Assembly (NCBI GenBank): GCA_963733195.1
Contig: CAVTCR010000062.1
Span: 378,266-442,265 of the forward strand
DNA from: an uncultured delta proteobacterium
GTDB taxonomy: Bacteria > Desulfobacterota > Binatia > Bin18
Reading direction: 5' to 3'
Length of the DNA stretch: 64,000 bases
Shown: in pieces, positions 1-64,000 of the stretch
Layout of the letters: the number at the start of each line of letters is the position of its first letter
Numbering within the stretch: the first letter of the stretch is position 1
Made by a program: the position numbers and the translations under genes
The notes under the pieces: generated by a model
Database searches by the model: none
What the model saw: only the letters and a program-made list of their open reading frames with translations
What the model was told of the DNA's origin: nothing

Positions 1-42
1 AAGAGAGAAGAAAGGATAAGGGATAAAAGGAGAAAGGCGATT

Positions 43-1498
43 ATGAAATGAAGCGTCATCATCGCTGCTGTCTTTCTCTGTACTGGGAGTTTTTATGGCC
101 AATGCACAGGACAAACCCACTCCACCGAGTGCGACACCCGCACCACGCAAAAGCACGCTCGCGGAACAATCACAAGTTGCGCTGACGGTGTACAACTCTA
201 ACATTGCGTTAGTGAAAGAACAGCGGGACATCGATCTTGCCTCAGGAGAGAATACCTTACAGTTTAGTCGATGTAGCCGCTCAGATCATTCCGACCACTG
301 TACACATCAAATCCTTAAGTGATGCCCAGGCGTTACAGGTCCTGGAACAGAATTACGAATACGACTTGTTGAATCCAGAGAAATTGCTAGAGAAGTATGT
401 TGGCAAGGAAGTAAAAATTTTCGATAAAAACTATTATACCGGCAAAGATGAAATTGCGGTCGCCACCCTGCTCTCAACCAACAATGGCTTTGTCTATCAG
501 ATCAATAACGAGATTCACATTAATCCCCCGGGGCGCGTCATTCTTCCTCAGGTGCCAGAGAACTTGATAGCCAAGCCAACACTCGTGTGGTTCCTACGCG
601 CGAGCCGCGCAGGAAAACAAAAAATCGAAGCCTCTTATCTGACTAATCAGATCACCTGGCAGGCAGACTATGTCACCGTGCTCAACCTCGATGACACAAA
701 AGCCGATCTGACTGGGTGGGTCACGATCGACAACAAATCAGGCAGCCACCTATCAAAATGCCACGTTGAAACTCGTTGCTGGCGATGTTCATCGCCTCAC
801 GCCCCCACAAATGTATGGCAAAACCATGGCGATGGAAGCCCGCGTCCAGGCCGCACCTCCCCAGTTCAAAGAAGAAGCCTTCTTTGAATATCATTTGTAT
901 ACGTTAGATCGTCCGGCAACCGTAAAAGATAATCAAACTAAACAAATGACATTGCTGTCTGCTCTGGAAATTCCTATCACCAAGCGCCTACTATTCAGAG
1001 GACAGCAAATGTATTTTTACGATGCGTATGGCGAAGAAACATTTCAAAAACAGAAAGTGAGTGTCGTGCTCGAAATCGAAAATATCGCAGACGAATAATC
1101 TCGGCATACCACTGCCGAAAGGCACAGTCCGTGTCTACAAAGCCGACAAAGATGGCGGCATCAATTTATCGGTGAAGATGCGATTGATCACACACCCAAA
1201 GACGAGAAGTTCACTATTAAGATGGGGGAAGCGTTCGATGTCATTGGGAATCGTAAGCAGACCGATTTCAAGCGGATCTCACAAACAGTAACTCGAGAAT
1301 GACATGGGAGATTGCCTCCGCAACCACAAAACCGAAGCAGTTACTGTCCGTGTCGAGGAGCCTGTCCCCGGCGATTGGGATGTACTCTCCAATTCACACA
1401 AGTACACCAAAGTCGACGCTCACACCTTGCAGTTTGATGTGCCTGTACCACAGAACGGCGAGGTCAAGGTGACGTATCGAGTGCGGGTGAAGATGTAA
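43..1498 (+). CDS. DUF4139 domain-containing secreted protein (frameshifted across ORFs 95-322, 237-887, 766-1098, 1061-1291, 1304-1498)
   Basis: Motifs [63 protein letters not shown]; consecutive fragments in different frames. Confidence 0.8.
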
Positions 1499-1590
1499 CG
1501 CAAGGCCATAGACTATAGGCCGCAGTCTATAGGGAAAAACCTTATCGAAACACAGAATACTCGTAGACTTTATGCTACGGTCCCTCGGGT

Positions 1591-1685
1591 GTGTCATTCT
1601 GAGCCCTTCGCTTCCGCTCATCCTGAGCGTAGACGCGCAGCGTCGAAGTCGAAGGACGCTCAGAATAAACTCCGCGAAGAATCTC
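1591..1685. repeat. REP-like palindromic element (TGTCATTCTGAGC...GAAGAATCTC / CCTGAGCGTAG..GTCGAAGG family)
   Basis: Related copies at ~14876, ~22770 and ~51205-51337; lies between convergent genes. Confidence 0.7.
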
Positions 1686-1753
1686 TCGGAAAACCCTTCT
1701 ACGATTATAGGTTATCTCAATGGTGTTGTTCCCGTATCAGTGTAACTACATCT

Positions 1754-1948
1754 TCACTCGACAATCTCTTGTACCCTGCCAATCGCGCCGGTCTCAAGGC
1801 GCACTTTAATCCCATGCGGATGATGAGGTGAGCTCGTCAGAATATCTTTGACGACGCCGCGAGTTCTCCTCCCGCTGCGTTGATCCTGTTTCATGACGAT
1901 ATCGACCTGCAGGCCAGGTCTAATATCCTTCCGGTTTTGCCCGTTCAT
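1754..1948 (-). CDS. YwbE family protein (DUF2196)
   Basis: MNGQNRKDIRPGLQVDIVMKQDQRSG...VKDILTSSPHHPHGIKVRLETG.IGRVQEI is the family signature. Confidence 0.9.
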   Translation of the reverse strand: MNGQNRKDIRPGLQVDIVMKQDQRSGRRTRGVVKDILTSSPHHPHGIKVRLETGAIGRVQEIVE

Positions 1949-2298
1949 GGTTTCAATTCTCCCTCGATAGGGAAACAAAGCATGCATAATACGTCCAGTC
2001 ACCGTTTGCTGCCTGATCTGAGACCTCTCGGATTTCTTCTGACACTAAAATAGCACTACCCAGAGTGCAAGTAAGGAACGACCTACCACTGCCGGTCACG
2101 TGCATGGTGCTGACAAGTAGTAAGCCGTTCGGTTGACGTGAGGCTTTCTTCATTATCGCCAGAGTCTCTTTGATGATTTTGTCATTTCGTTTTTGACTTT
2201 GCTTCCTTGATTGTGATTTCCTGATAGCTGCTCGCGTGTTCTGCAAACGACCTCAGCAGCCTGCGAAGGTCATGGATATCTGCGAAGGGGGGAAACAG

Positions 2299-2726
2299 AT
2301 GTCCCGCAACGATCAGGTCACTCGCCAATGGTTATTGCTGAAAAACTGGAGCGTTCACACGGCGCAACGCTCCAAGAACTCGCAGATACCCTCCCCGAAG
2401 ATTATTCCCGCCACCCAGAACGATTCGACGCGACCTAGAAGCGCTCGAACCCGTTTTCCGTCTGGTGACTGAACAGTGTGAATAGACAGACGCGCTGGCG
2501 GCTGATGGACGGGTATCGGCAAGTGCCACCGCTTGCACTTTCGCCAACAGAACTCATGGCGCTAGTGTTTAGTCGGAACTTACTCAAACCGCTTGACGGG
2601 ACCGAGATCAAAACTCCCTTGATTCCGCATTAAATAAAGCCGCCGCGCTACTGCCGCCGAAGGTGCGGCTTACGTGCAGCAGATGCAGGGGTATTTTGCT
2701 GTTGGCCTTGGACCACACAAGACCTA
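2299..2726 (+). pseudogene. N-terminal part (winged HTH) of a WYL-domain transcriptional regulator, interrupted by an IS
   Basis: MSRNDQVTRQWLLLK..., later RTIRRDLEALE HTH motif; reading frame rejoins at ~4037 across the IS (HKT|YRQHQRTIDQL). Confidence 0.8.
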
Positions 2727-2727
2727 A

Positions 2728-4036
2728 GGAGCTGTCCATAAACAAGTGTAACAACTTCAGGCGAGCGCCACGGAAGGGCGGATCGCGTAGTTCCAGTCCC
2801 CATGAAAATCAGCCGGAAACAAATTGACCGCGGCGAATTGCTTTTGCGTAATGCGGATGCCGGTTGGGATAGCACCCCGTGTCGAGTTCAGCCTGAACGC
2901 GCAACCCGGTGGTCGTGGTCGTGTGGGCAATCAATTCGATAATGACAGCGTGACTCGTCAAGGGCTGCCCCCGCCAGTTGGTCGAGATCTGGCTAAACAA
3001 GCGATGTTCGATCTTGTTCCATTTGCTAGTCCCTGGAGGGAAGTGGCAAACCTGGATCCTCACTCCCAGTTCGTCGGCCAACGCTTGCAGCGAGACTTTC
3101 CACAGGCGGCTGCGACTGCCGTTGCTGCCTCCGCCATCGGCCGTAATCAACAGTTCCCGTGCGTGCGGATACAAAGGCTGCCCGAGGTTTTGCCACCACC
3201 GCCGAATCGTGGCCACCGCAAAGGCGGCCGTATCATGGTCAATGCCCACACTGACCCAGCCCAGGTTCGCCGTGAGGTCATAAATGCCGTAAGGAATTGC
3301 CTTGCCCAGTTTGGGTCGGCAAAGTCGTGGACGCGCACGCGGGTGGGCTGGCCCCGTCGACACCATTCGCGGCCCGGGTTTTTGAACTCGCCGACCAACT
3401 CTTTCTTCTTGGTATCGACCGAAATGACCGGCAGGCCCGCGCCTGAAAAGCCGCGACGGCGGCCGCGATATACTCGAACTGCGCATTGCGATCGGGATGC
3501 TGACTGCCCTCGCGGGTTTTCCGATTGGCCTGCAAGCTGTACCCCAGCTCGTGCAGCAAGTCCGCCACTTTCTGCCGTTCGATGTGAAACCCCTGTTCCT
3601 GCAGTTCGGTCGCCAGCCGCCGCACGCCCTTACAGGTCCACCGCAACGACGACTCCGGATCTCCACGGGCCGTGGGCTCGACCAGCGCCTCCAGCGCATC
3701 GGGCAACTCCGGCTGTGTCACCACCAGTGGTTTCCGTCCACCCCCAGTACTTCTGATCCGCTGGGGACGCCACGAGGACTGGAGGCTGCTCAGCTCCTTC
3801 AGCCCCGCGTGAATCGCGCGCCGCGAGATCCCCGTGACCCGTGCCACTGCCGAAATTCCCCCATAGCCCAGCGATTTCGCTTCCACTGCTGCCCACACAC
3901 CGCCGTTCCCGTTCATTGAGCAGCGCACCCAGATCAGCAAATCGCTGGCGAATAGCCGCGTCTATGCTCGCTCGTTGCATAGACACGCTTTACGTGATCC
4001 ATCACCAAGTTGTTACGGTTATTTATGGACAATTCC
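2728..4036 (-). mobile_element. ISAzo13-family insertion sequence (~1.3 kb)
   Basis: Imperfect ~29-bp terminal inverted repeats (AGGAGCTGTCCATAAACAAGTGTAACAAC vs reverse complement AGGAATTGTCCATAAATAACCGTAACAAC); (C)TA at both junctions; higher GC than flanks. Confidence 0.9.
2757..3986 (-). CDS. ISAzo13 family transposase (frameshifted)
   Basis: GYSLQANRKTREGSQHPDRNAQF, KAIPYGIYD, LLITADGGGSNGSR, HFPPGTSKWNKIEHRLFS, HGDWNY. Confidence 0.92.
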
Positions 4037-4589
4037 TACCGCCAGCATCAACGGACAATTGATCAACTCACCCGTGCCATCGCCCAATCACGTACCATAC
4101 AGATGCGCTATTACTCAGCCTCACGAGACGTGACTAACCGCCGCGAAGCAGACCCATACCGATTGTGGTACACGGACGGAGCACTCTATCTTATTGCTCA
4201 CTGTCATCGACATGGCGAACCTCGCATGTTCGCGGTCGATCGCATTCGTTCGCTAACGATTACCAATCAGCCGTGCCAACTCCCGCTGGGCTTTGATCTT
4301 GATGCCTACGTACGAGACGCACTCGTAGTGATGCGAGGAAAGCCGATCGAGGTGGAACAGTTATTCGATCGGTCGAACTGCAGCGTGGGCAAAGGATCGC
4401 CAGTGGCATCAGAGTCAACAGAGTACCGTGCACAAGGATGGACAGGTAACCATGCGGTTGCAAGTCGCCGACACCCGCGAGTTAGTGGGGTGGATTTTAC
4501 ATTTTGGCAGTGGCGTGCGGGTTATCGAGCCGCAATCGCTACGAGAAAAGGTGCAGGAAGAGGCACGAAAAATATTTTCGCACGTGTGA
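4037..4589 (+). pseudogene. C-terminal part (WYL + WCX) of the interrupted WYL regulator
   Basis: RREADPYRLWYTDGALYLIAHCHRHGEPRMFAVDRIRSL; then ELVGWILHFGSGVRVIEPQSLREKV in a shifted frame. Confidence 0.88.
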
Positions 4590-4618
4590 CCCCGGATGTC
4601 ACGCTCGTCTGGTAAGCA
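4586..4618 (+). promoter_or_regulatory. Putative WYL operator/promoter for the cas operon: GTGAC-N7-GTCAC palindrome followed by N10-TAAGCA
   Basis: gtgaccccggatgtcac gctcgtctgg taagca; palindrome ends 25 bp before the cas3 ATG; geometry resembles DriD and PafBC sites. Confidence 0.5.
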
Positions 4619-4627
4619 ACGACAATT

Positions 4628-7339
4628 ATGCACACACCATCTCTTCTTTGGGCAAAGAAACATGGACCAAAGGATAACGAAGTTTGGCACCCTCTCCTGT
4701 ATCACATGATCGATGTCGGTGTGGTAGCCGCAGAACTTTGGCACCATGCGTTGCATCGTTCACTCCGGCGGTTCTTTGTAGTTGAGTTTGGTCTTTCTGA
4801 ACAAGAGACAGTTGCATGGATTTGTTTTCTGGCAGCGTTACACGATACCGGCAAAGCCTCTCCTGCCTTTCAGAAACAAAGTACCCAAAGCAGTACAACT
4901 CCGGTCACAGGGAAAAGGATTCAAATTTGCGCCCCATGCACTTCGTTGTCCGCATGGCATCATCACTGCGGATGTTCTGGCTGATCTCTCTGCAATCCTT
5001 CTGTATGCCCGCTGATTTTCCCCGCGAGTTAAGGAAAAGCAGTTGCCTTAACTGTTGGTGGTCATCACGGCGTCTTCGACAAGGACAAATCAAGACCGAA
5101 TCAACGGGGAAACGAGTCACGGTGGCGTGAAAGGTCCGGCAAGATATTATCGCTGCGCTTGCAGAGCTTTTCGCTGTCCCTCGTTCGGTAATCCCACGCT
5201 CCAGCGCAAATCCAGCCCTGTACATCTTGCTTGCGGGATTGACCTGCGCAGCCGACTGGATTGGTTCTGATGAACGATACTTTCCCTATTCTCCCGATGA
5301 GGCCAGATCCGGCACGCTACCTTGCCAGCGCACGGCAGCGAGCTGCCCACGCTGTTCAGTCTTTGGGCTGGTCTGGTTGGCATCCTCCCACCTCGTCGGC
5401 AGCGTTCAATGATTTGTTTCCCTTTATTGTCGATCCGCGCCCTTTACAGATCGAAGCTATTGCTCTCTGCCCCGCGCTCTCAACGGCTCAGCCTCTTTGA
5501 TTATTATCGAGGCACCGATGGGAGAAGGAAAAACCGAAGCGGCCATGTTTCTGGCTGACTACTGGGCAGCAACCCAGCAACAGCAAGGCTGCTATTTCGC
5601 TTTACCGACGCAAGCCACCAGCAATCAGATGTTTGGACGCGTCAAAAAAATTCCTGAAAGCACGTTATTCTAACTTCCGGGTAAATACTCAACTCGTTCA
5701 TGGGGCAACGTTACTGTCACAAGAATTCACTGAACTGCGATTAGCAACATACCCAGAGGACGGAGAAGGCAACACCAATGAATGCAGCGGAGTCGTCGCC
5801 GAAAGCTGGTTTCTGCCAAAGAAACGTTCTTTGCTTGCACCATTTGGAGTGGGAACCATCGATCAAGCACTTCTGGCTGTCCTCCAAACTAAGCATTTCT
5901 TTGTTCGCCTGTTCGGCTTAGCTCACAAAACCATCATCATCGATGAGGTCCATGCTTACGACACATACATGTCAACGCTGCTCGAACGGCTGCTCGAATG
6001 GCTCCACGCACTTGGTTGTTCGGTTGTTCTTCTGTCTGCAACCTTGCCAGCGCAGAAGCGGCTGGCGCTACTCAAAGCCTTCGGTAGCAACGAGCCGCAA
6101 CAGGAAGTGGTGTACCCGCGACTCACCTGGATTTCAGGCAACGAGAATGGTGCAGTCAACTTTCCAGCCGCACAGCCAAAACAAATCACGGTCCGTCACA
6201 TCAGCAACGATGTCACTGAACTTGTGCAAGCTCTGCGCGCAGCAATCGCACAAGGCGGCTGTGTAGCGGTTGTGTGTAACACCGTTGGCCAAGCGCAGGA
6301 AATTTATCAGACCCTGAGACAAGAACAGCTTGTGTCAACCGAATGCCTCCAACTTTTACATAGTCGTTTTCCTTTCGAGGAGCGCGAGAAAAGAGAACGC
6401 CGCACGCGCTTGAGTTTTGGAAAAGAGGAGCAAGGTAAGAGACCGCTCGTTGCCGTTCTAGTTGCCACCCAAATCATCGAGCAAAGTCTCGATCTCGACT
6501 TTGACCTCATGGTGACAGACCTCGCACCAGCAGACCTGGTGCTCCAGCGTGCAGGGCGTCTACACCGACACGACAATCAACGTCCTACGCCTTTGGCCTC
6601 ACCGACGCTGTGGTTACGAATGCCGCCCGTAGACGATCACCAGATTCCTGAATTCGGTCCCTCAGCAAAAATCTACGATCACTACACACTCCTTCGTTCC
6701 TACCTCGCGCTTAAAGACAGACAGTTCATTCAACTCCCAGAGGACTTAGAAACGATCGTAGAAGCAGTGTACGGCGACCAAGTCTCTTGGCCGTCGGCAG
6801 CATGGCAGGAAGCCGCAGCGACAACGAAAGAGGAGTTCGAGCAAGAAATTGCAAAGGACGAATATAAGGCACGCAGCAACCTCATTGCTTCTCCAAAGAC
6901 CTCGGAAACACCAGGTGAGTTCTTGGCGCGATTCTCGCAGCAACTAGAAGAGGATAACCCTGAGGCGCATCAGGCACTTCAAGCGTTAACGCGGTTAGCT
7001 GAACCGTCAGTCCAAGTGGTTTGCTTACTACAGACTCCGGAGGGTTGCGTTATCAGCCAGACGGAGAAGTTATCGCTCTCAAGGGCAAACCGACTGCTGA
7101 AATCAGCCACACTCTTCTTCGTCGCTCTCTAACCATTTCAGATAAACGCGTGGTTTTCACTCTTGCTTAAAGAGGAACAATTCAAACCACGTGCCTGGAA
7201 AGAAAATGCCGCGCTTCGGCATCACCGTTTGCTAGTTTTTGAGAACAGTGAGGCAACGATCGGACGGTATACACTCCGGCTTAATCCCGACTTAGGCTTG
7301 GTCATAACTACGCCCGACACAGGAGGAAATGCCGAGTGA
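4628..7339 (+). CDS. cas3: CRISPR-associated helicase/nuclease Cas3 (HD + SF2 helicase), frameshifted
   Basis: LWAK..WHPLLYHMIDV, AALHDTGKASPAFQ, ADWIGS, IIEAPMGEGKTEA, IIDEVHAYD, LLSATLP, VATQIIEQSLDLDFD, LQRAGRLHRH. Confidence 0.95.
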
Positions 7340-8913
7340 AGTACAGTTTCAACCTTATTGATGAACCATGGATACCGTGTGTGCTTCCCAACGGAGACGC
7401 GCTAAGAACTGAGCCTGCGTGACACGTTACTCCACGCCCATGAACTTCCGCGCCATCTTCGACCAGTCTCCTTTGGCAACGGCAGCGCTTGCATCGCTTC
7501 CTGTTAGCGATTCTCCATCGGAATTTTGGCCCGGCGTCACGCACGGAATGGAAGCAGCTTGTGGCAAGCGAAGCGATTTGATGAAGGCTCGCTCAACACA
7601 TACTTCTCCCAGTGGAAGCATCGTTTTGATCTGTTCGATGAGAACGTACCTTCCTTTTATCAAGTGGCGCAGTTCAAAACGAAGCAGAAGGAGGTCGAAA
7701 TTAACGACATCCTTCCCGAACTGTCCAGGGGGAATAATCCGACCTCTGTTCGACCACACCACGGATAAAACCTGCCTCCCTCTCAGCCCGGCAGAAGCGG
7801 CAAAAGCACTGCTCACGCTTCAAGCCTATAAACTTGGCGGTCTCAGTGGATTGGAAGCGAACTACCGTGACGCACCGAGTAGCCAGAGTCAGTCTACTTG
7901 CTTGTCCTTGGGCGGTACGCTCTTTGAAACCTTGCTCCTCAACTTTGTTTCTTACTTTGGTGATAATCCGATGCCGAAAGATAGGAAACGACGCATCCTA
8001 TATGGGAGCGAGAGGAAGCGTTGTCAACTGCCTCGCATCCGGAAGGATACCTCGACTACCTGACATGGCCGACGCTTTCCTTAGCTTTTGTTACCCGCAT
8101 CCACTTCACACGGCGGAACTGAAGTCGCCAAGACAAAGATTGCTCTTGGGCGGAATTTTCAACGTAGCCGCATCCTTGACCCAGGCTGTGCCTATTACAA
8201 AAACGCCAAAGCAAAAGCAAAAGAAGACCCCTGGCTCTTCCTTCGCTTTTGGGAACACAAGATGCTTTGGCGAGATAGCACGACTCTTCTCCGCCTTGCT
8301 GGCCAGGAAACGCGTCCGCCTCTTGCTCTGACGCAGGTGGCGCGACTTGTAAGCGATGGAATTCTTGACGCAGGCGCGCAGTATCGCTTGGCCGCCTTTG
8401 GCATTTGTCCTGACCAAGCAAGCATCATGTTCTGGCGTCAAGAACAACTTCCCCTTACCTGTTCGTTATCTTGCCGACGAAAGCTTGGTCAGAACACGTT
8501 AAGCATTGGCTCTCAGTCGTGCGGAAACGCTACAGGTAGTACGTTGCAAAGAACGATGAATCTCTTATCCAAACGTCTGCTCTATCCCAACAAGCAAGAG
8601 ACAAACCTTACAAAAGCTCAATCGGACGAAGCCGGACGCGTGGCACTGCACTTGGCCGCAAGAGAACGCTACTGGGTCTCTCTGGAAATTCCTTTTTCCA
8701 ATCTTGGCGCGAACCTTACCTGACAACTCAGACGTGGCGCTCACGGAATGGATGGAAGTACATCCGCTTAGCAGCATTGAATGCCTTCGATGAAACAACA
8801 AGCTCACTGGATCAATCAGCACGCGTGCTACGAGCAGTAGTCACGAGCCGTAGAGATACTGACCAGCAGACTGCGTTACATCCTGGAGTCTGAACAGTAG
8901 GAAAGAGAGGTGA
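7336..8913 (+). CDS. casA: Type I-E Cascade large subunit Cas8e/Cse1 (heavily frameshifted)
   Basis: FNLIDEPWIP start, RFDLFD...FYQ, LFDH, TLFETLLLN, LWRD; position after cas3. Confidence 0.85.
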
Positions 8914-8916
8914 GAG

Positions 8917-9447
8917 ATGGCAACACAAGATTGGTAGGGATGGATTTATCAAACATCTCGAAAAACTGCGCGACCAAGAGGACCGCAGAGCGCTAGCTCT
9001 TCTACGTCGGGGGCTTGGCCGTGAGCCAGGCACAGTGCCGGAGATGTACTCTCTCGTAGTCCCATGGGTTCCGGAAAATCGATATGCGGAAGATTGCCGC
9101 GTTCCTTGTTGCCGCCCTCTTTGCGTTACATCCACAATCTGGCGGGCAAAGAACGTTAGGAACCTGCGTTCGCTAACCTTCTGACGCAAGTGAAAGCATC
9201 GAGCAGACGCTTCGAACCGCGTTACTGAATTGTCATCACGGATGACCTTACTGACGTCATCTCCGTCAATCCGATAAGCCTGTTACGAAGTAAGGAAATC
9301 CCTGTCAATTGGCGACAACTGTTGCAGGACGTTCTTGGGTGGGACCATGAAAGCCGTTTCGTTCAACCGCGCCTGGGCGCGGGAATTTTGGCGTACTGTC
9401 GAGCAACCCACGAGATACGGATGAGACTAAGCGAAGAGGCCGCGTGA
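8917..9447 (+). CDS. casB: Type I-E Cascade small subunit Cse2/Cas11 (frameshifted; end approximate)
   Basis: ALALLRRGLG, AALFALHP, IPVNWRQLLQDVLGW, WAREFW. Confidence 0.8.
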
Positions 9448-9507
9448 AGAATAAATCTCGGCAATAACTGCTCAACTCTAGCTCTCAACGAAAGAAAGGA
9501 CTCTCGT

Positions 9508-10690
9508 ATGAAGATTGAACTACACCTCTTGCAAAACGTAGCCCCGGCCTGCCTCAATCGCGACGATACGAACACGCCCAAAGATTGTGAGTTTGGGGGA
9601 GTACGTCGAGCGCGGATTTCCTCGCAGTGCTTGAAGCGCTCCATCCGTACCGAGCCAATGTTCGCCAATATCCTCTATAGTGAATTAGGGCATGCGGACC
9701 AAAGGCATTGTCAGCCGCCTTGCCACACGTTTAAGCGAAACAGGCAAAGCGTACGAAGAGGCCGAAGGTGTTGCTGGTGGTTTCGTGGCTGCCGCCCTCA
9801 GCGCCCTAGATGAGAAGACCTCGAAATCGAAAGTTTTGCTCTATCTGGGAGAAGACGAAGTGCAACGTATGGCCAAAATTCTTCTTGCTCAGTATGACGT
9901 CCTGCTCGCGGCGAGTAACGAGCGGCAAAAGCAACCCCAGCAAGTGGAAAGAAGAGCAAAAGCGATCCGTTTAAGGATGCTTGTGCACAAGTGGCGAAAG
10001 GCTTTAAGAGTGGGACGAAAGCGGTCAATATCGCCCTGTTCGGTCGAATGATGGCTGAACATCCAGAAACCAATGTCGATGCCGCTTGCCAGGTCGCCCA
10101 CGCCATTTCTACCAACAAAGTCTCCATGGAAATGGATTTCTACACGGCAGTCGATGATCTCCAAAGACGATGCGGAAACCGGGGCAGGCATGATGGGGTT
10201 TACCGGCTTCAACTCCTCCTGCTTTTACCGTTATGCAGTCATCGACCTTGCCCAACTCGTCAAAAATCTCAACAACGACCTCGAACTAGCACATAATGCC
10301 GTTGAGGCATTTCTCCGCTGCATCTGTCACCGCTTCCCTGCCGCCAAGCAAAACTCGATGGCTGCGCATAATCCACCCGATGCGATCTTCGCTGTAGTTC
10401 GGGAGAATGGTGCTCCGGTATCTCTCGCTAATGCTTTTGCAAAACCGGTACGTCCCAGCCACGACAGTGACTTGATGGAAGAGTCGATTGCGCAGGCTGG
10501 ACTGACGTATTGGGGAAAATTGAGCAACCGTGTATGGTAAACATGGGGTTACAGCCAAAGCCATTTGTGTTGTTCCAGAGGTGGAACTGAAAAATCTAAA
10601 AGATGACATAAAAAGGCATCCTCTGCAGAAACGTCAGTGAAAGTCGTCAAAGATGCACTGCAAAAGATCACAAGTGGAGACCAGTCATGA
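9508..10690 (+). CDS. cas7e: Type I-E Cas7/Cse4 backbone subunit (frameshifted)
   Basis: [43 protein letters not shown]; IALFGRM; [12 protein letters not shown]; DFYTAVDD; [15 protein letters not shown]. Confidence 0.93.
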
Positions 10691-11420
10691 GATGTTATGC
10701 TACTCTGCATCTGGTTGGCCCAATGCAGTCATGGGGAACTCAAAGCCGCTTTTCAATCCGTGACACCGGGCTGGAGCCATCCAAAGAGCGGCGTCGTGCG
10801 GCTTGCTTTGCGCTGCTCTTGGGCCGCCCACGTGCCACGCCAGTAGATGACCTTGCCGCCTTACGCATGGGAGTCCGGGTAGACCGCGAGGGGCGCATGG
10901 AAAAAGATTATCACACCACCGATGGACAACGTGAGGGCACCCCCGGCCCGCGCGGAGTTCTGAAAGCCGGCGGTGGTCTTTCCTACAACGCGGTGTTGTC
11001 GACTCGCTTCTACCTCGCTGATGCCGCGTTTCTTGTTGGTCTGGAAAGCGATGACCTGAATCTTTTGCGCAAACTGGACCGCGCCCTTGCCGATCCAGTC
11101 TGGCCGCTTTTTCTCGGACGCAAGGCGTTTCCCCCAAGTTCACCTGTTCGTCTAGACTGATGGCCTACGCGAAGGAGAAAGCCTGGAAAAAGCGCTGCAT
11201 GGGTATCAACGCATTGCTACGGCGAGGCGAGGAAAATGAGAATACGCTGCTTCGCCTCGTAATGGAAACCTCCACGGGTGAGATGGTGCGTGTTGACCAA
11301 CCGCTCTCGTTTGCGACCCGTCGCTTCACCCAGCGACGAGTAACAACGGCTTGGGTTGCGGCCAACACGCTCTCCTGCAGGAAAGGAGGATCTAATGTTT
11401 CTCTCTCAGCTTACCCTTAA
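10687..11420 (+). CDS. cas5e: Type I-E Cas5 (frameshifted)
   Basis: LVGPMQSWG..SRFSIRDTGLEPSK; GVRVDREG; RFYLADAAFLVGL; P.WPLFLGRKAFPPS. Confidence 0.92.
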
Positions 11421-12030
11421 CCCTGTCATCGCGCCGTGTGCAGGACAGAAATCGGGCGTCCCTACGAGTTACATCGAACTTTGATGCGAGCGTTTCCGTC
11501 TGCTCAAGACGAAGGAAGCGACCGTGTTCTCTTTCGAGTCGAGACGAATCGCGAGACCGGAGCAATCATACTACTCGTGCAGTCAGTCCAGGAACCGAAT
11601 TGGCAACAGCCCCAGAAACCAGCACCGACTTTTCACAGGAACCGCCGAAGTGTAAGCAATTCACTCCAGTCCTTCAGAACCGGTCAACAGCTTAAATTTT
11701 CGCCTGCGTGCGAATCCAACCGTCAAACGTCAAGGCAAGCGTTTCGGGTTGATGAAAGAAGACGAACAATATGTGTGGTTACGACGAAAGGGCGAAACAG
11801 GTGGGTTCGCGCCCCTTTCAATTGTTGTCATTCCAGAGAGACAAATGGAGGACAAAAAAACAGACGATACCGGACATACTCACGATTTGACTCTGATCGC
11901 CGTTCGCTTTGATGGCGTCTTGCAGATAACCGACCTGACAACATTTAACCGGACCTTGGAGCAAGGCGTTGGGAGTGGGAAAGGATTTGGGTTTGGACTG
12001 CTCTCGGTTGCACCTAGTGAGGTGAGAGCA
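11395..12030 (+). CDS. cas6e: Type I-E Cas6 crRNA endoribonuclease (frameshifted)
   Basis: MFLSQL, PYELHRTLMRAF, RVLFRVE, LLVQS..PNW, VRFDGVLQITD, GVGSGKGFGFGLLSVA G-rich loop. Confidence 0.92.
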
Positions 12031-12928
12031 ATGCGTAGTTTACATGAACTTCCGCGATTTCGTGACCGTTGGAGCTACCTCTACCTGGAAAAAGGACGGA
12101 TGGAGGTAGACGGCAGTGGCCTGAAGTTTTCCAAAAGGGACCGAGACGGACGATATTCCAGTCCCCATCGATCAACTGGCTGTTATCATGCTCGGTCCAG
12201 GAACGACCGATTACCCACGCCGCAGTACAGATCACTCGCTCAGAACAACTGTTTACTCACCTGGACAGGCGAACAAGGGGTCCGTCTATATGCCGCCAAT
12301 ACGGGCGGGACCTTCAGTGCACGACGAATCATCCGCCAGGCTGCTTTAGTAAGCGATGAGCGGTCTCGCATCGACGTTGCCAAGCGGATGTATCAGTTTC
12401 GTTTTGCCGAGCCGCTGCCCGGAAGATGCACTCACTTGAAGTCATTCGCGGCATGGAAGGCATTCGCGTGCGCAAGGTATATGCCGAAATTGCCGACACA
12501 ATGTTTGGCGTAGAATGGAAAGGTCGGAATTATGATCAAACTGAGCTGGTCGTAACGCTGACCCGATCAATCGTGCACTATCCACTGCGACAGCATGTCT
12601 CTATGGCCTTTGTCACGCGGCCATCCTCTCGGCAGGGTATTCCCACGCTTTAGGGTTCATTCATACCGGGAAGATGTTGAGCTTCGTCTACGACATCGCC
12701 GACCTGTACAAAACTGAAATCGTGATTCCTCTCGCCTTTCGCATCGTGAGCCAGAAGCCAGAAGATCTTAGAGCGTACAGTTCGACTTGCATGTCGTGAT
12801 GCCTTTGCCGATTCACGGCTTAATGAACCGCATACTGCCTGATATCGCGGAGGTGCTTCATGCTGGTGATGATAGTCGAGAGAGTATCGACGAGTTTAAG
12901 GAACGACATTGTCACGTTGGCTCATTGA
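12031..12928 (+). CDS. cas1: Type I-E Cas1 integrase (frameshifted)
   Basis: [64 protein letters not shown]. Confidence 0.93.
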
Positions 12929-13177
12929 GCCAAGTACGGGAGTCTTCGTTGGGAATCCCAGTGCGCGAATTCGTGACGAATTGTGGAAGAAAGTCCTTGA
13001 TGAACGCCCCCGAAGGAAGCGGCCTTACAGATTTGGTCAGCGCAAACACCCGCAAGGATTCGCGTACCGGCAACATAACCCGGCGCCATACGAGAACTAG
13101 TAATTATTGAGGGCATCAACGCTCGTCCGAACTATTAACAAAGAGATATTTCCTCAATCGAAAGGAAGAAACAGTAA
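12860..13177 (+). CDS. cas2: Type I-E Cas2 (frameshifted; end approximate)
   Basis: MLVMIVERV..., [26 protein letters not shown]. Confidence 0.88.
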
Positions 13178-13224
13178 ATTCCTTGTGACGCAAAGTTTCA
13201 GAACGTTTGTTTGCAGTTTCCAGA

Positions 13225-13810
13225 GTCTTCCCCACACGCGTGGGGGTGAACCGACACTGCGCTGGCATTGCAGATGTACTACAAGATGTCTTCCCCACAC
13301 GCGTGGGGGTGAACCGTGTCCGTCAGTCCTGCTAGTCGGCTTCGCTATCTGTCTTCCCCACACACGTGGGGGTGAACCGACGCCGGAGTGGGCGCGGAAA
13401 ACTGGCGCGGAAGTCTTCCCCACACACGTGGGGGTGAACCGACACTGATCGGGCTTCTATTGGCGAGGAGCGCAGTCTTCCCCACACACGTGGGGGTGAA
13501 CCGTCTTTAAGGCACATGTTCCGAACGACATTCCTGTCTTCCCCACACACGTGGGGGTGAACCGGCCGCACTCACCAGCCTGTCCGCTAGCGCCAGTCTT
13601 CCCCACACACGTGGGGGTGAACCGTCCAAGCGACTAATATCGTCGATGTCACGCTGGTCTTCCCCACGCACGTGGGGGTGAACCGCACTATCGTAGATCG
13701 GCACGGAACACGTTGACGAGTCTTCCCCACGCACGTGGGGGTGAACCGGCGACAGTAGGATGTCAGTATCAGAGATGTTTCGTCTTCCCCACGCACGTGG
13801 GGGTGAACCA
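13225..13810 (+). CRISPR. Type I-E CRISPR array: 10 repeats (29 bp, GTCTTCCCCACACGCGTGGGGGTGAACCG) and 9 spacers (31-34 bp)
   Basis: Repeats start at 13225, 13288, 13351, 13413, 13475, 13536, 13596, 13657, 13720, 13782; last repeat degenerate (ends ...AACCA). Confidence 0.98.
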
Positions 13811-13818
13811 TCAGTGAT

Positions 13819-13854
13819 AAAACTTTCCTTGTGATGCCGAAAGGCGTTGAGCAC
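13819..13854 (+). repeat. Solitary CRISPR-like repeat A, type I-B/Myxan-like
   Basis: ...CCTTGTGATGCCGAAAGGCGTTGAGCAC; 3' part matches the recalled Myxococcus/Leptospira/cyanobacterial I-B repeat family. Confidence 0.7.
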
Positions 13855-14001
13855 GAGGGATAAGTTTCTCGCTCCTGGTTTCTAGTTTCGATTTTCAGAT
13901 CGGCGTGAGCTTCTTTGAAATGTCGTGGACATCTGGATCTCTTATACCTTCGTGTGCACGGCGCACGCTACAGGATTGGTGAGCGGGGCTTTTTCTATTG
14001 A

Positions 14002-14401
14002 CTAATAGTCGTCCACTTGCAGATTCGGAATTCTGGAAGTGTCGGAGGTTTCGGGTAATAACAGTGTCGTTATCCACTAACGCTTGGGGGCCAATCAGCA
14101 GGTCCATAGTCGCAACCGTGTATCGTTGTCGCTTCAGCTCGGAAAGGATTTCCCCGTAAACCGGCGCAAAGCGTTCGTCGGGGTACACCACTTCGAACTG
14201 TTCACAAATGCGCCGTACCCTGTGGCGCTCCTCAGGGTCCTGAGAAAGTGCTACGCCAGCTTCAAGCTCGCACACCACAAAGACACTCAGTCGAACAGGA
14301 GAGTTTCCCAACTGTTGAAGCTTTTTATGCACGCGTCCTGTAACGCTACAACGCTGTTCTCGAAGGAGGTCTATAACAAAAGTAGTATCAAAGAAACTCA
14401 T
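14002..14401 (-). CDS. vapC: PIN-domain toxin VapC (C-terminal frameshift; likely ends ...IPNLQVDDY)
   Basis: FFDTTFVIDLLR, ELEAG, DLLI, TRNLRHF. Confidence 0.88.
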
Positions 14402-14631
14402 AGCCGCAGGATGCGTGCTGAATGCCGACGGCGCTCTTTGACCTGCATCTCGATCTCGTCGAGGCTTTCCTCTGTCAAGGTGAGGGAAGGCAATGCGCGT
14501 AAAAGCGCTGCGGCAGTTTTGTGCTTCCCAAAATGTTTCTTGATGACTGTCGAGAATGATTGTCCAGGTCGCTTTTGGCGAGACAAGATCTCATACGCAT
14601 CCATGTCGATAGTAATAGTCTTGACTGCCAT
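14398..14631 (-). CDS. VapB-type antitoxin (DUF217-like)
   Basis: MAVKTITIDMDAYEILSRQKRPGQSFSTVIK; ATGA overlap with vapC. Confidence 0.85.
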   Translation of the reverse strand: MAVKTITIDMDAYEILSRQKRPGQSFSTVIKKHFGKHKTAAALLRALPSLTLTEESLDEIEMQVKERRRHSARILRL

Positions 14632-14677
14632 GCGCTGAGCGTACACTGATTTTGGCCCGAAAACAACGATTATTCCT

Positions 14678-14713
14678 CGATGTCCCTTTGTGATGCCGAA
14701 AGACGTTGAGCAC
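14678..14713 (+). repeat. Solitary CRISPR-like repeat B, type I-B/Myxan-like
   Basis: ...CCCTTTGTGATGCCGAAAGACGTTGAGCAC; 23/24 identical to the core of repeat A. Confidence 0.7.
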
Positions 14714-14875
14714 TTCAGACAGAGACGAGAGATAAAGACAGAGTTGAAAGCTAGATCTGTTATCGTGCGCCTAATGAATGCTATGGAATTAGTGGACGAT
14801 GCCCACCCTACTGACTGTAGGTTCTCTAATTCATTTGTGGATTATACCGTTCATGCGTCGACTGCACCCTGCGGG

Positions 14876-14951
14876 TGGAGTTTATCCTGAGCCAGGTCGA
14901 AGGACTCAGCACGAACGGACCGCGAAAGCCGCTCGTCTTGAGCGGAGCGAA
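14876..14951. repeat. REP-like pair (GGAGTTTATCCTGAGC..GTCGAAGGACTCAG and degenerate GCTCGTCTTGAGCGGAGCGAA)
   Basis: Similarity to elements at 1591, 22770 and 51205. Confidence 0.6.
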
Positions 14952-15053
14952 GACGTGCCCGTACCCAAGAACGGCGAGGTCGTGGTTGAACAGAACAGAG
15001 GATGACTCCGTCTAATAGAAACAAACTCGCCTTCTGCTTGGGGGAAACTTGAT

Positions 15054-17372
15054 ATGAGTCTATCTCGCAGTGTCATCGTTGGCACGGTCATCTTGGTTGT
15101 TACTTTTGTTGCTCATGCCGAAGAAACCACGCAAAAGGTGGTCCCTTCCTCGGCACAACCGGTTAACAAATCAACGGAAGCGCAAATCTTCGAGAAGATC
15201 CTGGCTCAATATAACAATCTGACCTACGACCAACTCAAGGCGGAGCTAAAACCTCGCCAGTATTTAGACAAGTTATCCTTCGATCCCGCCACGGTGAAGT
15301 ATTTCGACAGAGCTGCCTCAGGATTAAAACTGAATGACCAAGAACGAGCGATCTTCAAACGCAACGGTTTTGTCTCTGTCGATCATGATCAACGCTACAG
15401 TTTTGCATCAGCCTACTACGCAATTTACACAAGAGATTTGCCTGTCCTGATCACGACTGACTCTATTCTTCATGCAATGCATCGCTCCTACGATCAGATC
15501 TTGCTCGAACTGGAGATGACCTTTTTTTCCTACACGATTGAGGAAGTCCTCACTGCTTGCCACGAAGAACTCTCTCGACTCGCAGAGCAGAATCGCAATC
15601 CTGTCCTTGTGGATCACTATCGCGATGTCGACCTCTATCTAACCGTTGCACGTAACCTTCTTGCTGGAGCAGGCGCTGACGTATCTGCTCCACCAGACCC
15701 CAGCGGAGAGCAGGAAATGGATGAATGGAAAGGATACCTACTCGTTACGTCGAAAATGGAGCAAGATGCCAAGGTCTTAGAGATTCTTAGCCCCGTCCGT
15801 TCATTAACGCTGCAAACACCAGGGCTTCCGCTCACAACCATTTATGGCGGTGAGCGTTCCATTGATTACTCACAGTTTCGTCCTCGTGGTCATTACACTA
15901 AGGCGACAATCTTAAAGCGATATTTCCGTACTATGATGTGGATCGGACGGGCAGATTGTGGTTGGAATATCAACTCGGATCGCGAACTCGGAAACGCTGT
16001 CCTGTTGGTTGAATTGCTCACAAAAACCAACAGCATCAAACGGATTCAAACGCTTGATGACCTTATCACCTTCATGGTCGGCAGAAGTGATAACCTGCGC
16101 ATCTTTGACTTGCTCAGGATCATGCAGGATCACCAGCTCACCACACTCGGAGACATTACGAATGTAGCCACGCGAGAGCTACTCAAAAAGGCGATTGCGT
16201 CAGGAGCGTATGGCCAACAACGGATTCGCTCTCAGGTTATGAAGTCTTTCCCTGACGTGCCAGAGAAGGTCGCACCTCCACAGATTTTCCAGTTATTCGG
16301 TCAGCGCCTTGTCATCGACTCGTTCCTGTTATCGCAGGTCGTCTTCGATTCCATCGTCTATCAAGGAAAGAAGGTTCAGCGCTTTATGCCTACAGGGCTC
16401 GATGTCATGGCTGCGTTGGGGAACACCGAAACCATTCCGCTCCTGGCTGCTGAGCTGACACAGTATCCGTACAGTGCGAACCTGAAGGCAGGCCAAGTGT
16501 TTGTGGGTCTCTATGATCCCGACTTTTGGCGCGAGAATCTGTATAACATCTGGCTCGACGCATTACGCATACTTGACGATGACATGACGCAACAAAAGCA
16601 CTTTCCCCAAATTATGCGTACTCAGACATGGCAGATGAAACAACTACAAACACAGCTGGCCTCTTGGGCTGAGCTACGTCACGATACGATTTTGTATGCA
16701 AAGCAATCCTATACTGCCTTCGCGGTGTGCGAGTACCCAACCGGGTACGTGGAACCCTACCCTCACCTTTATGCCAAGGTAAAAGATTTTGCCAAAGAAA
16801 CAGTGCGGCTTTTGGAGAAAATCGACTTTTCTTCTCCCAATGCCCAGAAATACGGCGAACTAGGCCTAATGAAAATGCGACAGCTCGCTTTCCTAAACAC
16901 GATGACGGGTCACCTTGGTCAACTTGAAAAATTAGCGCAAAAGGAACTCATGGCCCAACCATTCACTTCTGAGGAGCAACTGTTTCTGAAGAAGACGATT
17001 GATGCCCGCGGGGGGGGAAGTGGCGGACCCAATTATGACGGTTGGTACTGTGATCTTTTCTATGGAGGTGAGTATGCGGCGATGAAATGGGACCCCACCA
17101 TCGCTGACGTACATACGGACCCGAATAGTGGGCAAGTCTTAGAAGTGGGCGTTGGGGATGCCAATTTTCTGGTTGCCGCGATTGACAACGAAGAGGATCA
17201 TCTGGTCTATGTCGGCCCGATGTTCTCGTATTACGAATTCACACAACCAGCAAGTAAACGCCTTACCGATGAAGAATGGCAGAATAAGATCTCTAACAAC
17301 ATGTTGCCACCACGACCAACATGGACTTCTTCATTCCAAGGACCTCGGCAGAAACGCGAGGCCGGACGGTGA
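15054..17372 (+). CDS. DUF3160 domain-containing secreted protein
   Basis: Signal peptide; LPVLITTDSILH, DYSQFRPRGHYT, LASWAELRHDTILYAKQSY, GYVEPYP, IADVHTD, GPMFSYYEF, RLTDEEW. Confidence 0.92.
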   Translation: MSLSRSVIVGTVILVVTFVAHAEETTQKVVPSSAQPVNKSTEAQIFEKILAQYNNLTYDQLKAELKPRQYLDKLSFDPATVKYFDRAASGLKLNDQERAIFKRNGFVSVDHDQRYSFASAYYAIYTRDLPVLITTDSILHAMHRSYDQILLELEMTFFSYTIEEVLTACHEELSRLAEQNRNPVLVDHYRDVDLYLTVARNLLAGAGADVSAPPDPSGEQEMDEWKGYLLVTSKMEQDAKVLEILSPVRSLTLQTPGLPLTTIYGGERSIDYSQFRPRGHYTKATILKRYFRTMMWIGRADCGWNINSDRELGNAVLLVELLTKTNSIKRIQTLDDLITFMVGRSDNLRIFDLLRIMQDHQLTTLGDITNVATRELLKKAIASGAYGQQRIRSQVMKSFPDVPEKVAPPQIFQLFGQRLVIDSFLLSQVVFDSIVYQGKKVQRFMPTGLDVMAALGNTETIPLLAAELTQYPYSANLKAGQVFVGLYDPDFWRENLYNIWLDALRILDDDMTQQKHFPQIMRTQTWQMKQLQTQLASWAELRHDTILYAKQSYTAFAVCEYPTGYVEPYPHLYAKVKDFAKETVRLLEKIDFSSPNAQKYGELGLMKMRQLAFLNTMTGHLGQLEKLAQKELMAQPFTSEEQLFLKKTIDARGGGSGGPNYDGWYCDLFYGGEYAAMKWDPTIADVHTDPNSGQVLEVGVGDANFLVAAIDNEEDHLVYVGPMFSYYEFTQPASKRLTDEEWQNKISNNMLPPRPTWTSSFQGPRQKREAGR

Positions 17373-17387
17373 ATCGTCCGAAGTTCC

Positions 17388-17419
17388 GTAGGTTGTGCAG
17401 AAGCGAAGCGTTGCCCAAC
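17388..17419. repeat. GTAG-type REP element
   Basis: GTAGGTTGTGCAGAAGCGAAGCGTTGCCCAAC imperfect hairpin. Confidence 0.55.
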
Positions 17420-17594
17420 AATCAGTAGCGCATGGGGTTTGGCACGAGCAGTTCAATCTACGGAGATCATTCTCCATCTCTCTTCATGTCTCCCTCGCAC
17501 GTCGAGGACTAAGAGTCGAGAATAGTCTTCAGTGCGTGGTTCCGCTCCCCCCTCCACCAGTTATTCGCGTGTGGATATCGCGCGTTAGCTCTCA

Positions 17595-18544
17595 GAGGCT
17601 CTCCGGAAACCTTTATGCAGCCGCAGCATAGCGAAATTCACGCTGGGCCGATGGAGCAAGTTTGCGCAGCATCAAGTGAATGTTGCTCAGTTGGATCATG
17701 GCAGCGGCAGATTCTGGCTTGCGCTCATAGTCCTTGCGGTTGCGTCGCGCCCGGCCATTCCACGCCTTCGTGCGCTCCACCACCCAGCGTTTACGTACAG
17801 GCGTAACCCCCGTGCTGCCTGCTGGCCGGGCCTTCCCCTCGATTCTCCAGCCCGGCCGCTTCTTCGTCAGCCACTCTTCGAGCGCCTGATGGTGATACTT
17901 GGTATCGCCAAAGATCGTCGGCAGGCGGGGACCGTCTGGCACGCTGATTTGCGCAAGTACCATTGCCGCCGCGACCCCCTCATCGACCTGTGCCCTCGTA
18001 ATCACGACAGCCATGAGTAACCCCAGGGTATCCACCAGCAAATGCCGCGTGCGACCCTTGATTTTCTTCCCCCCGTCATAACCGCGTTCCTTGCCGCCGA
18101 TCTCGGTGGTCTTCACCGATTGACTCTCGATGCACGCGGCACTGGGAGTGGACTCCCGCCCCGCTTCCCGACGCACCCGCTCCCGCAAGGCCGTCAGAAT
18201 CTTGCTCCCAGTTCCCTCCTCGCGCCACTGCGCAAAATAGTCATAGCCGCTACTTTTGGCCAGCAAGTCCTGCGGCCGCCTCTCCCCTTGGCAGCCACTG
18301 CGGTTCAGATACAAGAGCGTGTTGAGTACCTCGCGCCTGTCGAGTTCCCGGGGGCGGCCTCCCCGAGTGTAGCGGGGGGCGGGAATCAGAGGTTCTATGA
18401 TTGCCCATTGAGCATCCGTGAGATCCGAAGGATACGCCTTCCGCTTTTCATGCTCCTCCGCCATCCTTGCTCCCTCCTATGCTTGCTCAATGTTGCCCTC
18501 CCTCTTACCACATCTTTTGCCAAAATCAGTTTCCGGAGAGCCTC
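17595..18544 (-). mobile_element. IS5-family (IS1031-like) insertion sequence
   Basis: Perfect inverted repeats GAGGCTCTCCGGAAAC / GTTTCCGGAGAGCCTC; flanks TCA and TAA (TNA-type). Confidence 0.9.
17613..18464 (-). CDS. IS5 family transposase (degenerate residues)
   Basis: YPSDLTDAQW, GYDGGKKIKGR.RHLLVDTLG, KRWVVERT; canonical IDSQS appears as IESQS. Confidence 0.9.
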   Translation of the reverse strand: MAEEHEKRKAYPSDLTDAQWAIIEPLIPAPRYTRGGRPRELDRREVLNTLLYLNRSGCQGERRPQDLLAKSSGYDYFAQWREEGTGSKILTALRERVRREAGRESTPSAACIESQSVKTTEIGGKERGYDGGKKIKGRTRHLLVDTLGLLMAVVITRAQVDEGVAAAMVLAQISVPDGPRLPTIFGDTKYHHQALEEWLTKKRPGWRIEGKARPAGSTGVTPVRKRWVVERTKAWNGRARRNRKDYERKPESAAAMIQLSNIHLMLRKLAPSAQREFRYAAAA

Positions 18545-18875
18545 TAACATGCGTGCCGTGAGCGCTTGCGATTCGAGCAGCATGGTTGCAAGCGCTCTCG
18601 TGCTGTCCGCCACGACTTGCGCGATCCGCTCCTGTCCTTGCGCGATCCGCTCCTGTCCCCTGTGCAATCTGCTCTTGCCCTTGGGCGATTCGTTCTTGTC
18701 CCTGCTGGAGCCGTTCCTGTCCTTTGCTGATCTCACTCAATGCCACGATGGTTGCCTGGTTCTGTCGTTCTTGTCGCTCGGACGATTGTTGTAGCCACGC
18801 AACAAGCTGGGCATTCCCTTCACGCATTTCGGCTGCGAGCGTCAGAATTGCCTCAGTTGTACTAGTTCGTGCCAT
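18545..18875 (-). CDS. Small coiled-coil protein with GQERIAQ heptad repeats, 3' end cut by IS5
   Basis: About five 21-bp tandem units at ~18620-18725; AAAGGA RBS upstream. Confidence 0.6.
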
Positions 18876-18939
18876 GTACGTTGTTCCTTTCTAATAAGAG
18901 ATTTTTAGCGCGTGACATTGTCGTGGGCAATCTCTTTTT

Positions 18940-18972
18940 AGGCGTTGAGCACTTCAGACAGAGGCGAGCGAT
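18940..18972 (+). repeat. Partial I-B-like repeat C plus 20 nt shared with the sequence after repeat B
   Basis: AGGCGTTGAGCACTTCAGACAGAGGCGAGCGAT vs 14701-14733 AGACGTTGAGCACTTCAGACAGAGACGAGAGAT (30/33 identical). Confidence 0.75.
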
Positions 18973-19112
18973 CAAATCGTGCATGTAACTCTTTTCCTAC
19001 CTCGTTACCATCTATCCTAAAGTAGTCCCTCCTGGGCTCGATACTTCCCAAAGCAGTCACCAAACATCTCCGTATCGTTTTGCTTGGTGGAGTACGGAAA
19101 AGGGGGAATTTC

Positions 19113-19961
19113 ATGCAACGTCTCTTCGCTTTTGCGGTCACTACTACACTGTGGTTGTCCACATCGTGGGCGCTAGCCGAGTTTTCCACATCGATTATGA
19201 AACCGACACCAGTAGATGCCAATGGCGTCATTAGTGCACCGTTCCCTAGCGGTGGGCAAAGCACCTTGTATTATTTTTCTGTTGAGGCGCAACCTGGTGA
19301 TCTCCTCACGCAGATCTCTTATCAAGGACGGGCCAGAGCGGATAAACAGTTAGAACTGTCGCTGATCAACGAGAATGGTAAGCAAGGCAACTCGTACTGG
19401 ATTCATGGGTCTGATCCCATAGCAGAGGGAACTCGGAGCTTTCCTATCGACAAAAAAGGACGGCAGATAGTTCGCCTCGCTGTGCGAGGCCCTGAAACAG
19501 GGCAATTTCGAGTCGAGTTAGGTGGAACTGCTGTCAGTGGCGCGACACCCAAAAGTCCGCAACTTCACAATGGGTTTTCTCGCTCTATCTTCATACCTAC
19601 TCAGGTTGGCAATGATGGCGTAATTAGCGGTTCACTACCTGGAACTGAGGCACCAGCCGTCTACTATTTCGTCGTCAACGCTAAGGCAGGAGAGCTGCTC
19701 ACACAAATTTCTTACGAAGGGCGTGACGGAGCCCATAAAGAACTCACCCTGCGACTGCTAGGACCTGATGCGCGAAGTGCCCAATGGTACTGGATTCACG
19801 GTTCTGATCCCAAGAAGAATCAACTCGTAGTTTCCCAATCGATTCGGCCGGGCGCAAGGTGTTTTGTATCGAGGTTGCTGGACCGGCAACCGGAACCTTC
19901 CGTGTTGAGTTGGGAGGCTCTGCTTTCGTCAGTAATAATGCAGATAAGAAAGCGCCAGTGA
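19113..19961 (+). CDS. Secreted hypothetical protein with two tandem beta-rich domains (C-terminal frameshift)
   Basis: Signal peptide; repeated PT.V...GVIS, YYF.V.A..G.LLTQISY.GR, YWIHGSDP. Confidence 0.7.
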   Translation: MQRLFAFAVTTTLWLSTSWALAEFSTSIMKPTPVDANGVISAPFPSGGQSTLYYFSVEAQPGDLLTQISYQGRARADKQLELSLINENGKQGNSYWIHGSDPIAEGTRSFPIDKKGRQIVRLAVRGPETGQFRVELGGTAVSGATPKSPQLHNGFSRSIFIPTQVGNDGVISGSLPGTEAPAVYYFVVNAKAGELLTQISYEGRDGAHKELTLRLLGPDARSAQWYWIHGSDPKKNQLVVSQSIRPGARCFVSRLLDRQPEPSVLSWEALLSSVIMQIRKRQ

Positions 19962-20276
19962 CGACGAGTCAGGCAGCACGTTAGTAGTCGGTCAAACGAT
20001 TCTGGTGAGTACGAGTCTGACCGACAGCCTCCTCTTTCACATCAGTGCGCAACCATAGAATCGTCGGGTCGAGATTGTCATTGATACCTGCGATCGCACA
20101 GCCAATGCGGGCAAGTAAGCGAGACGACAAGACATGGATCCGAAGACCGGACCGTCGTCCTTGCTCATTATCTCTCCAGTCTAACCTGCCCTTTGATAGA
20201 AGAGGGAACCTTAAATCCATCATTGAGAACACGAGAGCTTTTGGCTATTGTGCCCCCGGAAAAGGGAGGTCTTGTC

Positions 20277-21368
20277 GTGGCTCAACGTTCTTACCCTCCA
20301 ACAGAAACCATACGCCTCGGGTTCTGGGCTCCCGTGTACGGCAACTGGATCTTCTCGAAGCATCCAGCAACACACAATGCGTCGTTCGATTATACTCGTC
20401 GATTGACAACGCTCGCTGAGGAGATCGGTTTCGCTACCCTGCTCCTTGCCGAGCACACGTTTAATCCATTCGACGCAGAAAGTGATCAGCTCGAAACCTG
20501 GACCTCAACCGCTGGTCTCGCCACCATCACCAAACACATTGAGTTAATGCCTGCGGTACGACCCACGTTTAAGCATCCAGTGCTGACAGCCAAAATGGCA
20601 GGCAACATCGATCAGATGAGCGGCGGACGGATGGCGATCAATCTCGTCTCCGGCTGGTGGCAAAAAGAAAGTGATGCCATGGGAATCCCAAGTCTTCCCC
20701 ATGACGATCGCTATCAACGTTCGGAGGAGTATCTCACGATTCTCAAGGGTTTGTGGACGCAACCGCACTTCAGTTTCTCTGGTCAGTATTATCAAGTGAA
20801 CGATGTCACGCTTGCCCCACTACCAGTGCGTAAACCACACCCGCGCATTTATCTCGGTGGAGAGTCTGATATTGCCCAGCGTTTGGCTGCTAAATTAGCT
20901 GACGACTATCTTATCAATGGCCGTCCGGTTGAAGAAGTAAAGCAATTGATCGACCATATCCGGCCGTATGCGGCTGAATCTGGGCGCCGCTTGCAGTTTG
21001 GTATCAGTGCGTTTGTCATTTGCCGCAAGACTGAAGAAGAGGCGTGGAAAGAACACGCGCGCCTCCACTCCATACGCGCGGAAGAGATGATCCCAGGTGT
21101 CGATCGTAAAGTTACGATGATCCGTACTTATGCGTATCGCGCCGGTGCAGTCGGCTCGAACGGTGGCACTGATGCAGGCCTGGTTGGCACACCACAACAG
21201 ATCGCTGATCGCCTGCGTGCGTTTCACGATATCGGAGTGACGACGTTTCTCCTACAATTTCACCCGATGTTAGAAGAGATGCAACGGTTCGGTGAGGAAG
21301 TTGTGCCGCTGTTAGAAAAAGCCAACGTGTGGCAACATCCGGCTCGCAGCGAGGCGCGTCATGTTTGA
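20277..21368 (+). CDS. LLM-class flavin-dependent monooxygenase (SsuD/SfnG-like)
   Basis: AEEIGF, AKMAGNIDQMSGGRMAINLVSGW, IYLGGES, GLVGTPQQIA. Confidence 0.9.
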   Translation: MAQRSYPPTETIRLGFWAPVYGNWIFSKHPATHNASFDYTRRLTTLAEEIGFATLLLAEHTFNPFDAESDQLETWTSTAGLATITKHIELMPAVRPTFKHPVLTAKMAGNIDQMSGGRMAINLVSGWWQKESDAMGIPSLPHDDRYQRSEEYLTILKGLWTQPHFSFSGQYYQVNDVTLAPLPVRKPHPRIYLGGESDIAQRLAAKLADDYLINGRPVEEVKQLIDHIRPYAAESGRRLQFGISAFVICRKTEEEAWKEHARLHSIRAEEMIPGVDRKVTMIRTYAYRAGAVGSNGGTDAGLVGTPQQIADRLRAFHDIGVTTFLLQFHPMLEEMQRFGEEVVPLLEKANVWQHPARSEARHV

Positions 21369-21488
21369 TATCTCGGTCCTTCCACAGTTAATCCGTCATG
21401 ATAGTGAATACTTCCACAGTGGCTCGCCAGAGGAACAGGAACGACGGCAACGTCAGCTCGTGGCTGATAACGAAGTCTTACTGAAACC

Positions 21489-21656
21489 ATGCTGGAGGGA
21501 ATGCGGCACAACGCTGAACGCTTCTTGATAGAGAAACTCGGCCTTGATCCGTCGGTAATGGAAGCATTTGCCCATATTCCTGAGCGTACCCGGTTCATCT
21601 ACCGCACGATTGGTATTGAAGAGAGCAATTGGCCGTTATGGTTGAAGGCGGCATAA
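21489..21656 (+). pseudogene. Short ORF, probably a C-terminal gene remnant
   Basis: MLEGMRHNAERFLIEKLGLDP...WPLWLKAA*; upstream sequence blocked by stops. Confidence 0.3.
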
Positions 21657-21671
21657 CACAGGAGGGACACC

Positions 21672-22724
21672 ATGAGAGCGTTGGTATTTCTTGGCGTAGG
21701 CAAAGTCGGGGTTGTTGAAAAACCAATCCCTGATCCTGGCCCCAATGATGCTGTAGTGAAAACGACGGCGTCACTTATTTGCACTTCCGATGTGCATACC
21801 GTGCGTGGTGTCATTGAAATCCCTAGCGGTCGGGGTCTCGGACATGAAAGTGTTGGCGTTGTGTCCAAGGTCGGTGCAAACGTCACCCGTTGTAAAGAAG
21901 GGGATCGTGTTGCGGTCTGCGCCATTACTCCCTGTGGACACTGTGAGAACTGTCAACGCGGTTTTACCTCACAATGTGGTGGGATGTTGGGTGGCTACAA
22001 ATACACCACGCAACGCGACGGTAATCTCTCCGAGTATTTCTTCGTCAACGATGCGGACTATAACCTCGCGCCCATTCCCAAGTCGTTGAGTGACGAACAA
22101 GCCGCGTATACGACAGATATGTTAACAACTGGTTTGGCCGGGGCTGAAAATGCCGAGATCCCTCCCGGTGGAACAGTAGCAGTTTTTGCGCAAGGACCCG
22201 TCGGTCTTGCGTCGACTATGATGTCGCGCCTTTTAGGTGCCGGGTTAGTGATCGCTGTCGAGTCCAAACCCGACCGTAAGGCATTGGCAAAGAAACTGGG
22301 GGCCGATGTTGTAGTTGATCCTACCCAAGGTGATGTCGTCGAGCAGATTCGTCAGCTCACCGGAGGTGAAGGAGTTGATTCTGCGATTGAGGCACTTGGT
22401 CATCCAGTGACGTTTGAGAATTGCATTAAGGCCACGCGACCAGGTGGGGTGATCTCGAACGTTGGTTACCATGGTGAGGCTGGGAATACTTTACAAATCC
22501 CACTACCGGACTTCGGCCTTGGCATGGGAGACAAGCAGATTCGCACGGCACTGTGCCCCGGTGGGCGCGAGCGGATGATGCGTTTACTGCGACTCTTGGA
22601 GAGTGGTCGAATTGATCCGACGCCGATGACCACCCATCGTTTTCCGTTTTCACAAGTTGAGCGGGCGTTTCAGATGATGGAAACGAAAGAAGATAACATC
22701 GTGAAACCGTTGATTACGTTCTAG
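21672..22724 (+). CDS. Zn-dependent NAD(P) alcohol dehydrogenase (secondary ADH-like)
   Basis: ICTSDVH, GHESVG, CGHCENCQRGFTSQC, QGPVGL, LCPGGRERM. Confidence 0.92.
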   Translation: MRALVFLGVGKVGVVEKPIPDPGPNDAVVKTTASLICTSDVHTVRGVIEIPSGRGLGHESVGVVSKVGANVTRCKEGDRVAVCAITPCGHCENCQRGFTSQCGGMLGGYKYTTQRDGNLSEYFFVNDADYNLAPIPKSLSDEQAAYTTDMLTTGLAGAENAEIPPGGTVAVFAQGPVGLASTMMSRLLGAGLVIAVESKPDRKALAKKLGADVVVDPTQGDVVEQIRQLTGGEGVDSAIEALGHPVTFENCIKATRPGGVISNVGYHGEAGNTLQIPLPDFGLGMGDKQIRTALCPGGRERMMRLLRLLESGRIDPTPMTTHRFPFSQVERAFQMMETKEDNIVKPLITF

Positions 22725-22752
22725 TGGATGACCATGGAAATTTTGAGTAGGG

Positions 22753-23012
22753 AAAGATTGCTTCGTCGCGGAGTTTATCCTGAGCGTGTCGAAGGGCTCC
22801 GCGCAATGACAGCCCTCCTTGTCATTGCGAGTTATCCATAGCGCAGTACGCTAAGCATGGAGGCAGAAACTGGATGCGCCTGAATTCCGGGTCTCGCGGT
22901 GCTCGCCCGGAATGACGGGTATGTCGTCTGCGTCATTCCAGCGCAAGCTGGAATCCAGGGGGCAGTGGGCGGAGCATTTTGTTTCTGAGCAGCGCAACGA
23001 AGCAATCTCCCC
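22753..23012. repeat. Nested cluster of REP-like palindromes
   Basis: AGATTGCTTCG...GCAATGAC/GTCATTGCGAG...CGAAGCAATCTC; CCCGGAATGACG / CGTCATTCCAGCGCAAGCTGGAATCC. Confidence 0.75.
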
Positions 23013-23070
23013 GCGCGATCACAGACTGACCTGTCAAAATCTCTGTGGTCGACCACTAGGGTGAAGATCG

Positions 23071-23484
23071 CTATGTCTGGACTGGCATAAACACCGGCAC
23101 CCAGATCTCCTCCGTCACCTTTCGCAACTGAATTTCCCCTTCCAAGCCAATCACGACAGATTCCACTGGACACTCGACCACTTGCAGGACCATACGCACT
23201 CCTTCAGCGAGATCGACAAGTGCGACGGCATAAGAAATTTCGCCGGTATATGCCGGATGAAATGCACGGTGATAGACCACGAAGCTGTGAATAGTCCCGC
23301 GACGTGACACAGGAAGCCAGCGGGATTCGAGCGATCCGCAGCGTGAACACACCAGGACAGGTGGATAACGCCAGGATTCACAGGAAGTGCACCGCTGGAG
23401 CAACAGTTGACCACGTCGACAGCCGTCCCAGAACGGTGCGGAATCGGGAGTGATGATAGGAAGCGGTTGCAAAATAGCAGGCAT
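23071..23484 (-). CDS. Zn-ribbon/OB-fold protein (DUF35, ChsH2-like)
   Basis: PFWDG..GQLLLQRCTSC...CSRCGS; ALVDLAEGVRM. Confidence 0.9.
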   Translation of the reverse strand: MPAILQPLPIITPDSAPFWDGCRRGQLLLQRCTSCESWRYPPVLVCSRCGSLESRWLPVSRRGTIHSFVVYHRAFHPAYTGEISYAVALVDLAEGVRMVLQVVECPVESVVIGLEGEIQLRKVTEEIWVPVFMPVQT

Positions 23485-23573
23485 AAGGAAAAATCTATAG
23501 TTGTTGAGTGATACCTGTTACGTGATTCGTGGTGCGTGGTGCATTTTCTACATCACGTTCCACGCCTCACGTT

Positions 23574-24742
23574 TTACGTCGTCCCCAAGAGTAGGGTGGC
23601 ATGCGCGGCCAACACTCCAGCACCACCACTGACGAGACCGACTTGAGCGTTCGGCACTTGCCGTACTCCAGCCTGGCCGCGTAACTGTTTCACTGCTTCA
23701 GTCACATGCAAAATACCATCAGCGTGTGCTTGTGAGAGTAATCCTCCGTGTGTATTCACCGGAAGTTCTCCTCCCAAGCCGATGCGTCCACCTTCGACAA
23801 AGGAACCGCCTTCACCTTTGGCGCAAAAGCCGTAATCTTCTAATTGCACTAAAACCGTGTACGTAAACGAATCGTACAGTTCGGCGAAATCAATATCCCG
23901 GCACGACACGCCTGCCATTTGTAATGCAGATGGTCCAGATTTAACTGCTCCACAGGATGTGACGTCTTCGTCTTGCATTAGATAACGATGGGGATGCGAT
24001 TCTCCATACCCGAGAACAGCCACCGGCTTCTGCGGCAGATCGAAGCTGCACGTTCATGTTGTCGTCACGATAAACGCCCCACCGTAATCGGAAACGAGCG
24101 AGCAATCAGGCAAGCGGAACGGCTCGACGATCCACGGAGCAGCGGAAGGTAATCGTCAAGTGTGAGCGGTTTACGTATTTGCGCATTATCAGTCAACAAT
24201 GCATGCTGTCGCTGCATAACAGCGATCATTCCTAATTGTTCAGGCGTCGTCCCATAGCGATGCATGTGTCGTTTCGCCGCAAGTGCATATCCCGCCGGTG
24301 GACCGATCAAGACCAAACGGTTCTTCCCAGTCTTCGTACCCCCAATGCAATTTGCCGTGTGTTGGATGAGGGGACTTATTGTAGCTCAACCAGTTCTCAC
24401 CAAAGGCAACAAGTACGGTGTGACACACATCGGCTTCGATAGCTCGCGCTGCCTCGGCCAAGGGCAAGAATTGGCGTACATCCACCGACATGCAGATCAT
24501 GGCCATAACGCAATCGTAATCCCCAAGGGACTCGGCCAAGCTGATCAGTAAAGAGAAACGTTGGCTCTTGATAGGGAGCCTTGCTGAGGCAACCATCAAT
24601 GTCTCTGAGTGTGAGTCCCGGCATCTAGCAAAGCACGTGAGACTGATTGCACAGTCAAGGACATACTGGTGCTGTTCGGCACTAAGCCAAGCGTACTTTC
24701 TCCAATGCCAACGATGCAAATGTGTGGATGACTACGTACCAT
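23574..24742 (-). CDS. Thiolase-like / lipid-transfer (SCP-x, Ltp2-like) protein, frameshifted
   Basis: CIVGIGES, YALAAKRHMHRYGTT, AELYDSFT, GELPVNTHGGLLS, EAVKQLRG. Confidence 0.85.
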
Positions 24743-24931
24743 TCCTTCTCCGTCCGGTTGTTGCTCGTGCGCATGGTGCACGCTACTGAGCTGGGTTCAG
24801 CATCCTGCGCCCCTACAAGACGGCGCTCCGGCAAGGTTTGTTTCCCTCTTGTCCTTCTCGTGAGCGGTCAGTATCGTATGGTTCCGTACCATCCGCAGGT
24901 ATATCCAGCAAGATGTAGGAAGGAGGACTTC

Positions 24932-26161
24932 ATGGCTTTTTACCAACTCGATCCTGAAGTCACCCCACAAGAAGTGGGCATGGACAGCACAACAGTCAAC
25001 AAACTCACAACGCTATTCCGTACAGAAGTCGAGTCAGGAAAATTATTTTGGGGTGCCCAGCTCGCCGTATTTCGACGTGGCAAGCGTGTTCTCGACATCG
25101 GCGGAGGACTTGCCCGCGCAAGCGATCAGAAGCCCATTACTCCAGAAAGCATGTTCGTCCTCTTTTCTTCGACCAAAGGCCTCGCTGCACTGGCAATGCA
25201 TATGCTGCAAGATCGAGGTCGCTTCCAGTACAGCGATCTCGTTTCTCGTTACTGGCCAGAGTTCGCTCGTAATGGCAAAGAACGGGCGACGATTGCCCAT
25301 GTTCTCGGTCATCGTATTGGCAACACGATTGGGCCAGATTGGTTAACCTACAAACTGTGGGGAGATCGGCAGAAGTGTGCGCAAGCGATGGAAGAATTAA
25401 CGCCGCGCTGGACGCCGGGTGAAGCGAGCGGTTACCATCCGCTCAACTACGGCTTCATGATCAACGAGTTGATGTTGCGCATCGACGGACGCGATTGTGG
25501 ACAATTTCTTCGCGAAGAAGTGTTTACGCCGCTAGGACTGAACAGCGTGTTTGTTGGCTTACCCGAGTCCGAAGAAGCGCGTGTGGCCTGTGTCTATGAA
25601 GCCCCGGCAGACCGTGCGTCAATCACGCAGATGGCGACGATGATGGGTTTCACTCCTGATGAAGAATACTTTGCGTTTCAGCGATTGCTCAATTTTGATG
25701 AAAAGATAGAGGGGCAGTCGCTGCCTTTTCCTGAGGCGGCAAATATCTTCAACCGTCCAGAAGTACATCGTGTGGTCGTTGCCGGTGGTGGGGGTATTGG
25801 CTCTGCTCGTGATATGGCGAAAGTCTATGCCATGCTCGCTTGCGGAGCGGAATGGGAAGGCACGCGTTATCTCTCTACAGAAACCTTGCAACGTTCGATT
25901 ACGCCAACCAACGAGAAGGGTGACATCGATCGTTCGTTGCGCATTCCGATCATCTACGGATTGGGCTGGATGCTTGGACATCTTGCGCGCGGGGCAAGCT
26001 TGCGCACGTTCGGTCATCCCGGCAAAGGTGGGCAGGTGTGTCTCGCTGACCTTGATCGTGAGTTGTCGTTCTCGTTTCTCAATACCGGCCAGAAAGACTA
26101 TGCCGGGTTTGCCCAGTTTTCGATCGAACTCGTTTCCCTTGCCCTTGATGCGTGTCGATAA
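24932..26161 (+). CDS. Serine hydrolase, beta-lactamase family
   Basis: FSSTK (SxxK), GYHPLNYG, FGHPGKGG; AGGAGG RBS. Confidence 0.9.
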   Translation: MAFYQLDPEVTPQEVGMDSTTVNKLTTLFRTEVESGKLFWGAQLAVFRRGKRVLDIGGGLARASDQKPITPESMFVLFSSTKGLAALAMHMLQDRGRFQYSDLVSRYWPEFARNGKERATIAHVLGHRIGNTIGPDWLTYKLWGDRQKCAQAMEELTPRWTPGEASGYHPLNYGFMINELMLRIDGRDCGQFLREEVFTPLGLNSVFVGLPESEEARVACVYEAPADRASITQMATMMGFTPDEEYFAFQRLLNFDEKIEGQSLPFPEAANIFNRPEVHRVVVAGGGGIGSARDMAKVYAMLACGAEWEGTRYLSTETLQRSITPTNEKGDIDRSLRIPIIYGLGWMLGHLARGASLRTFGHPGKGGQVCLADLDRELSFSFLNTGQKDYAGFAQFSIELVSLALDACR

Positions 26162-26167
26162 ACGACA

Positions 26168-26800
26168 ATGAAACGCCTTCTCCTCACCTGCAGTATATGG
26201 GGGCTGTGGGTTGTCGCTGCCGGTGCAGCTTCCGGTCCAGAGTTCGGAATTCGTCTGTTCAACGATAAACAATGGACCACGGCACAACAGTTTTTCGAAT
26301 CGTTCACCGCAAAACATCCGACTGACGCGGTGGGAGCATTCTATCTTGGACGCACGTTGTTTGAACAAGAGCAATACGAGCAAGCTATAGAATGGTTAGA
26401 AAAAGCGGCTTTGCTCAATAGCGGCGACTCATATTATCACCTTTGGTTAGGACGTGCGTACGGTAATAGTGCACAGCGAGCAAGCATTCTGTGGCAATTT
26501 CCCCTTGCCCGTAAAGTCAGGATCCACTTTGAAAAAGCGGTTAAACTTGACCCAGACAATGTCGATGCACGTGCTGACTTAGCAGAGTACTACCTCAAAG
26601 CGCCGCGTATTCTTGGTGGGGGAAAAGAAAAGGCCGAAGCCCAAGCCCATGAAATTTCATACCGCAATTTACAGGAAGGGTTACGCGTTTGGCGGATGAT
26701 TGCTGCAGAGAGTGCACAGGAATACGTCGAGGCAGAGCAAGAACGACAGAAACAGCTACAGGAGAGCGAAGCGACATTGGGGAAAAGAGTTTTGCCATGA
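26168..26800 (+). CDS. Tetratricopeptide repeat protein, secreted
   Basis: TPR motifs [21 protein letters not shown]. Confidence 0.85.
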
Positions 26801-26982
26801 ACTTCACTCACAAATACATACAAACGAATGGTATCCGGATGCATGTAGTCGAAGCTGGCAGCGGGTTTCCTGTGCTCTTATGCCACGGGTTTCCTGAGTT
26901 ATGGTACTCCTGGCGGCACCAACTCAAGGAGAAGCCCGTAGAGGTGAATGCGGCGTTGTTGGAGTTTTTGCGGGAGTTCTGA
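26797..26982 (+). pseudogene. Internally deleted epoxide-hydrolase-like alpha/beta hydrolase
   Basis: N-terminus ([28 protein letters not shown]) joined directly to C-terminus ([14 protein letters not shown]). Confidence 0.8.
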
Positions 26983-26993
26983 AAGTAAGAATA

Positions 26994-27022
26994 GGAGAGG
27001 CGCAGACTATCTGCGCCTCTCC
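26994..27022. terminator. Hairpin terminator between convergent genes, downstream of ftsZ
   Basis: GGAGAGGCGCAGA-CTA-TCTGCGCCTCTCC perfect 13-bp stem. Confidence 0.75.
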
Positions 27023-27046
27023 TTGCTCTGTATACGGTGCAGATCG

Positions 27047-28258
27047 CTAGTTTGCATGTTTCCGCAAGAACGCCGGGATATCGAACTTATCTTCGCTCTC
27101 AGCATGCGACGTTGATGTTACAGCAGGCGCGTTTTCTGCTTGCCGTTTACGTTGCCAGGTCGGCACGTCAAGATCGTCAATTGAGCCCATATGCACAACT
27201 TTCCGTCCACCTAGAGCAATCGGCTGTTGTCCACGAACTCCGACTCCACCACGCAGCGCGCTGAGCGACGGTTTTCCGGTTGTCGGTAGCTGCAACACTT
27301 CTTCCTCACCAAATCCGGTCGCAATCACAGTGATACGGAGTTCATCACCAAGAGTTTCGTCGATCACGGCACCAAAGATAATGTTGGCCTCTTCGTCTGC
27401 TTCTTCTTGAATCAGCGTTGCTGCTTCATTAACCTCATGGAGTGTAAGATCAGCACCCCCAGTGACGTTGATCAATACACCTTTCGCGCCACGGATCGAG
27501 ATATCTTCAAGCAACGGACTCGCGATAGCCCGTCGCGCTGCTTCTTCGGCGCGATTCTCACCAGTCGCCAATGCCGCACCCATAATCGCCATACCCATTT
27601 CCGACATAATCGTTCGTACATCAGCGAAATCGAGGTTAATCAGTCCGTGAACAGTAATGAGATCAGAGATGCCACGCACAGCCTGCAACAGCACTTCATC
27701 TGCTTTGCGGAACGCTTCTAGTAACGGTTGACTGCGGCTGGCGACTGCAAGTAAGCGTTGGTTCGGGATCGAAATCAGCGTATCTACGTTTGCCTTTAGT
27801 TCCCGCAACCCCTCTTCTGCCTGACGCATCCTTTTTTTGCCTTCAAAGAGGAAAGGTTTGGAAACTACACCTACAGTAAGTGCACCCATTTCTTTAGCGA
27901 TACGTGCCACCACGGGAGCCCCACCGGTTCCCGTCCCGCCTCCCATCCCCCCAGTCACGAACACCATATCCGCGCCACTGAGCAACTCGCGGATCTCGTC
28001 TTCAGTCTCCATCGTCGCGCGGCGACCAATCTCCGGGTTCGCTCCCGCCCCAAGTCCTTTGGTGAGGTCACCGCCAAGTTGGACCTTGGTGGGCGCAAGA
28101 TTCACCCGCAAGGCCTGCGCGTCAGTATTCGCGGTAATGAAATCAACACCAGAGAGCCCAGCCGCAATCATAGTGTTTACCGCATTCCCGCCAGCGCCAC
28201 CAACGCCAACGATGCGAATCTGGGCCTTATTGCCATCCTGCTCAACAAATTCGATCAT
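27047..28258 (-). CDS. ftsZ: Cell division protein FtsZ
   Basis: [36 protein letters not shown]. Confidence 0.98.
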
Positions 28259-28314
28259 CTCACACCTCCTCCTGTTGTTACTGTCCCTCCCCTGCGGGAG
28301 GTTCTGTTACTGCG

Positions 28315-29547
28315 TTAGAAAAAATCACGAAACCATTCGGCGACTCGTTCTCGCATCCGCTGCCATCCATGTCCGCTCTGGCCACGTGCGACTCCGTTGC
28401 CGTGATGATGCTGGAGTTCACGCAGCGCGAGCCCGATACCAGTGGCGTACATCGGCCCATTCACCGCATCGACAGTATTGCCAAGGAACCGTGGCACCCC
28501 ACGTCGGATCGGCAACCGAAAGACCCGTTCCGCTAGCTCCGTCATCCCTTCCATGATGGCACTGCCACCAGTCAGAACGATTCCAGCACCGAGTCTTCCT
28601 AACAACCCATTCGCTTCACACTGTTCTTTAACTAAGGAAAAGATCTCTTCTGCCCGTGGTTCAATAATCTCACTGAGTTTGCGGCGCGGCATCGGCGAGG
28701 GATCGCGCCCCCCGACCCTCGGCATTTCAATCATCTCACCAGGAGTTATCATATCTACGAGTGCACAGCCATGCCGTTGCTTAATTTTCTCGGCCTCCGC
28801 CTCAGGAATGCGCAGGCCGACAGCAAGGTCCTTGGTCATGTTATAACCACCAACGGGAAGCACAGCAGTATGCGTGACCGCTCCGCGCTGGAAAGCTACA
28901 ATGCTTGTCGTTCCGCTGCCGATATCAAGGAGTACAACTCCTAACTCCCTCTCTTCCGGCGTGAGCACGGCCTCGGCAGCCGCGAGGCCACCAAAGTGCA
29001 TACTATTGACGTGCAATCCTGCCCGCTCGCAACAGCGCGCAAGGCTTTCAAGGGCACCGGTCGCAGCCATGACAAGGTGGACGTTCGCCTCAAGTCGCAC
29101 TCCCGAGGTTCCGACCGGCTCGTGCCCACGATCTTGCCCATCGACGAAGAACTCCTGCGGAACCACGTGGAGGATCTCACACTCTGCCGGCAACGCGACC
29201 GTGCGCGCAACCTCAATCACTCGCGCGACATCTTCCGGTGAGACTTCACGATCCTTGACAACTACCATCCCCGGACTCGTCAAGCCGGTGATATGAGCAC
29301 CGGCAATCGCCGTACAGACATTATGAATCTCACTACTCGTGCCAAGCTGCGCTTCTTCTACTGCTTTGCGAATCGCCTGGACTGTCGCCTCAACGTTAAT
29401 GACTTGCCCTTTTCGTAGACCTCCCTGGGACAAAGCGGTCCCCACTCCCAGTACTTCGATGCCTTCCGGCGTGGATTCTGCCACGACAACAGCGGTTTTA
29501 TAGGTTCCGACATCAAGACTCACAATGAGAGAGTTTTCTTTCGCCAT
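28315..29547 (-). CDS. ftsA: Cell division protein FtsA
   Basis: LDVGTYK, DIGSGTT, GIVLTGG; synteny. Confidence 0.96.
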
Positions 29548-29557
29548 GATACTTCCT

Positions 29558-30422
29558 TTATAGCGGATCAGCAGGAGTTACTGGACGTAATCCGTACTCA
29601 TCAAGAAACGGACGGACGACAACCTGATTTATAAAGCGAGCATCAAACAATGCTGGAGGACCGTCTACTGGCCATTGCGCTAACACGGTCGTGACCTGAG
29701 CAAACTTCTCTGGTGCCGTTTCCCACCCTAAACGAATGGCGAGGTGACGGCGAGCAAGAAACACGGTGTAGCCAGTTCCCCAATCCCAGCGGATCTCCGA
29801 CACGGGCTCAGCCCATAATTCCTTCGCTAACGATAACAGCGATACCGTTCCAGTCAGCGCCGTCCGTGCTGTTGCTGTGTCTAACTCATCTTTAGCGAAC
29901 CCGGTCACATATGGCAGATCAAGTTCTTTCTTCTGTGCTTGCGATGTAAACCACACTCCGTCCTTGTCGAGATAGGTCAATGACGGATGGGCGACGACAG
30001 CGATGGGATGTCGCGTCTGCACTTGTACGACGACGCGCTGTGGAAATTCGCGTCGAACCTCAACATCTCGAATACCCTGGTATGTCAGCAAGCGTGCACG
30101 TACCTGTTCCGGGTCAACAGTCCACAGGTTCATGCCGTGAGTTATCCCACTCCAGGCAATAATCTCTTCTTGTGAGAACAGCGCTCCCACATCCAAGTCA
30201 ATGTCAATCGCACTGATAGAAAAATACGGATGTTGCTGGGTATAGTGGGATATCATCAGCCATCCCGTCGGCGACATACAAACTCGCGCCAAGCAGCATA
30301 AGAAGAGTGAGCATATACCATCGCTTTTGCGTGGGCACGCTTGGAGTTGTGCGCCGGTTCTCGTGCTTGCCCCACGCTTTCCAGCGATTGACCAGTGTTG
30401 CAGTCAGCGACAACGTACTCAC
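29558..30422 (-). CDS. ftsQ: Cell division protein FtsQ/DivIB (one frameshift)
   Basis: TM segment plus POTRA (VEVRREFP), LPYVTG; position between ddl and ftsA. Confidence 0.8.
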
Positions 30423-31357
30423 CGTGCACTCCTTTGGATATGTAAGGTCGCCCGTTGAAGAATGGCTTCCACCAAATCCCCGTAATCCAAACCCACTGCC
30501 GCTGCGATACGCGGGAGATAGCTCAGAGCTGTAAATCCTGGTAGCGAATTAACTTCGAGGAGGAAGACCTCGCCTTGTTCATTGATTCTGGTATCGACAC
30601 GACTGTAACCGCTACAGCCCAACGCCAGGTGCGCCGTCAGCGCAATCTGCAGCACTCGCTCATATAACGACGGTGGTAACGGCGCTGGTAAAATGAACTC
30701 TTCACGACCAGCGGTGTATTTGACGTCGTACGAATGAAACTCACCTTTGGCGACAACTTCCATCGCCCCTAATGCGCGTTCGCCTAGAATCCCGACTGTT
30801 ACCTCTTTACCTGGGATATACGTCTCCACCAATGCTTGCGGATCATAACGGAATGCTTCCGCTAAACCGCTTTGCAGGGTCTCTGCCGAACGAACGATAC
30901 TGACGCCAACACTCGATCCTTCAGTAGTCGGTTTCACTACAACGGGATACGATAGTGTGAGGGTTTCGGGTTTCTCTTTATCAATTACTTGCCACGTTGG
31001 AGTCGGCAAGCCGTAGGTGTGCCACACGCGCTTGGCCATCGGCTTATTCATAGCCAATGCGCTCGCAAGCACACCAGAACCAGTGTACGGCACTCCCAAC
31101 AATTCAAGGACTGCTTGTACTGTTCCGTCTTCACCAAACTTGCCGTGAAGTGCAATGAAGGCAACATCAATGGTGCGGATGTGGGTGATCCATGCACCGG
31201 TTGCATCTACCTCGATTGGCGTCACCGTGTACCCCCGCTCTCGCAACGCCTGACTGACACCGGCTTCGGTCAAACGGGAGATTTCTTGTTCGGCGGAGAG
31301 TCCGCCAAAGAGCACCCCCACTCGTTTGTCGCGCCAAGTTGTACTCATCACATTCAT
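30419..31357 (-). CDS. ddl: D-alanine--D-alanine ligase
   Basis: LHGKFGEDG, PYTGSG, EGSSVG, LEVNSLPG. Confidence 0.96.
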   Translation of the reverse strand: MNVMSTTWRDKRVGVLFGGLSAEQEISRLTEAGVSQALRERGYTVTPIEVDATGAWITHIRTIDVAFIALHGKFGEDGTVQAVLELLGVPYTGSGVLASALAMNKPMAKRVWHTYGLPTPTWQVIDKEKPETLTLSYPVVVKPTTEGSSVGVSIVRSAETLQSGLAEAFRYDPQALVETYIPGKEVTVGILGERALGAMEVVAKGEFHSYDVKYTAGREEFILPAPLPPSLYERVLQIALTAHLALGCSGYSRVDTRINEQGEVFLLEVNSLPGFTALSYLPRIAAAVGLDYGDLVEAILQRATLHIQRSAR

Positions 31358-31394
31358 CCCTTAGTTACGTATCGTCGTCAATCCGAATCTGACC

Positions 31395-32313
31395 CTACCA
31401 ATCCCCCACAAGTCGAACTTCCGGTTCTAACCAAATATTGTTTTTTTCCCATACCGTTCGTTGGATCTGATCCATCAGCAACCTGACATCGCTCGCGCTC
31501 GCGCCTCCAGTATTCACGATAAAATTCGCATGTTGCTCAGATACCTGCGCTCGTCCTTGTACTTGTCCCTTGAGCCCTGCAGATTCAATGAGGCGGCCAG
31601 CATAGGTGCCAGGAGGATTCTTAAAGATCGAGCCAGCATTCGGATACCCGTGAGGTTGAGTCTTGTGGCGTTTGTGTTGTGCCTTGCTCATCACTGCGGC
31701 AATCTCTTCTGCGTGTCCACGCATGAGATGAAACTCTACTTCTGTCACGGCAAATTGAGGCGGTAGCCCTGTCCGTCGATAGGCAAACCCTAGTGCCTCG
31801 CCACGTAAACGTTCACTTCTCCCCTCACGATGTACGCCAGTAATCGCCGCAACAACTGCGCTGAGTTCGCCACCAAACGCGCCGGCATTCATTAAGAGAC
31901 CACCACCAACAGTTCCAGGAATTCCCTCAGCAAACTCCACTCCGCGATAGCCCTTCCGAACCGCCTCGCGGACAAACCGTCCCAATGAATTCGCCGCTCC
32001 GACGCGTACCGTCGCATCCTCGTGGTGATTCCTCCCATCTGACATAGTTAAATCCGTCGCCCAATTTCACCACAACGCCACGAACCCCTTTGTCACTGAC
32101 CAGAATGTTCGTTCCTCCCCCAAGCAGAAACATCGGCACCGATTCTTCAGACAGTAACGCGAGCAACGTTTGCAACTCGTCGAGCGTATCTGGTTCAGCA
32201 AACGCATCTGCAGGCCCACCAATACGGAACGAGGTGTGACGAGCGAGGGAAAAGGAGAACCGCACTCGTTCACCTAACAAGTTGGTCAGTCGCTCGCACA
32301 GTTCAGGACGCAC
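31395..32313 (-). CDS. murB: UDP-N-acetylenolpyruvoylglucosamine reductase (one frameshift)
   Basis: HTSFRIGGPAD, GIPGTVGG..MNAGA, NAGSIFKNP, HANFIVN. Confidence 0.95.
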
Positions 32314-33856
32314 GCAGCCCTCCCTCCTGCAAGCGTGACAGCAGTCCCACGCCAGTGCGGTAAATGTCGCCTGCACCAAGAGTGAGGACAATATCGCCGG
32401 GTTGCACGACATCCAAGAGCGCGGCGACAATCTCCTCCTTCTGGGGTAGAAAACGCACATCCGCGTGCCCGCGCTTTTTCAATGCGCGGTACAATGATTC
32501 ACCGGTAACGCCTTCAATACTTTCCTCACCCGCGGCATACATTTCAGTCAGAAACAACACATCGGCATCATCAAACGCCGAAAGAAAATCGTCGAACAAA
32601 TCTCGCGTACGTGAATAACGATGTGGTTGAAACAAGGCAATCAGACGGCGGTCTCCTCCACGTGCCACTCCCTCGCGCGCGGCACGTAGCGTAACACGAA
32701 GCTCTTCTGGGTGATGCGCATAATCATCGACCACCATCACTCCGGCCTCTTCCCCTTTGACCTCAAAGCGTCGCTGAATGCCGGCAAACGCAGCCAGTGC
32801 CTCTTGTACCTGCGCGAATGGAATACCGAGTTCACGAGCCACAGCCACAACAGCCAGTGCATTTAATGCATAGTGACGGCCAGGGAGATTCAAGCGTAAT
32901 GGTCCCAAACATTCCTGCCCATGCCACACTTCACACGAAGTCATCAGTCCGGTCACGCGCAAGTCACGGGCAGTTAACTCCGCGTCCGGCCCAAGTCCAT
33001 ACGTCACAAACCGCTTATGAACGTGCGGCAACAACGCACGTACGTTCACGCTATCCAGACACAGGACGGCCCGCCCATAGAAAGGAATACGATTAATGAA
33101 CGAAAGATATGCGGCTTTGGCTTTTTCGAGGTCACCATAGAAATCGAGATGCTCGGGGTCGATATTAGTCACTACCACGACAGTGGGACTCAACAGGACG
33201 AAAGTACCGTCGCTTTCATCGGCTTCGGCAACAAGAAAGCGGCTTTGTCCTAAGCGCGCGTTCGCACCACCAAGCACATCGAGTTTGCCGCCAATAACCA
33301 TGGTCGGATCAAGGTGCGCTTGTGCGAGCACGGCTGCGATCAACGACGTGGTTGTGGTCTTACCGTGAGTTCCGGCAACCGCAATCCCATATTTCAGTCG
33401 CATCAGCTCAGCCAGCATCTCAGCCCGAGGGATGACGGGAATCATCAGTTCACGCGCACGAACTACTTCGGGGTTGGAAAACTTCACCGCCGATGAAATA
33501 ACAACCACGTCCGTCTCCGAGGTTACATGCTCAGCACGATGTCCACCACACCAAACTTGGGCTCCGTTAGCGATGAGCCGCCGCGTCGTCTCTGATTCCG
33601 CTAAATCAGAGCCACTCACGTGGTACCCCAGGTTCAATAACAATTCGGCAATCCCACTCATGCCAATGCCACCAATGCCAACGAAGTAAATACGGCGGTT
33701 GGTGTCAAACAACACTTGCCCGTTGCCATTGACGATCTGAGATGCAGATTTCCGTGTCCGCCGTCCTTTCCCCAAAACTTCCTTTCCTCTCGAACTTTGG
33801 ACTTTGGACTTTGGACTTTGGACTCTGGACTCCGGTCCCCGGCCTTTTACCGCCAT
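32303..33856 (-). CDS. murC: UDP-N-acetylmuramate--L-alanine ligase
   Basis: GIGGIGMSGIA, AGTHGKTTT, EADESD, DDYAHHP, FQPHRYSR. Confidence 0.97.
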   Translation of the reverse strand: MAVKGRGPESRVQSPKSKVQSSRGKEVLGKGRRTRKSASQIVNGNGQVLFDTNRRIYFVGIGGIGMSGIAELLLNLGYHVSGSDLAESETTRRLIANGAQVWCGGHRAEHVTSETDVVVISSAVKFSNPEVVRARELMIPVIPRAEMLAELMRLKYGIAVAGTHGKTTTTSLIAAVLAQAHLDPTMVIGGKLDVLGGANARLGQSRFLVAEADESDGTFVLLSPTVVVVTNIDPEHLDFYGDLEKAKAAYLSFINRIPFYGRAVLCLDSVNVRALLPHVHKRFVTYGLGPDAELTARDLRVTGLMTSCEVWHGQECLGPLRLNLPGRHYALNALAVVAVARELGIPFAQVQEALAAFAGIQRRFEVKGEEAGVMVVDDYAHHPEELRVTLRAAREGVARGGDRRLIALFQPHRYSRTRDLFDDFLSAFDDADVLFLTEMYAAGEESIEGVTGESLYRALKKRGHADVRFLPQKEEIVAALLDVVQPGDIVLTLGAGDIYRTGVGLLSRLQEGGLRAS

Positions 33857-34977
33857 GCTACCTCCTGTTGCGCTCGCATATCAGGAGGCAAGGATGCCAG
33901 ACACTCACGTACCACCGCAGTAGTTGCGTCGGGTCGGCCAACTGTTGTCGCAGCACGTCCCATCGCCTCCAACTGCGCAGGGTTGGTGATCAACGTACGA
34001 ATCTCATCGCTCATACGCTCGGGAGTTAGCTCTGCATCGAGGACTATACGGGCTGCGCCAGCCTGCAGCAAAATTTCGGCGTTGGCACGCTGGTGGTCAT
34101 CAACTGCATACGGATACGGAATTAAAATGGCGGGTTTGCCGAGCGACGTCAGCTCGGCAATCGTGGTTGCTCCTGCACGGCACACCACCAAATCTGTTGC
34201 CAGATACATTTCTTGCATGTTGTCGATGAACGGAACGACTGCGGCTTGCAACCCAAGCCGAGCGTATGTCGCACTCACCTCTGCATGATCAGCTTTGCCA
34301 GTTTGATGAACGACACGCACCTTCCCTTGGTCTTGCCCTAGCAATGCTAACGCGTGTGGCAACGTCTGATTCAGTCGTCGCGCTCCTGCGCTCCCGCCGA
34401 AAATCAGGAGTGTACACTGTGTCTTCGGCGCAATTGTCGGAGCAGAGTTCTTCTGTACGCTGCTGGATTTCCAGCGGACGGGATTGCCGGTGTACACGGC
34501 CTTATGAGCAGGAAAAATTGCCGCAGTCTGCGGAAACCCGACACATACTTTGGTCGCCAACCGACCTAACCATTTGTTTGTCATTCCCGGAATCGCATTT
34601 GGCTCTAAGAGGACACAAGGGATGCGACGGAGCCACCCCACCACAACTGTCGGGGCAGAAGCATAGCCGCCAATGCTGAAGATCAGGTCTGGAGCGAAAT
34701 CGCGTACGACGCGCCAAGCTACTCCGATCGCACGAAAAGCTGCCCACAGTGAGTGGAGGACACCTCGCCAATTGCGACCGCGCAATTGCTCAGCCGGAAT
34801 AAATCGCAAAGCAAAACCCAGTCGTGGAATCATGTCCTTTTCCATTCCGTGCTGCGTCCCAACGAATAGGATCTCCGCTCCCACATCACGCCGTGCGGCT
34901 TCAGCAACAGCGACACCTGGAAACAGATGACCTCCAGTACCGCCGGCCGCAAAAAGCATACGGACAGCTCTAGGCAT
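33847..34977 (-). CDS. murG: Lipid II N-acetylglucosaminyltransferase
   Basis: GGTGGHLFP, GNPVR, GGSAGA, CRAGATT, DHQRANA. Confidence 0.97.
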   Translation of the reverse strand: MPRAVRMLFAAGGTGGHLFPGVAVAEAARRDVGAEILFVGTQHGMEKDMIPRLGFALRFIPAEQLRGRNWRGVLHSLWAAFRAIGVAWRVVRDFAPDLIFSIGGYASAPTVVVGWLRRIPCVLLEPNAIPGMTNKWLGRLATKVCVGFPQTAAIFPAHKAVYTGNPVRWKSSSVQKNSAPTIAPKTQCTLLIFGGSAGARRLNQTLPHALALLGQDQGKVRVVHQTGKADHAEVSATYARLGLQAAVVPFIDNMQEMYLATDLVVCRAGATTIAELTSLGKPAILIPYPYAVDDHQRANAEILLQAGAARIVLDAELTPERMSDEIRTLITNPAQLEAMGRAATTVGRPDATTAVVRECLASLPPDMRAQQEVAWR

Positions 34978-36154
34978 ACGCTTGATTCTCCCGCAGGCTC
35001 TCACGTGAGAGACTCAAAAGTACGCCAGCACAAATCAGCGCAGTAACTAACGCCGATCCACCATAACTAATAAAAGGCAATGGCAGCCCCTTTGTCGGCA
35101 AGAGCCCGAGGACAACCCCCATGTTCAACCCAGCCTGGCACACCAACAGAAACGTACAGCCGAACGCTAAAAGCCGTCCGAACGGCTGCGGATGCCGCAT
35201 CGCTACACGCAAGCCACGCACTCCCAATAAGGCGAAGAGTACGATGATAGTTCCACCTCCCCACAGTCCGGCCTCCTCACCAACTACAGCGAAGATAAAA
35301 TCTGTGTGCGCCTCTGGGAGATACAACATCTTCTGACGGCTTTCACCCAAACCGACGCCGTAGACACCTCCGGCTCCAAATGCCAGCAGCGACTGATTGA
35401 GTTGATAACTGTGCCCTTGCTTGTGTTCGCTTTTGTTAAAAAAGGAGGTGACACGATTGAAGCGGTATTGGGCCGTTAATGTGGCGCAAATGAAGAGGAC
35501 GATCCCACACACAGCCAACAGTCCAAGGTGGCGCAGGCGAGCCCCGGCGACAAACAGCATGGCAAACAGGACAAGGCCGACAGAAACCGCACCACCAAGA
35601 TCCGGTTCCAAAGCAATCAAAAGGATGATTGCACCAATAATCACTAGAGGAGGAAGAATGCCGTAGAAAAAGTCCCCGATCCGCCCAGCTTTCTTCGCCA
35701 GGGAGGTTGCGAGATATAACACCGCGGCCCCTTTGGCGAGTTCTGATGGTTGGAAGTTGATCGGGCCAGCGTGAATCCAGCGATGGACCTTCCCGTACGA
35801 AACTCCCGGAGCAAAAACGATCGCGAGGCTCACGAATGCCAACGCGAGTAATGGGTAGGCGAACCGCCGATAGGTCTGCGACGGGATCATCGAGGCAAGG
35901 ACGAGGCCACTGCCACCAATGAGGACCGCAAGCTGATGTTTCCAAAAGAAGCGGTAAGGGTCGTTGAAACGTTCGAACGCGTAAAAATACGATGTACTGA
36001 AGACCATCACCTCGCCGATAAGCAACAGCACAACCACAGCCAGCAACAACCAGGGATCAAACAGCCCACGTTGAATAGTGGAACTTGGTGCTACAGTCGG
36101 TATGCGTTGCGACCGTAACAACACCGTTGGTTGTATGAACACCTCACCCGTCAT
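34970..36154 (-). CDS. ftsW: SEDS peptidoglycan polymerase FtsW
   Basis: FQPSELAK, EPDLG, LPEAHTDFIF, LLPTKGLPLPFISYGGS. Confidence 0.96.
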   Translation of the reverse strand: MTGEVFIQPTVLLRSQRIPTVAPSSTIQRGLFDPWLLLAVVVLLLIGEVMVFSTSYFYAFERFNDPYRFFWKHQLAVLIGGSGLVLASMIPSQTYRRFAYPLLALAFVSLAIVFAPGVSYGKVHRWIHAGPINFQPSELAKGAAVLYLATSLAKKAGRIGDFFYGILPPLVIIGAIILLIALEPDLGGAVSVGLVLFAMLFVAGARLRHLGLLAVCGIVLFICATLTAQYRFNRVTSFFNKSEHKQGHSYQLNQSLLAFGAGGVYGVGLGESRQKMLYLPEAHTDFIFAVVGEEAGLWGGGTIIVLFALLGVRGLRVAMRHPQPFGRLLAFGCTFLLVCQAGLNMGVVLGLLPTKGLPLPFISYGGSALVTALICAGVLLSLSRESLRENQAYA

Positions 36155-37491
36155 AACGCCTCCACAGCCGCCCGAAACACTTCCCCACGGTGGGCATAGT
36201 TACGAAATTGATCAAAGCTCGCACACGCTGGCGAGAGCAGAACTGTATCTCCTGCACATGCGATTGTCGCCGCTGCGCGGACGGCCTCAGCCAGGGTGTC
36301 CACAACAAGCGTATCCGTCGCGTTCCCCAGTGCGGACGCGATGATCTCCCGCGCTGCACCAAAGAGAATCAATTTTCTCACCTTGGTTTGCACAAGGTGT
36401 CGCAATGGGCAGTAGTCCCCTCCCTTATCGACTCCTCCGGCCAGCAAAATGACTGGTCCATCAAAACTTGCGAGCGATTGCACCACCGCGCCCACATTCG
36501 TACCTTTGGAATCATCGAAATACGTGACACCCTGTTTCGTCGCGACCAATTCCAGTCGATGGCGTAGTCCAGTGAAGCGAACCAGCACTCGCGCTACGAC
36601 ATCAGATGGAACTCCCCAGAGTATTGCGGTTCCGACCGCAGCCATGACATTTTCAAGATTATGACGCCCATAGAGGCGCAATCCTACAAGCGAAAGGCGC
36701 GTCTCTTGTCCCGCAATACTTACAACGAGTATTTTTTTTGCGACGTCGATCCAGACCCCGTGCGTGACGGGCTCCCAGCCAAACGAAAAGAGCTGCCCAG
36801 AAAGCCCTTGCACGAAGCGTCGGACTTCAGGGTCCTGGCGATTGATAATCATCCAGTCCGTTGGTTCCTGCCGTAAAAACAATGCCCGTTTTGCTTCTCC
36901 ATACGCGGCAAGCGTGCCATGTCGATCCAGGTGGTCTTCTGTCAGGTTCAGCCAAACGCCGATGCGAGGACGGAACTGCTCGACCCATTCCAGTTGGAAA
37001 CTCGACACTTCGGCAACGACAACCTCAGCATCTCCACTCACAGCATCCAGCAACGGGGTCCCAAGATTGCCACCAACAAAGACTCGCTGGCCGTGTTCGC
37101 GCAAACATTCACCGAGTAATGTGGTGGTCGTACTCTTGCCGTTGGTACCGGTCACTGCCAGCACCGGTACATGCAAGAAACGAAACGCCAATTCTATCTC
37201 GCTCCATACCGGAATGCCGCGTTGCCGTGCCACGATCAAGAGCGGAGCTGTGCGCGGAACACCAGGACTTGGCACAACCAGATCAATACCGTTGAGCAAC
37301 GTCTCGTCTTCGGTTCCTAGACACACCTCAGGTACGATATCCGCAATCTGCGCCAGCTCTTCTTTGAAATGGGCCTCATTCTGACGGTCAGTGACCCGTA
37401 CACGTCCGCCACATCGAGCGATAAAGCGGGCGACACTGACACCAGTACGTTTTAGGCCAATGATAAGAACAATCTTCCCGCTAAACTTCAC
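36151..37491 (-). CDS. murD: UDP-MurNAc-L-Ala--D-glutamate ligase
   Basis: TGTNGKSTT, GGNLG, EVSSFQ, DDSKGTN, LLSPACASFDQF. Confidence 0.97.
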   Translation of the reverse strand: MKFSGKIVLIIGLKRTGVSVARFIARCGGRVRVTDRQNEAHFKEELAQIADIVPEVCLGTEDETLLNGIDLVVPSPGVPRTAPLLIVARQRGIPVWSEIELAFRFLHVPVLAVTGTNGKSTTTTLLGECLREHGQRVFVGGNLGTPLLDAVSGDAEVVVAEVSSFQLEWVEQFRPRIGVWLNLTEDHLDRHGTLAAYGEAKRALFLRQEPTDWMIINRQDPEVRRFVQGLSGQLFSFGWEPVTHGVWIDVAKKILVVSIAGQETRLSLVGLRLYGRHNLENVMAAVGTAILWGVPSDVVARVLVRFTGLRHRLELVATKQGVTYFDDSKGTNVGAVVQSLASFDGPVILLAGGVDKGGDYCPLRHLVQTKVRKLILFGAAREIIASALGNATDTLVVDTLAEAVRAAATIACAGDTVLLSPACASFDQFRNYAHRGEVFRAAVEAL

Positions 37492-37496
37492 GGGAG

Positions 37497-38576
37497 CTAC
37501 CTCAACTTTAATGTACTCAGTGCCGCAACGGCACAAATAACCGAGATGATCCAGAAGCGAACGATGATTTGCGGCTCAGGCCACCCTTTCAATTCAAAAT
37601 GATGGTGAATCGGCGCCATGCGGAAAATGCGTCTCCGTGTGAGCTTGTATGAGGTCACTTGGGAAATCACTGAGACCGCCTCAACCACAAACACACCACC
37701 AGCAACCACCAGCACCAACTCTTGCTTACTAATTAACGCGACAATCCCAAGTGCTGCGCCTAACGCCAGCGAGCCGACATCACCCATAAACATTTGCGCC
37801 GGATAGGCATTGAACCACAGAAAACCCATCCCGGCGGCGACCAGCGCACCACAGAAAACCGACAATTCGGCAGACCCCGCAACGTACGGAACTTGCAGAT
37901 ACTCGGCAAACTTAATGTGACCACTGACGTAGGAGAAAAAGCCGTAGGTTAACGCAGTGATCATCACTGGTCCAATCGCAAGCCCGTCGAGCCCATCAGT
38001 CAAATTGACCGCATTCGACGCCCCCACCATCACCAGCACAGCGAATGGAATATAGAACAATCCCAGATTTGGCTGGAGATCTTTAAAGAAGGGAATCGTA
38101 ATCGTGCTGGTAAAACCAGGCGTGAACCAGAGCACAACGGCAGCTACAGTGGCCACGATGAACTGACAGAGTAATTTGTAGCGCCCAAGAAGCCCTGCGG
38201 AGTCCCGGCGTCGGAGTTTGCGATAATCATCGACAAACCCAATGAAGCCGAACCCGAGCGTCGTTCCTAACGCTAGCCAAACGTACGGATTAGTGAGATC
38301 GGCTAAAAGTAAGGTGGCTAATGTCAACGAAAAGAGGATCAGTGCCCCACCCATCGTAGGAGTTCCAGCCTTACTAAAGTGTCCGGCTGGTCCTTCCGGT
38401 CGGATGACCTGTCCAACCTGCAACGTTTGCAGACGAGCGATCAGCCAGGGGCCAAGGACGAGCGACACTGTCAGGGACAAGAGCCAGGCAATAAGAGTAC
38501 GAAACGTGATGTAGCGAAACACGTTGAACCCGGAGTAAGCGGTGTGCAGTGGATATAGAAGTGCGTACAACATCAC
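37497..38576 (-). CDS. mraY: Phospho-N-acetylmuramoyl-pentapeptide transferase
   Basis: [37 protein letters not shown]. Confidence 0.98.
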
Positions 38577-38614
38577 CAGTTCCTTGCGCCTTCCCCTTCA
38601 GTCAACAGCATCGT

Positions 38615-40147
38615 TCATTTTCTCGCCTCACCGTATCGTGGAGTGAGATACTGCCGCACTTCTTCACGATCATCGAAGTGCGACTTGGTTGTCCCGACAA
38701 TCTGGTAGTCTTCATGTCCTTTTCCGGCAATCACTAGGACATCGCCTGGTCGTGCCCCGGCCAGCGCAGCATGAATTGCTGCACGCCGCTCAACCATGAC
38801 AACATAACCGCTCTTGAGCGTTTCGATCGTCGTAGGATCGTCAACCTTTTGTAAGCCCGCTTGCACAAGTCCTGGTTCTGCTTCAGCAAGAATCTGTTGC
38901 GGGTCTTCTGTCCGTGGATTGTCAGAGGTCAACACCACCACATCGCTCAACCGCCCGGCCGCCTCTCCCATCAAGGGGCGTTTACCGCGATCACGGTCTC
39001 CGCCGCAACCAAAGACCGTTAGAAGCCGACCTTGAGTCAACTGACGGATCGATCGCAGCGTTTTCTCCAGCGCGTCAGGCTTGTGAGCATAATCCACTAA
39101 GACCCCGAATGGTTGCCCCACGTGAATCACTTCCAACCGCCCAGGAACTCCGGTACAGCGACGAATCCCTGCCGCAATGACTTCAGCAGGGACTCCAAGA
39201 GCATACGCAACCGTCGTCGCAGCCATAATGTTGTAGAGATGCGGCTCACCGATTAACGCCGAGGAGAATGGCACTTCCTCTTTCTCTACACGAAGGACTC
39301 CACGCATCCCGTGAAAATCTTTCTCGACATTTCGCACCGATACGGCTACGTCGTTGCGCAAACCATAGGTCAAGACTTTTCCTGGAAGTGATTGCGATAA
39401 GAGTTTCTGACCCCAAGCATCATCTGCATTCACGGCAACAAACCGATGCGGTTTCGCTGAATGCGCCAACTCTTCGGTGAAAAGACGGATTTTCGCGGCA
39501 AAGTAGTCATCGAGGTCCTTATGATAATCGAGATGATCACGACCAAGGTTGGTAAATAGCGCTCCATCCCATTGACAACCGTAGACACGGTCTTGAGCGA
39601 GCGCATGAGACGATACTTCCATGACTACGTGACTGATGCGTTCATCAACCATCGTCCGCAGAAGCGCTTGCAGCTCCACTGCTTCTGGCGTGGTGAAGGG
39701 AGCAACAAGCACGTGGTCGCGGTAACGATAATTGATAGTTCCGACGACACCAGGGGCCCACCCCATCGCTTGCCAGATCGCTTCAATAAGATAGGTGGTC
39801 GTGGTCTTTCCGCTCGTGCCGGTAACTCCCACCATGGTGAGTTGAGAGGTCGGATGATGGTAGAAACGATCGGCACACACGCCCAAAAGGATCCGTGGTG
39901 CTGACGAGTAAATAGCTGTGATGTGAGAGGGAATAGTAATGCCAGGTGGAACAACAACAGCGCAAGCACCACGCGCCACTGCTTCACTCACGAAGTGTGA
40001 GCCGTCACTTTTGCTACCGGGAAGAGCAAAAAATAATGCCCCAGGCTGTACATTGCGAGAGTCGTAGGCAAGGTGCACGATCTCCACATCCAAGTTTCCC
40101 TGAACCTGCACAGGAGGTGTATTGGAAAGGAGATCGTGCAGAATCAC
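38615..40147 (-). CDS. murE: UDP-MurNAc-tripeptide synthetase (mDAP-type)
   Basis: GVTGTSGKTT, MEVSSH, DHLDYH, VDYAH, TSDNPR, IAGKGHE. Confidence 0.97.
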   Translation of the reverse strand: MILHDLLSNTPPVQVQGNLDVEIVHLAYDSRNVQPGALFFALPGSKSDGSHFVSEAVARGACAVVVPPGITIPSHITAIYSSAPRILLGVCADRFYHHPTSQLTMVGVTGTSGKTTTTYLIEAIWQAMGWAPGVVGTINYRYRDHVLVAPFTTPEAVELQALLRTMVDERISHVVMEVSSHALAQDRVYGCQWDGALFTNLGRDHLDYHKDLDDYFAAKIRLFTEELAHSAKPHRFVAVNADDAWGQKLLSQSLPGKVLTYGLRNDVAVSVRNVEKDFHGMRGVLRVEKEEVPFSSALIGEPHLYNIMAATTVAYALGVPAEVIAAGIRRCTGVPGRLEVIHVGQPFGVLVDYAHKPDALEKTLRSIRQLTQGRLLTVFGCGGDRDRGKRPLMGEAAGRLSDVVVLTSDNPRTEDPQQILAEAEPGLVQAGLQKVDDPTTIETLKSGYVVMVERRAAIHAALAGARPGDVLVIAGKGHEDYQIVGTTKSHFDDREEVRQYLTPRYGEARK

Positions 40148-42138
40148 GGTCGATCACCTCCGAGTGAGGTCAGGGTCAGCTCATACACCGATACCTCCGC
40201 ATTCTTTCGCACTGTCTGCTTCTTGACGTAGCCACTTCCTTGGGTCACGATCTGCCATCCATTACGTTGCGCAGTCAGCACAGCATCACGTAAGCTCATC
40301 CCGACAAAATTCGGTTCGCCACTGCTGCTCTCTTCAGCAACACCGCTATCAGACTGCGCTCCAGGAATTTTCGTCGCAATGGTGTGATGGAGGGAATTTC
40401 CTCTCGCAGACTCAAGAGATGGGATAGGAATGATCGCTGGATTGATTTCCAACTTTGGCTTTTCTCCCTCGATCCCGAGATAGGCAAGTGATTGTTTAGC
40501 TATGGCCTGAAATACTGGAGCCGCTATTTCTCCGCCATAGACCCCAGTCCTCGGTGTATCAACGGCAACGAGGATCACTAAGCGCGGCTGGTCAGCAGGG
40601 ACGATTCCAATAAAAGAGGCAATGCGATCACGCGCAGAATAGCCGCCACGCGGATCAGGCTTTTGTGACGTCCCAGTTTTTCCTGCTACACGAAAACCTT
40701 CGATACGTGCACGCGTGCCGGTGCCTTCCTTTTCCGTTACTTGCTCCATCATTCGCATCATCAGTTGGGCAGTATCGCTGCCGACAACTTGTAACAACCG
40801 TTGTGGGTTTCGTGCTTCTACTACTTTTCCTTCACTATTGAGAATTTCGCTGACGAGATATGGGCGCATGAGGGTACCACCGTTCGCCAGAGCCGCATAC
40901 GCACTCGCCAGCTGCAGCGGAGTGACGGCGAATCCTTGACCAAACCCCGCAGTAACAAGGTGGATACGCGACCAGGTCTGCGGTGAGGGCAGAATCCCTG
41001 GACTTTCTCCAGGGAGTTCGATATCTGAGAGCCGCCCGAAACCAAAGGCACGAAGATACGCAGCATAGGTCTCTTTTCCCAGATGCTCGGCGATTTTGGC
41101 CGCTCCAATGTTACTAGATTGTTGAATCACTTGGGTCACGTTGAGCCATCCATGCGAATGATGATCGTTAATCACTGACTTCCCGACAGCGTAGCGTCCG
41201 TACTCACAGAAAATTTTCTCATTCGGCGACAAACGTTTTGCATCAAGTGCGGCTGCAGTAAGCAGGACTTTCAACGTGGAACCAGGTTCGTAACAATCTC
41301 CCACTGCACGATTACGGCGACGTTCAGGTCGCACCGCTGCAGGAGTATTTGCATCAAACGTCGGCACTTGCGCCAAAGCCAGCACCGCAAACGTCCGTGG
41401 ATCAAGGACTACAACTGTTCCACTTTCTGCACCGGTCGTCCGCACGGCTTGCGTTAATTCCCGTTCCGCGATGTTTTGTATACCAATATCGAGCGTCAAC
41501 CGCACATTGAGAACTTCAGGTGAGGAAGCCACACCGTGCGCGAGAATCATGCGACCCAAGGCGTCACGTTCACCGACGATCTCTGCTGGTTCTTCTCGCA
41601 GATAGCGGTCGTAGGTCTGCTCAATACCAGCGATCCCGTGTGCATCGACATCCGTAAAACCGATCAAGGGAGCGGCGAGTGTTCCTTGCGGATAAAAACG
41701 ACGCTCAGTTTCGATACTTTCGATTCCGCTGATGCCAAAAGCACGAATTTGTGCGGCTTCCTGTGGAGTGGCTCGACGCTTAAGCCACACGAAAGGCTCA
41801 GCCGATCGAAACGAGGCTCTCACCTGCTCTGTTGGTACATGCAAGACCGTTGCGACACGAGTACTCCATTTGTTGGCATCTGCCGGCAATTTCCGCGGGC
41901 GCACAAACAGCGACTCGGCTGGAACACTTAGAGCCAGTGGTTCACCGTTGCGGTCAACAATCGCGCCACGCCGCGAGGGGATTTCCATCTTCTTCTGATG
42001 CTGATTTGACGCCTGCCGGGCGAGGTCCTCACTATGAATCGTCGTTAAGTGAACAAGCCGGCCCAGGACAAGCAATAGCCCGAACCCCAGTACTGCCCCA
42101 GCAATAAGTAAACGTTTTTCCATCCCCCACCCCTCCAC
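40144..42138 (-). CDS. ftsI: Penicillin-binding protein 3 (FtsI)
   Basis: RGAIVDRNG, EPGSTLK, SSN, GKTGT; C-terminal PASTA-like region. Confidence 0.95.
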   Translation of the reverse strand: MEGWGMEKRLLIAGAVLGFGLLLVLGRLVHLTTIHSEDLARQASNQHQKKMEIPSRRGAIVDRNGEPLALSVPAESLFVRPRKLPADANKWSTRVATVLHVPTEQVRASFRSAEPFVWLKRRATPQEAAQIRAFGISGIESIETERRFYPQGTLAAPLIGFTDVDAHGIAGIEQTYDRYLREEPAEIVGERDALGRMILAHGVASSPEVLNVRLTLDIGIQNIAERELTQAVRTTGAESGTVVVLDPRTFAVLALAQVPTFDANTPAAVRPERRRNRAVGDCYEPGSTLKVLLTAAALDAKRLSPNEKIFCEYGRYAVGKSVINDHHSHGWLNVTQVIQQSSNIGAAKIAEHLGKETYAAYLRAFGFGRLSDIELPGESPGILPSPQTWSRIHLVTAGFGQGFAVTPLQLASAYAALANGGTLMRPYLVSEILNSEGKVVEARNPQRLLQVVGSDTAQLMMRMMEQVTEKEGTGTRARIEGFRVAGKTGTSQKPDPRGGYSARDRIASFIGIVPADQPRLVILVAVDTPRTGVYGGEIAAPVFQAIAKQSLAYLGIEGEKPKLEINPAIIPIPSLESARGNSLHHTIATKIPGAQSDSGVAEESSSGEPNFVGMSLRDAVLTAQRNGWQIVTQGSGYVKKQTVRKNAEVSVYELTLTSLGGDRP

Positions 42139-42139
42139 A

Positions 42140-42412
42140 TTACGGCACGCGGACCACCTGCTCTGGTTCCGGCGCGCCCATCCCTAATCGTCGTTCAGCT
42201 TGGGCCGCTAGCTGTGTCGTCGTAGTGAGTGCACTCCACTGCACCCGTAGCGCTTGACGCTCACCTTCCAGGGAATGAATGAGCTGACGCGTATTTGAAA
42301 GCTTGTATCCCACCGCCACGACTTGCAAGCGAATCCATACTTGTCCCAACGCAAGGGTTAGACCAACAAGGGCTATCACCACATACCAGATCCACGAGGC
42401 AGAACGGGACAC
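42140..42412 (-). CDS. ftsL: Cell division protein FtsL
   Basis: Single TM plus coiled coil, AERRLGM; synteny. Confidence 0.8.
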   Translation of the reverse strand: MSRSASWIWYVVIALVGLTLALGQVWIRLQVVAVGYKLSNTRQLIHSLEGERQALRVQWSALTTTTQLAAQAERRLGMGAPEPEQVVRVP

Positions 42413-42415
42413 GTG

Positions 42416-43396
42416 CTACTCAGCCTCCTTCGCTAACCGTTCGATAGCGCGTAACCGCGCACTCCGTGCGCGTGGGTTCGCCGTAATTTCTGCCGCTGTC
42501 GGAACCCACGGTTTCGGCGTGAGAATCTTCACCTTCTGTGACCATCCACAGGAACACACGAGGATTTGTGGCGGGCAAAGACATACGGCCGCCCACCGTC
42601 GAAACGCATCTTTAACCAAGCGATCTTCTAACGAATGATACGACAGAATAACCATTCGTCCCCCAGGTCGGAGGAGACGATATCCATCCCGCAGGAACGT
42701 CGAGAGGTGATCAAGTTCACGATTCACAGCCATGCGCAAGGCTTGAAACGTGCGTGTTGCTGGATGGAGATGCGTATGCGGTGAGCTCCGTACGACTCGT
42801 TCAACGGTCCGCGCTAAAGCACCTGTCGTTTGCAACGGGGCCTCCGCACGCGTACGGACAATCGCTCGTGCCACTGCACCAGATGCACGCTCTTCGCCAA
42901 GATCGCGCAAGATCTGTCGCAGCTCCTCTTCACTCGCATTGTTTACGACATCCGCAGCACTGGATTCATCGTCCTGATTCATGCGCATATCGAGCGGACC
43001 AGAGCGAAGGAAACTGAAGCCGCGCTCAGCATCTTCAACTTGTAATGAAGAAAAACCCAAATCGAGGAGAATGCTATCTACACCATCCCACCCCACAGCA
43101 GCAAGTTGCTCCTGAGCGGTACTGAAATTGGCATGGCGGACTTGCAAGCGATCAGCAAAGGGCGCGAGGCGCGCTTCCGCCACAGCAATCGCATTTGTAT
43201 CTCGGTCTATTCCGAGGAGATGCCCCTCAGGTGCACTCTCCGCCAAAAGAGCCGCAGCATGGCCTCCGCCACCAAGTGTCCCGTCAAGAAAACGCTTCCC
43301 ACTTTGTGGACGCAGCAACGACAGCACTTCGGCAATCATGACGGGAAGATGCTGAGGGACGATTGATGCTGGGGTCATGATTGTTACTGCTTCCAT
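42416..43396 (-). CDS. rsmH: 16S rRNA m4C1402 methyltransferase
   Basis: HLPVM, DGTLGGGGH, LDLGFSS, PLDMRM, HPATRTFQALR, NPRARSARLR. Confidence 0.97.
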   Translation of the reverse strand: MEAVTIMTPASIVPQHLPVMIAEVLSLLRPQSGKRFLDGTLGGGGHAAALLAESAPEGHLLGIDRDTNAIAVAEARLAPFADRLQVRHANFSTAQEQLAAVGWDGVDSILLDLGFSSLQVEDAERGFSFLRSGPLDMRMNQDDESSAADVVNNASEEELRQILRDLGEERASGAVARAIVRTRAEAPLQTTGALARTVERVVRSSPHTHLHPATRTFQALRMAVNRELDHLSTFLRDGYRLLRPGGRMVILSYHSLEDRLVKDAFRRWAAVCLCPPQILVCSCGWSQKVKILTPKPWVPTAAEITANPRARSARLRAIERLAKEAE

Positions 43397-43472
43397 TACC
43401 CTTTACCTAATTACAAGGAGAGCGATTGCGTCTTTCTCTGGAAATTTCCCTTCAGTTCGTGTAAGGTAGCGG

Positions 43473-43925
43473 CTACGCATTCAGTCCCCTAAACATGTCA
43501 GGGTTCTGTGAAAATTGTTGTTCTGATTCTGAGTTGAAGCGATCCCACGTCGCTTTATCCCAGATGCGAAATTTCTTGAGAGATGAAGCAAACATGACAT
43601 TCTTATCGAGCCCAGCGTATTCACGAAGATGGGGGGGCAACAGGATTCTCCCTTGTTTATCTATTTGGCACTCTTGCGCATTAGCCAAATAAAATGACTC
43701 TATCTTAGAGAAAGTTTCGTCAAAACGAGGTTTATTTGTTATTAACTCCTGCTCAAAACTTTCCCATTCCGCATGTGGATAGACATCAAGGCAACGAAAG
43801 GAATTGATGATAAACCTCGTAACAATAAGGCCTTCATCTTGCACTCCGAGGGCTTTACGGAAGGTGACAGGGATACTAACCCTTCCCTTATCGTCTATAG
43901 TATGTTCGAAACAGCCACGAAACAC
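43473..43925 (-). CDS. mraZ: Transcriptional regulator MraZ
   Basis: DDKGRVSIP and DKQGRILLP motifs. Confidence 0.95.
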   Translation of the reverse strand: MFRGCFEHTIDDKGRVSIPVTFRKALGVQDEGLIVTRFIINSFRCLDVYPHAEWESFEQELITNKPRFDETFSKIESFYLANAQECQIDKQGRILLPPHLREYAGLDKNVMFASSLKKFRIWDKATWDRFNSESEQQFSQNPDMFRGLNA

Positions 43926-43940
43926 TGTTTACTACTCTTT

Positions 43941-43965
43941 CCCACTTTTTCCCACTTCTTCCCCC
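43941..43965 (-). promoter_or_regulatory. MraZ-binding direct repeats (GTGGG boxes at 10-nt period)
   Basis: Minus strand reads GGGGG-aagaa-GTGGG-aaaaa-GTGGG just upstream of mraZ. Confidence 0.75.
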
Positions 43966-44101
43966 GATAATAGTACCCTGTTTTTTTGCTGTCAAGCAAA
44001 AAATGAAGTACCGAGAATAGTTAAGGAGCAAAAAACCCACGTTGACTGAACTTCTTCGCCTCGATACATCATTTCTGTCTGTAAGAAAGGTTCCTCTTGT
44101 G

Positions 44102-44137
44102 AGGCCTGGACAGGATCATTGTCCAGGCCTTTTTTTG
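44102..44137 (+). terminator. Intrinsic terminator-like hairpin in the leader of the aminotransferase-serA-purA operon
   Basis: AGGCCTGGACA-GGATCAT-TGTCCAGGCCT followed by a T run. Confidence 0.7.
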
Positions 44138-44162
44138 ATACCACTGTTTTGGAGTTGATTTT

Positions 44163-45317
44163 ATGTTGAAACGTTACCTGCTCACCCCTGGTCCGACCAC
44201 TGTTCCCCCAGAAGTCCTCCTCCGCATGTCACAACCACTTATCCATCACCGGACCCCAGAATTTGAAGCGCTGTTTGCCCAAGTGCAAGAAAAGCTACAG
44301 TGGCTCTTTCAAACCAAACAAAATGTCCTCATCTTGGCCGCTTCGGGTACTGGCGCAATGGAAGCAGCTGTCTCGAATACTTGCTCACCTGGAGACACTG
44401 TGATTGTCGTAAATGGCGGAAAATTTGGCGAACGATGGCTCAAAATTAGCCAAGCGTTTGGCGTCAAAGTGGCGGAACTCAAAGTCGAGTGGGGAAAAGC
44501 AGTAACAGTCGATGCCGTTGCGCAAGCCTTGAAAGCCCATCCCGAAACAAGAGCCGTGCTTATTCAAGCGAGTGAGACGTCCACAACTGTTCTACATCCG
44601 GTAGAACAAATCTCTACGCTCGTCCGTAATACCAATACGTTGTTGGTCGTCGATGGCATTACGTCGGTGGGTGCTACCGACACACCAATGGATCGTTGGG
44701 GAATCGATGTTCTGGTGACAGGATCACAAAAAGCGCTGATGCTCCCACCGGGGCTCGCTTTTCTGGCCCTGAGTGACAAAGCCTGGAAACAGGTCGAGAC
44801 GACAAAACAGCCGCGCTACTACTTCGACCTCCGTCGCGAGCATAAAGAGCAACAGAAACACACCACGGCCTATACACCGGCCATTTCCTTGATCAACGGA
44901 CTGCACGAAGTGTTACGTTTAATGCAAGAGGAAGGCTTAGAGCACATCTTTGCCCGTCATTCCCTACTGGCTGCAGCCAGTCGCGCGGCAGCACAGGCAA
45001 TGGGCCTCACCCTCCTTGCTCCTGGTGCTCCGAGTCCAGCCGCAACCGGGGTGTGGTTACCGGACGGTGTCGATGGTTCGCGCTTGCTGAAATACATGCG
45101 CGATCGCATGGGCGTGGACATCGCCGGAGGGCAAGATCATCTCAAGGGAAAGATCGTACGGATCTCTCATATCGGCTATGCTGGCCCCTTTGATGTCATT
45201 ACCGCGATCAGCACTCTAGAGATGGCCTTACGTCGTTTCGGGCAGAATATCGAACTGGGCAGCGGAGTTCGTCGTGCTGAAGAGGTTTTGCTTGAAGGTT
45301 GGCCGCCGGTAGGATAA
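44163..45317 (+). CDS. Class V PLP aminotransferase (AGT/serine-pyruvate family; probable phosphoserine aminotransferase)
   Basis: LLTPGPT, SGTGAMEAA, GKFGERW, ETST, GSQKALMLPPGL; adjacent to serA. Confidence 0.9.
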   Translation: MLKRYLLTPGPTTVPPEVLLRMSQPLIHHRTPEFEALFAQVQEKLQWLFQTKQNVLILAASGTGAMEAAVSNTCSPGDTVIVVNGGKFGERWLKISQAFGVKVAELKVEWGKAVTVDAVAQALKAHPETRAVLIQASETSTTVLHPVEQISTLVRNTNTLLVVDGITSVGATDTPMDRWGIDVLVTGSQKALMLPPGLAFLALSDKAWKQVETTKQPRYYFDLRREHKEQQKHTTAYTPAISLINGLHEVLRLMQEEGLEHIFARHSLLAAASRAAAQAMGLTLLAPGAPSPAATGVWLPDGVDGSRLLKYMRDRMGVDIAGGQDHLKGKIVRISHIGYAGPFDVITAISTLEMALRRFGQNIELGSGVRRAEEVLLEGWPPVG

Positions 45318-45322
45318 CCGCC

Positions 45323-46913
45323 ATGTCACACAAAGTGCTTATTTCCGATCCACTCGCTGAACAAGGCCTTGAGCGGTTGCACGCATATACAGATCTCGAA
45401 GTCGATCTCCGTCCCAAACTGCCGGTCGAAGAACTCATCCGTATCATTCCGGCCTACCACGGGTTGATCATCCGCAGTGGCACCAAGGTCACAAAACCCG
45501 TTATCGCGGCAGCCACGAACCTTCGCGTCATCGGTCGTGCCGGCATTGGCGTGGACAATGTCGATGTCGAGACTGCAACGAAACAGGGGATTGTGGTGAT
45601 GAATACCCCTGGCGGGAACAATGTCACCACAGCTGAGCATACGATCTCACTTATGTTCGCGTTAGCCCGTAATATTCCGCAAGCGGTCTTCTCGCTCCGG
45701 AGCGGCCGTTGGGAACGTGAGAAATTCATAGGAAGTGAAATTTGCAATAAGGTTCTCGGCGTTATCGGCCTCGGCAATATCGGTGCTATTGTCGCGGATC
45801 GCGCGCTTGGGCCTCAAAATGCGTGTCCTGGCGTTTGATCCCTTTGTCTCACCGGAAACAGCTGCCAAGCTTGGGGTGGAAATCGCCACCTTGGACGAGA
45901 TTTATGCCAATGCAGATTTCATCACTGTCCACACGCCACTCACCAAGGAAACGCGCGGCCTCATTGGCACCGATGCGTTTGCCAAAATGAAAAAAGGCGT
46001 GCGCATCATCAACTGTGCCCGTGGTGGCATCGTTGATGAAACCGCCCTGGCCGAAGCGATCAAGAGCGGGAAAGTAGCTGGCGCGGCCCTCGACGTCTTT
46101 GTGGATGAACCACCACCCAACGACCATCCGTTACTCAAGCTCGACCAAGTCGTGGCCACACCTCATCTTGGCGCAGCTACTGACGAAGCGCAAATTAACG
46201 TCGCCATCGCTATTGCTGACCAAGTCGGGAATTTTTTAAGCAACGGCGTTATCCAGAACGCGGTCAATTTTCCCTCACTGACCGCCAAGCAACTGACCAT
46301 TCTACAACCCTATCTCACCATCGGTGAAAAACTCGGCAGCTTTCTTGCCCAAGTCGATCCGAGCGCGCCACACGAGGTGCAGATTGAATACAGTGGCGAC
46401 ATTGTCGAATACGATGTTGCTGCGGCAACGGCTGCGGTTCTCCGCGGCGTACTGAGCCCGGTTCGGGACTCACCGGTCAACTACGTCAACGCTCCGCTCA
46501 TTGCCCGTGAGCGTGGCATTCGTGTCCTTGAGTCGCGCAGTAACCGCCCCAGCGACTTTTTGAACTCAGTGATCGTCAAACTCACTACCGAAACAGGGAC
46601 AAACACAGTCGAAGGTGCAGTCTTCAGTAATAAAGCCGTCCGCCTCGTACGACTCAACGCGTTTCATCTTGAGGCGGTCCCCGAAGGCTACATTCTCGTT
46701 ATACACAATCACGACGTTCCCGGCGTGGTGGGTGCGATGGGAACGCTCTTGGGCAAGCATGGTATTAACATCGCCAGTTTGGAACTTGGTCGGGAAAAGA
46801 CAGGTGGCAAAGCCATTGCCCTGATCCATGTAGATGGCCAGGTTCCAGCTACCGTTCTCGCTGACTTGCAGACACTCGAGCCGATCATTTCGGCCCAGCA
46901 GATTCGTTTATAA
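45323..46913 (+). CDS. serA: D-3-phosphoglycerate dehydrogenase (one frameshift near 45812)
   Basis: GRAGIGVDN, GLGNIG, NCARGG, TPHLGA; ACT domain. Confidence 0.96.
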
Positions 46914-46926
46914 AGACGGGGGATGC

Positions 46927-48219
46927 ATGAGTACCGTAGTCGTCGTTGGGGCTCAGTGGGGAGACGAAGGCAAAGGCAAAGTTGTTGACCTCCTTGCTCG
47001 CGAAGCAGACATCATTGTGCGGTTTCAAGGGGGGAGTAACGCCGGGCACACGCTCGTCGTCGGTGGCAAGAAAACTATTGTTCGCTTAATCCCCTCCGGT
47101 GTGCTCCACAACGGTAAGGTGTGCGTGATTGGTAACGGGGTGGTGGTTGATCCAGAAACGTTGGTCGAAGAAATCGACACGCTGCAACAGCAAGGCTGTC
47201 TCACTGATCCATCACTCCTCAAGATTAGCGAGACAGCGCATCTCATCATGCCCTATCATAAGGCGATTGATGTCGCGCGGGAGCGCCTGCGTGGTGAAGG
47301 AAAGATTGGCACTACAGGACGAGGTATCGGACCGACCTACGAAGATAAAATGGCACGAGCCGGTATGCGCTTCGTCGATTTACTTGATGACGCGATCTTC
47401 AGCGAGAAACTTGCACATAATCTACAAGAAAAAAACTCTTACCTCAGAGTGATTCTCAAAGAACAAGCTCTCGATTACCAGCAGATTCTTGATAGCTATC
47501 GGCGCTTTCGTGATCGTCTGGCCCCGTACGTAACGAACACCTCACTGTACTTGCACAACGAAATCACCCGTGGACGCAAAGTCCTCTTTGAAGGTGCGCA
47601 AGGAACGATGCTTGACATCGACCACGGAACCTACCCGTATGTGACATCGTCTAATACTGTGGCTGGGGCGGTGTGCACTGGTGCAGGGATTGCACCACAA
47701 CAGATTCACGGCGTCATCGGCATTTCTAAAGCCTACACGACACGTGTGGGGAGCGGCCCGTTTCCTACTGAATTGTTCGGTTCAGAGGGGGAGACGATCC
47801 GTCGCAAAGGTGGTGAGTTTGGTACTGTTACAGGCCGACCACGTCGCTGTGGTTGGTTCGATGCGGTAGTTGCGCGCACTGCGGCTCGCCTCAATGGCGT
47901 GAACAGTTTTGCACTCACGAAGATCGACGTATTAAGCGGCTTTTCTACATTACGTGTATGTATCGCTTACGAATACAAAGGGCAGCGCTACGATGACGTG
48001 CCAGCGAGCGCCAATGTATTGGAACAACTCACACCGATATATGAAGAGTTACCAGGGTGGTCAGAGCAATTGACGGACATCCGCAGCCTCGACGCGCTGC
48101 CGACAAACACCCGTCGCTATGTCGAACGGATCGAACAGCTAGTGAACGTTCCAGTAAAGATGATCTCAGTCGGCGCGGGACGGGAAGAGACGATACTGAT
48201 CCGACCGACGTTTTTCTAA
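46927..48219 (+). CDS. purA: Adenylosuccinate synthetase
   Basis: GAQWGDEGKGK, IGTTGRGIGP, EGAQG, YPYVTSS, GRPRRCGW. Confidence 0.98.
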   Translation: MSTVVVVGAQWGDEGKGKVVDLLAREADIIVRFQGGSNAGHTLVVGGKKTIVRLIPSGVLHNGKVCVIGNGVVVDPETLVEEIDTLQQQGCLTDPSLLKISETAHLIMPYHKAIDVARERLRGEGKIGTTGRGIGPTYEDKMARAGMRFVDLLDDAIFSEKLAHNLQEKNSYLRVILKEQALDYQQILDSYRRFRDRLAPYVTNTSLYLHNEITRGRKVLFEGAQGTMLDIDHGTYPYVTSSNTVAGAVCTGAGIAPQQIHGVIGISKAYTTRVGSGPFPTELFGSEGETIRRKGGEFGTVTGRPRRCGWFDAVVARTAARLNGVNSFALTKIDVLSGFSTLRVCIAYEYKGQRYDDVPASANVLEQLTPIYEELPGWSEQLTDIRSLDALPTNTRRYVERIEQLVNVPVKMISVGAGREETILIRPTFF

Positions 48220-48250
48220 CAAGCCCACGGTTGACACCGTGAGCTAAGAA

Positions 48251-48311
48251 AATATCGCCCTTCCAGGGTTCACATGGAAAAGATTACCGATTGAACCCCG
48301 AAGGGGTGAGA
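48251..48311. repeat. Imperfect inverted repeat (REPIN-like) between convergent genes
   Basis: ATATCGCCCTTCCAGGGTTCA ... TGAACCCCGAAGGGGTGAGAT. Confidence 0.45.
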
Positions 48312-48328
48312 TAATGTAGTCCATAGCG

Positions 48329-49271
48329 TCAGCTAGGGGACTTCTTCGTCGCGAGTGACACCTGCACTTCCGAGGAGAATAACAGCACCAGCCCACCGAC
48401 CAACCCACTCCCGAGCACCAGCGCACTCCACAGCAGACCAAAGGCAAGCGCTTGACCATTACCAACACCAATGAGGGCGAGAAATGTTACGTACCCTCCC
48501 TCACGTACCCCTAAGCCGGCGAAACTCAATGGTAAAGCGCTGAGAATATGTACCAGCGGAATGAATAACATCAGGTACCAGAGCGGCACTGGAAGATTGA
48601 GAGCGTACGCGAGCAACGACCTGTAAACTCAGTTGAAGCCAGTGAAAGACATAGGAAAGGACACACGCGTAGCCTAACGTTGCCGCATTCTCCTGGTACG
48701 GCACGATCAGTTTCTCGACAATGCGTTTGATGAATCGTCGATTGGCAAACGGAAACTGCAACACATACGGCAATACCCACCATGCCAGCAGTGAAGCAAT
48801 TGCCGCTACGGTTACACTATAACAAAGTGTTGTGGGAAGAATTGTCGGGCCAAACAAGAGAAAGCCCGTAGCATTCATCCACACTAACATCACGAGTCCA
48901 CTGACCCGATCCACCGCGACAGAATACAAAGCCGAGCTAGTGTTCCCGCCATGTGATGCCAGCAAGAGTCCTCTTCCGACATCACCAACCACAGTGCTCG
49001 GGGCAAACAAATTGAGATATCCACCAACGAAGTAATAAACGACAAAAACGCGTAAAGATTGCAGGAACCCCAGGGGCCGGGCAAGCACTTGCCACTTATA
49101 GGCAGACAGCGCTTGACTTAGGAGGTAGCCAAGGAAGGCGAGGGTTAGGAGTTCCGGCGGCGCAGCCGCAAGCTGCCGCTTCAGCACCTCCAGATCAGTC
49201 GAGTAGAAGAAAAAGGCAAAGAGCCCGAGGCTGATCGCAATCTTGAGCCGGCGTGACGAGAGGAGACGCAA
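48329..49271 (-). CDS. UPF0104 / lysylphosphatidylglycerol-synthase TM-region (flippase-like) protein, one frameshift
   Basis: NLFAPSTVVGD, DRVSG, LPLSFAGLGVREG. Confidence 0.85.
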
Positions 49272-49467
49272 AGCACCGCCCTACGAATGGAGAAGAAACG
49301 GGGAGAGCACCGCACGGGTAAAAAGGGAAAAAGGGGAAATGGAGAAACGGAGAAAGAAGGAAACGGCGAATAGAGGAATGGGCGAATGGGCGAATGGGGC
49401 GAAGAAAGAATTTCTTAATTCTTCATTTTCCATTCTGCATTCTGTATTCTGCATTCTGCATTCTGAG

Positions 49468-50121
49468 CTACGCATCCACCGCCTCCCCTACCAACGCAGA
49501 GCCATTGAGATGAGTCACATCATTGACCGAATGAATCAACACCTCCCCATCAAGGGAGAATGTCACTTCACTCACACCAGTGTTGCCGATCTTGTCGATC
49601 TCGCGAAACTTACTCGTCGGCAAGTTGCGGCAGTGCAATAAAAACGCGCGGACAACTCCGCCGTGGGTAACAATCACAATCTGTTCTCCAGCATGACGTT
49701 CCACCAAGCGCCGTGCCGACTGAATGATACGACTTTGAAATTGTGCAAAAGTTTCGCCCCCCCCGCGCGGGAGATCTTCCCCCGTGCGTAACCGCTCCCA
49801 TTCCTCAGCGTGGCGTTTGATCACCTCTGCGGTCGTCAGCCCGCTCCACACGCCAATGTTCATTTCCCGCCATCCACTATCAGGGTTCGGAGGAATACGT
49901 AGAGCTTCACTCAAGATCTCTGCGGTCTCAAACGCTCGGCTCAGATCGCTGGCATAGATAGCGTGCACCTGTCGTCTGTCAGCAAGCAGCCGCTGCGCGA
50001 GGAGACGAGCTTGCGCGCGACCTGGCTCACTCAACGGAACATCTGCCTGTCCTTGCCAACGGTTTTCTTGGTTCCAGGTAGTTTCGCCGTGTCGGACTAA
50101 CAAGAAACGTACGCTCGACAT
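49468..50121 (-). CDS. Histidine phosphatase family protein (CobC/GpmB-like)
   Basis: LVRHGET, ASDLSRA.ETA, VTHGG. Confidence 0.92.
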   Translation of the reverse strand: MSSVRFLLVRHGETTWNQENRWQGQADVPLSEPGRAQARLLAQRLLADRRQVHAIYASDLSRAFETAEILSEALRIPPNPDSGWREMNIGVWSGLTTAEVIKRHAEEWERLRTGEDLPRGGGETFAQFQSRIIQSARRLVERHAGEQIVIVTHGGVVRAFLLHCRNLPTSKFREIDKIGNTGVSEVTFSLDGEVLIHSVNDVTHLNGSALVGEAVDA

Positions 50122-50278
50122 CACCTTCCCCATACGTGGCGATTCCTGCAATTATGCTCATCCAAACTAGATTCCAGCACAGAGTTTGTTAGCACGTCCA
50201 CCAGTAGATTGCCACTGTGCGTTGGCGTCTGGTTAGAGATGTGGTAGTTGAAGCATTCCTGCAAAAGGAGGGAGCGAA

Positions 50279-51166
50279 ATGAAATATGGCGCCTTCTTAC
50301 CACACATTGGCCCACTTGCTCGCGGCGATGTAATGACAAACATTCGCATGACTGCGCAAACAGCTGAGGCACTTGGCTTTGATTCGGTATGGACAGCTGA
50401 CCATATCGTCATTCCAAAACAGATCAACTCACGTTACCCCTACACTGCCAGCGGGTCCTTTCCTATGGACCCTAAAGAACCACTGCTCGAACCGCTGAGT
50501 GTGCTGAGTTTTGTTGCTGCGTGCACAACCAAGATACGGCTTGGCACAGCGGTCTTGGTCCTCCCTCATCGCAACGCCGTCGTCACAGCCAAAACCGTCG
50601 CCACGCTCGATGTCCTCTCGGGTGGTCGTGTCATTCTCGGTGTTGGCGTGGGATGGATGGAAGAAGAGTTTAACGCCGTTAATGCTTCGTTTGCGCATCG
50701 AGGGCCGGTAAGCGATGAAGCTGTAGCGGTGATGAAGGAGTTATGGACAAGCGAACATCCGAGTTTTTCCGGGAAGTTTCATCGCTTTCCTGAGGTCGCC
50801 TGTGAACCGCGTCCGCTGCAGAAGCCACACCCACCAATTTGGATCGGTGGTCACACCGGCCCGGCATTACGACGTATTGTCGAATACGGCGACGGCTGGG
50901 CAGCGGTGGTATTCAGTCCACAAGAGTTTGCGGAACGCCTCGATAAGCTGAAAGAGAAAGCAGCCAAAGCCGGACGGGATCTCTCGAAAGTCACTCTATG
51001 TGTTTCTCCGCGTGGCAAACGCCCAGAAGCAATGCTCGACGATATCCCCCGTTACCAGGAACTTGGCGCGACCTATCTCTATCTTGCCTTCTTTAACTTC
51101 GCTCGTAGTTATGAGGAAATGGCCAAGATGATGGAACAGTTCGCACGGGATGTAAAACTCATTTAG
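50279..51166 (+). CDS. LLM-class F420-dependent oxidoreductase
   Basis: GFDSVWTADH, ATLDVLSGGR..LGVGVGW, PPIWIGG. Confidence 0.9.
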   Translation: MKYGAFLPHIGPLARGDVMTNIRMTAQTAEALGFDSVWTADHIVIPKQINSRYPYTASGSFPMDPKEPLLEPLSVLSFVAACTTKIRLGTAVLVLPHRNAVVTAKTVATLDVLSGGRVILGVGVGWMEEEFNAVNASFAHRGPVSDEAVAVMKELWTSEHPSFSGKFHRFPEVACEPRPLQKPHPPIWIGGHTGPALRRIVEYGDGWAAVVFSPQEFAERLDKLKEKAAKAGRDLSKVTLCVSPRGKRPEAMLDDIPRYQELGATYLYLAFFNFARSYEEMAKMMEQFARDVKLI

Positions 51167-51204
51167 TCTAAATCAGGCTACAAGGAATTGACACAACGGG
51201 TATA

Positions 51205-51337
51205 TCACCCTGAGCCCCCTTCGACAGGCTCACCTGTGCCTGCGGCACTGGCGCAGGCAGGGCAGGCTTCGACTGGACTCAGGATAAACTCCGCGAAGGG
51301 GCTCTCTGAGAGATTCTTCGCGTTGCTCAGAATGACA
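51205..51337. repeat. REP-like palindromic composite
   Basis: CCTTCGACAGGCTCA...CTCAGGATAAACTCCGCGAAGG...GAGATTCTTCG..CTCAGAATGACA; homologous to 1591-1685. Confidence 0.7.
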
Positions 51338-51399
51338 ATGCTGGCTAGTCACATTATAAAGTGGTCCAACGTCCTACATTTCGATTAAGGAGGTCCACC

Positions 51400-52266
51400 A
51401 TGCAAAAGATCACGAAAGAACATATCGTCCGCACGTTCGACGCCAACCATCCCCCGGCGGCACGCGTACGACCTGGCGAAGTGTTCGTCATGGAAACAAA
51501 CGACCGTTTTCGTGACTGGAACGACGGCAAAGCCTGGCCGATGGAGCAATTGACAGTGATGACCGGTCCGGTATTCGTCGAAGAGGCAAAACCAGGGCAA
51601 GTCCTCGCTATCGACATCTTGGACATTCGTCCGACACAAGGATTTGGCTATGTAATCGCCATTCCTGGCTACGGTCTGTTCAAAGATCAAGTCGAGTTTC
51701 GCAAAAAAATCGTTCCAATTGAAGGAAACCAGATTCGTTACAACGACCAGGTTTCGCTTCCGTTTCTGCCCAATGTGAGCAAGATTGGGCTTGCACCTGG
51801 GCAAGGGTCCCACCCTAGCAGCGCTGTCGGTGCCTTTGGTGGTCAGTTGAGTAATGGTCAACTTGGGCCAGGTTCCACGGTGTACTTACCTGTCTTCGTT
51901 GAAGGCGGATTACTCACGATCGAAGATGTCCACGCCAAGATGGGAGACGGAGAAGTCGCTGCTTCAGCAGTCGAAATCGCGGCAGATGTAACGTTGCGCT
52001 GCCGGATTGCCAATGAGCTGCCGTTGTCTCATCCCGTTGTGATCACCCAAAAGGAATTCATCACTATGGGTGATGGCGACACTGTAGAAGCAGCAGCCGG
52101 CGCTGCGCTCGATCGACTCGCGCATATCATGATGGACCGCATGCACATCGACATCACTGAAGCAGCCATGCTCGTTAGCATCGCCGCCGATGTACGTATT
52201 TCGGAGATGGGCAGTCCGCACCGTTATGCTCGTGCGGCAGTTGCACGGGAATTGGTAGGATTGTGA
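51400..52266 (+). CDS. Acetamidase/formamidase family protein (divergent)
   Basis: TGPVFVEEAKPG, FGGQL, GSTVYLPVFVEGGLL..DVHAKMGDGEV...AVE. Confidence 0.85.
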   Translation: MQKITKEHIVRTFDANHPPAARVRPGEVFVMETNDRFRDWNDGKAWPMEQLTVMTGPVFVEEAKPGQVLAIDILDIRPTQGFGYVIAIPGYGLFKDQVEFRKKIVPIEGNQIRYNDQVSLPFLPNVSKIGLAPGQGSHPSSAVGAFGGQLSNGQLGPGSTVYLPVFVEGGLLTIEDVHAKMGDGEVAASAVEIAADVTLRCRIANELPLSHPVVITQKEFITMGDGDTVEAAAGAALDRLAHIMMDRMHIDITEAAMLVSIAADVRISEMGSPHRYARAAVARELVGL

Positions 52267-52267
52267 G

Positions 52268-52771
52268 ATGGTCAAAGAAAAACAACGAGGGGTGGATTAC
52301 AGGCCATGCGTAGGGGCACGGCGGCGCCGTGCCCCTACCGTTCTCCTTTTCTTTTTCCTCCCTCTTTTCGCCTGCACTTCGTCTCCCCAAGAAACGAGCA
52401 AAGCTCTTGTCAAAATCAGCAACGTCACCCTCTCTCGCCTGGACGAACGTACGCTGCGAGTCACCCTCAATTACGACCTCGAGGCAGGCGTGAAGTTACC
52501 TCTCCCCTACAAAAGCGTACTGGTTTTTCCGCTCGAGCCGCGCGGAAAACTCGCTGGTCAAGTTCCTGAGATTGAGTTTTCTAATGGATTGATCGCACTC
52601 GACCTGGAGGTCCCTCCTGATACTGGCTTTGATTGGAAGGAGCTTGAAGCCAAAGACGCGTGTTGTGTGGTGTCATTGAAGGGAGCGAAAGACGTACTCG
52701 GTTCCAACGTTCCTGCGTACGAACGCATCAGTAATAGCGTGACTATCGCTCTGCCTCAATTTGCTGGTTGA
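52268..52771 (+). CDS. Hypothetical lipoprotein
   Basis: Hydrophobic stretch plus lipobox LFAC; no recognised family. Confidence 0.6.
   Translation: MVKEKQRGVDYRPCVGARRRRAPTVLLFFFLPLFACTSSPQETSKALVKISNVTLSRLDERTLRVTLNYDLEAGVKLPLPYKSVLVFPLEPRGKLAGQVPEIEFSNGLIALDLEVPPDTGFDWKELEAKDACCVVSLKGAKDVLGSNVPAYERISNSVTIALPQFAG
52310..52338. repeat. GTAG-type REP palindrome inside ORF 52268
   Basis: GTAGGGGCACGGCG-G-CGCCGTGCCCCTAC perfect palindrome. Confidence 0.85.
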
Positions 52772-52821
52772 AATTTCACATCGGCTGGCTTAGTTTCCTG
52801 CCAAGAGCAGGAGGGAGGACT

Positions 52822-53154
52822 ATGTACTACTGTCGCGTACTGGAAGGGACAGCCAAACCAGGTCAGCTTGAGGCTGCACTACAGCTTGCCCAAGAACGGC
52901 TGGAAATCATTAAGAAAGTATCCGGGTTCCTCTTTATCCAGATTATGGACACTGGTGATGAGTTCATTGCCGTCAGTTCCTGGCGCAATAGCAAAGATCT
53001 ACAAGCGTATGCAGAGAGTGATTTAGCTCGTAACCTTCTCAAAGATCTTACTCCCCTATGCATTGCGCCACCCCGTGTACGGACATATGAACTACGACTG
53101 ATGGTAGAAAATGAAGAGGGGTTCTTCCCGAACGATGAAGGTGGAGAAGGATAA
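52822..53154 (+). CDS. Antibiotic biosynthesis monooxygenase (ABM)-like protein
   Basis: KPGQLE..., SGFL, VSSW..; GGAGG RBS. Confidence 0.7.
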   Translation: MYYCRVLEGTAKPGQLEAALQLAQERLEIIKKVSGFLFIQIMDTGDEFIAVSSWRNSKDLQAYAESDLARNLLKDLTPLCIAPPRVRTYELRLMVENEEGFFPNDEGGEG

Positions 53155-53210
53155 TCGCAAATAAGAGGGTCGTTTCTCAACTGCTAAACCCAAGGAAGGC
53201 AGGGACGAAT

Positions 53211-54323
53211 ATGGCAAGGATCATCGACGCTGATGGACACATTGTTGAACCGCGCGCGGTGTGGGAAGAATACACCGAGTCCGCGTATCGTGAGGGAGTT
53301 ATCCAGATCGCCCGCGATAGTGAGGGTATTGATTGCCTGCGCATCAACGGCGAGATTCGTCGCGATCGCAACATGACGATTGCTGCCGCCTGCACTCCTG
53401 GTGGTCTGTCTGAGCCACACAAAGCGCGCACGATGGGCTGGAACGAAGTTCCTCGTGGCGGGTATGATCCGCATGTCCGTGCCAAAGACATGGATCTTGA
53501 AGGGATTGAGGTCGCCTTCTTCTATCCAAGCTTGTGGCTCATCTACGGCGACCTCGACGACCCCAAGCTCGCCGCCGCTTCCTGTCGCGCATATAACAAC
53601 TGGATAGCAGATTTCTGCAAACCCTATCCGAACCGTTTCTTTGGCGTTGCCCCGTTACCCTTGCAAGATGTCGATGAAGCGGTGAAAGAAATGCGCCGTG
53701 TGGTCAAAGATCTCGGCATGCGCGCGGTGTTCGTGCGCCCCAATCCATTCAATGGCCGGCGGCTGTGTGATCCTGCCTACGACGTATTCTGGCGCGAAGC
53801 ACAGGAGCTAAATGTACCGGTCGCCATTCACGGCAGCTTCGGCACCAAAATGCCGACCCTCGGACAAGAACGCTACAAAGACCCCTTCTTCTTTCACATG
53901 GTGTGTCATCCCTGGGAAATGCAGGGAGCGTGTCTCGATGTCGTCTGTGGCGGTGTGTTGAGCAAGTTTCCAAAACTGAAAGTGGCATTTCTCGAAGCCG
54001 GCCTTGGCTGGATCGGTCATTGGCTCGATCGCATGGACGGACACTTCGATAAGATGGGCCACTATGTACCATGGCTGAAGCGTAAACCCAGTGACATGTT
54101 TCGCGAGCAATGTTTCATCTCGATGGATCCAGATGAACATTCCATCGGTGTCGTCGCGTCAATGGGACTGGAAAATTGCGTGATCTGGGGGTCAGACTAC
54201 CCGCATTTCGACTGCACCTTTCCCGGCGTCGTTGAGGAAGTACAAGAAGCCTGTGCCTCGCTCCCGGCTCAAGCCAGACAGAAAATTATTGGGGAAAATA
54301 CCAAGCGGCTGTACAATTTGTAA
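53211..54323 (+). CDS. Amidohydrolase_2 family protein
   Basis: IIDADGHIVEP, RAYNNW, FLEAG.GW, WGSDYPH. Confidence 0.92.
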   Translation: MARIIDADGHIVEPRAVWEEYTESAYREGVIQIARDSEGIDCLRINGEIRRDRNMTIAAACTPGGLSEPHKARTMGWNEVPRGGYDPHVRAKDMDLEGIEVAFFYPSLWLIYGDLDDPKLAAASCRAYNNWIADFCKPYPNRFFGVAPLPLQDVDEAVKEMRRVVKDLGMRAVFVRPNPFNGRRLCDPAYDVFWREAQELNVPVAIHGSFGTKMPTLGQERYKDPFFFHMVCHPWEMQGACLDVVCGGVLSKFPKLKVAFLEAGLGWIGHWLDRMDGHFDKMGHYVPWLKRKPSDMFREQCFISMDPDEHSIGVVASMGLENCVIWGSDYPHFDCTFPGVVEEVQEACASLPAQARQKIIGENTKRLYNL

Positions 54324-54451
54324 CGACGAGCATGGGACGTGATACGTGGTGCGTGCTCTGTGAAGTGTAACGACTCATGTTCATGCACCACGCATCAGAA
54401 CGGCCAGAATTGCGTTTCGCACGGACTCAGTTGCCTCTTGAGGTGAGAAGA

Positions 54452-55639
54452 ATGGAACTCGCGTACTCCAAAACAGATGAATCCTTTCGTAAAGAGGTTC
54501 GTTCGTGGTTGAAGAAGAACCTCCCGAAGAAAGATAAGGTCGTAAGCGAACTCATGCCGCATGACCCCGAACGAGTGAGGCTCGCCAAAGAATGGCAACG
54601 TAAACTTCACGACGCTGGCTACGTCGCAATGAATTGGCCCAAGGAATACGGCGGCCAGGGCGCAGATGTCATGCAGCAGACCATCGTCAACGAAGAGTTA
54701 GTGTTGGCTCGGGCTCCTGGCTTAGTTGGCGCGTCGGGTTTGCTGATGCTTGGCCCGACGCTGATTCAATATGGTACCGAGGAACAACGACGGCGCTATC
54801 TACCGAAGATCCTGACTGCTGAAGAGATCTGGTGCCAAGGATACTCTGAGCCAGATGCGGGATCGGATCTCGCATCGCTACGCACGCGGGCTGAGATCGT
54901 TGGCGATGAGTTTATTGTCAACGGTCAGAAAGTGTGGACCTCAAACGCGCAATTCTCGGACTGGATGTTCTGCCTCGTTCGTACCGATCCTGATGCACCC
55001 AAGCATCGCGGCATTTCCTACATTCTGATCGACATGAAGAGTCCGGGCATCACCGTCCGCCCGTTAGTGCAGATGACCGGTGATGCTGGCTTTAATGAAG
55101 TCTTTTTCGATAGTGTTCGTGTGCCACGTTCTAACCTGGTCGGTGATCTCAACCAAGGCTGGATGGTCGCTAATAACACTTTGTTCCACGAACGTAATCT
55201 CCTGGGCTCAACCACCCGCACTCAACTGATGATGCAGAATCTCATTCGCCTCGCTCGGACGCATCAGCGTTATGGCAAGCCAGCAGCAGACGATCCTATT
55301 ATGCGGCAAAAGCTAGCGGGACTTCTCACTCGCGTCGAAGCGATGAAATATCATTCGTACCGACAACTGACGAACACGATCAAAGGGCGGCCACCGGGAG
55401 TCGGTGCGATGGTGAACAAGCTGGTTGGCACTGAATTGAACCACGACATCTGTGCCTTAGCGCTAGAAATCATGAACTCGTATGCGCCACTCAAGAAAGG
55501 GTCCGCGCGAGTAATCGACCACGGTACCTGGCAATATGAGTTTATGTTCACTCTTGGGTTGGTTATCGGCGGTGGCACCTCGCAAGTGCAAAAGAACATT
55601 ATCAGCGAACGTGGGTTAGGAATGCCGAAGTCCGGCTAA
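54452..55639 (+). CDS. Acyl-CoA dehydrogenase (catalytic-type subunit, FadE26/29-like)
   Basis: WCQGYSEPDAGSDLASL, NGQKVWTS, FNEVFFD, IGGGTSQVQKNII.ER.LG. Confidence 0.93.
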   Translation: MELAYSKTDESFRKEVRSWLKKNLPKKDKVVSELMPHDPERVRLAKEWQRKLHDAGYVAMNWPKEYGGQGADVMQQTIVNEELVLARAPGLVGASGLLMLGPTLIQYGTEEQRRRYLPKILTAEEIWCQGYSEPDAGSDLASLRTRAEIVGDEFIVNGQKVWTSNAQFSDWMFCLVRTDPDAPKHRGISYILIDMKSPGITVRPLVQMTGDAGFNEVFFDSVRVPRSNLVGDLNQGWMVANNTLFHERNLLGSTTRTQLMMQNLIRLARTHQRYGKPAADDPIMRQKLAGLLTRVEAMKYHSYRQLTNTIKGRPPGVGAMVNKLVGTELNHDICALALEIMNSYAPLKKGSARVIDHGTWQYEFMFTLGLVIGGGTSQVQKNIISERGLGMPKSG

Positions 55640-55787
55640 ACCAGTCTGAGAGTCTAAGAGTCTAGGAGTCTGAAGTCGGAAACAGGTTGTTCCTATGACG
55701 TTTTACGTACCACGCTTCACGCACCACGTCTTACGCAGCATGTACCACGTTTCACGCCTTACGCATCACGTTTGAGAGGTCTAAAGC

Positions 55788-56922
55788 ATGGACTTTGGTC
55801 TTTCCGAAGAGCAAGAAATGTTGCAACAGTCGGCACGGGAATTCTTGACTCAGGAGTGCCCTACGACATTCGTACGCGCGATGTATACAGAGCCGGACGG
55901 CTTCTCGCGTGAATTGCATCACAAGATGGCCGAACAAGGGTGGACAGGACTGTTGATCCCAGAAGCTCATGGCGGGCTCGGCTTGGGAATGTTGGATATG
56001 GCCGTGTTGTTAGAAGAAATGGGACGTGCTGTTGTTCCTGGACCGTTTCTGTTCTCTTCGGTTCTGGTCGCGCTGGCATTGATGCAGGGTGGAACGAATA
56101 CGCAAAAGAAGACCTGGCTTCCACGTCTCGCTTCAGGTGAAGCGATTGGCACGCTGGCCCTCCTCGAAGCCGATGACCGCATTGATGCTGCTGGAGTTCA
56201 ACTGAAAGCCAAGAAAACACGGGATGGCTATACGCTCTCTGGAACGAAGATGTTCGTACCATTTGCCACCGCCGCTGACGTTATCCTGGCTGCGGTGCGC
56301 ACCAAGGGGAAAGCAGAGGATGGTATCAGTCTGTTACTGATTGAGCGCGATATGCCAGGGCTAACGGTTACGCCACTCGATATTTTCGACCAGACCCGAC
56401 GAATGTACGAAGTCACATTTAAGAACATCACAGTCCCGACGGCCGCCTTGGTCGGCGACGACGGTCAGAGCTGGAAAATTCTGGCTCGTGTGATCGACGC
56501 GGCGTGTATCGCGTTAGCAGCTGACAGCCTTGGTGGCGCACAGAAATCGTTAGAAATGGCAGTTGAGTACACCAAGGTACGCACGCAGTTCAATCGACCG
56601 ATCGCCTCGTTTCAGGCGTTGAAACACATGGCTGCAGAGATGGCCAGTGACATCGAGCCCGCGCGTTCATTGGTGTGGTATGCAGCCCACGCTTTTGACA
56701 CAGCTCCCACGCGAAACGTCCCGCGCTGCTTCACTTGCCAAAGCCTGTCTTTCTGATGTGTATGCACGGACGACCAATCGCGCTGTGCAAATGCATGGCG
56801 GTATTGGCTTCACCTGGGAACATGACATGCATTTTTGGTTCAAACGCGCCAAGTGGAATGAGTTCGCTTTTGGCGATGCGACCTATCACCGCGAGAGGCT
56901 GGCGCAGTTGGAAGGGTTTTAA
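55788..56922 (+). CDS. Acyl-CoA dehydrogenase (partner subunit, FadE27/28-like; one frameshift)
   Basis: EEMGR, RTQFNRPIASFQALKH, QMHGGIGFTWEHD. Confidence 0.92.
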
Positions 56923-57014
56923 TATCGGTGGGCACCACCGACTTTTTTCTCACAACAGGTGAACTTTACCAAAAGGTGCTCATCGTGCCAGAATGAGACA
57001 CTGAGGTTAGGTCA

Positions 57015-57422
57015 ATGAGTCAGGCCGTAACAGTAGAACTCCCAGACAGCGTCTACAAAGCAGTACGGGAAGCTGCCGACGCAACCGGTAACACCCCAGC
57101 CGAGTGGATCGCGGTGCAGATTCCTTACTTGTTATCTACAGGCAGTGGAAAAGTGCCGCAGCCCGGTATTCCTGACGAGATTGTTGCGCTTTTGTCCCAA
57201 CTCGCGCCACAGCTGAAGAAACCAGTAGAAGAACTTGCCTCAGAATGGCTCTCACGATACGGACCGCAACCACGCCCGCAACTCAGTGAACAAGAGCAGC
57301 AGGCCGCACGAGAACGGTTGCAGCAGCACTTTGGGGCAGTGAACCTTGGGCATCCAACAGGCACCGATAATGAAGACATTGATGCTGATCTCGCGCGTGA
57401 GTACGACAGTACGCATGAGTGA
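57015..57422 (+). CDS. Putative antitoxin with two RHH-like repeats
   Basis: VTVELPDSVY..., IPDEIVALL...; C-terminal GTDNEDIDADLAREY; directly upstream of a PIN gene. Confidence 0.65.
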   Translation: MSQAVTVELPDSVYKAVREAADATGNTPAEWIAVQIPYLLSTGSGKVPQPGIPDEIVALLSQLAPQLKKPVEELASEWLSRYGPQPRPQLSEQEQQAARERLQQHFGAVNLGHPTGTDNEDIDADLAREYDSTHE

Positions 57423-57434
57423 GGAAATGACCTG

Positions 57435-57824
57435 ATGTTGTTGGATACTTCTGGGCTGCTCTGCGTCCATCACGAGGCGGAACAGCGGCATGAGAATGCA
57501 GTAACGTTCTTCCACGCCGCCTCGACTCGCTTCACGCATAGCTACGTGCTGGCGGAGTTCGTACCGTTATGTCAGGTACGGGGGCTGCCTCGCTCCGCTG
57601 CGCTCTCATTCGTGGTTGAACTCATCGATAATCCTCTTGTCGAAGTGATTTGGGTAGACTCGCTGTTGCATCGAGTTGCCCTTGCCTTCTTACAGACCCG
57701 ACTCGATAAGACGTATTCGTTGTGTGATGCCGTGAGCTTCTTGCTCATGCAACAGCGCAGTATTACCGAGGCCCTCACCACCGATCACCATTTTGAGCAG
57801 GAAGGATTTCGTCGGCTATTGTAG
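57435..57824 (+). CDS. PIN-domain toxin (VapC family)
   Basis: LLDTSG, YVLAE, DKTYSLCDAVSF, LTTDHHFEQEGF. Confidence 0.92.
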   Translation: MLLDTSGLLCVHHEAEQRHENAVTFFHAASTRFTHSYVLAEFVPLCQVRGLPRSAALSFVVELIDNPLVEVIWVDSLLHRVALAFLQTRLDKTYSLCDAVSFLLMQQRSITEALTTDHHFEQEGFRRLL

Positions 57825-57900
57825 GGAATTCGAGTTTGGTGATGCACCATACCATCATGAACGATTGGCTCAATTGGAGGGATTTTAGCGGTATATGTCC

Positions 57901-60900
57901 TCACGCTCTTGATCCCCTGGCGTTATCTAAGACTTCAGTAAGCCAGTCGGACACTAAGTTGCGATGCAGGCTCTCCCAATGAAACTGGTTACTGTAGCTT
58001 CGCAGGCACGCATAGCAGCTTCCTTGAGGATCACATTGCGGGTTCTTGCAGTTGGCAACCCGGCGTTGCGTTTCCTCTAGAATGCGTGGTAGCTCTTCCT
58101 GGATCCTCTCGACGTACCCGGCTCCTCCTGGCACTCGATCGTAAACTACCAACTCTCCGCGAAGTCCGGAACCGTCCTGACTCCGGAAAGTTCCATCGAT
58201 GTCACGAGATGGAATAACTAAAACATCCGCGGCGGCTGCAGTGAAAGCCGTCTGAAAAGAGAGCCAGAAATCGGTTCTATCTACTGTGGGAGGCGCGGGG
58301 CGCACACCATCAAAGCGGATCTGCAATGTGTCGGTTTGAAATTTGCATACAAGATCAACCGTGAGGAGCGTTTTGTTCGAGCATTCCACACCCCAAGGCT
58401 TGGTGTGCTTCTTTGGTGCATCACGATCAGAACCCCAGCCACAATACCTACATAATCTAAACTGCTGAAATTTCTTGCCGGAGTTCGCACGAAACAGTTC
58501 GCCATCCGGGCGATAGCCAAGACTGACCCCTGGCAGTTCGGGATGCGGCGCAAAACTGTCTTGGGTCCGCACCTGTAATGAGAAACACCTCTGAATTCGG
58601 TGGCGGCTTCAGCCGATTCAACCGAACCTCCAATACGGGCTCGTCGATGCTGGTGGTGAAGCCGCGTGGCACCACAAAGTCTCTTGGCTGTGACCTTGGA
58701 CCAGAAGCGGGGCTGGCACAAAATGGGCAGATCGGAGCTATATCTTTACGAGCGTTCACGATTTGCACCCGATTGCAACGGGAACAAGCGCGATAAGAGC
58801 GTACCTCTAACTCTTTGTTTTGCAGATCCAACCCTCGGCTGACCAGAAGGAGACCATCAGCGACTACTTCAGACCCCGGAGCATATTCTGCAATGCCGTA
58901 TTCCGCATCGCGCTCCAGTCGCATTCGATCCGTAAGATTCGGCTGTCGGACAAGTAACTTCACGACATCCTGTGGAAACGCATAACTTGGCAGCCAGTGA
59001 GCCGAGGCAAGATGATCTATGAGTCGTTCTTCTTTTACTTGTTCAGCAAGACGCGTGACGGAGTCCAAATTCTTCAGCGCAGCAAAACACTCTTTATGCT
59101 TTGGCCCTTCTTCGCGGCTTTCTCGAGTTCATCTGCCTGAGCTTGGTAGGCCGCGAGTTGGTCGGCAAGTGCGAGGCGCACATTCTCAAGCAGACTTATA
59201 CTCTCACGGAAGGCATCTCTCACTTTGAGTGAGCACTGGCTGTCAATGATACGGCTCGCTGCAGGCTCGAGCACAGAGTCTCGGTCGGTCAGCCAGACCC
59301 GGTATTGGCTGGCTGCAGATTGTTCCATCGCTGGGGAGAGAAAGAACTCCGCAACTGTTATGAGTTCTCTAGCTGCTGGTATGTTGGCGGTTCTTAAGTA
59401 GTGTCCGAGGAGGAAAGAGTTGATGTGACGCTGAGTTAATCGTTCATTGGCGAGACTAATGCGTGGGATAGGCACCTGTCCCTTAAGGATATCCAATGGC
59501 TCGTGGTAATGTACCTGATCGTGCGGGAAGGTACGCGCGTAGGTAACCGCATACGCAGCGCCTTCTCGGCGTCGACCAGCCCGACCGACACGTTGTATAT
59601 AGTTGGCAGGCGTTGGCGGCACATTTCGCAGGAAAACCGACTTGAGCTGACCGACGTCGACACCCATCTCGAAAGTGGTTGAACTCGACAAAACGTTGAT
59701 AGAGCCATCAGTAAACTTGCGCTGGTAGTCGCGTCCAGCTTCGTTGGTGAGTTGCGCCGTATGTTCTTTTACTTCTAACGGCAGCGCAGGAGTTTCGGTG
59801 TAGCGGTGATACCAGTGATGGTTCTGCCAGCGCGCCTCCCCGCTCTCCAGTAGTTAACTGACGTAGAGTGCCACCACACCCAGGGAGTACACATGTATTA
59901 CCGATCGGAAATACGGTCAGAGCACCACACTTATGGCAGGCAAACCAGGGGTCGTTCGTTTTAACAAGTAGGTGGTCGTAAGGTAATAAGAACTCGTTCG
60001 GATAGTCCTGCCGAAGGATTTCCAGATCTCGAAAAGCAAACCAGATCTCGTCGAGCAGCCCTGAAATCACGGCTTCATCCTGTAATTTGTCCTTTTTCAA
60101 AAATCGCGCGATGATTTCGGCTTGCTGCCAAGCCTGACCCGTCGCTTTTGCTTTGCTGTATATGGGTTCCAACGGATCCGTTGTCGACCATCAAGAACAT
60201 CGGCTCTGGTTATGATGCAGGGTTACAACTTTTGGCCCGACACTCTGCAAGTGTCCCAACAAGATCCCATCCGGCAGCGCAAGTGCTTTGCGCCGAAGGA
60301 CCACTTGCAACAGAGTCTGCAGGACAGCGAAACCTAATTCTGCCCCATTATTAAAAAGCGCAGGCAGACGCCGTGGGAGCTGCTCGCGTTGTTCGTCGTT
60401 CCAGTCTACGTGCACCGAGGCAAGAGCCAGCCCTGGCAAGGTGTTGCGAGCGCGCGGAGGCGCGGTGAAATGCTGCAAGAGCGAAATGAGACACTCCCTT
60501 TTTAAGATCTCTCTTTCTTCCTTGTAGAGCTGGTTGGGACGCTTAATCTGAGAGGTGAATTCACCATCTTCATCGTTTGTCTTGCGGATGATGAGGTACG
60601 GTTGTTTCTGCGCAAATTTCAAAAAGCGCTCAGCAATATTGTCGAGCGATACGCCCTGCCCATCACTCGACGCGACGGCGTCACGAATGGCATCGAGTAA
60701 TGGCTTCATGTATTGAGTTTCGGCTGTCGTGCGAGCCAGATAAGGTGCGAAATGGGCAGCTCGTTGGCGGCTATCCGAGAATACTAACAGACGTCTGCCG
60801 TGGGCTGGTCTCTTGACATCCTCTTGCTCTTCGGGTAGGGCACGTACCGTAGCTTCGGCGAGTACTGCTGTTGCTGCGTCTTCGCCAGTAGAGAACTCGC

Positions 60901-62734
60901 GGAGCACGCTTTGAAATCCACCCCTTTGTCCTCCACATGTCGGACAGATTTCAAAAGACCGTCACCTTCCGAACAGAAGCACCCGGAGATGTACTTGAAT
61001 TGGGTTAGTGCAACAGTCTCTCTGAAGATCCGCGCTAAGCGCGAGTGCACGGCAAGTCAGGCAGAGGTGTGCCTCACGAGTATCTCCGTCGTTGGCCTCA
61101 TCCTCCCCATCCGCTTCTTCTTGCACCGAATCCCTGCTCCAACTGAGCAGATGGACTTGGGGATTCACACTTGGTGATACGTTCTGCCACTTGCCGATCG
61201 ATCCTTGATAGATTCGCAGCACTGGCGCCCCGCAATGAACGCAAGTCAAAAGTGGAAAAACATGCGCCTCGCAGGATGGACACGATACCCTGTCCTCAAG
61301 CACCAGAGAACTCCAAGAGGGTCTGCGGATGAGGTTTACGTTCTGGGCATTGAGGCGAAAGACAGACTGAACCTCCGCGCAATCCGCGGAAGAAGAGATG
61401 ATAGCGTGCTGGAAGTAAAGGGGGAGAATTTGGCTCGGGAATCGCCCGCGCGCCGAGAACAACCAGCCAACGCATAATCCGTAGTGCGTCACTTGAGACT
61501 GTTTCCCAAACATGCTGCGCCGCTTCCTCCATAGTCACTGGGTGCGCCGCTGCAAGTCGGTGCAGCTTCGCAAGTTCGGCGTTGCCGCGAAGCCATTTCG
61601 CCAAAAATCTACTAGGCGTTGTTTCCTGTGCAAGGTCTGACGAAATGGCGAACCCACCTGCCTTTACCAACTGCTGTAGAGTATCGACGTCGTCGAGAGC
61701 CGCTAGCCATTGGTTCAGACTCGTGTCGTCTGGGACGGCACGAACATACTGGGCGAGAGACACTGGTGTATCAGTGCTCTCAAAGGGCTCAACTACGTCG
61801 CCTAAGATGACGTCCTCATCGGAGAGTGCTGCGCCAGTTAAATTGCGACCGAAGTTCGCGATGCCTCGCTTATCATTCCCTAGCGTCGCACTCGTTAAAA
61901 TGAATTGCAGTGCGCATTGTGGGAAAGCCTGTTGGAGTCGGCGCATGAGGAGACTGACTTCGATTCCCTGTGCGCCGGAATACGTATGCGCCTCGTCCAA
62001 GATGACGTACTTGAGGCGTTGCTCACGAAAAATATCACTGTCTTTCGGACGCAGTAACAGGTATTCCAGCATCGCGAAGTTCGTCAGCAGAATATAGGAG
62101 GCTTACTGCGTATTTCTTCGCGCGAAAAGCATTCATTGGGATCGAGAATCTCCCGGCATTCTAACATCTGTTAGATTGCTGCGGTCTCGGGGAGTATCCC
62201 CCGTATAACGACCAAAGGTAATTTCTGGTAAAGAAGCCAACAGGTCACGGAGGCGACCGAGTTGATCGTTCGCTAGTGCATTCAATGGGTATATGACAAT
62301 TGCCCTCACACCGTTTCCAGGATTTGTAAGAATGTCGTCCAAGACAGGCAACATGAAGCATTCTGTCTTACCACTTCCCGTCCCCGTAGCCACAATCAGA
62401 TTATGCCCATTCTGCGCGCGTTCCAGGCTCGCTAACTGATGACGATACAGGGACGCTCAGTGTCAAATTTTGCGGTAGAGAAACGAGACAGCTTGGGGTG
62501 CAAACGAGGTGGGTATTTCCGACCGAACAACTCAGCAGCCGCTTTCTCCTGCTTATAAGCTGGAATAATGCTCAGCAGGGGGTCGCGACAGAAGACATTC
62601 TTAGCTTGCAGCGCATTCCAGAAAGCTTCGCGAAGTTCTCGTTCATTGTCCGGCAGGAAATTCAGAGTAAAGAGGTAACGCCGGAAAGTCTCCACTAGCG
62701 TACCGTGAAATTCACTCAGATTGACCTCGGCCAC
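57901..62734 (-). CDS. Large DEAD/DEAH-box helicase with C-terminal DUF1998 (YprA-like superfamily), multiple frameshifts
   Basis: ATGTGSGKTECF, YPLNALANDQ, LDEAH, TSATL, VFSDSRQRAA, STTFEMGVDVG, YIQRVGRAGRR, AEYAPG, YDRVPGGAGY, C..PQC....SCYACL; several CxxC pairs. Confidence 0.9.
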
Positions 62735-62735
62735 G

Positions 62736-63056
62736 TTACCTCCGGTTGTCTCTATTTTGGTAGGGGCAGATCCCGCGTGGACATCGAAACTCCATAGTCA
62801 CCAACTGGTCGCGCCTCACCGGTCCAAGTACTTGTGTATGACACACCTCACATCTGGTCCGCTCATTCCATTCTTGCAACTGATCGGTGGTCAGCCATCT
62901 CTGCGCACGATCCGGTCTATCAAATTTATCTATTTTTAGAAAGCATTTACACAAAGCTTCATGCCCATGGACTTTTGCTCGGTACTCCGGGTCGTCTCGG
63001 ATTGGCGCCGCCAGGCGCAAATAGACATTCGAGCGTAATTTAACATTCGATTTCAT
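62736..63056 (-). CDS. Small hypothetical Cys-rich protein (CEVC...CPRGIC), translationally coupled to the helicase
   Basis: 106-aa ORF; its stop is adjacent to the GGAGG RBS and GTG start of the helicase. Confidence 0.6.
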   Translation of the reverse strand: MKSNVKLRSNVYLRLAAPIRDDPEYRAKVHGHEALCKCFLKIDKFDRPDRAQRWLTTDQLQEWNERTRCEVCHTQVLGPVRRDQLVTMEFRCPRGICPYQNRDNRR

Positions 63057-63063
63057 AGAGTTT

Positions 63064-63595
63064 CATCGATTGCGTACATAAACCGCAACTCGCCGGTCTC
63101 TCTTTCCACGCTGGCCGCTTCGTTTTTCGCGCGACTTTGACCGGCTACGTGAAAGGTCAGATCCTCCGGTCAAGAGATAATCCAGGCGAATCTCTTCCAA
63201 ATTGAATCCTTGCGTCGGAATCGAGAACTGCAGTGCAGTTTCAGGCTCCGCGATCTGGTTGATCTGTCGCTGGATGAGTAATATTCGCGGCGCGAGCGTC
63301 TTCGACTAAGGCCAGCGATACGCTCTGTTTGGCACTACCGACCCTATCGCCAGGGCGAACCAACTCAAGGTGAGTCCCATCGCTGAGTTGGAGAGCGAGA
63401 GACTCCCCCAAGGCGAAGCAGCCTGGGTTCTTCTGTAGCACTGCCGCTCCGTGAGCCACATCCCATTCCGGATTCTCTGCCAGGTATGGCTCCGAAACCG
63501 TGAGTCATTCCGTAACCGTTCTCGGAAGAGCCATAATTGGCTACAGCCACCTATAGGGACGCTACAGCAAGATGTGGAGTTTGAGAAGAAGCTGT
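63064..63595 (-). pseudogene. 3' part of an unknown gene truncated by the IS630-like element
   Basis: Fragments YLAENPEWDVAHGAAVLQKNPGCF... and ILLIQRQINQIAEPET...VAVYVRNR* in two frames. Confidence 0.4.
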
Positions 63596-63596
63596 A

Positions 63597-64000
63597 TACT
63601 CCCGGCAGACTCACACGAAGGGTGGACAGCCACGATGTTACGGGACGAGGATTATCAAGAAGCCGTCCGGCGCTATAAGAACATGAAAGTGAAAAGGGGC
63701 ATGAACGGCAGCGGTATCATGCCCTGATCTTGGTGCATCAGGGGTATAGTTATCGCGAGGCGGGGCGGATTTTGTTGGTGGATGAAGAGACGATCCGGCG
63801 CTGGGTGGACCAGTATCAGGAGCGCGGGTTGGCGGGGCTGCAGCAGAATCCGGAATGGGGCGGCGAGCATCGGGCAACGGGAGTTGAGCCCGGAACAAGG
63901 AGAGCTCTTACAGCGACTGTTGCGGGAAGAGGCGATGGCGGGGACACAGGTGGGCAGTGGCTGGACGAACAAGGCGGTACGACAACTGATTAAAGAGCGC
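63597..64000 (+). mobile_element. IS630-like element, left part (transposase N-terminal HTH from ~63635), runs off the window
   Basis: RYHALILVHQGYSYREAGRILLVDEETIRRWVDQYQERGLAGL then WT.KAVR; TATA at the junction; purine-rich, higher GC. Confidence 0.7.

Follow-up and report, generated by a model that had tools for sequence, protein, structure and literature searches.

The window, by which we mean the whole stretch of 64,000 nt analysed here, carries on its left side the remnant of an HTH-WYL-WCX regulator gene (2334..4586, plus strand), which in relatives precedes cmx6. The remnant consists of two pieces, 2334-2621 and 4031-4586, which are 61-71% identical in amino acids to orf341 of the related genome G029 (tblastn/tblastx), with Pfam WYL matched on 4010-4615 and WYL, WCX and HTH all matched on the G029 protein. 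It is split by an ISAzo13-family insertion sequence at about 2622-4030, the transposase of which is on the minus strand and lies itself in two frames (Pfam DDE_Tnp_ISAZ013 on 2809-3699 and 3278-3940, both minus). A type I-E cas operon from cas3 to cas2 follows (4616..13110, plus), for which only partial NCBIfam matches are obtained: Cas3 is matched over profile positions 361-806 of 878, Cas7 over 207-321 of 325 and Cas5e over 3-160 of 230, while Cas6e is spread over two frames, of which one is fused with positions 2-127 of 269 of Cas1e. For Cas7 the two matches obtained are in different frames, with two TGA and one TAA inside, and ORFs of at least 250 aa cover 9-41% of this region against 62% genome-wide. 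By these sequence features, the I-E cas genes are pseudogenes. The operon is followed by a type I-E array of ten 29-nt repeats (13225..13810, plus), the last of which is degenerate at its final base, and operon and array together fill the stretch from just past the WYL gene into the first bases of a repeat copy of another family, R1.

Three copies of this second repeat are present, all on the plus strand: R1 (13819..13854), R2 (14688..14713) and R3 (18940..18952). The original prediction had placed them at 13831-13854, in near-identical form at 14690-14713, and as a 3' piece at 18940-18952; all are real and lie at these positions, and the 20-nt gap which it gave after the last I-E repeat is correct, that repeat ending at 13810. 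Searching the window with the 22-mer of 13833-13854 gives a second match at 14692-14713 with one mismatch, and at up to three mismatches there are two matches against none expected (100 shuffles). The 12-mer GGCGTTGAGCAC is matched at 13843, 14702 (one mismatch) and 18941, that is, three matches against 0.50 expected, a number reached by 1 of 100 shuffles. Across the whole 6.95-Mb assembly the 22-mer, at up to three mismatches, occurs at the same two places only. With the 24-mer at up to six substitutions the genome yields 13 matches, 11 of which differ at 5-6 positions, and therefore the motif is not a genome-wide dispersed repeat, a possibility which the original prediction had raised.

The three copies are kept to different extents, with 31, 27 and 13 of the 36 repeat positions in R1, R2 and R3 respectively, and the 5' losses differ per copy. 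R1 is near full length and 31/36 identical to repeat 2 of G001, a genome of the same genus; its first 3-4 nt are replaced and two changes fall at positions 10-11, while its 3' 24 nt agree at 24/24 positions, and its hairpin is predicted at -8.5 kcal/mol in the plus sense against -4.0 in the minus sense. R2 is recognisable in its 3' 26 nt only (96%), with 23/24 positions shared with the same-genus repeat in the 3' part and just 4/12 in the 5' part. A G>A change in R2 disrupts a C-G pair of the hairpin, the minimum-free-energy fold being without the canonical hairpin, and the same change is present in the terminal repeat of the intact array of G029. R3 comprises the last 13 nt of the repeat. On the whole, the copies are degenerate or shortened and one stem is broken, as expected of a relic or orphan array. 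They are spaced by 859 and 4239 nt and, taken together, do not show the two or more full repeats, the regular unique spacers of about 35 nt and the leader of a functional array; directly upstream of R1 lies the I-E array, not a leader.

Between R1 and R2 there is a complete vapBC operon, as originally described (13999..14656, minus; Pfam PIN 2.2e-09 and VAPB_antitox 6.4e-13), with the vapC ORF at 13895-14401 and vapB at 14398-14646, both on the minus strand. The VapC of the window extends about 36-43 aa beyond the stop of its relatives in the alignment. Homology to the related genome G010 and to seven metagenome contigs is limited to 13999-14656, which by sequence comparison marks vapBC as a discrete 660-bp module. 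In 7 of 13 metagenome vapBC loci the module is 71-84% identical, closer than that of G010.

Between R2 and R3 lies a block of 4.2 kb (14737..18939) flanked by a direct duplication of 33-36 nt. The left arm (14701..14736, plus) consists of the last 13 nt of the repeat and the next 23 nt, and is identical at 32/36 positions to the right arm, 18940-18975, of which R3 forms the beginning; the flanks beyond are dissimilar. The 23 nt after the repeat, common to R2 and R3, had been overlooked in the original prediction. The block contains a REP-like element (14818-14952) with copies dispersed in the own genome and in relatives, a DUF3160 gene (15054-17372, plus; Pfam DUF3160 1.7e-157), and a small gene on the minus strand starting at 18875. 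The small gene is interrupted by an IS5-family insertion sequence (17594-18545) which has perfect 17-nt inverted repeats and a transposase at 17613-18464 on the minus strand, matching DUF4096 and DDE_Tnp_1. On contig C40 of G018 the small gene is uninterrupted, and homology to the window runs up to about 18942 at a repeat-free locus, while in G002, a genome of the same genus as the window, there is no 4.2-kb block between array and downstream gene. The original prediction took this interval as standing in place of a spacer; the block is indeed there, but it is no equivalent of a spacer lying between two repeats of an array, its right-hand half repeat being part of the duplication. After R3 follow a spacer-length stretch of about 37 nt and then trailer DNA (together 18953..19112, plus), the latter homologous to that after the last repeat of G002, and next a conserved gene (ATG at 19113, ORF to 19961, plus) in synteny with contig C87 of G002 (blastn/tblastx).

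The assignment of the repeat to the I-B/Myxan family is right, since the G029 array of the same repeat adjoins a full I-MYXAN cas operon, lying directly downstream of Cas6/Cmx6, Cas3, Cas8a1/Cmx1, Cas7/DevR, Cas5/DevS, Cas4-Cas1(MYXAN) and Cas2. R1 and R2 are identical to the array repeats of relatives at 22/22 and 21/22 positions, and Rfam CRISPR-DR33 matches R1 on the plus strand with 28.2 bits, which is under the gathering score of 39. According to Table 5 of PMC4758666, Leptospira genomes scoring for the Myxan subtype carry this repeat family. The sense orientation proposed, with a handle ending in ...GAGCAC, also agrees with the cas operon and leader position in relatives and with the hairpin. 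The window itself is without I-B cas genes, as first noted, and the same is found for the own genome, the assembly of which is 93% complete: Cmx6, Cmx1, Cas7/DevR and Cas5/DevS of G029 have no tblastn match, the profiles TIGR02807, TIGR02586 and TIGR03485 have none either, and all Cas1 matches are under the MYXAN cut-off. None of the five CRISPR arrays detected in this genome (on C14, C28, C51, C62 and C73) is of MYXAN type, and no MYXAN repeats are seen at contig ends. Cognate Cas6 and effector genes are thus not found in this 93%-complete assembly; an I-MYXAN module might still lie in the unassembled part, which would count against reading the copies as relics.

The relatives give an overall view of what the site may have looked like. 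It is flanked on the left by the WYL regulator gene and on the right by genes for a secreted protein, a luciferase-like monooxygenase and an alcohol dehydrogenase. Between these shared flanks, G002 and G010, the latter from another genus, have a full I-MYXAN cas operon, a leader and a normal array of at least 20 repeats. A normal I-B array at this place in relatives is what the original prediction had named as speaking against its own proposal, and both genomes have it. On contig C87 of G002 the order is Cas4-Cas1, Cas2, a leader of about 250 nt, 20 repeats and a trailer of about 110 nt, the array lying directly upstream of the ortholog of the window gene 19113-19961; past the trailer come orthologs of window 19162-19843, 20237-21340, 21651-22723, 24920-26159 and 26216-26924 (blastn/tblastx). 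In G010, homologs of window 1-4600 are followed on contig C101 by Cmx6, the remaining operon and an array reaching the contig end; on contig C64, which begins inside the array, vapB and vapC come next, and after them homologs of window 20304-26743. The WYL gene adjoins cmx6 in G029, G010 and G002. Reduced forms of the site are present as well: G001, in which no Cmx6 is found, has two repeats and one spacer upstream of the same monooxygenase gene, adjoining HigA and TcmP/rSAM genes, and single repeats are present in G004 and G005 at the left or the right syntenic flank. Among 61 related genomes, the 22-mer is found in 30, Cmx6 in 15, and both in 14 (with 3-70 copies), while 16 have 1-4 repeat copies without Cmx6, a count biased to relics keeping the conserved 3' 22-mer used for the search. 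Loss of I-MYXAN thus appears to be frequent in the family.

Overall, the three copies are very probably what is left, without function, of a former I-MYXAN array at this site, namely of its distal (trailer) end. Of the three options first offered, the one which matches the synteny with G002 and G010 is the relic of an I-B/Myxan array broken up by insertions, and because relatives keep the array intact at the same spot, the locus points to an immune system in ordinary decay rather than to a new gene-capture or regulatory device. In the course of events we propose, a horizontally acquired I-E cassette would have replaced the I-MYXAN cas genes, leader and leader-proximal repeats, either in a single step or by insertion and then deletion, leaving only one or two terminal repeats, the final spacer and the trailer. 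Next, the 4.2-kb DNA with the DUF3160 gene and the small gene would have entered where the last repeat meets the last spacer, and the half repeat at 18940 would exist because this insertion duplicated 33-36 nt of its target; the IS5-family element may have hit the block later. The vapBC module may already have been at the distal array end in the ancestor, as in G010, where vapBC of the same subfamily abuts a MYXAN repeat at the array end, and a local rearrangement would have left it inverted between R1 and R2. The repeats probably do nothing today and are decaying, since Cas6/Cmx6 and Cascade, which would use them, are not found.

Several features count against so simple an account. A target duplication of 33-36 nt is unusual for ordinary insertions. 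The orientation of vapBC relative to the repeats, which is opposite here to that in G010, and the bracketing repeats need an extra rearrangement, for which the simple relic model is insufficient. In addition, the near-unchanged 3' 24 nt of R1 and R2 (0 and 1 differences) could be read as selection; by a rough estimate from the duplication arms, which differ at 4/36 positions, about 1.4 changes are predicted per copy of 24-26 nt, and we judge this conservation not significant.

It is nevertheless worth discussing whether the repeats, or their conserved 3' half, serve as landing or recombination sites which capture gene cassettes by homologous recombination of one copy with another or through a CRISPR integrase. 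Both units are flanked by direct copies including the 3' end of the repeat (26 nt for vapBC, 33-36 nt for the block), the longer arms are close to the 36-nt repeat length, and duplication of the repeat, here 36 nt, is what Cas1-Cas2 brings about in spacer integration. The vapBC of G010 beside its MYXAN repeat would also fit, but it is at the same syntenic locus and the association is not independent, and all other vapBC loci seen are without a MYXAN repeat (6/6 in genome contigs and 13/13 in metagenomes). The homologs of the DUF3160 gene and of the small gene in relatives likewise have no nearby repeat, so that the cassettes do not travel with the site as in an integron, and further copies of the motif are absent from the genome. 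The copies end at three different positions, and the two units are oppositely oriented, each with its own upstream region. Within 13811-18972 there is no integrase or recombinase except the IS transposase which interrupts a gene inside the block, and Pfam searches of the ORFs of 13811-19961 for a site-specific recombinase beside the repeats give only this IS5-family transposase. The review PMC8616872 mentions a proposal by which recombination into arrays could be mediated by repeat-like units; for the present locus, integron-like sites, as originally offered, find no support and we consider them quite unlikely.

A related and still less likely thought is that a CRISPR integrase, before its loss, put a kilobase-sized fragment off-register at the last repeat, and perhaps vapBC between R1 and R2 likewise. 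The Cas4-Cas1/Cas2 integrase duplicates the 36-nt repeat at every spacer insertion, and the basis of the idea is the equality of duplication length and repeat length together with the position at a repeat, and nothing else. If true, a genuine CRISPR adaptation complex would here have acted in nature in the manner of a casposon.

Solitary repeats might also encode crRNA-like regulatory RNAs (CreA/crlRNA or Racr-like) which guide or titrate a Cas effector, the second of the options first offered. R2 is on the strand opposite to vapB, about 40 nt upstream of where that gene starts, and the best-kept part of R1 and R2 is the 3' hairpin-plus-handle. Shmakov et al. 2023 describe regulatory standalone repeats and mini-arrays as widespread in type I loci, some of them controlling toxin-antitoxin cargo. 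Against this, the 93%-complete genome yields no cognate Cas6 or Cascade, the neighbouring I-E system has a repeat unrelated to these copies and its cas genes are dead, and the hairpin of R2 is broken by G>A. For the 38 nt following each copy, neither the own genome nor the I-MYXAN cas loci of the relatives contain a meaningful match, and an anti-cas spacer and the target expected for crlRNA/CreA are likewise not found there; blastn-short of these segments against the own genome and the fetched loci gives chance-level matches only, mostly exact runs of 13-15 nt and one AG-rich match of 25/28 (E 0.036). Sigma-70-like promoters in 13700-19200 number 0 against 3.4 expected in shuffles, which also counts against a regulatory RNA. 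The arrangement is not conserved within the genus, as G001 and G002 differ, and we do not see the conserved standalone repeat beside its cognate system that is typical of crlRNA/CreA. A regulatory role is thus unsupported, having no cognate Cas6/Cascade, target or conservation, and is very improbable. Finally, chimeric joins at short repeats in this metagenome-style assembly of 87 contigs are extremely unlikely to have created the arrangement, for although CRISPR regions assemble poorly and arrays break contigs in G002 and G010, the copies are just 13-36 nt with unique flanks, contigs from two public soil runs, one of these runs possibly the source sample, bridge R2 (X1 over 14541-14773 with 10 differences, X2 over 14585-14733 with 4), and homology to G018 and G002 is smooth up to both sides of R3.

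Read as decay of an I-MYXAN array, the locus is a clear example of the turnover of a CRISPR hotspot in an uncultured soil lineage, in which I-MYXAN would have been replaced by I-E and I-E then pseudogenised, while toxin-antitoxin modules and IS elements moved in. It also gives a caution: lone repeats of a foreign type beside an array mimic a new cassette or regulatory system, and the synteny of relatives explains them as decay.

Compared with known systems, the copies share with I-MYXAN arrays (NCBIfam cas6_cmx6, cas5_cmx5_devS and cas1_MYXAN; CRISPR-DR33; Leptospira) the 36-nt repeat, the conserved 3' 22 nt and the ...GAGCAC end, the GNRA-type loop of such repeats being GAAA, GTAA, GCAA or GGAA among relatives; unlike in those arrays, they are shortened and irregularly spaced, a leader is missing, and cognate cas genes are not found in the genome. 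In integrons, gene cassettes are bounded by attC sites, and here too a short structured repeat brackets genes, but there is no integrase and no common promoter or orientation, the sites are unevenly shortened, and the cassettes are elsewhere unlinked to the site. Racrs are RNA anti-CRISPRs and, like the copies here, single CRISPR repeats outside an array. The viral solitary repeat units covered in PMC8616872 resemble the copies in the same respect; unlike either of these, the present copies do not lie in a phage or plasmid setting, and their host lacks a system with this type of repeat which they could inhibit. As with the crlRNA/CreA of CreTA (Shmakov et al. 2023), isolated repeat-like sequences stand in a CRISPR-cas locus, one of them beside a toxin-antitoxin pair, but effector and partly complementary target are missing, close relatives do not conserve the arrangement, and the repeat type is not that of the adjacent I-E system. 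The likeness to known relic arrays is that the cognate cas genes are gone, a few degenerate repeats remain at a conserved chromosomal site, and related genomes still have the complete system there; the differences are that a second type, I-E, appears to have taken the place of the lost operon and then itself decayed, and that a toxin-antitoxin module and a 4.2-kb insertion, not spacers, separate the remaining repeats.

The locus is the relic end of an I-MYXAN array, at a CRISPR hotspot in which one system took the place of another and neither survives. Downstream of the type I-E array of the window (13225-13810, ten repeats of 29 nt each), the original prediction had placed three solitary repeat copies, and all three are recovered on the + strand. 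R1 (13819-13854), 8-12 bases past the last I-E repeat, is a near full-length copy of a separate 36-nt repeat, R2 (14688-14713) is recognisable only over the 3' 26 nt, and R3 (18940-18952) comprises just the last 13 nt, the positions kept out of 36 being 31, 27 and 13, respectively. The 22-nt core of the repeat occurs twice in the window against zero expected and nowhere else in the 6.95-Mb assembly, and partial copies are absent from the contig ends of this assembly. The motif is thus confined to the locus, and the idea of a genome-wide dispersed repeat is rejected. The relic copies are also decaying: in R2, a G>A change disrupts a C-G stem pair, with the result that the predicted fold lacks the canonical hairpin. 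Since the identical G>A is present in the terminal repeat of the intact array of G029, a relative with a complete genome, R2 fits a former trailer-end repeat. In addition, the 23 nt 3' of the repeat are common to R2 and R3, with 14701-14736 and 18940-18975 identical at 32 of 36 positions, which had escaped the original prediction.

Among 61 related genomes, the own genome counted, 30 contain the 22-mer with at most 3 mismatches, and the reversed-pattern control gives 6 matches over 5 genomes. In many of the 30 genomes the repeat forms arrays with a period of 70-75 nt. The array of G029 lies directly 3' of a leader and an I-MYXAN cas operon, which is ordered as Cas6/Cmx6 (TIGR02807, 218 bits), Cas3, Cas8a1/Cmx1, Cas7/DevR, Cas5/DevS, a Cas4-Cas1 fusion (cas1_MYXAN, 516.6 bits) and Cas2. 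According to Table 5 of PMC4758666, the same repeat family is present in Leptospira genomes scoring for the Myxan subtype. The assignment of the copies to the I-B/Myxan family is confirmed by this table and by the array and operon of G029. Because that array sits directly downstream of its leader and cas operon, the sense strand of the repeat reads ...GATGCCGNAAGGCGTTGAGCAC, corresponding to the + strand of the window. This agrees with a leader-like motif conserved ahead of the first repeats in relatives and with the loop variants GAAA, GTAA, GCAA and GGAA; the predicted hairpin has -8.5 kcal/mol in the + sense versus -4.0 in the opposite sense. The orientation first proposed therefore stands on operon and leader position, loop variation and hairpin strength. 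Rfam CRISPR-DR33 also matches R1 on the + strand, with a score under threshold.

Synteny with relatives decides among the readings of these copies, and it favours a relic I-B (Myxan) array, one of the three options raised originally, as two relatives carry intact I-MYXAN cas genes and an array at this site. In G002, of the same genus, contig C87 has Cas4-Cas1, Cas2, the leader, 20 repeats (the last one 3'-truncated), a trailer of ~110 nt, and then orthologs of the window genes 19113-19961, 20193-21368 and 21672-22724 and further genes; the trailer 3' of R3 is alignable with the G002 trailer. In G010, from another genus of the family, contig C101 has homologs of window 1-4600 ending in an HTH-WYL-WCX regulator gene, after which come Cmx6, the remaining operon and the array up to the contig end, and a second contig starts inside the array and proceeds to vapB, vapC and homologs of window 20304-26743. 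The WYL gene adjoins cmx6 in G029 and G002 as well. The window retains this gene (2334-4586), split by an ISAzo13-family IS with a transposase itself frameshifted, and the type I-E cas operon and its array fill the stretch that begins where the gene stops and reaches just into R1. Bounded in this way by the WYL gene end and R1, the I-E cassette occupies the exact place at which relatives carry the I-MYXAN operon, its leader and the greater part of the array. I-E Cas7 is detected in 12 of the 61 genomes and in neither of the two other genomes of the own genus, which fits the cassette having been acquired horizontally, as we infer.

I-B cas6/cas8 loci are not found in the own genome. With seven Cas proteins of G029 as queries, tblastn gives no match for Cmx6, Cmx1, Cas7/DevR and Cas5/DevS, and the profiles TIGR02807, TIGR02586 and TIGR03485 give none either, the latter two being also silent in control genomes, so that their power rests on the identification of the G029 operon. 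Every Cas1 match in the genome is under the MYXAN cut-off, and a simple repeat scan shows five loci as CRISPR arrays (C14, C28, C51, C62, C73), none of MYXAN type. The I-E cas operon of the window (4616-13110) is heavily pseudogenised, and it adjoins a well-kept 10-repeat array. Its Cas7 is split over two frames with two TGA and one TAA stops inside, and Cas3, Cas5e, Cas6e and Cas1e have partial matches only. ORFs of at least 250 aa cover 9-41% in window 1-12000 versus 62% genome-wide, and between 16 and 56 kb the coverage is 59-100%; therefore window 1-12000 shows local decay, not poor sequence. In window 1-1500, the homolog of a single open frame of G010 C101 is now in at least three frames (tblastx 59-265, 267-746, 745-1083, 1316-1492), and the decay thus reaches left of the CRISPR locus. 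On contigs C51 and C73 of the own genome, the Cas1 genes of two further CRISPR loci are split over 2 and 4 frames, respectively, suggesting that CRISPR-Cas decay in this organism is wider than the window locus.

Between R2 and R3 there are a dispersed REP-like element, a DUF3160 gene, an IS5-family IS with perfect 17-nt terminal inverted repeats, and a small IS-interrupted gene. The left flank of R3 is homologous up to ~18942 to a repeat-free locus of the relative G018, in which the small gene is uninterrupted, and taking the IS out of the window restores continuity. This homology rules out a deleted 5' half of the repeat left of R3. On the right, R3 is followed by a spacer-length stretch and then the conserved trailer. 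Judged from both flanks, R3 is not an independent array repeat and forms the right-hand arm of a direct duplication of 33-36 nt flanking the inserted block, made up of the repeat's last 13 nt and 23 nt of the last spacer. In G002, the 4.2-kb block is absent between the array and the downstream gene. Given the repeat-length target duplication, an unusual integrase-mediated insertion may be considered, and we regard it as highly improbable. Some further elements are seen in this region. The REP/MITE-like element of ~135 nt (14818-14952) has a copy at 286535-286668 of contig C62 in the own genome and copies of 70-94% identity in many genomes of the family, and another dispersed element of ~37 nt (17388-17424) has copies of 89-94% identity in G005 and G008. 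Within the small gene, a 21-nt tandem-like repeat occurs four times (18616-18721); the G018 homolog of this gene has the same periodic pattern, and this common periodicity suggests a repetitive, coiled-coil-like protein.

The vapC and vapB genes, with PIN and VAPB_antitox domains, are located between R1 and R2 on the - strand. Of 55 family genomes, the VapC subfamily is present only in the own genome and G010, where vapBC begins 38 nt past the last array repeat of the same syntenic locus, its orientation to the repeats being the reverse of that in the window. A single-protein scan of genome_contigs gives no relative, and an alignment-based scan gives 7 loci, with repeats in one, the Binatia-titled record. 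The 22-mer is absent near vapBC in all 6 other genome_contigs loci, and also, with at most 4 mismatches, in all 13 metagenome loci, of which seven are 71-84% identical. Although several of these contigs are short (1.1-2.7 kb), all 7 close ones extend far enough upstream of vapB to include the expected place of R2. A general association of vapBC with the repeats is thereby rejected. Since there is no repeat link outside this one locus, and homology to the window is limited to 13999-14656, vapBC is a discrete TA module occurring in many contexts. Most likely, it would already have been at the distal end of the I-MYXAN array in an ancestor, and its present state, inverted with R1 and R2 on either side, would require extra rearrangement. 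A remnant of an inverted repeat like that of G010 was also considered for the interval from vapB to R2, and the agreement of only 5-6 nt is meaningless. The end of the window VapC ORF (13895-14023) is without the stop used by G010 and the metagenome relatives, and continues for ~36-43 extra codons into unrelated sequence. In addition, a low-depth contig of X2, a public soil DNA run, joins 14054 to 14429, skipping most of vapC (14055-14428), which may represent a vapC-deleted strain variant or sequence from another organism.

Relics of this kind recur in the family. Cmx6 and the repeat are found together in 14 genomes with 3-70 copies, the repeat without Cmx6 in 16 genomes with 1-4 copies, of which one or two single matches are possibly chance, the search detecting only relics that retain the 3' core, and Cmx6 without assembled repeat in one genome. 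In G001 (same genus, 84% complete, no Cmx6 found), two repeats and one spacer lie upstream of the same monooxygenase, neighboured by HigA, an HNH-like ORF and a TcmP/radical-SAM mobile pair, and G004 and G005 retain single repeats beside either the left or the right syntenic flank. Two genomes having Cmx6 (L012 of G025 and L015 of G021, ~1487-1522) share, distant from the cas locus, a solitary I-MYXAN repeat of full length that is flanked on both sides by sequence conserved between them. It precedes the start codon of a Tat-signal oxidoreductase-like gene by 11-16 nt, a position that overlaps the ribosome-binding site or falls immediately ahead of it, and might represent a true Cas6 site in an mRNA. 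In L011 (G033) and L018 (G028), past 1522, a solitary repeat core is immediately followed by a conserved strong TTCG-loop hairpin; Cmx6 is not found in either genome.

An assembly artefact is an unlikely origin of the arrangement, since contigs of the two public runs X1 and X2, whose shares are small (0.07 and 0.05), span R2, none of those listed spanning R1 or R3, and homology to relatives is unbroken as far as R3 on either side. The original prediction also considered that the solitary repeats encode regulatory RNAs. This reading is judged very unlikely, as no cognate effector is found, a promoter scan for sigma-70-type sites is empty, R2 has a broken hairpin, the arrangement varies within the genus, and the pseudo-spacers have no complementary anti-cas or regulatory target in the own genome or in the relatives' I-MYXAN loci. 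Its further suggestion of integron-like capture sites for gene cassettes fails, with no recombinase, sites cut off at three different positions, two units pointing opposite ways and cassettes elsewhere unlinked to repeats.

In defining features, the relic array is distinct from integrons, crRNA-like mini-arrays (Shmakov et al. 2023) and viral solitary repeats (PMC10651486). The nearest known case is the orphan or relic array after cas loss, for example in E. coli lineages reported to have lost the I-F cas genes and kept a small array (PMC8616872). The phenomenon is already known, and the window locus is a further instance of a relic array after cas loss.
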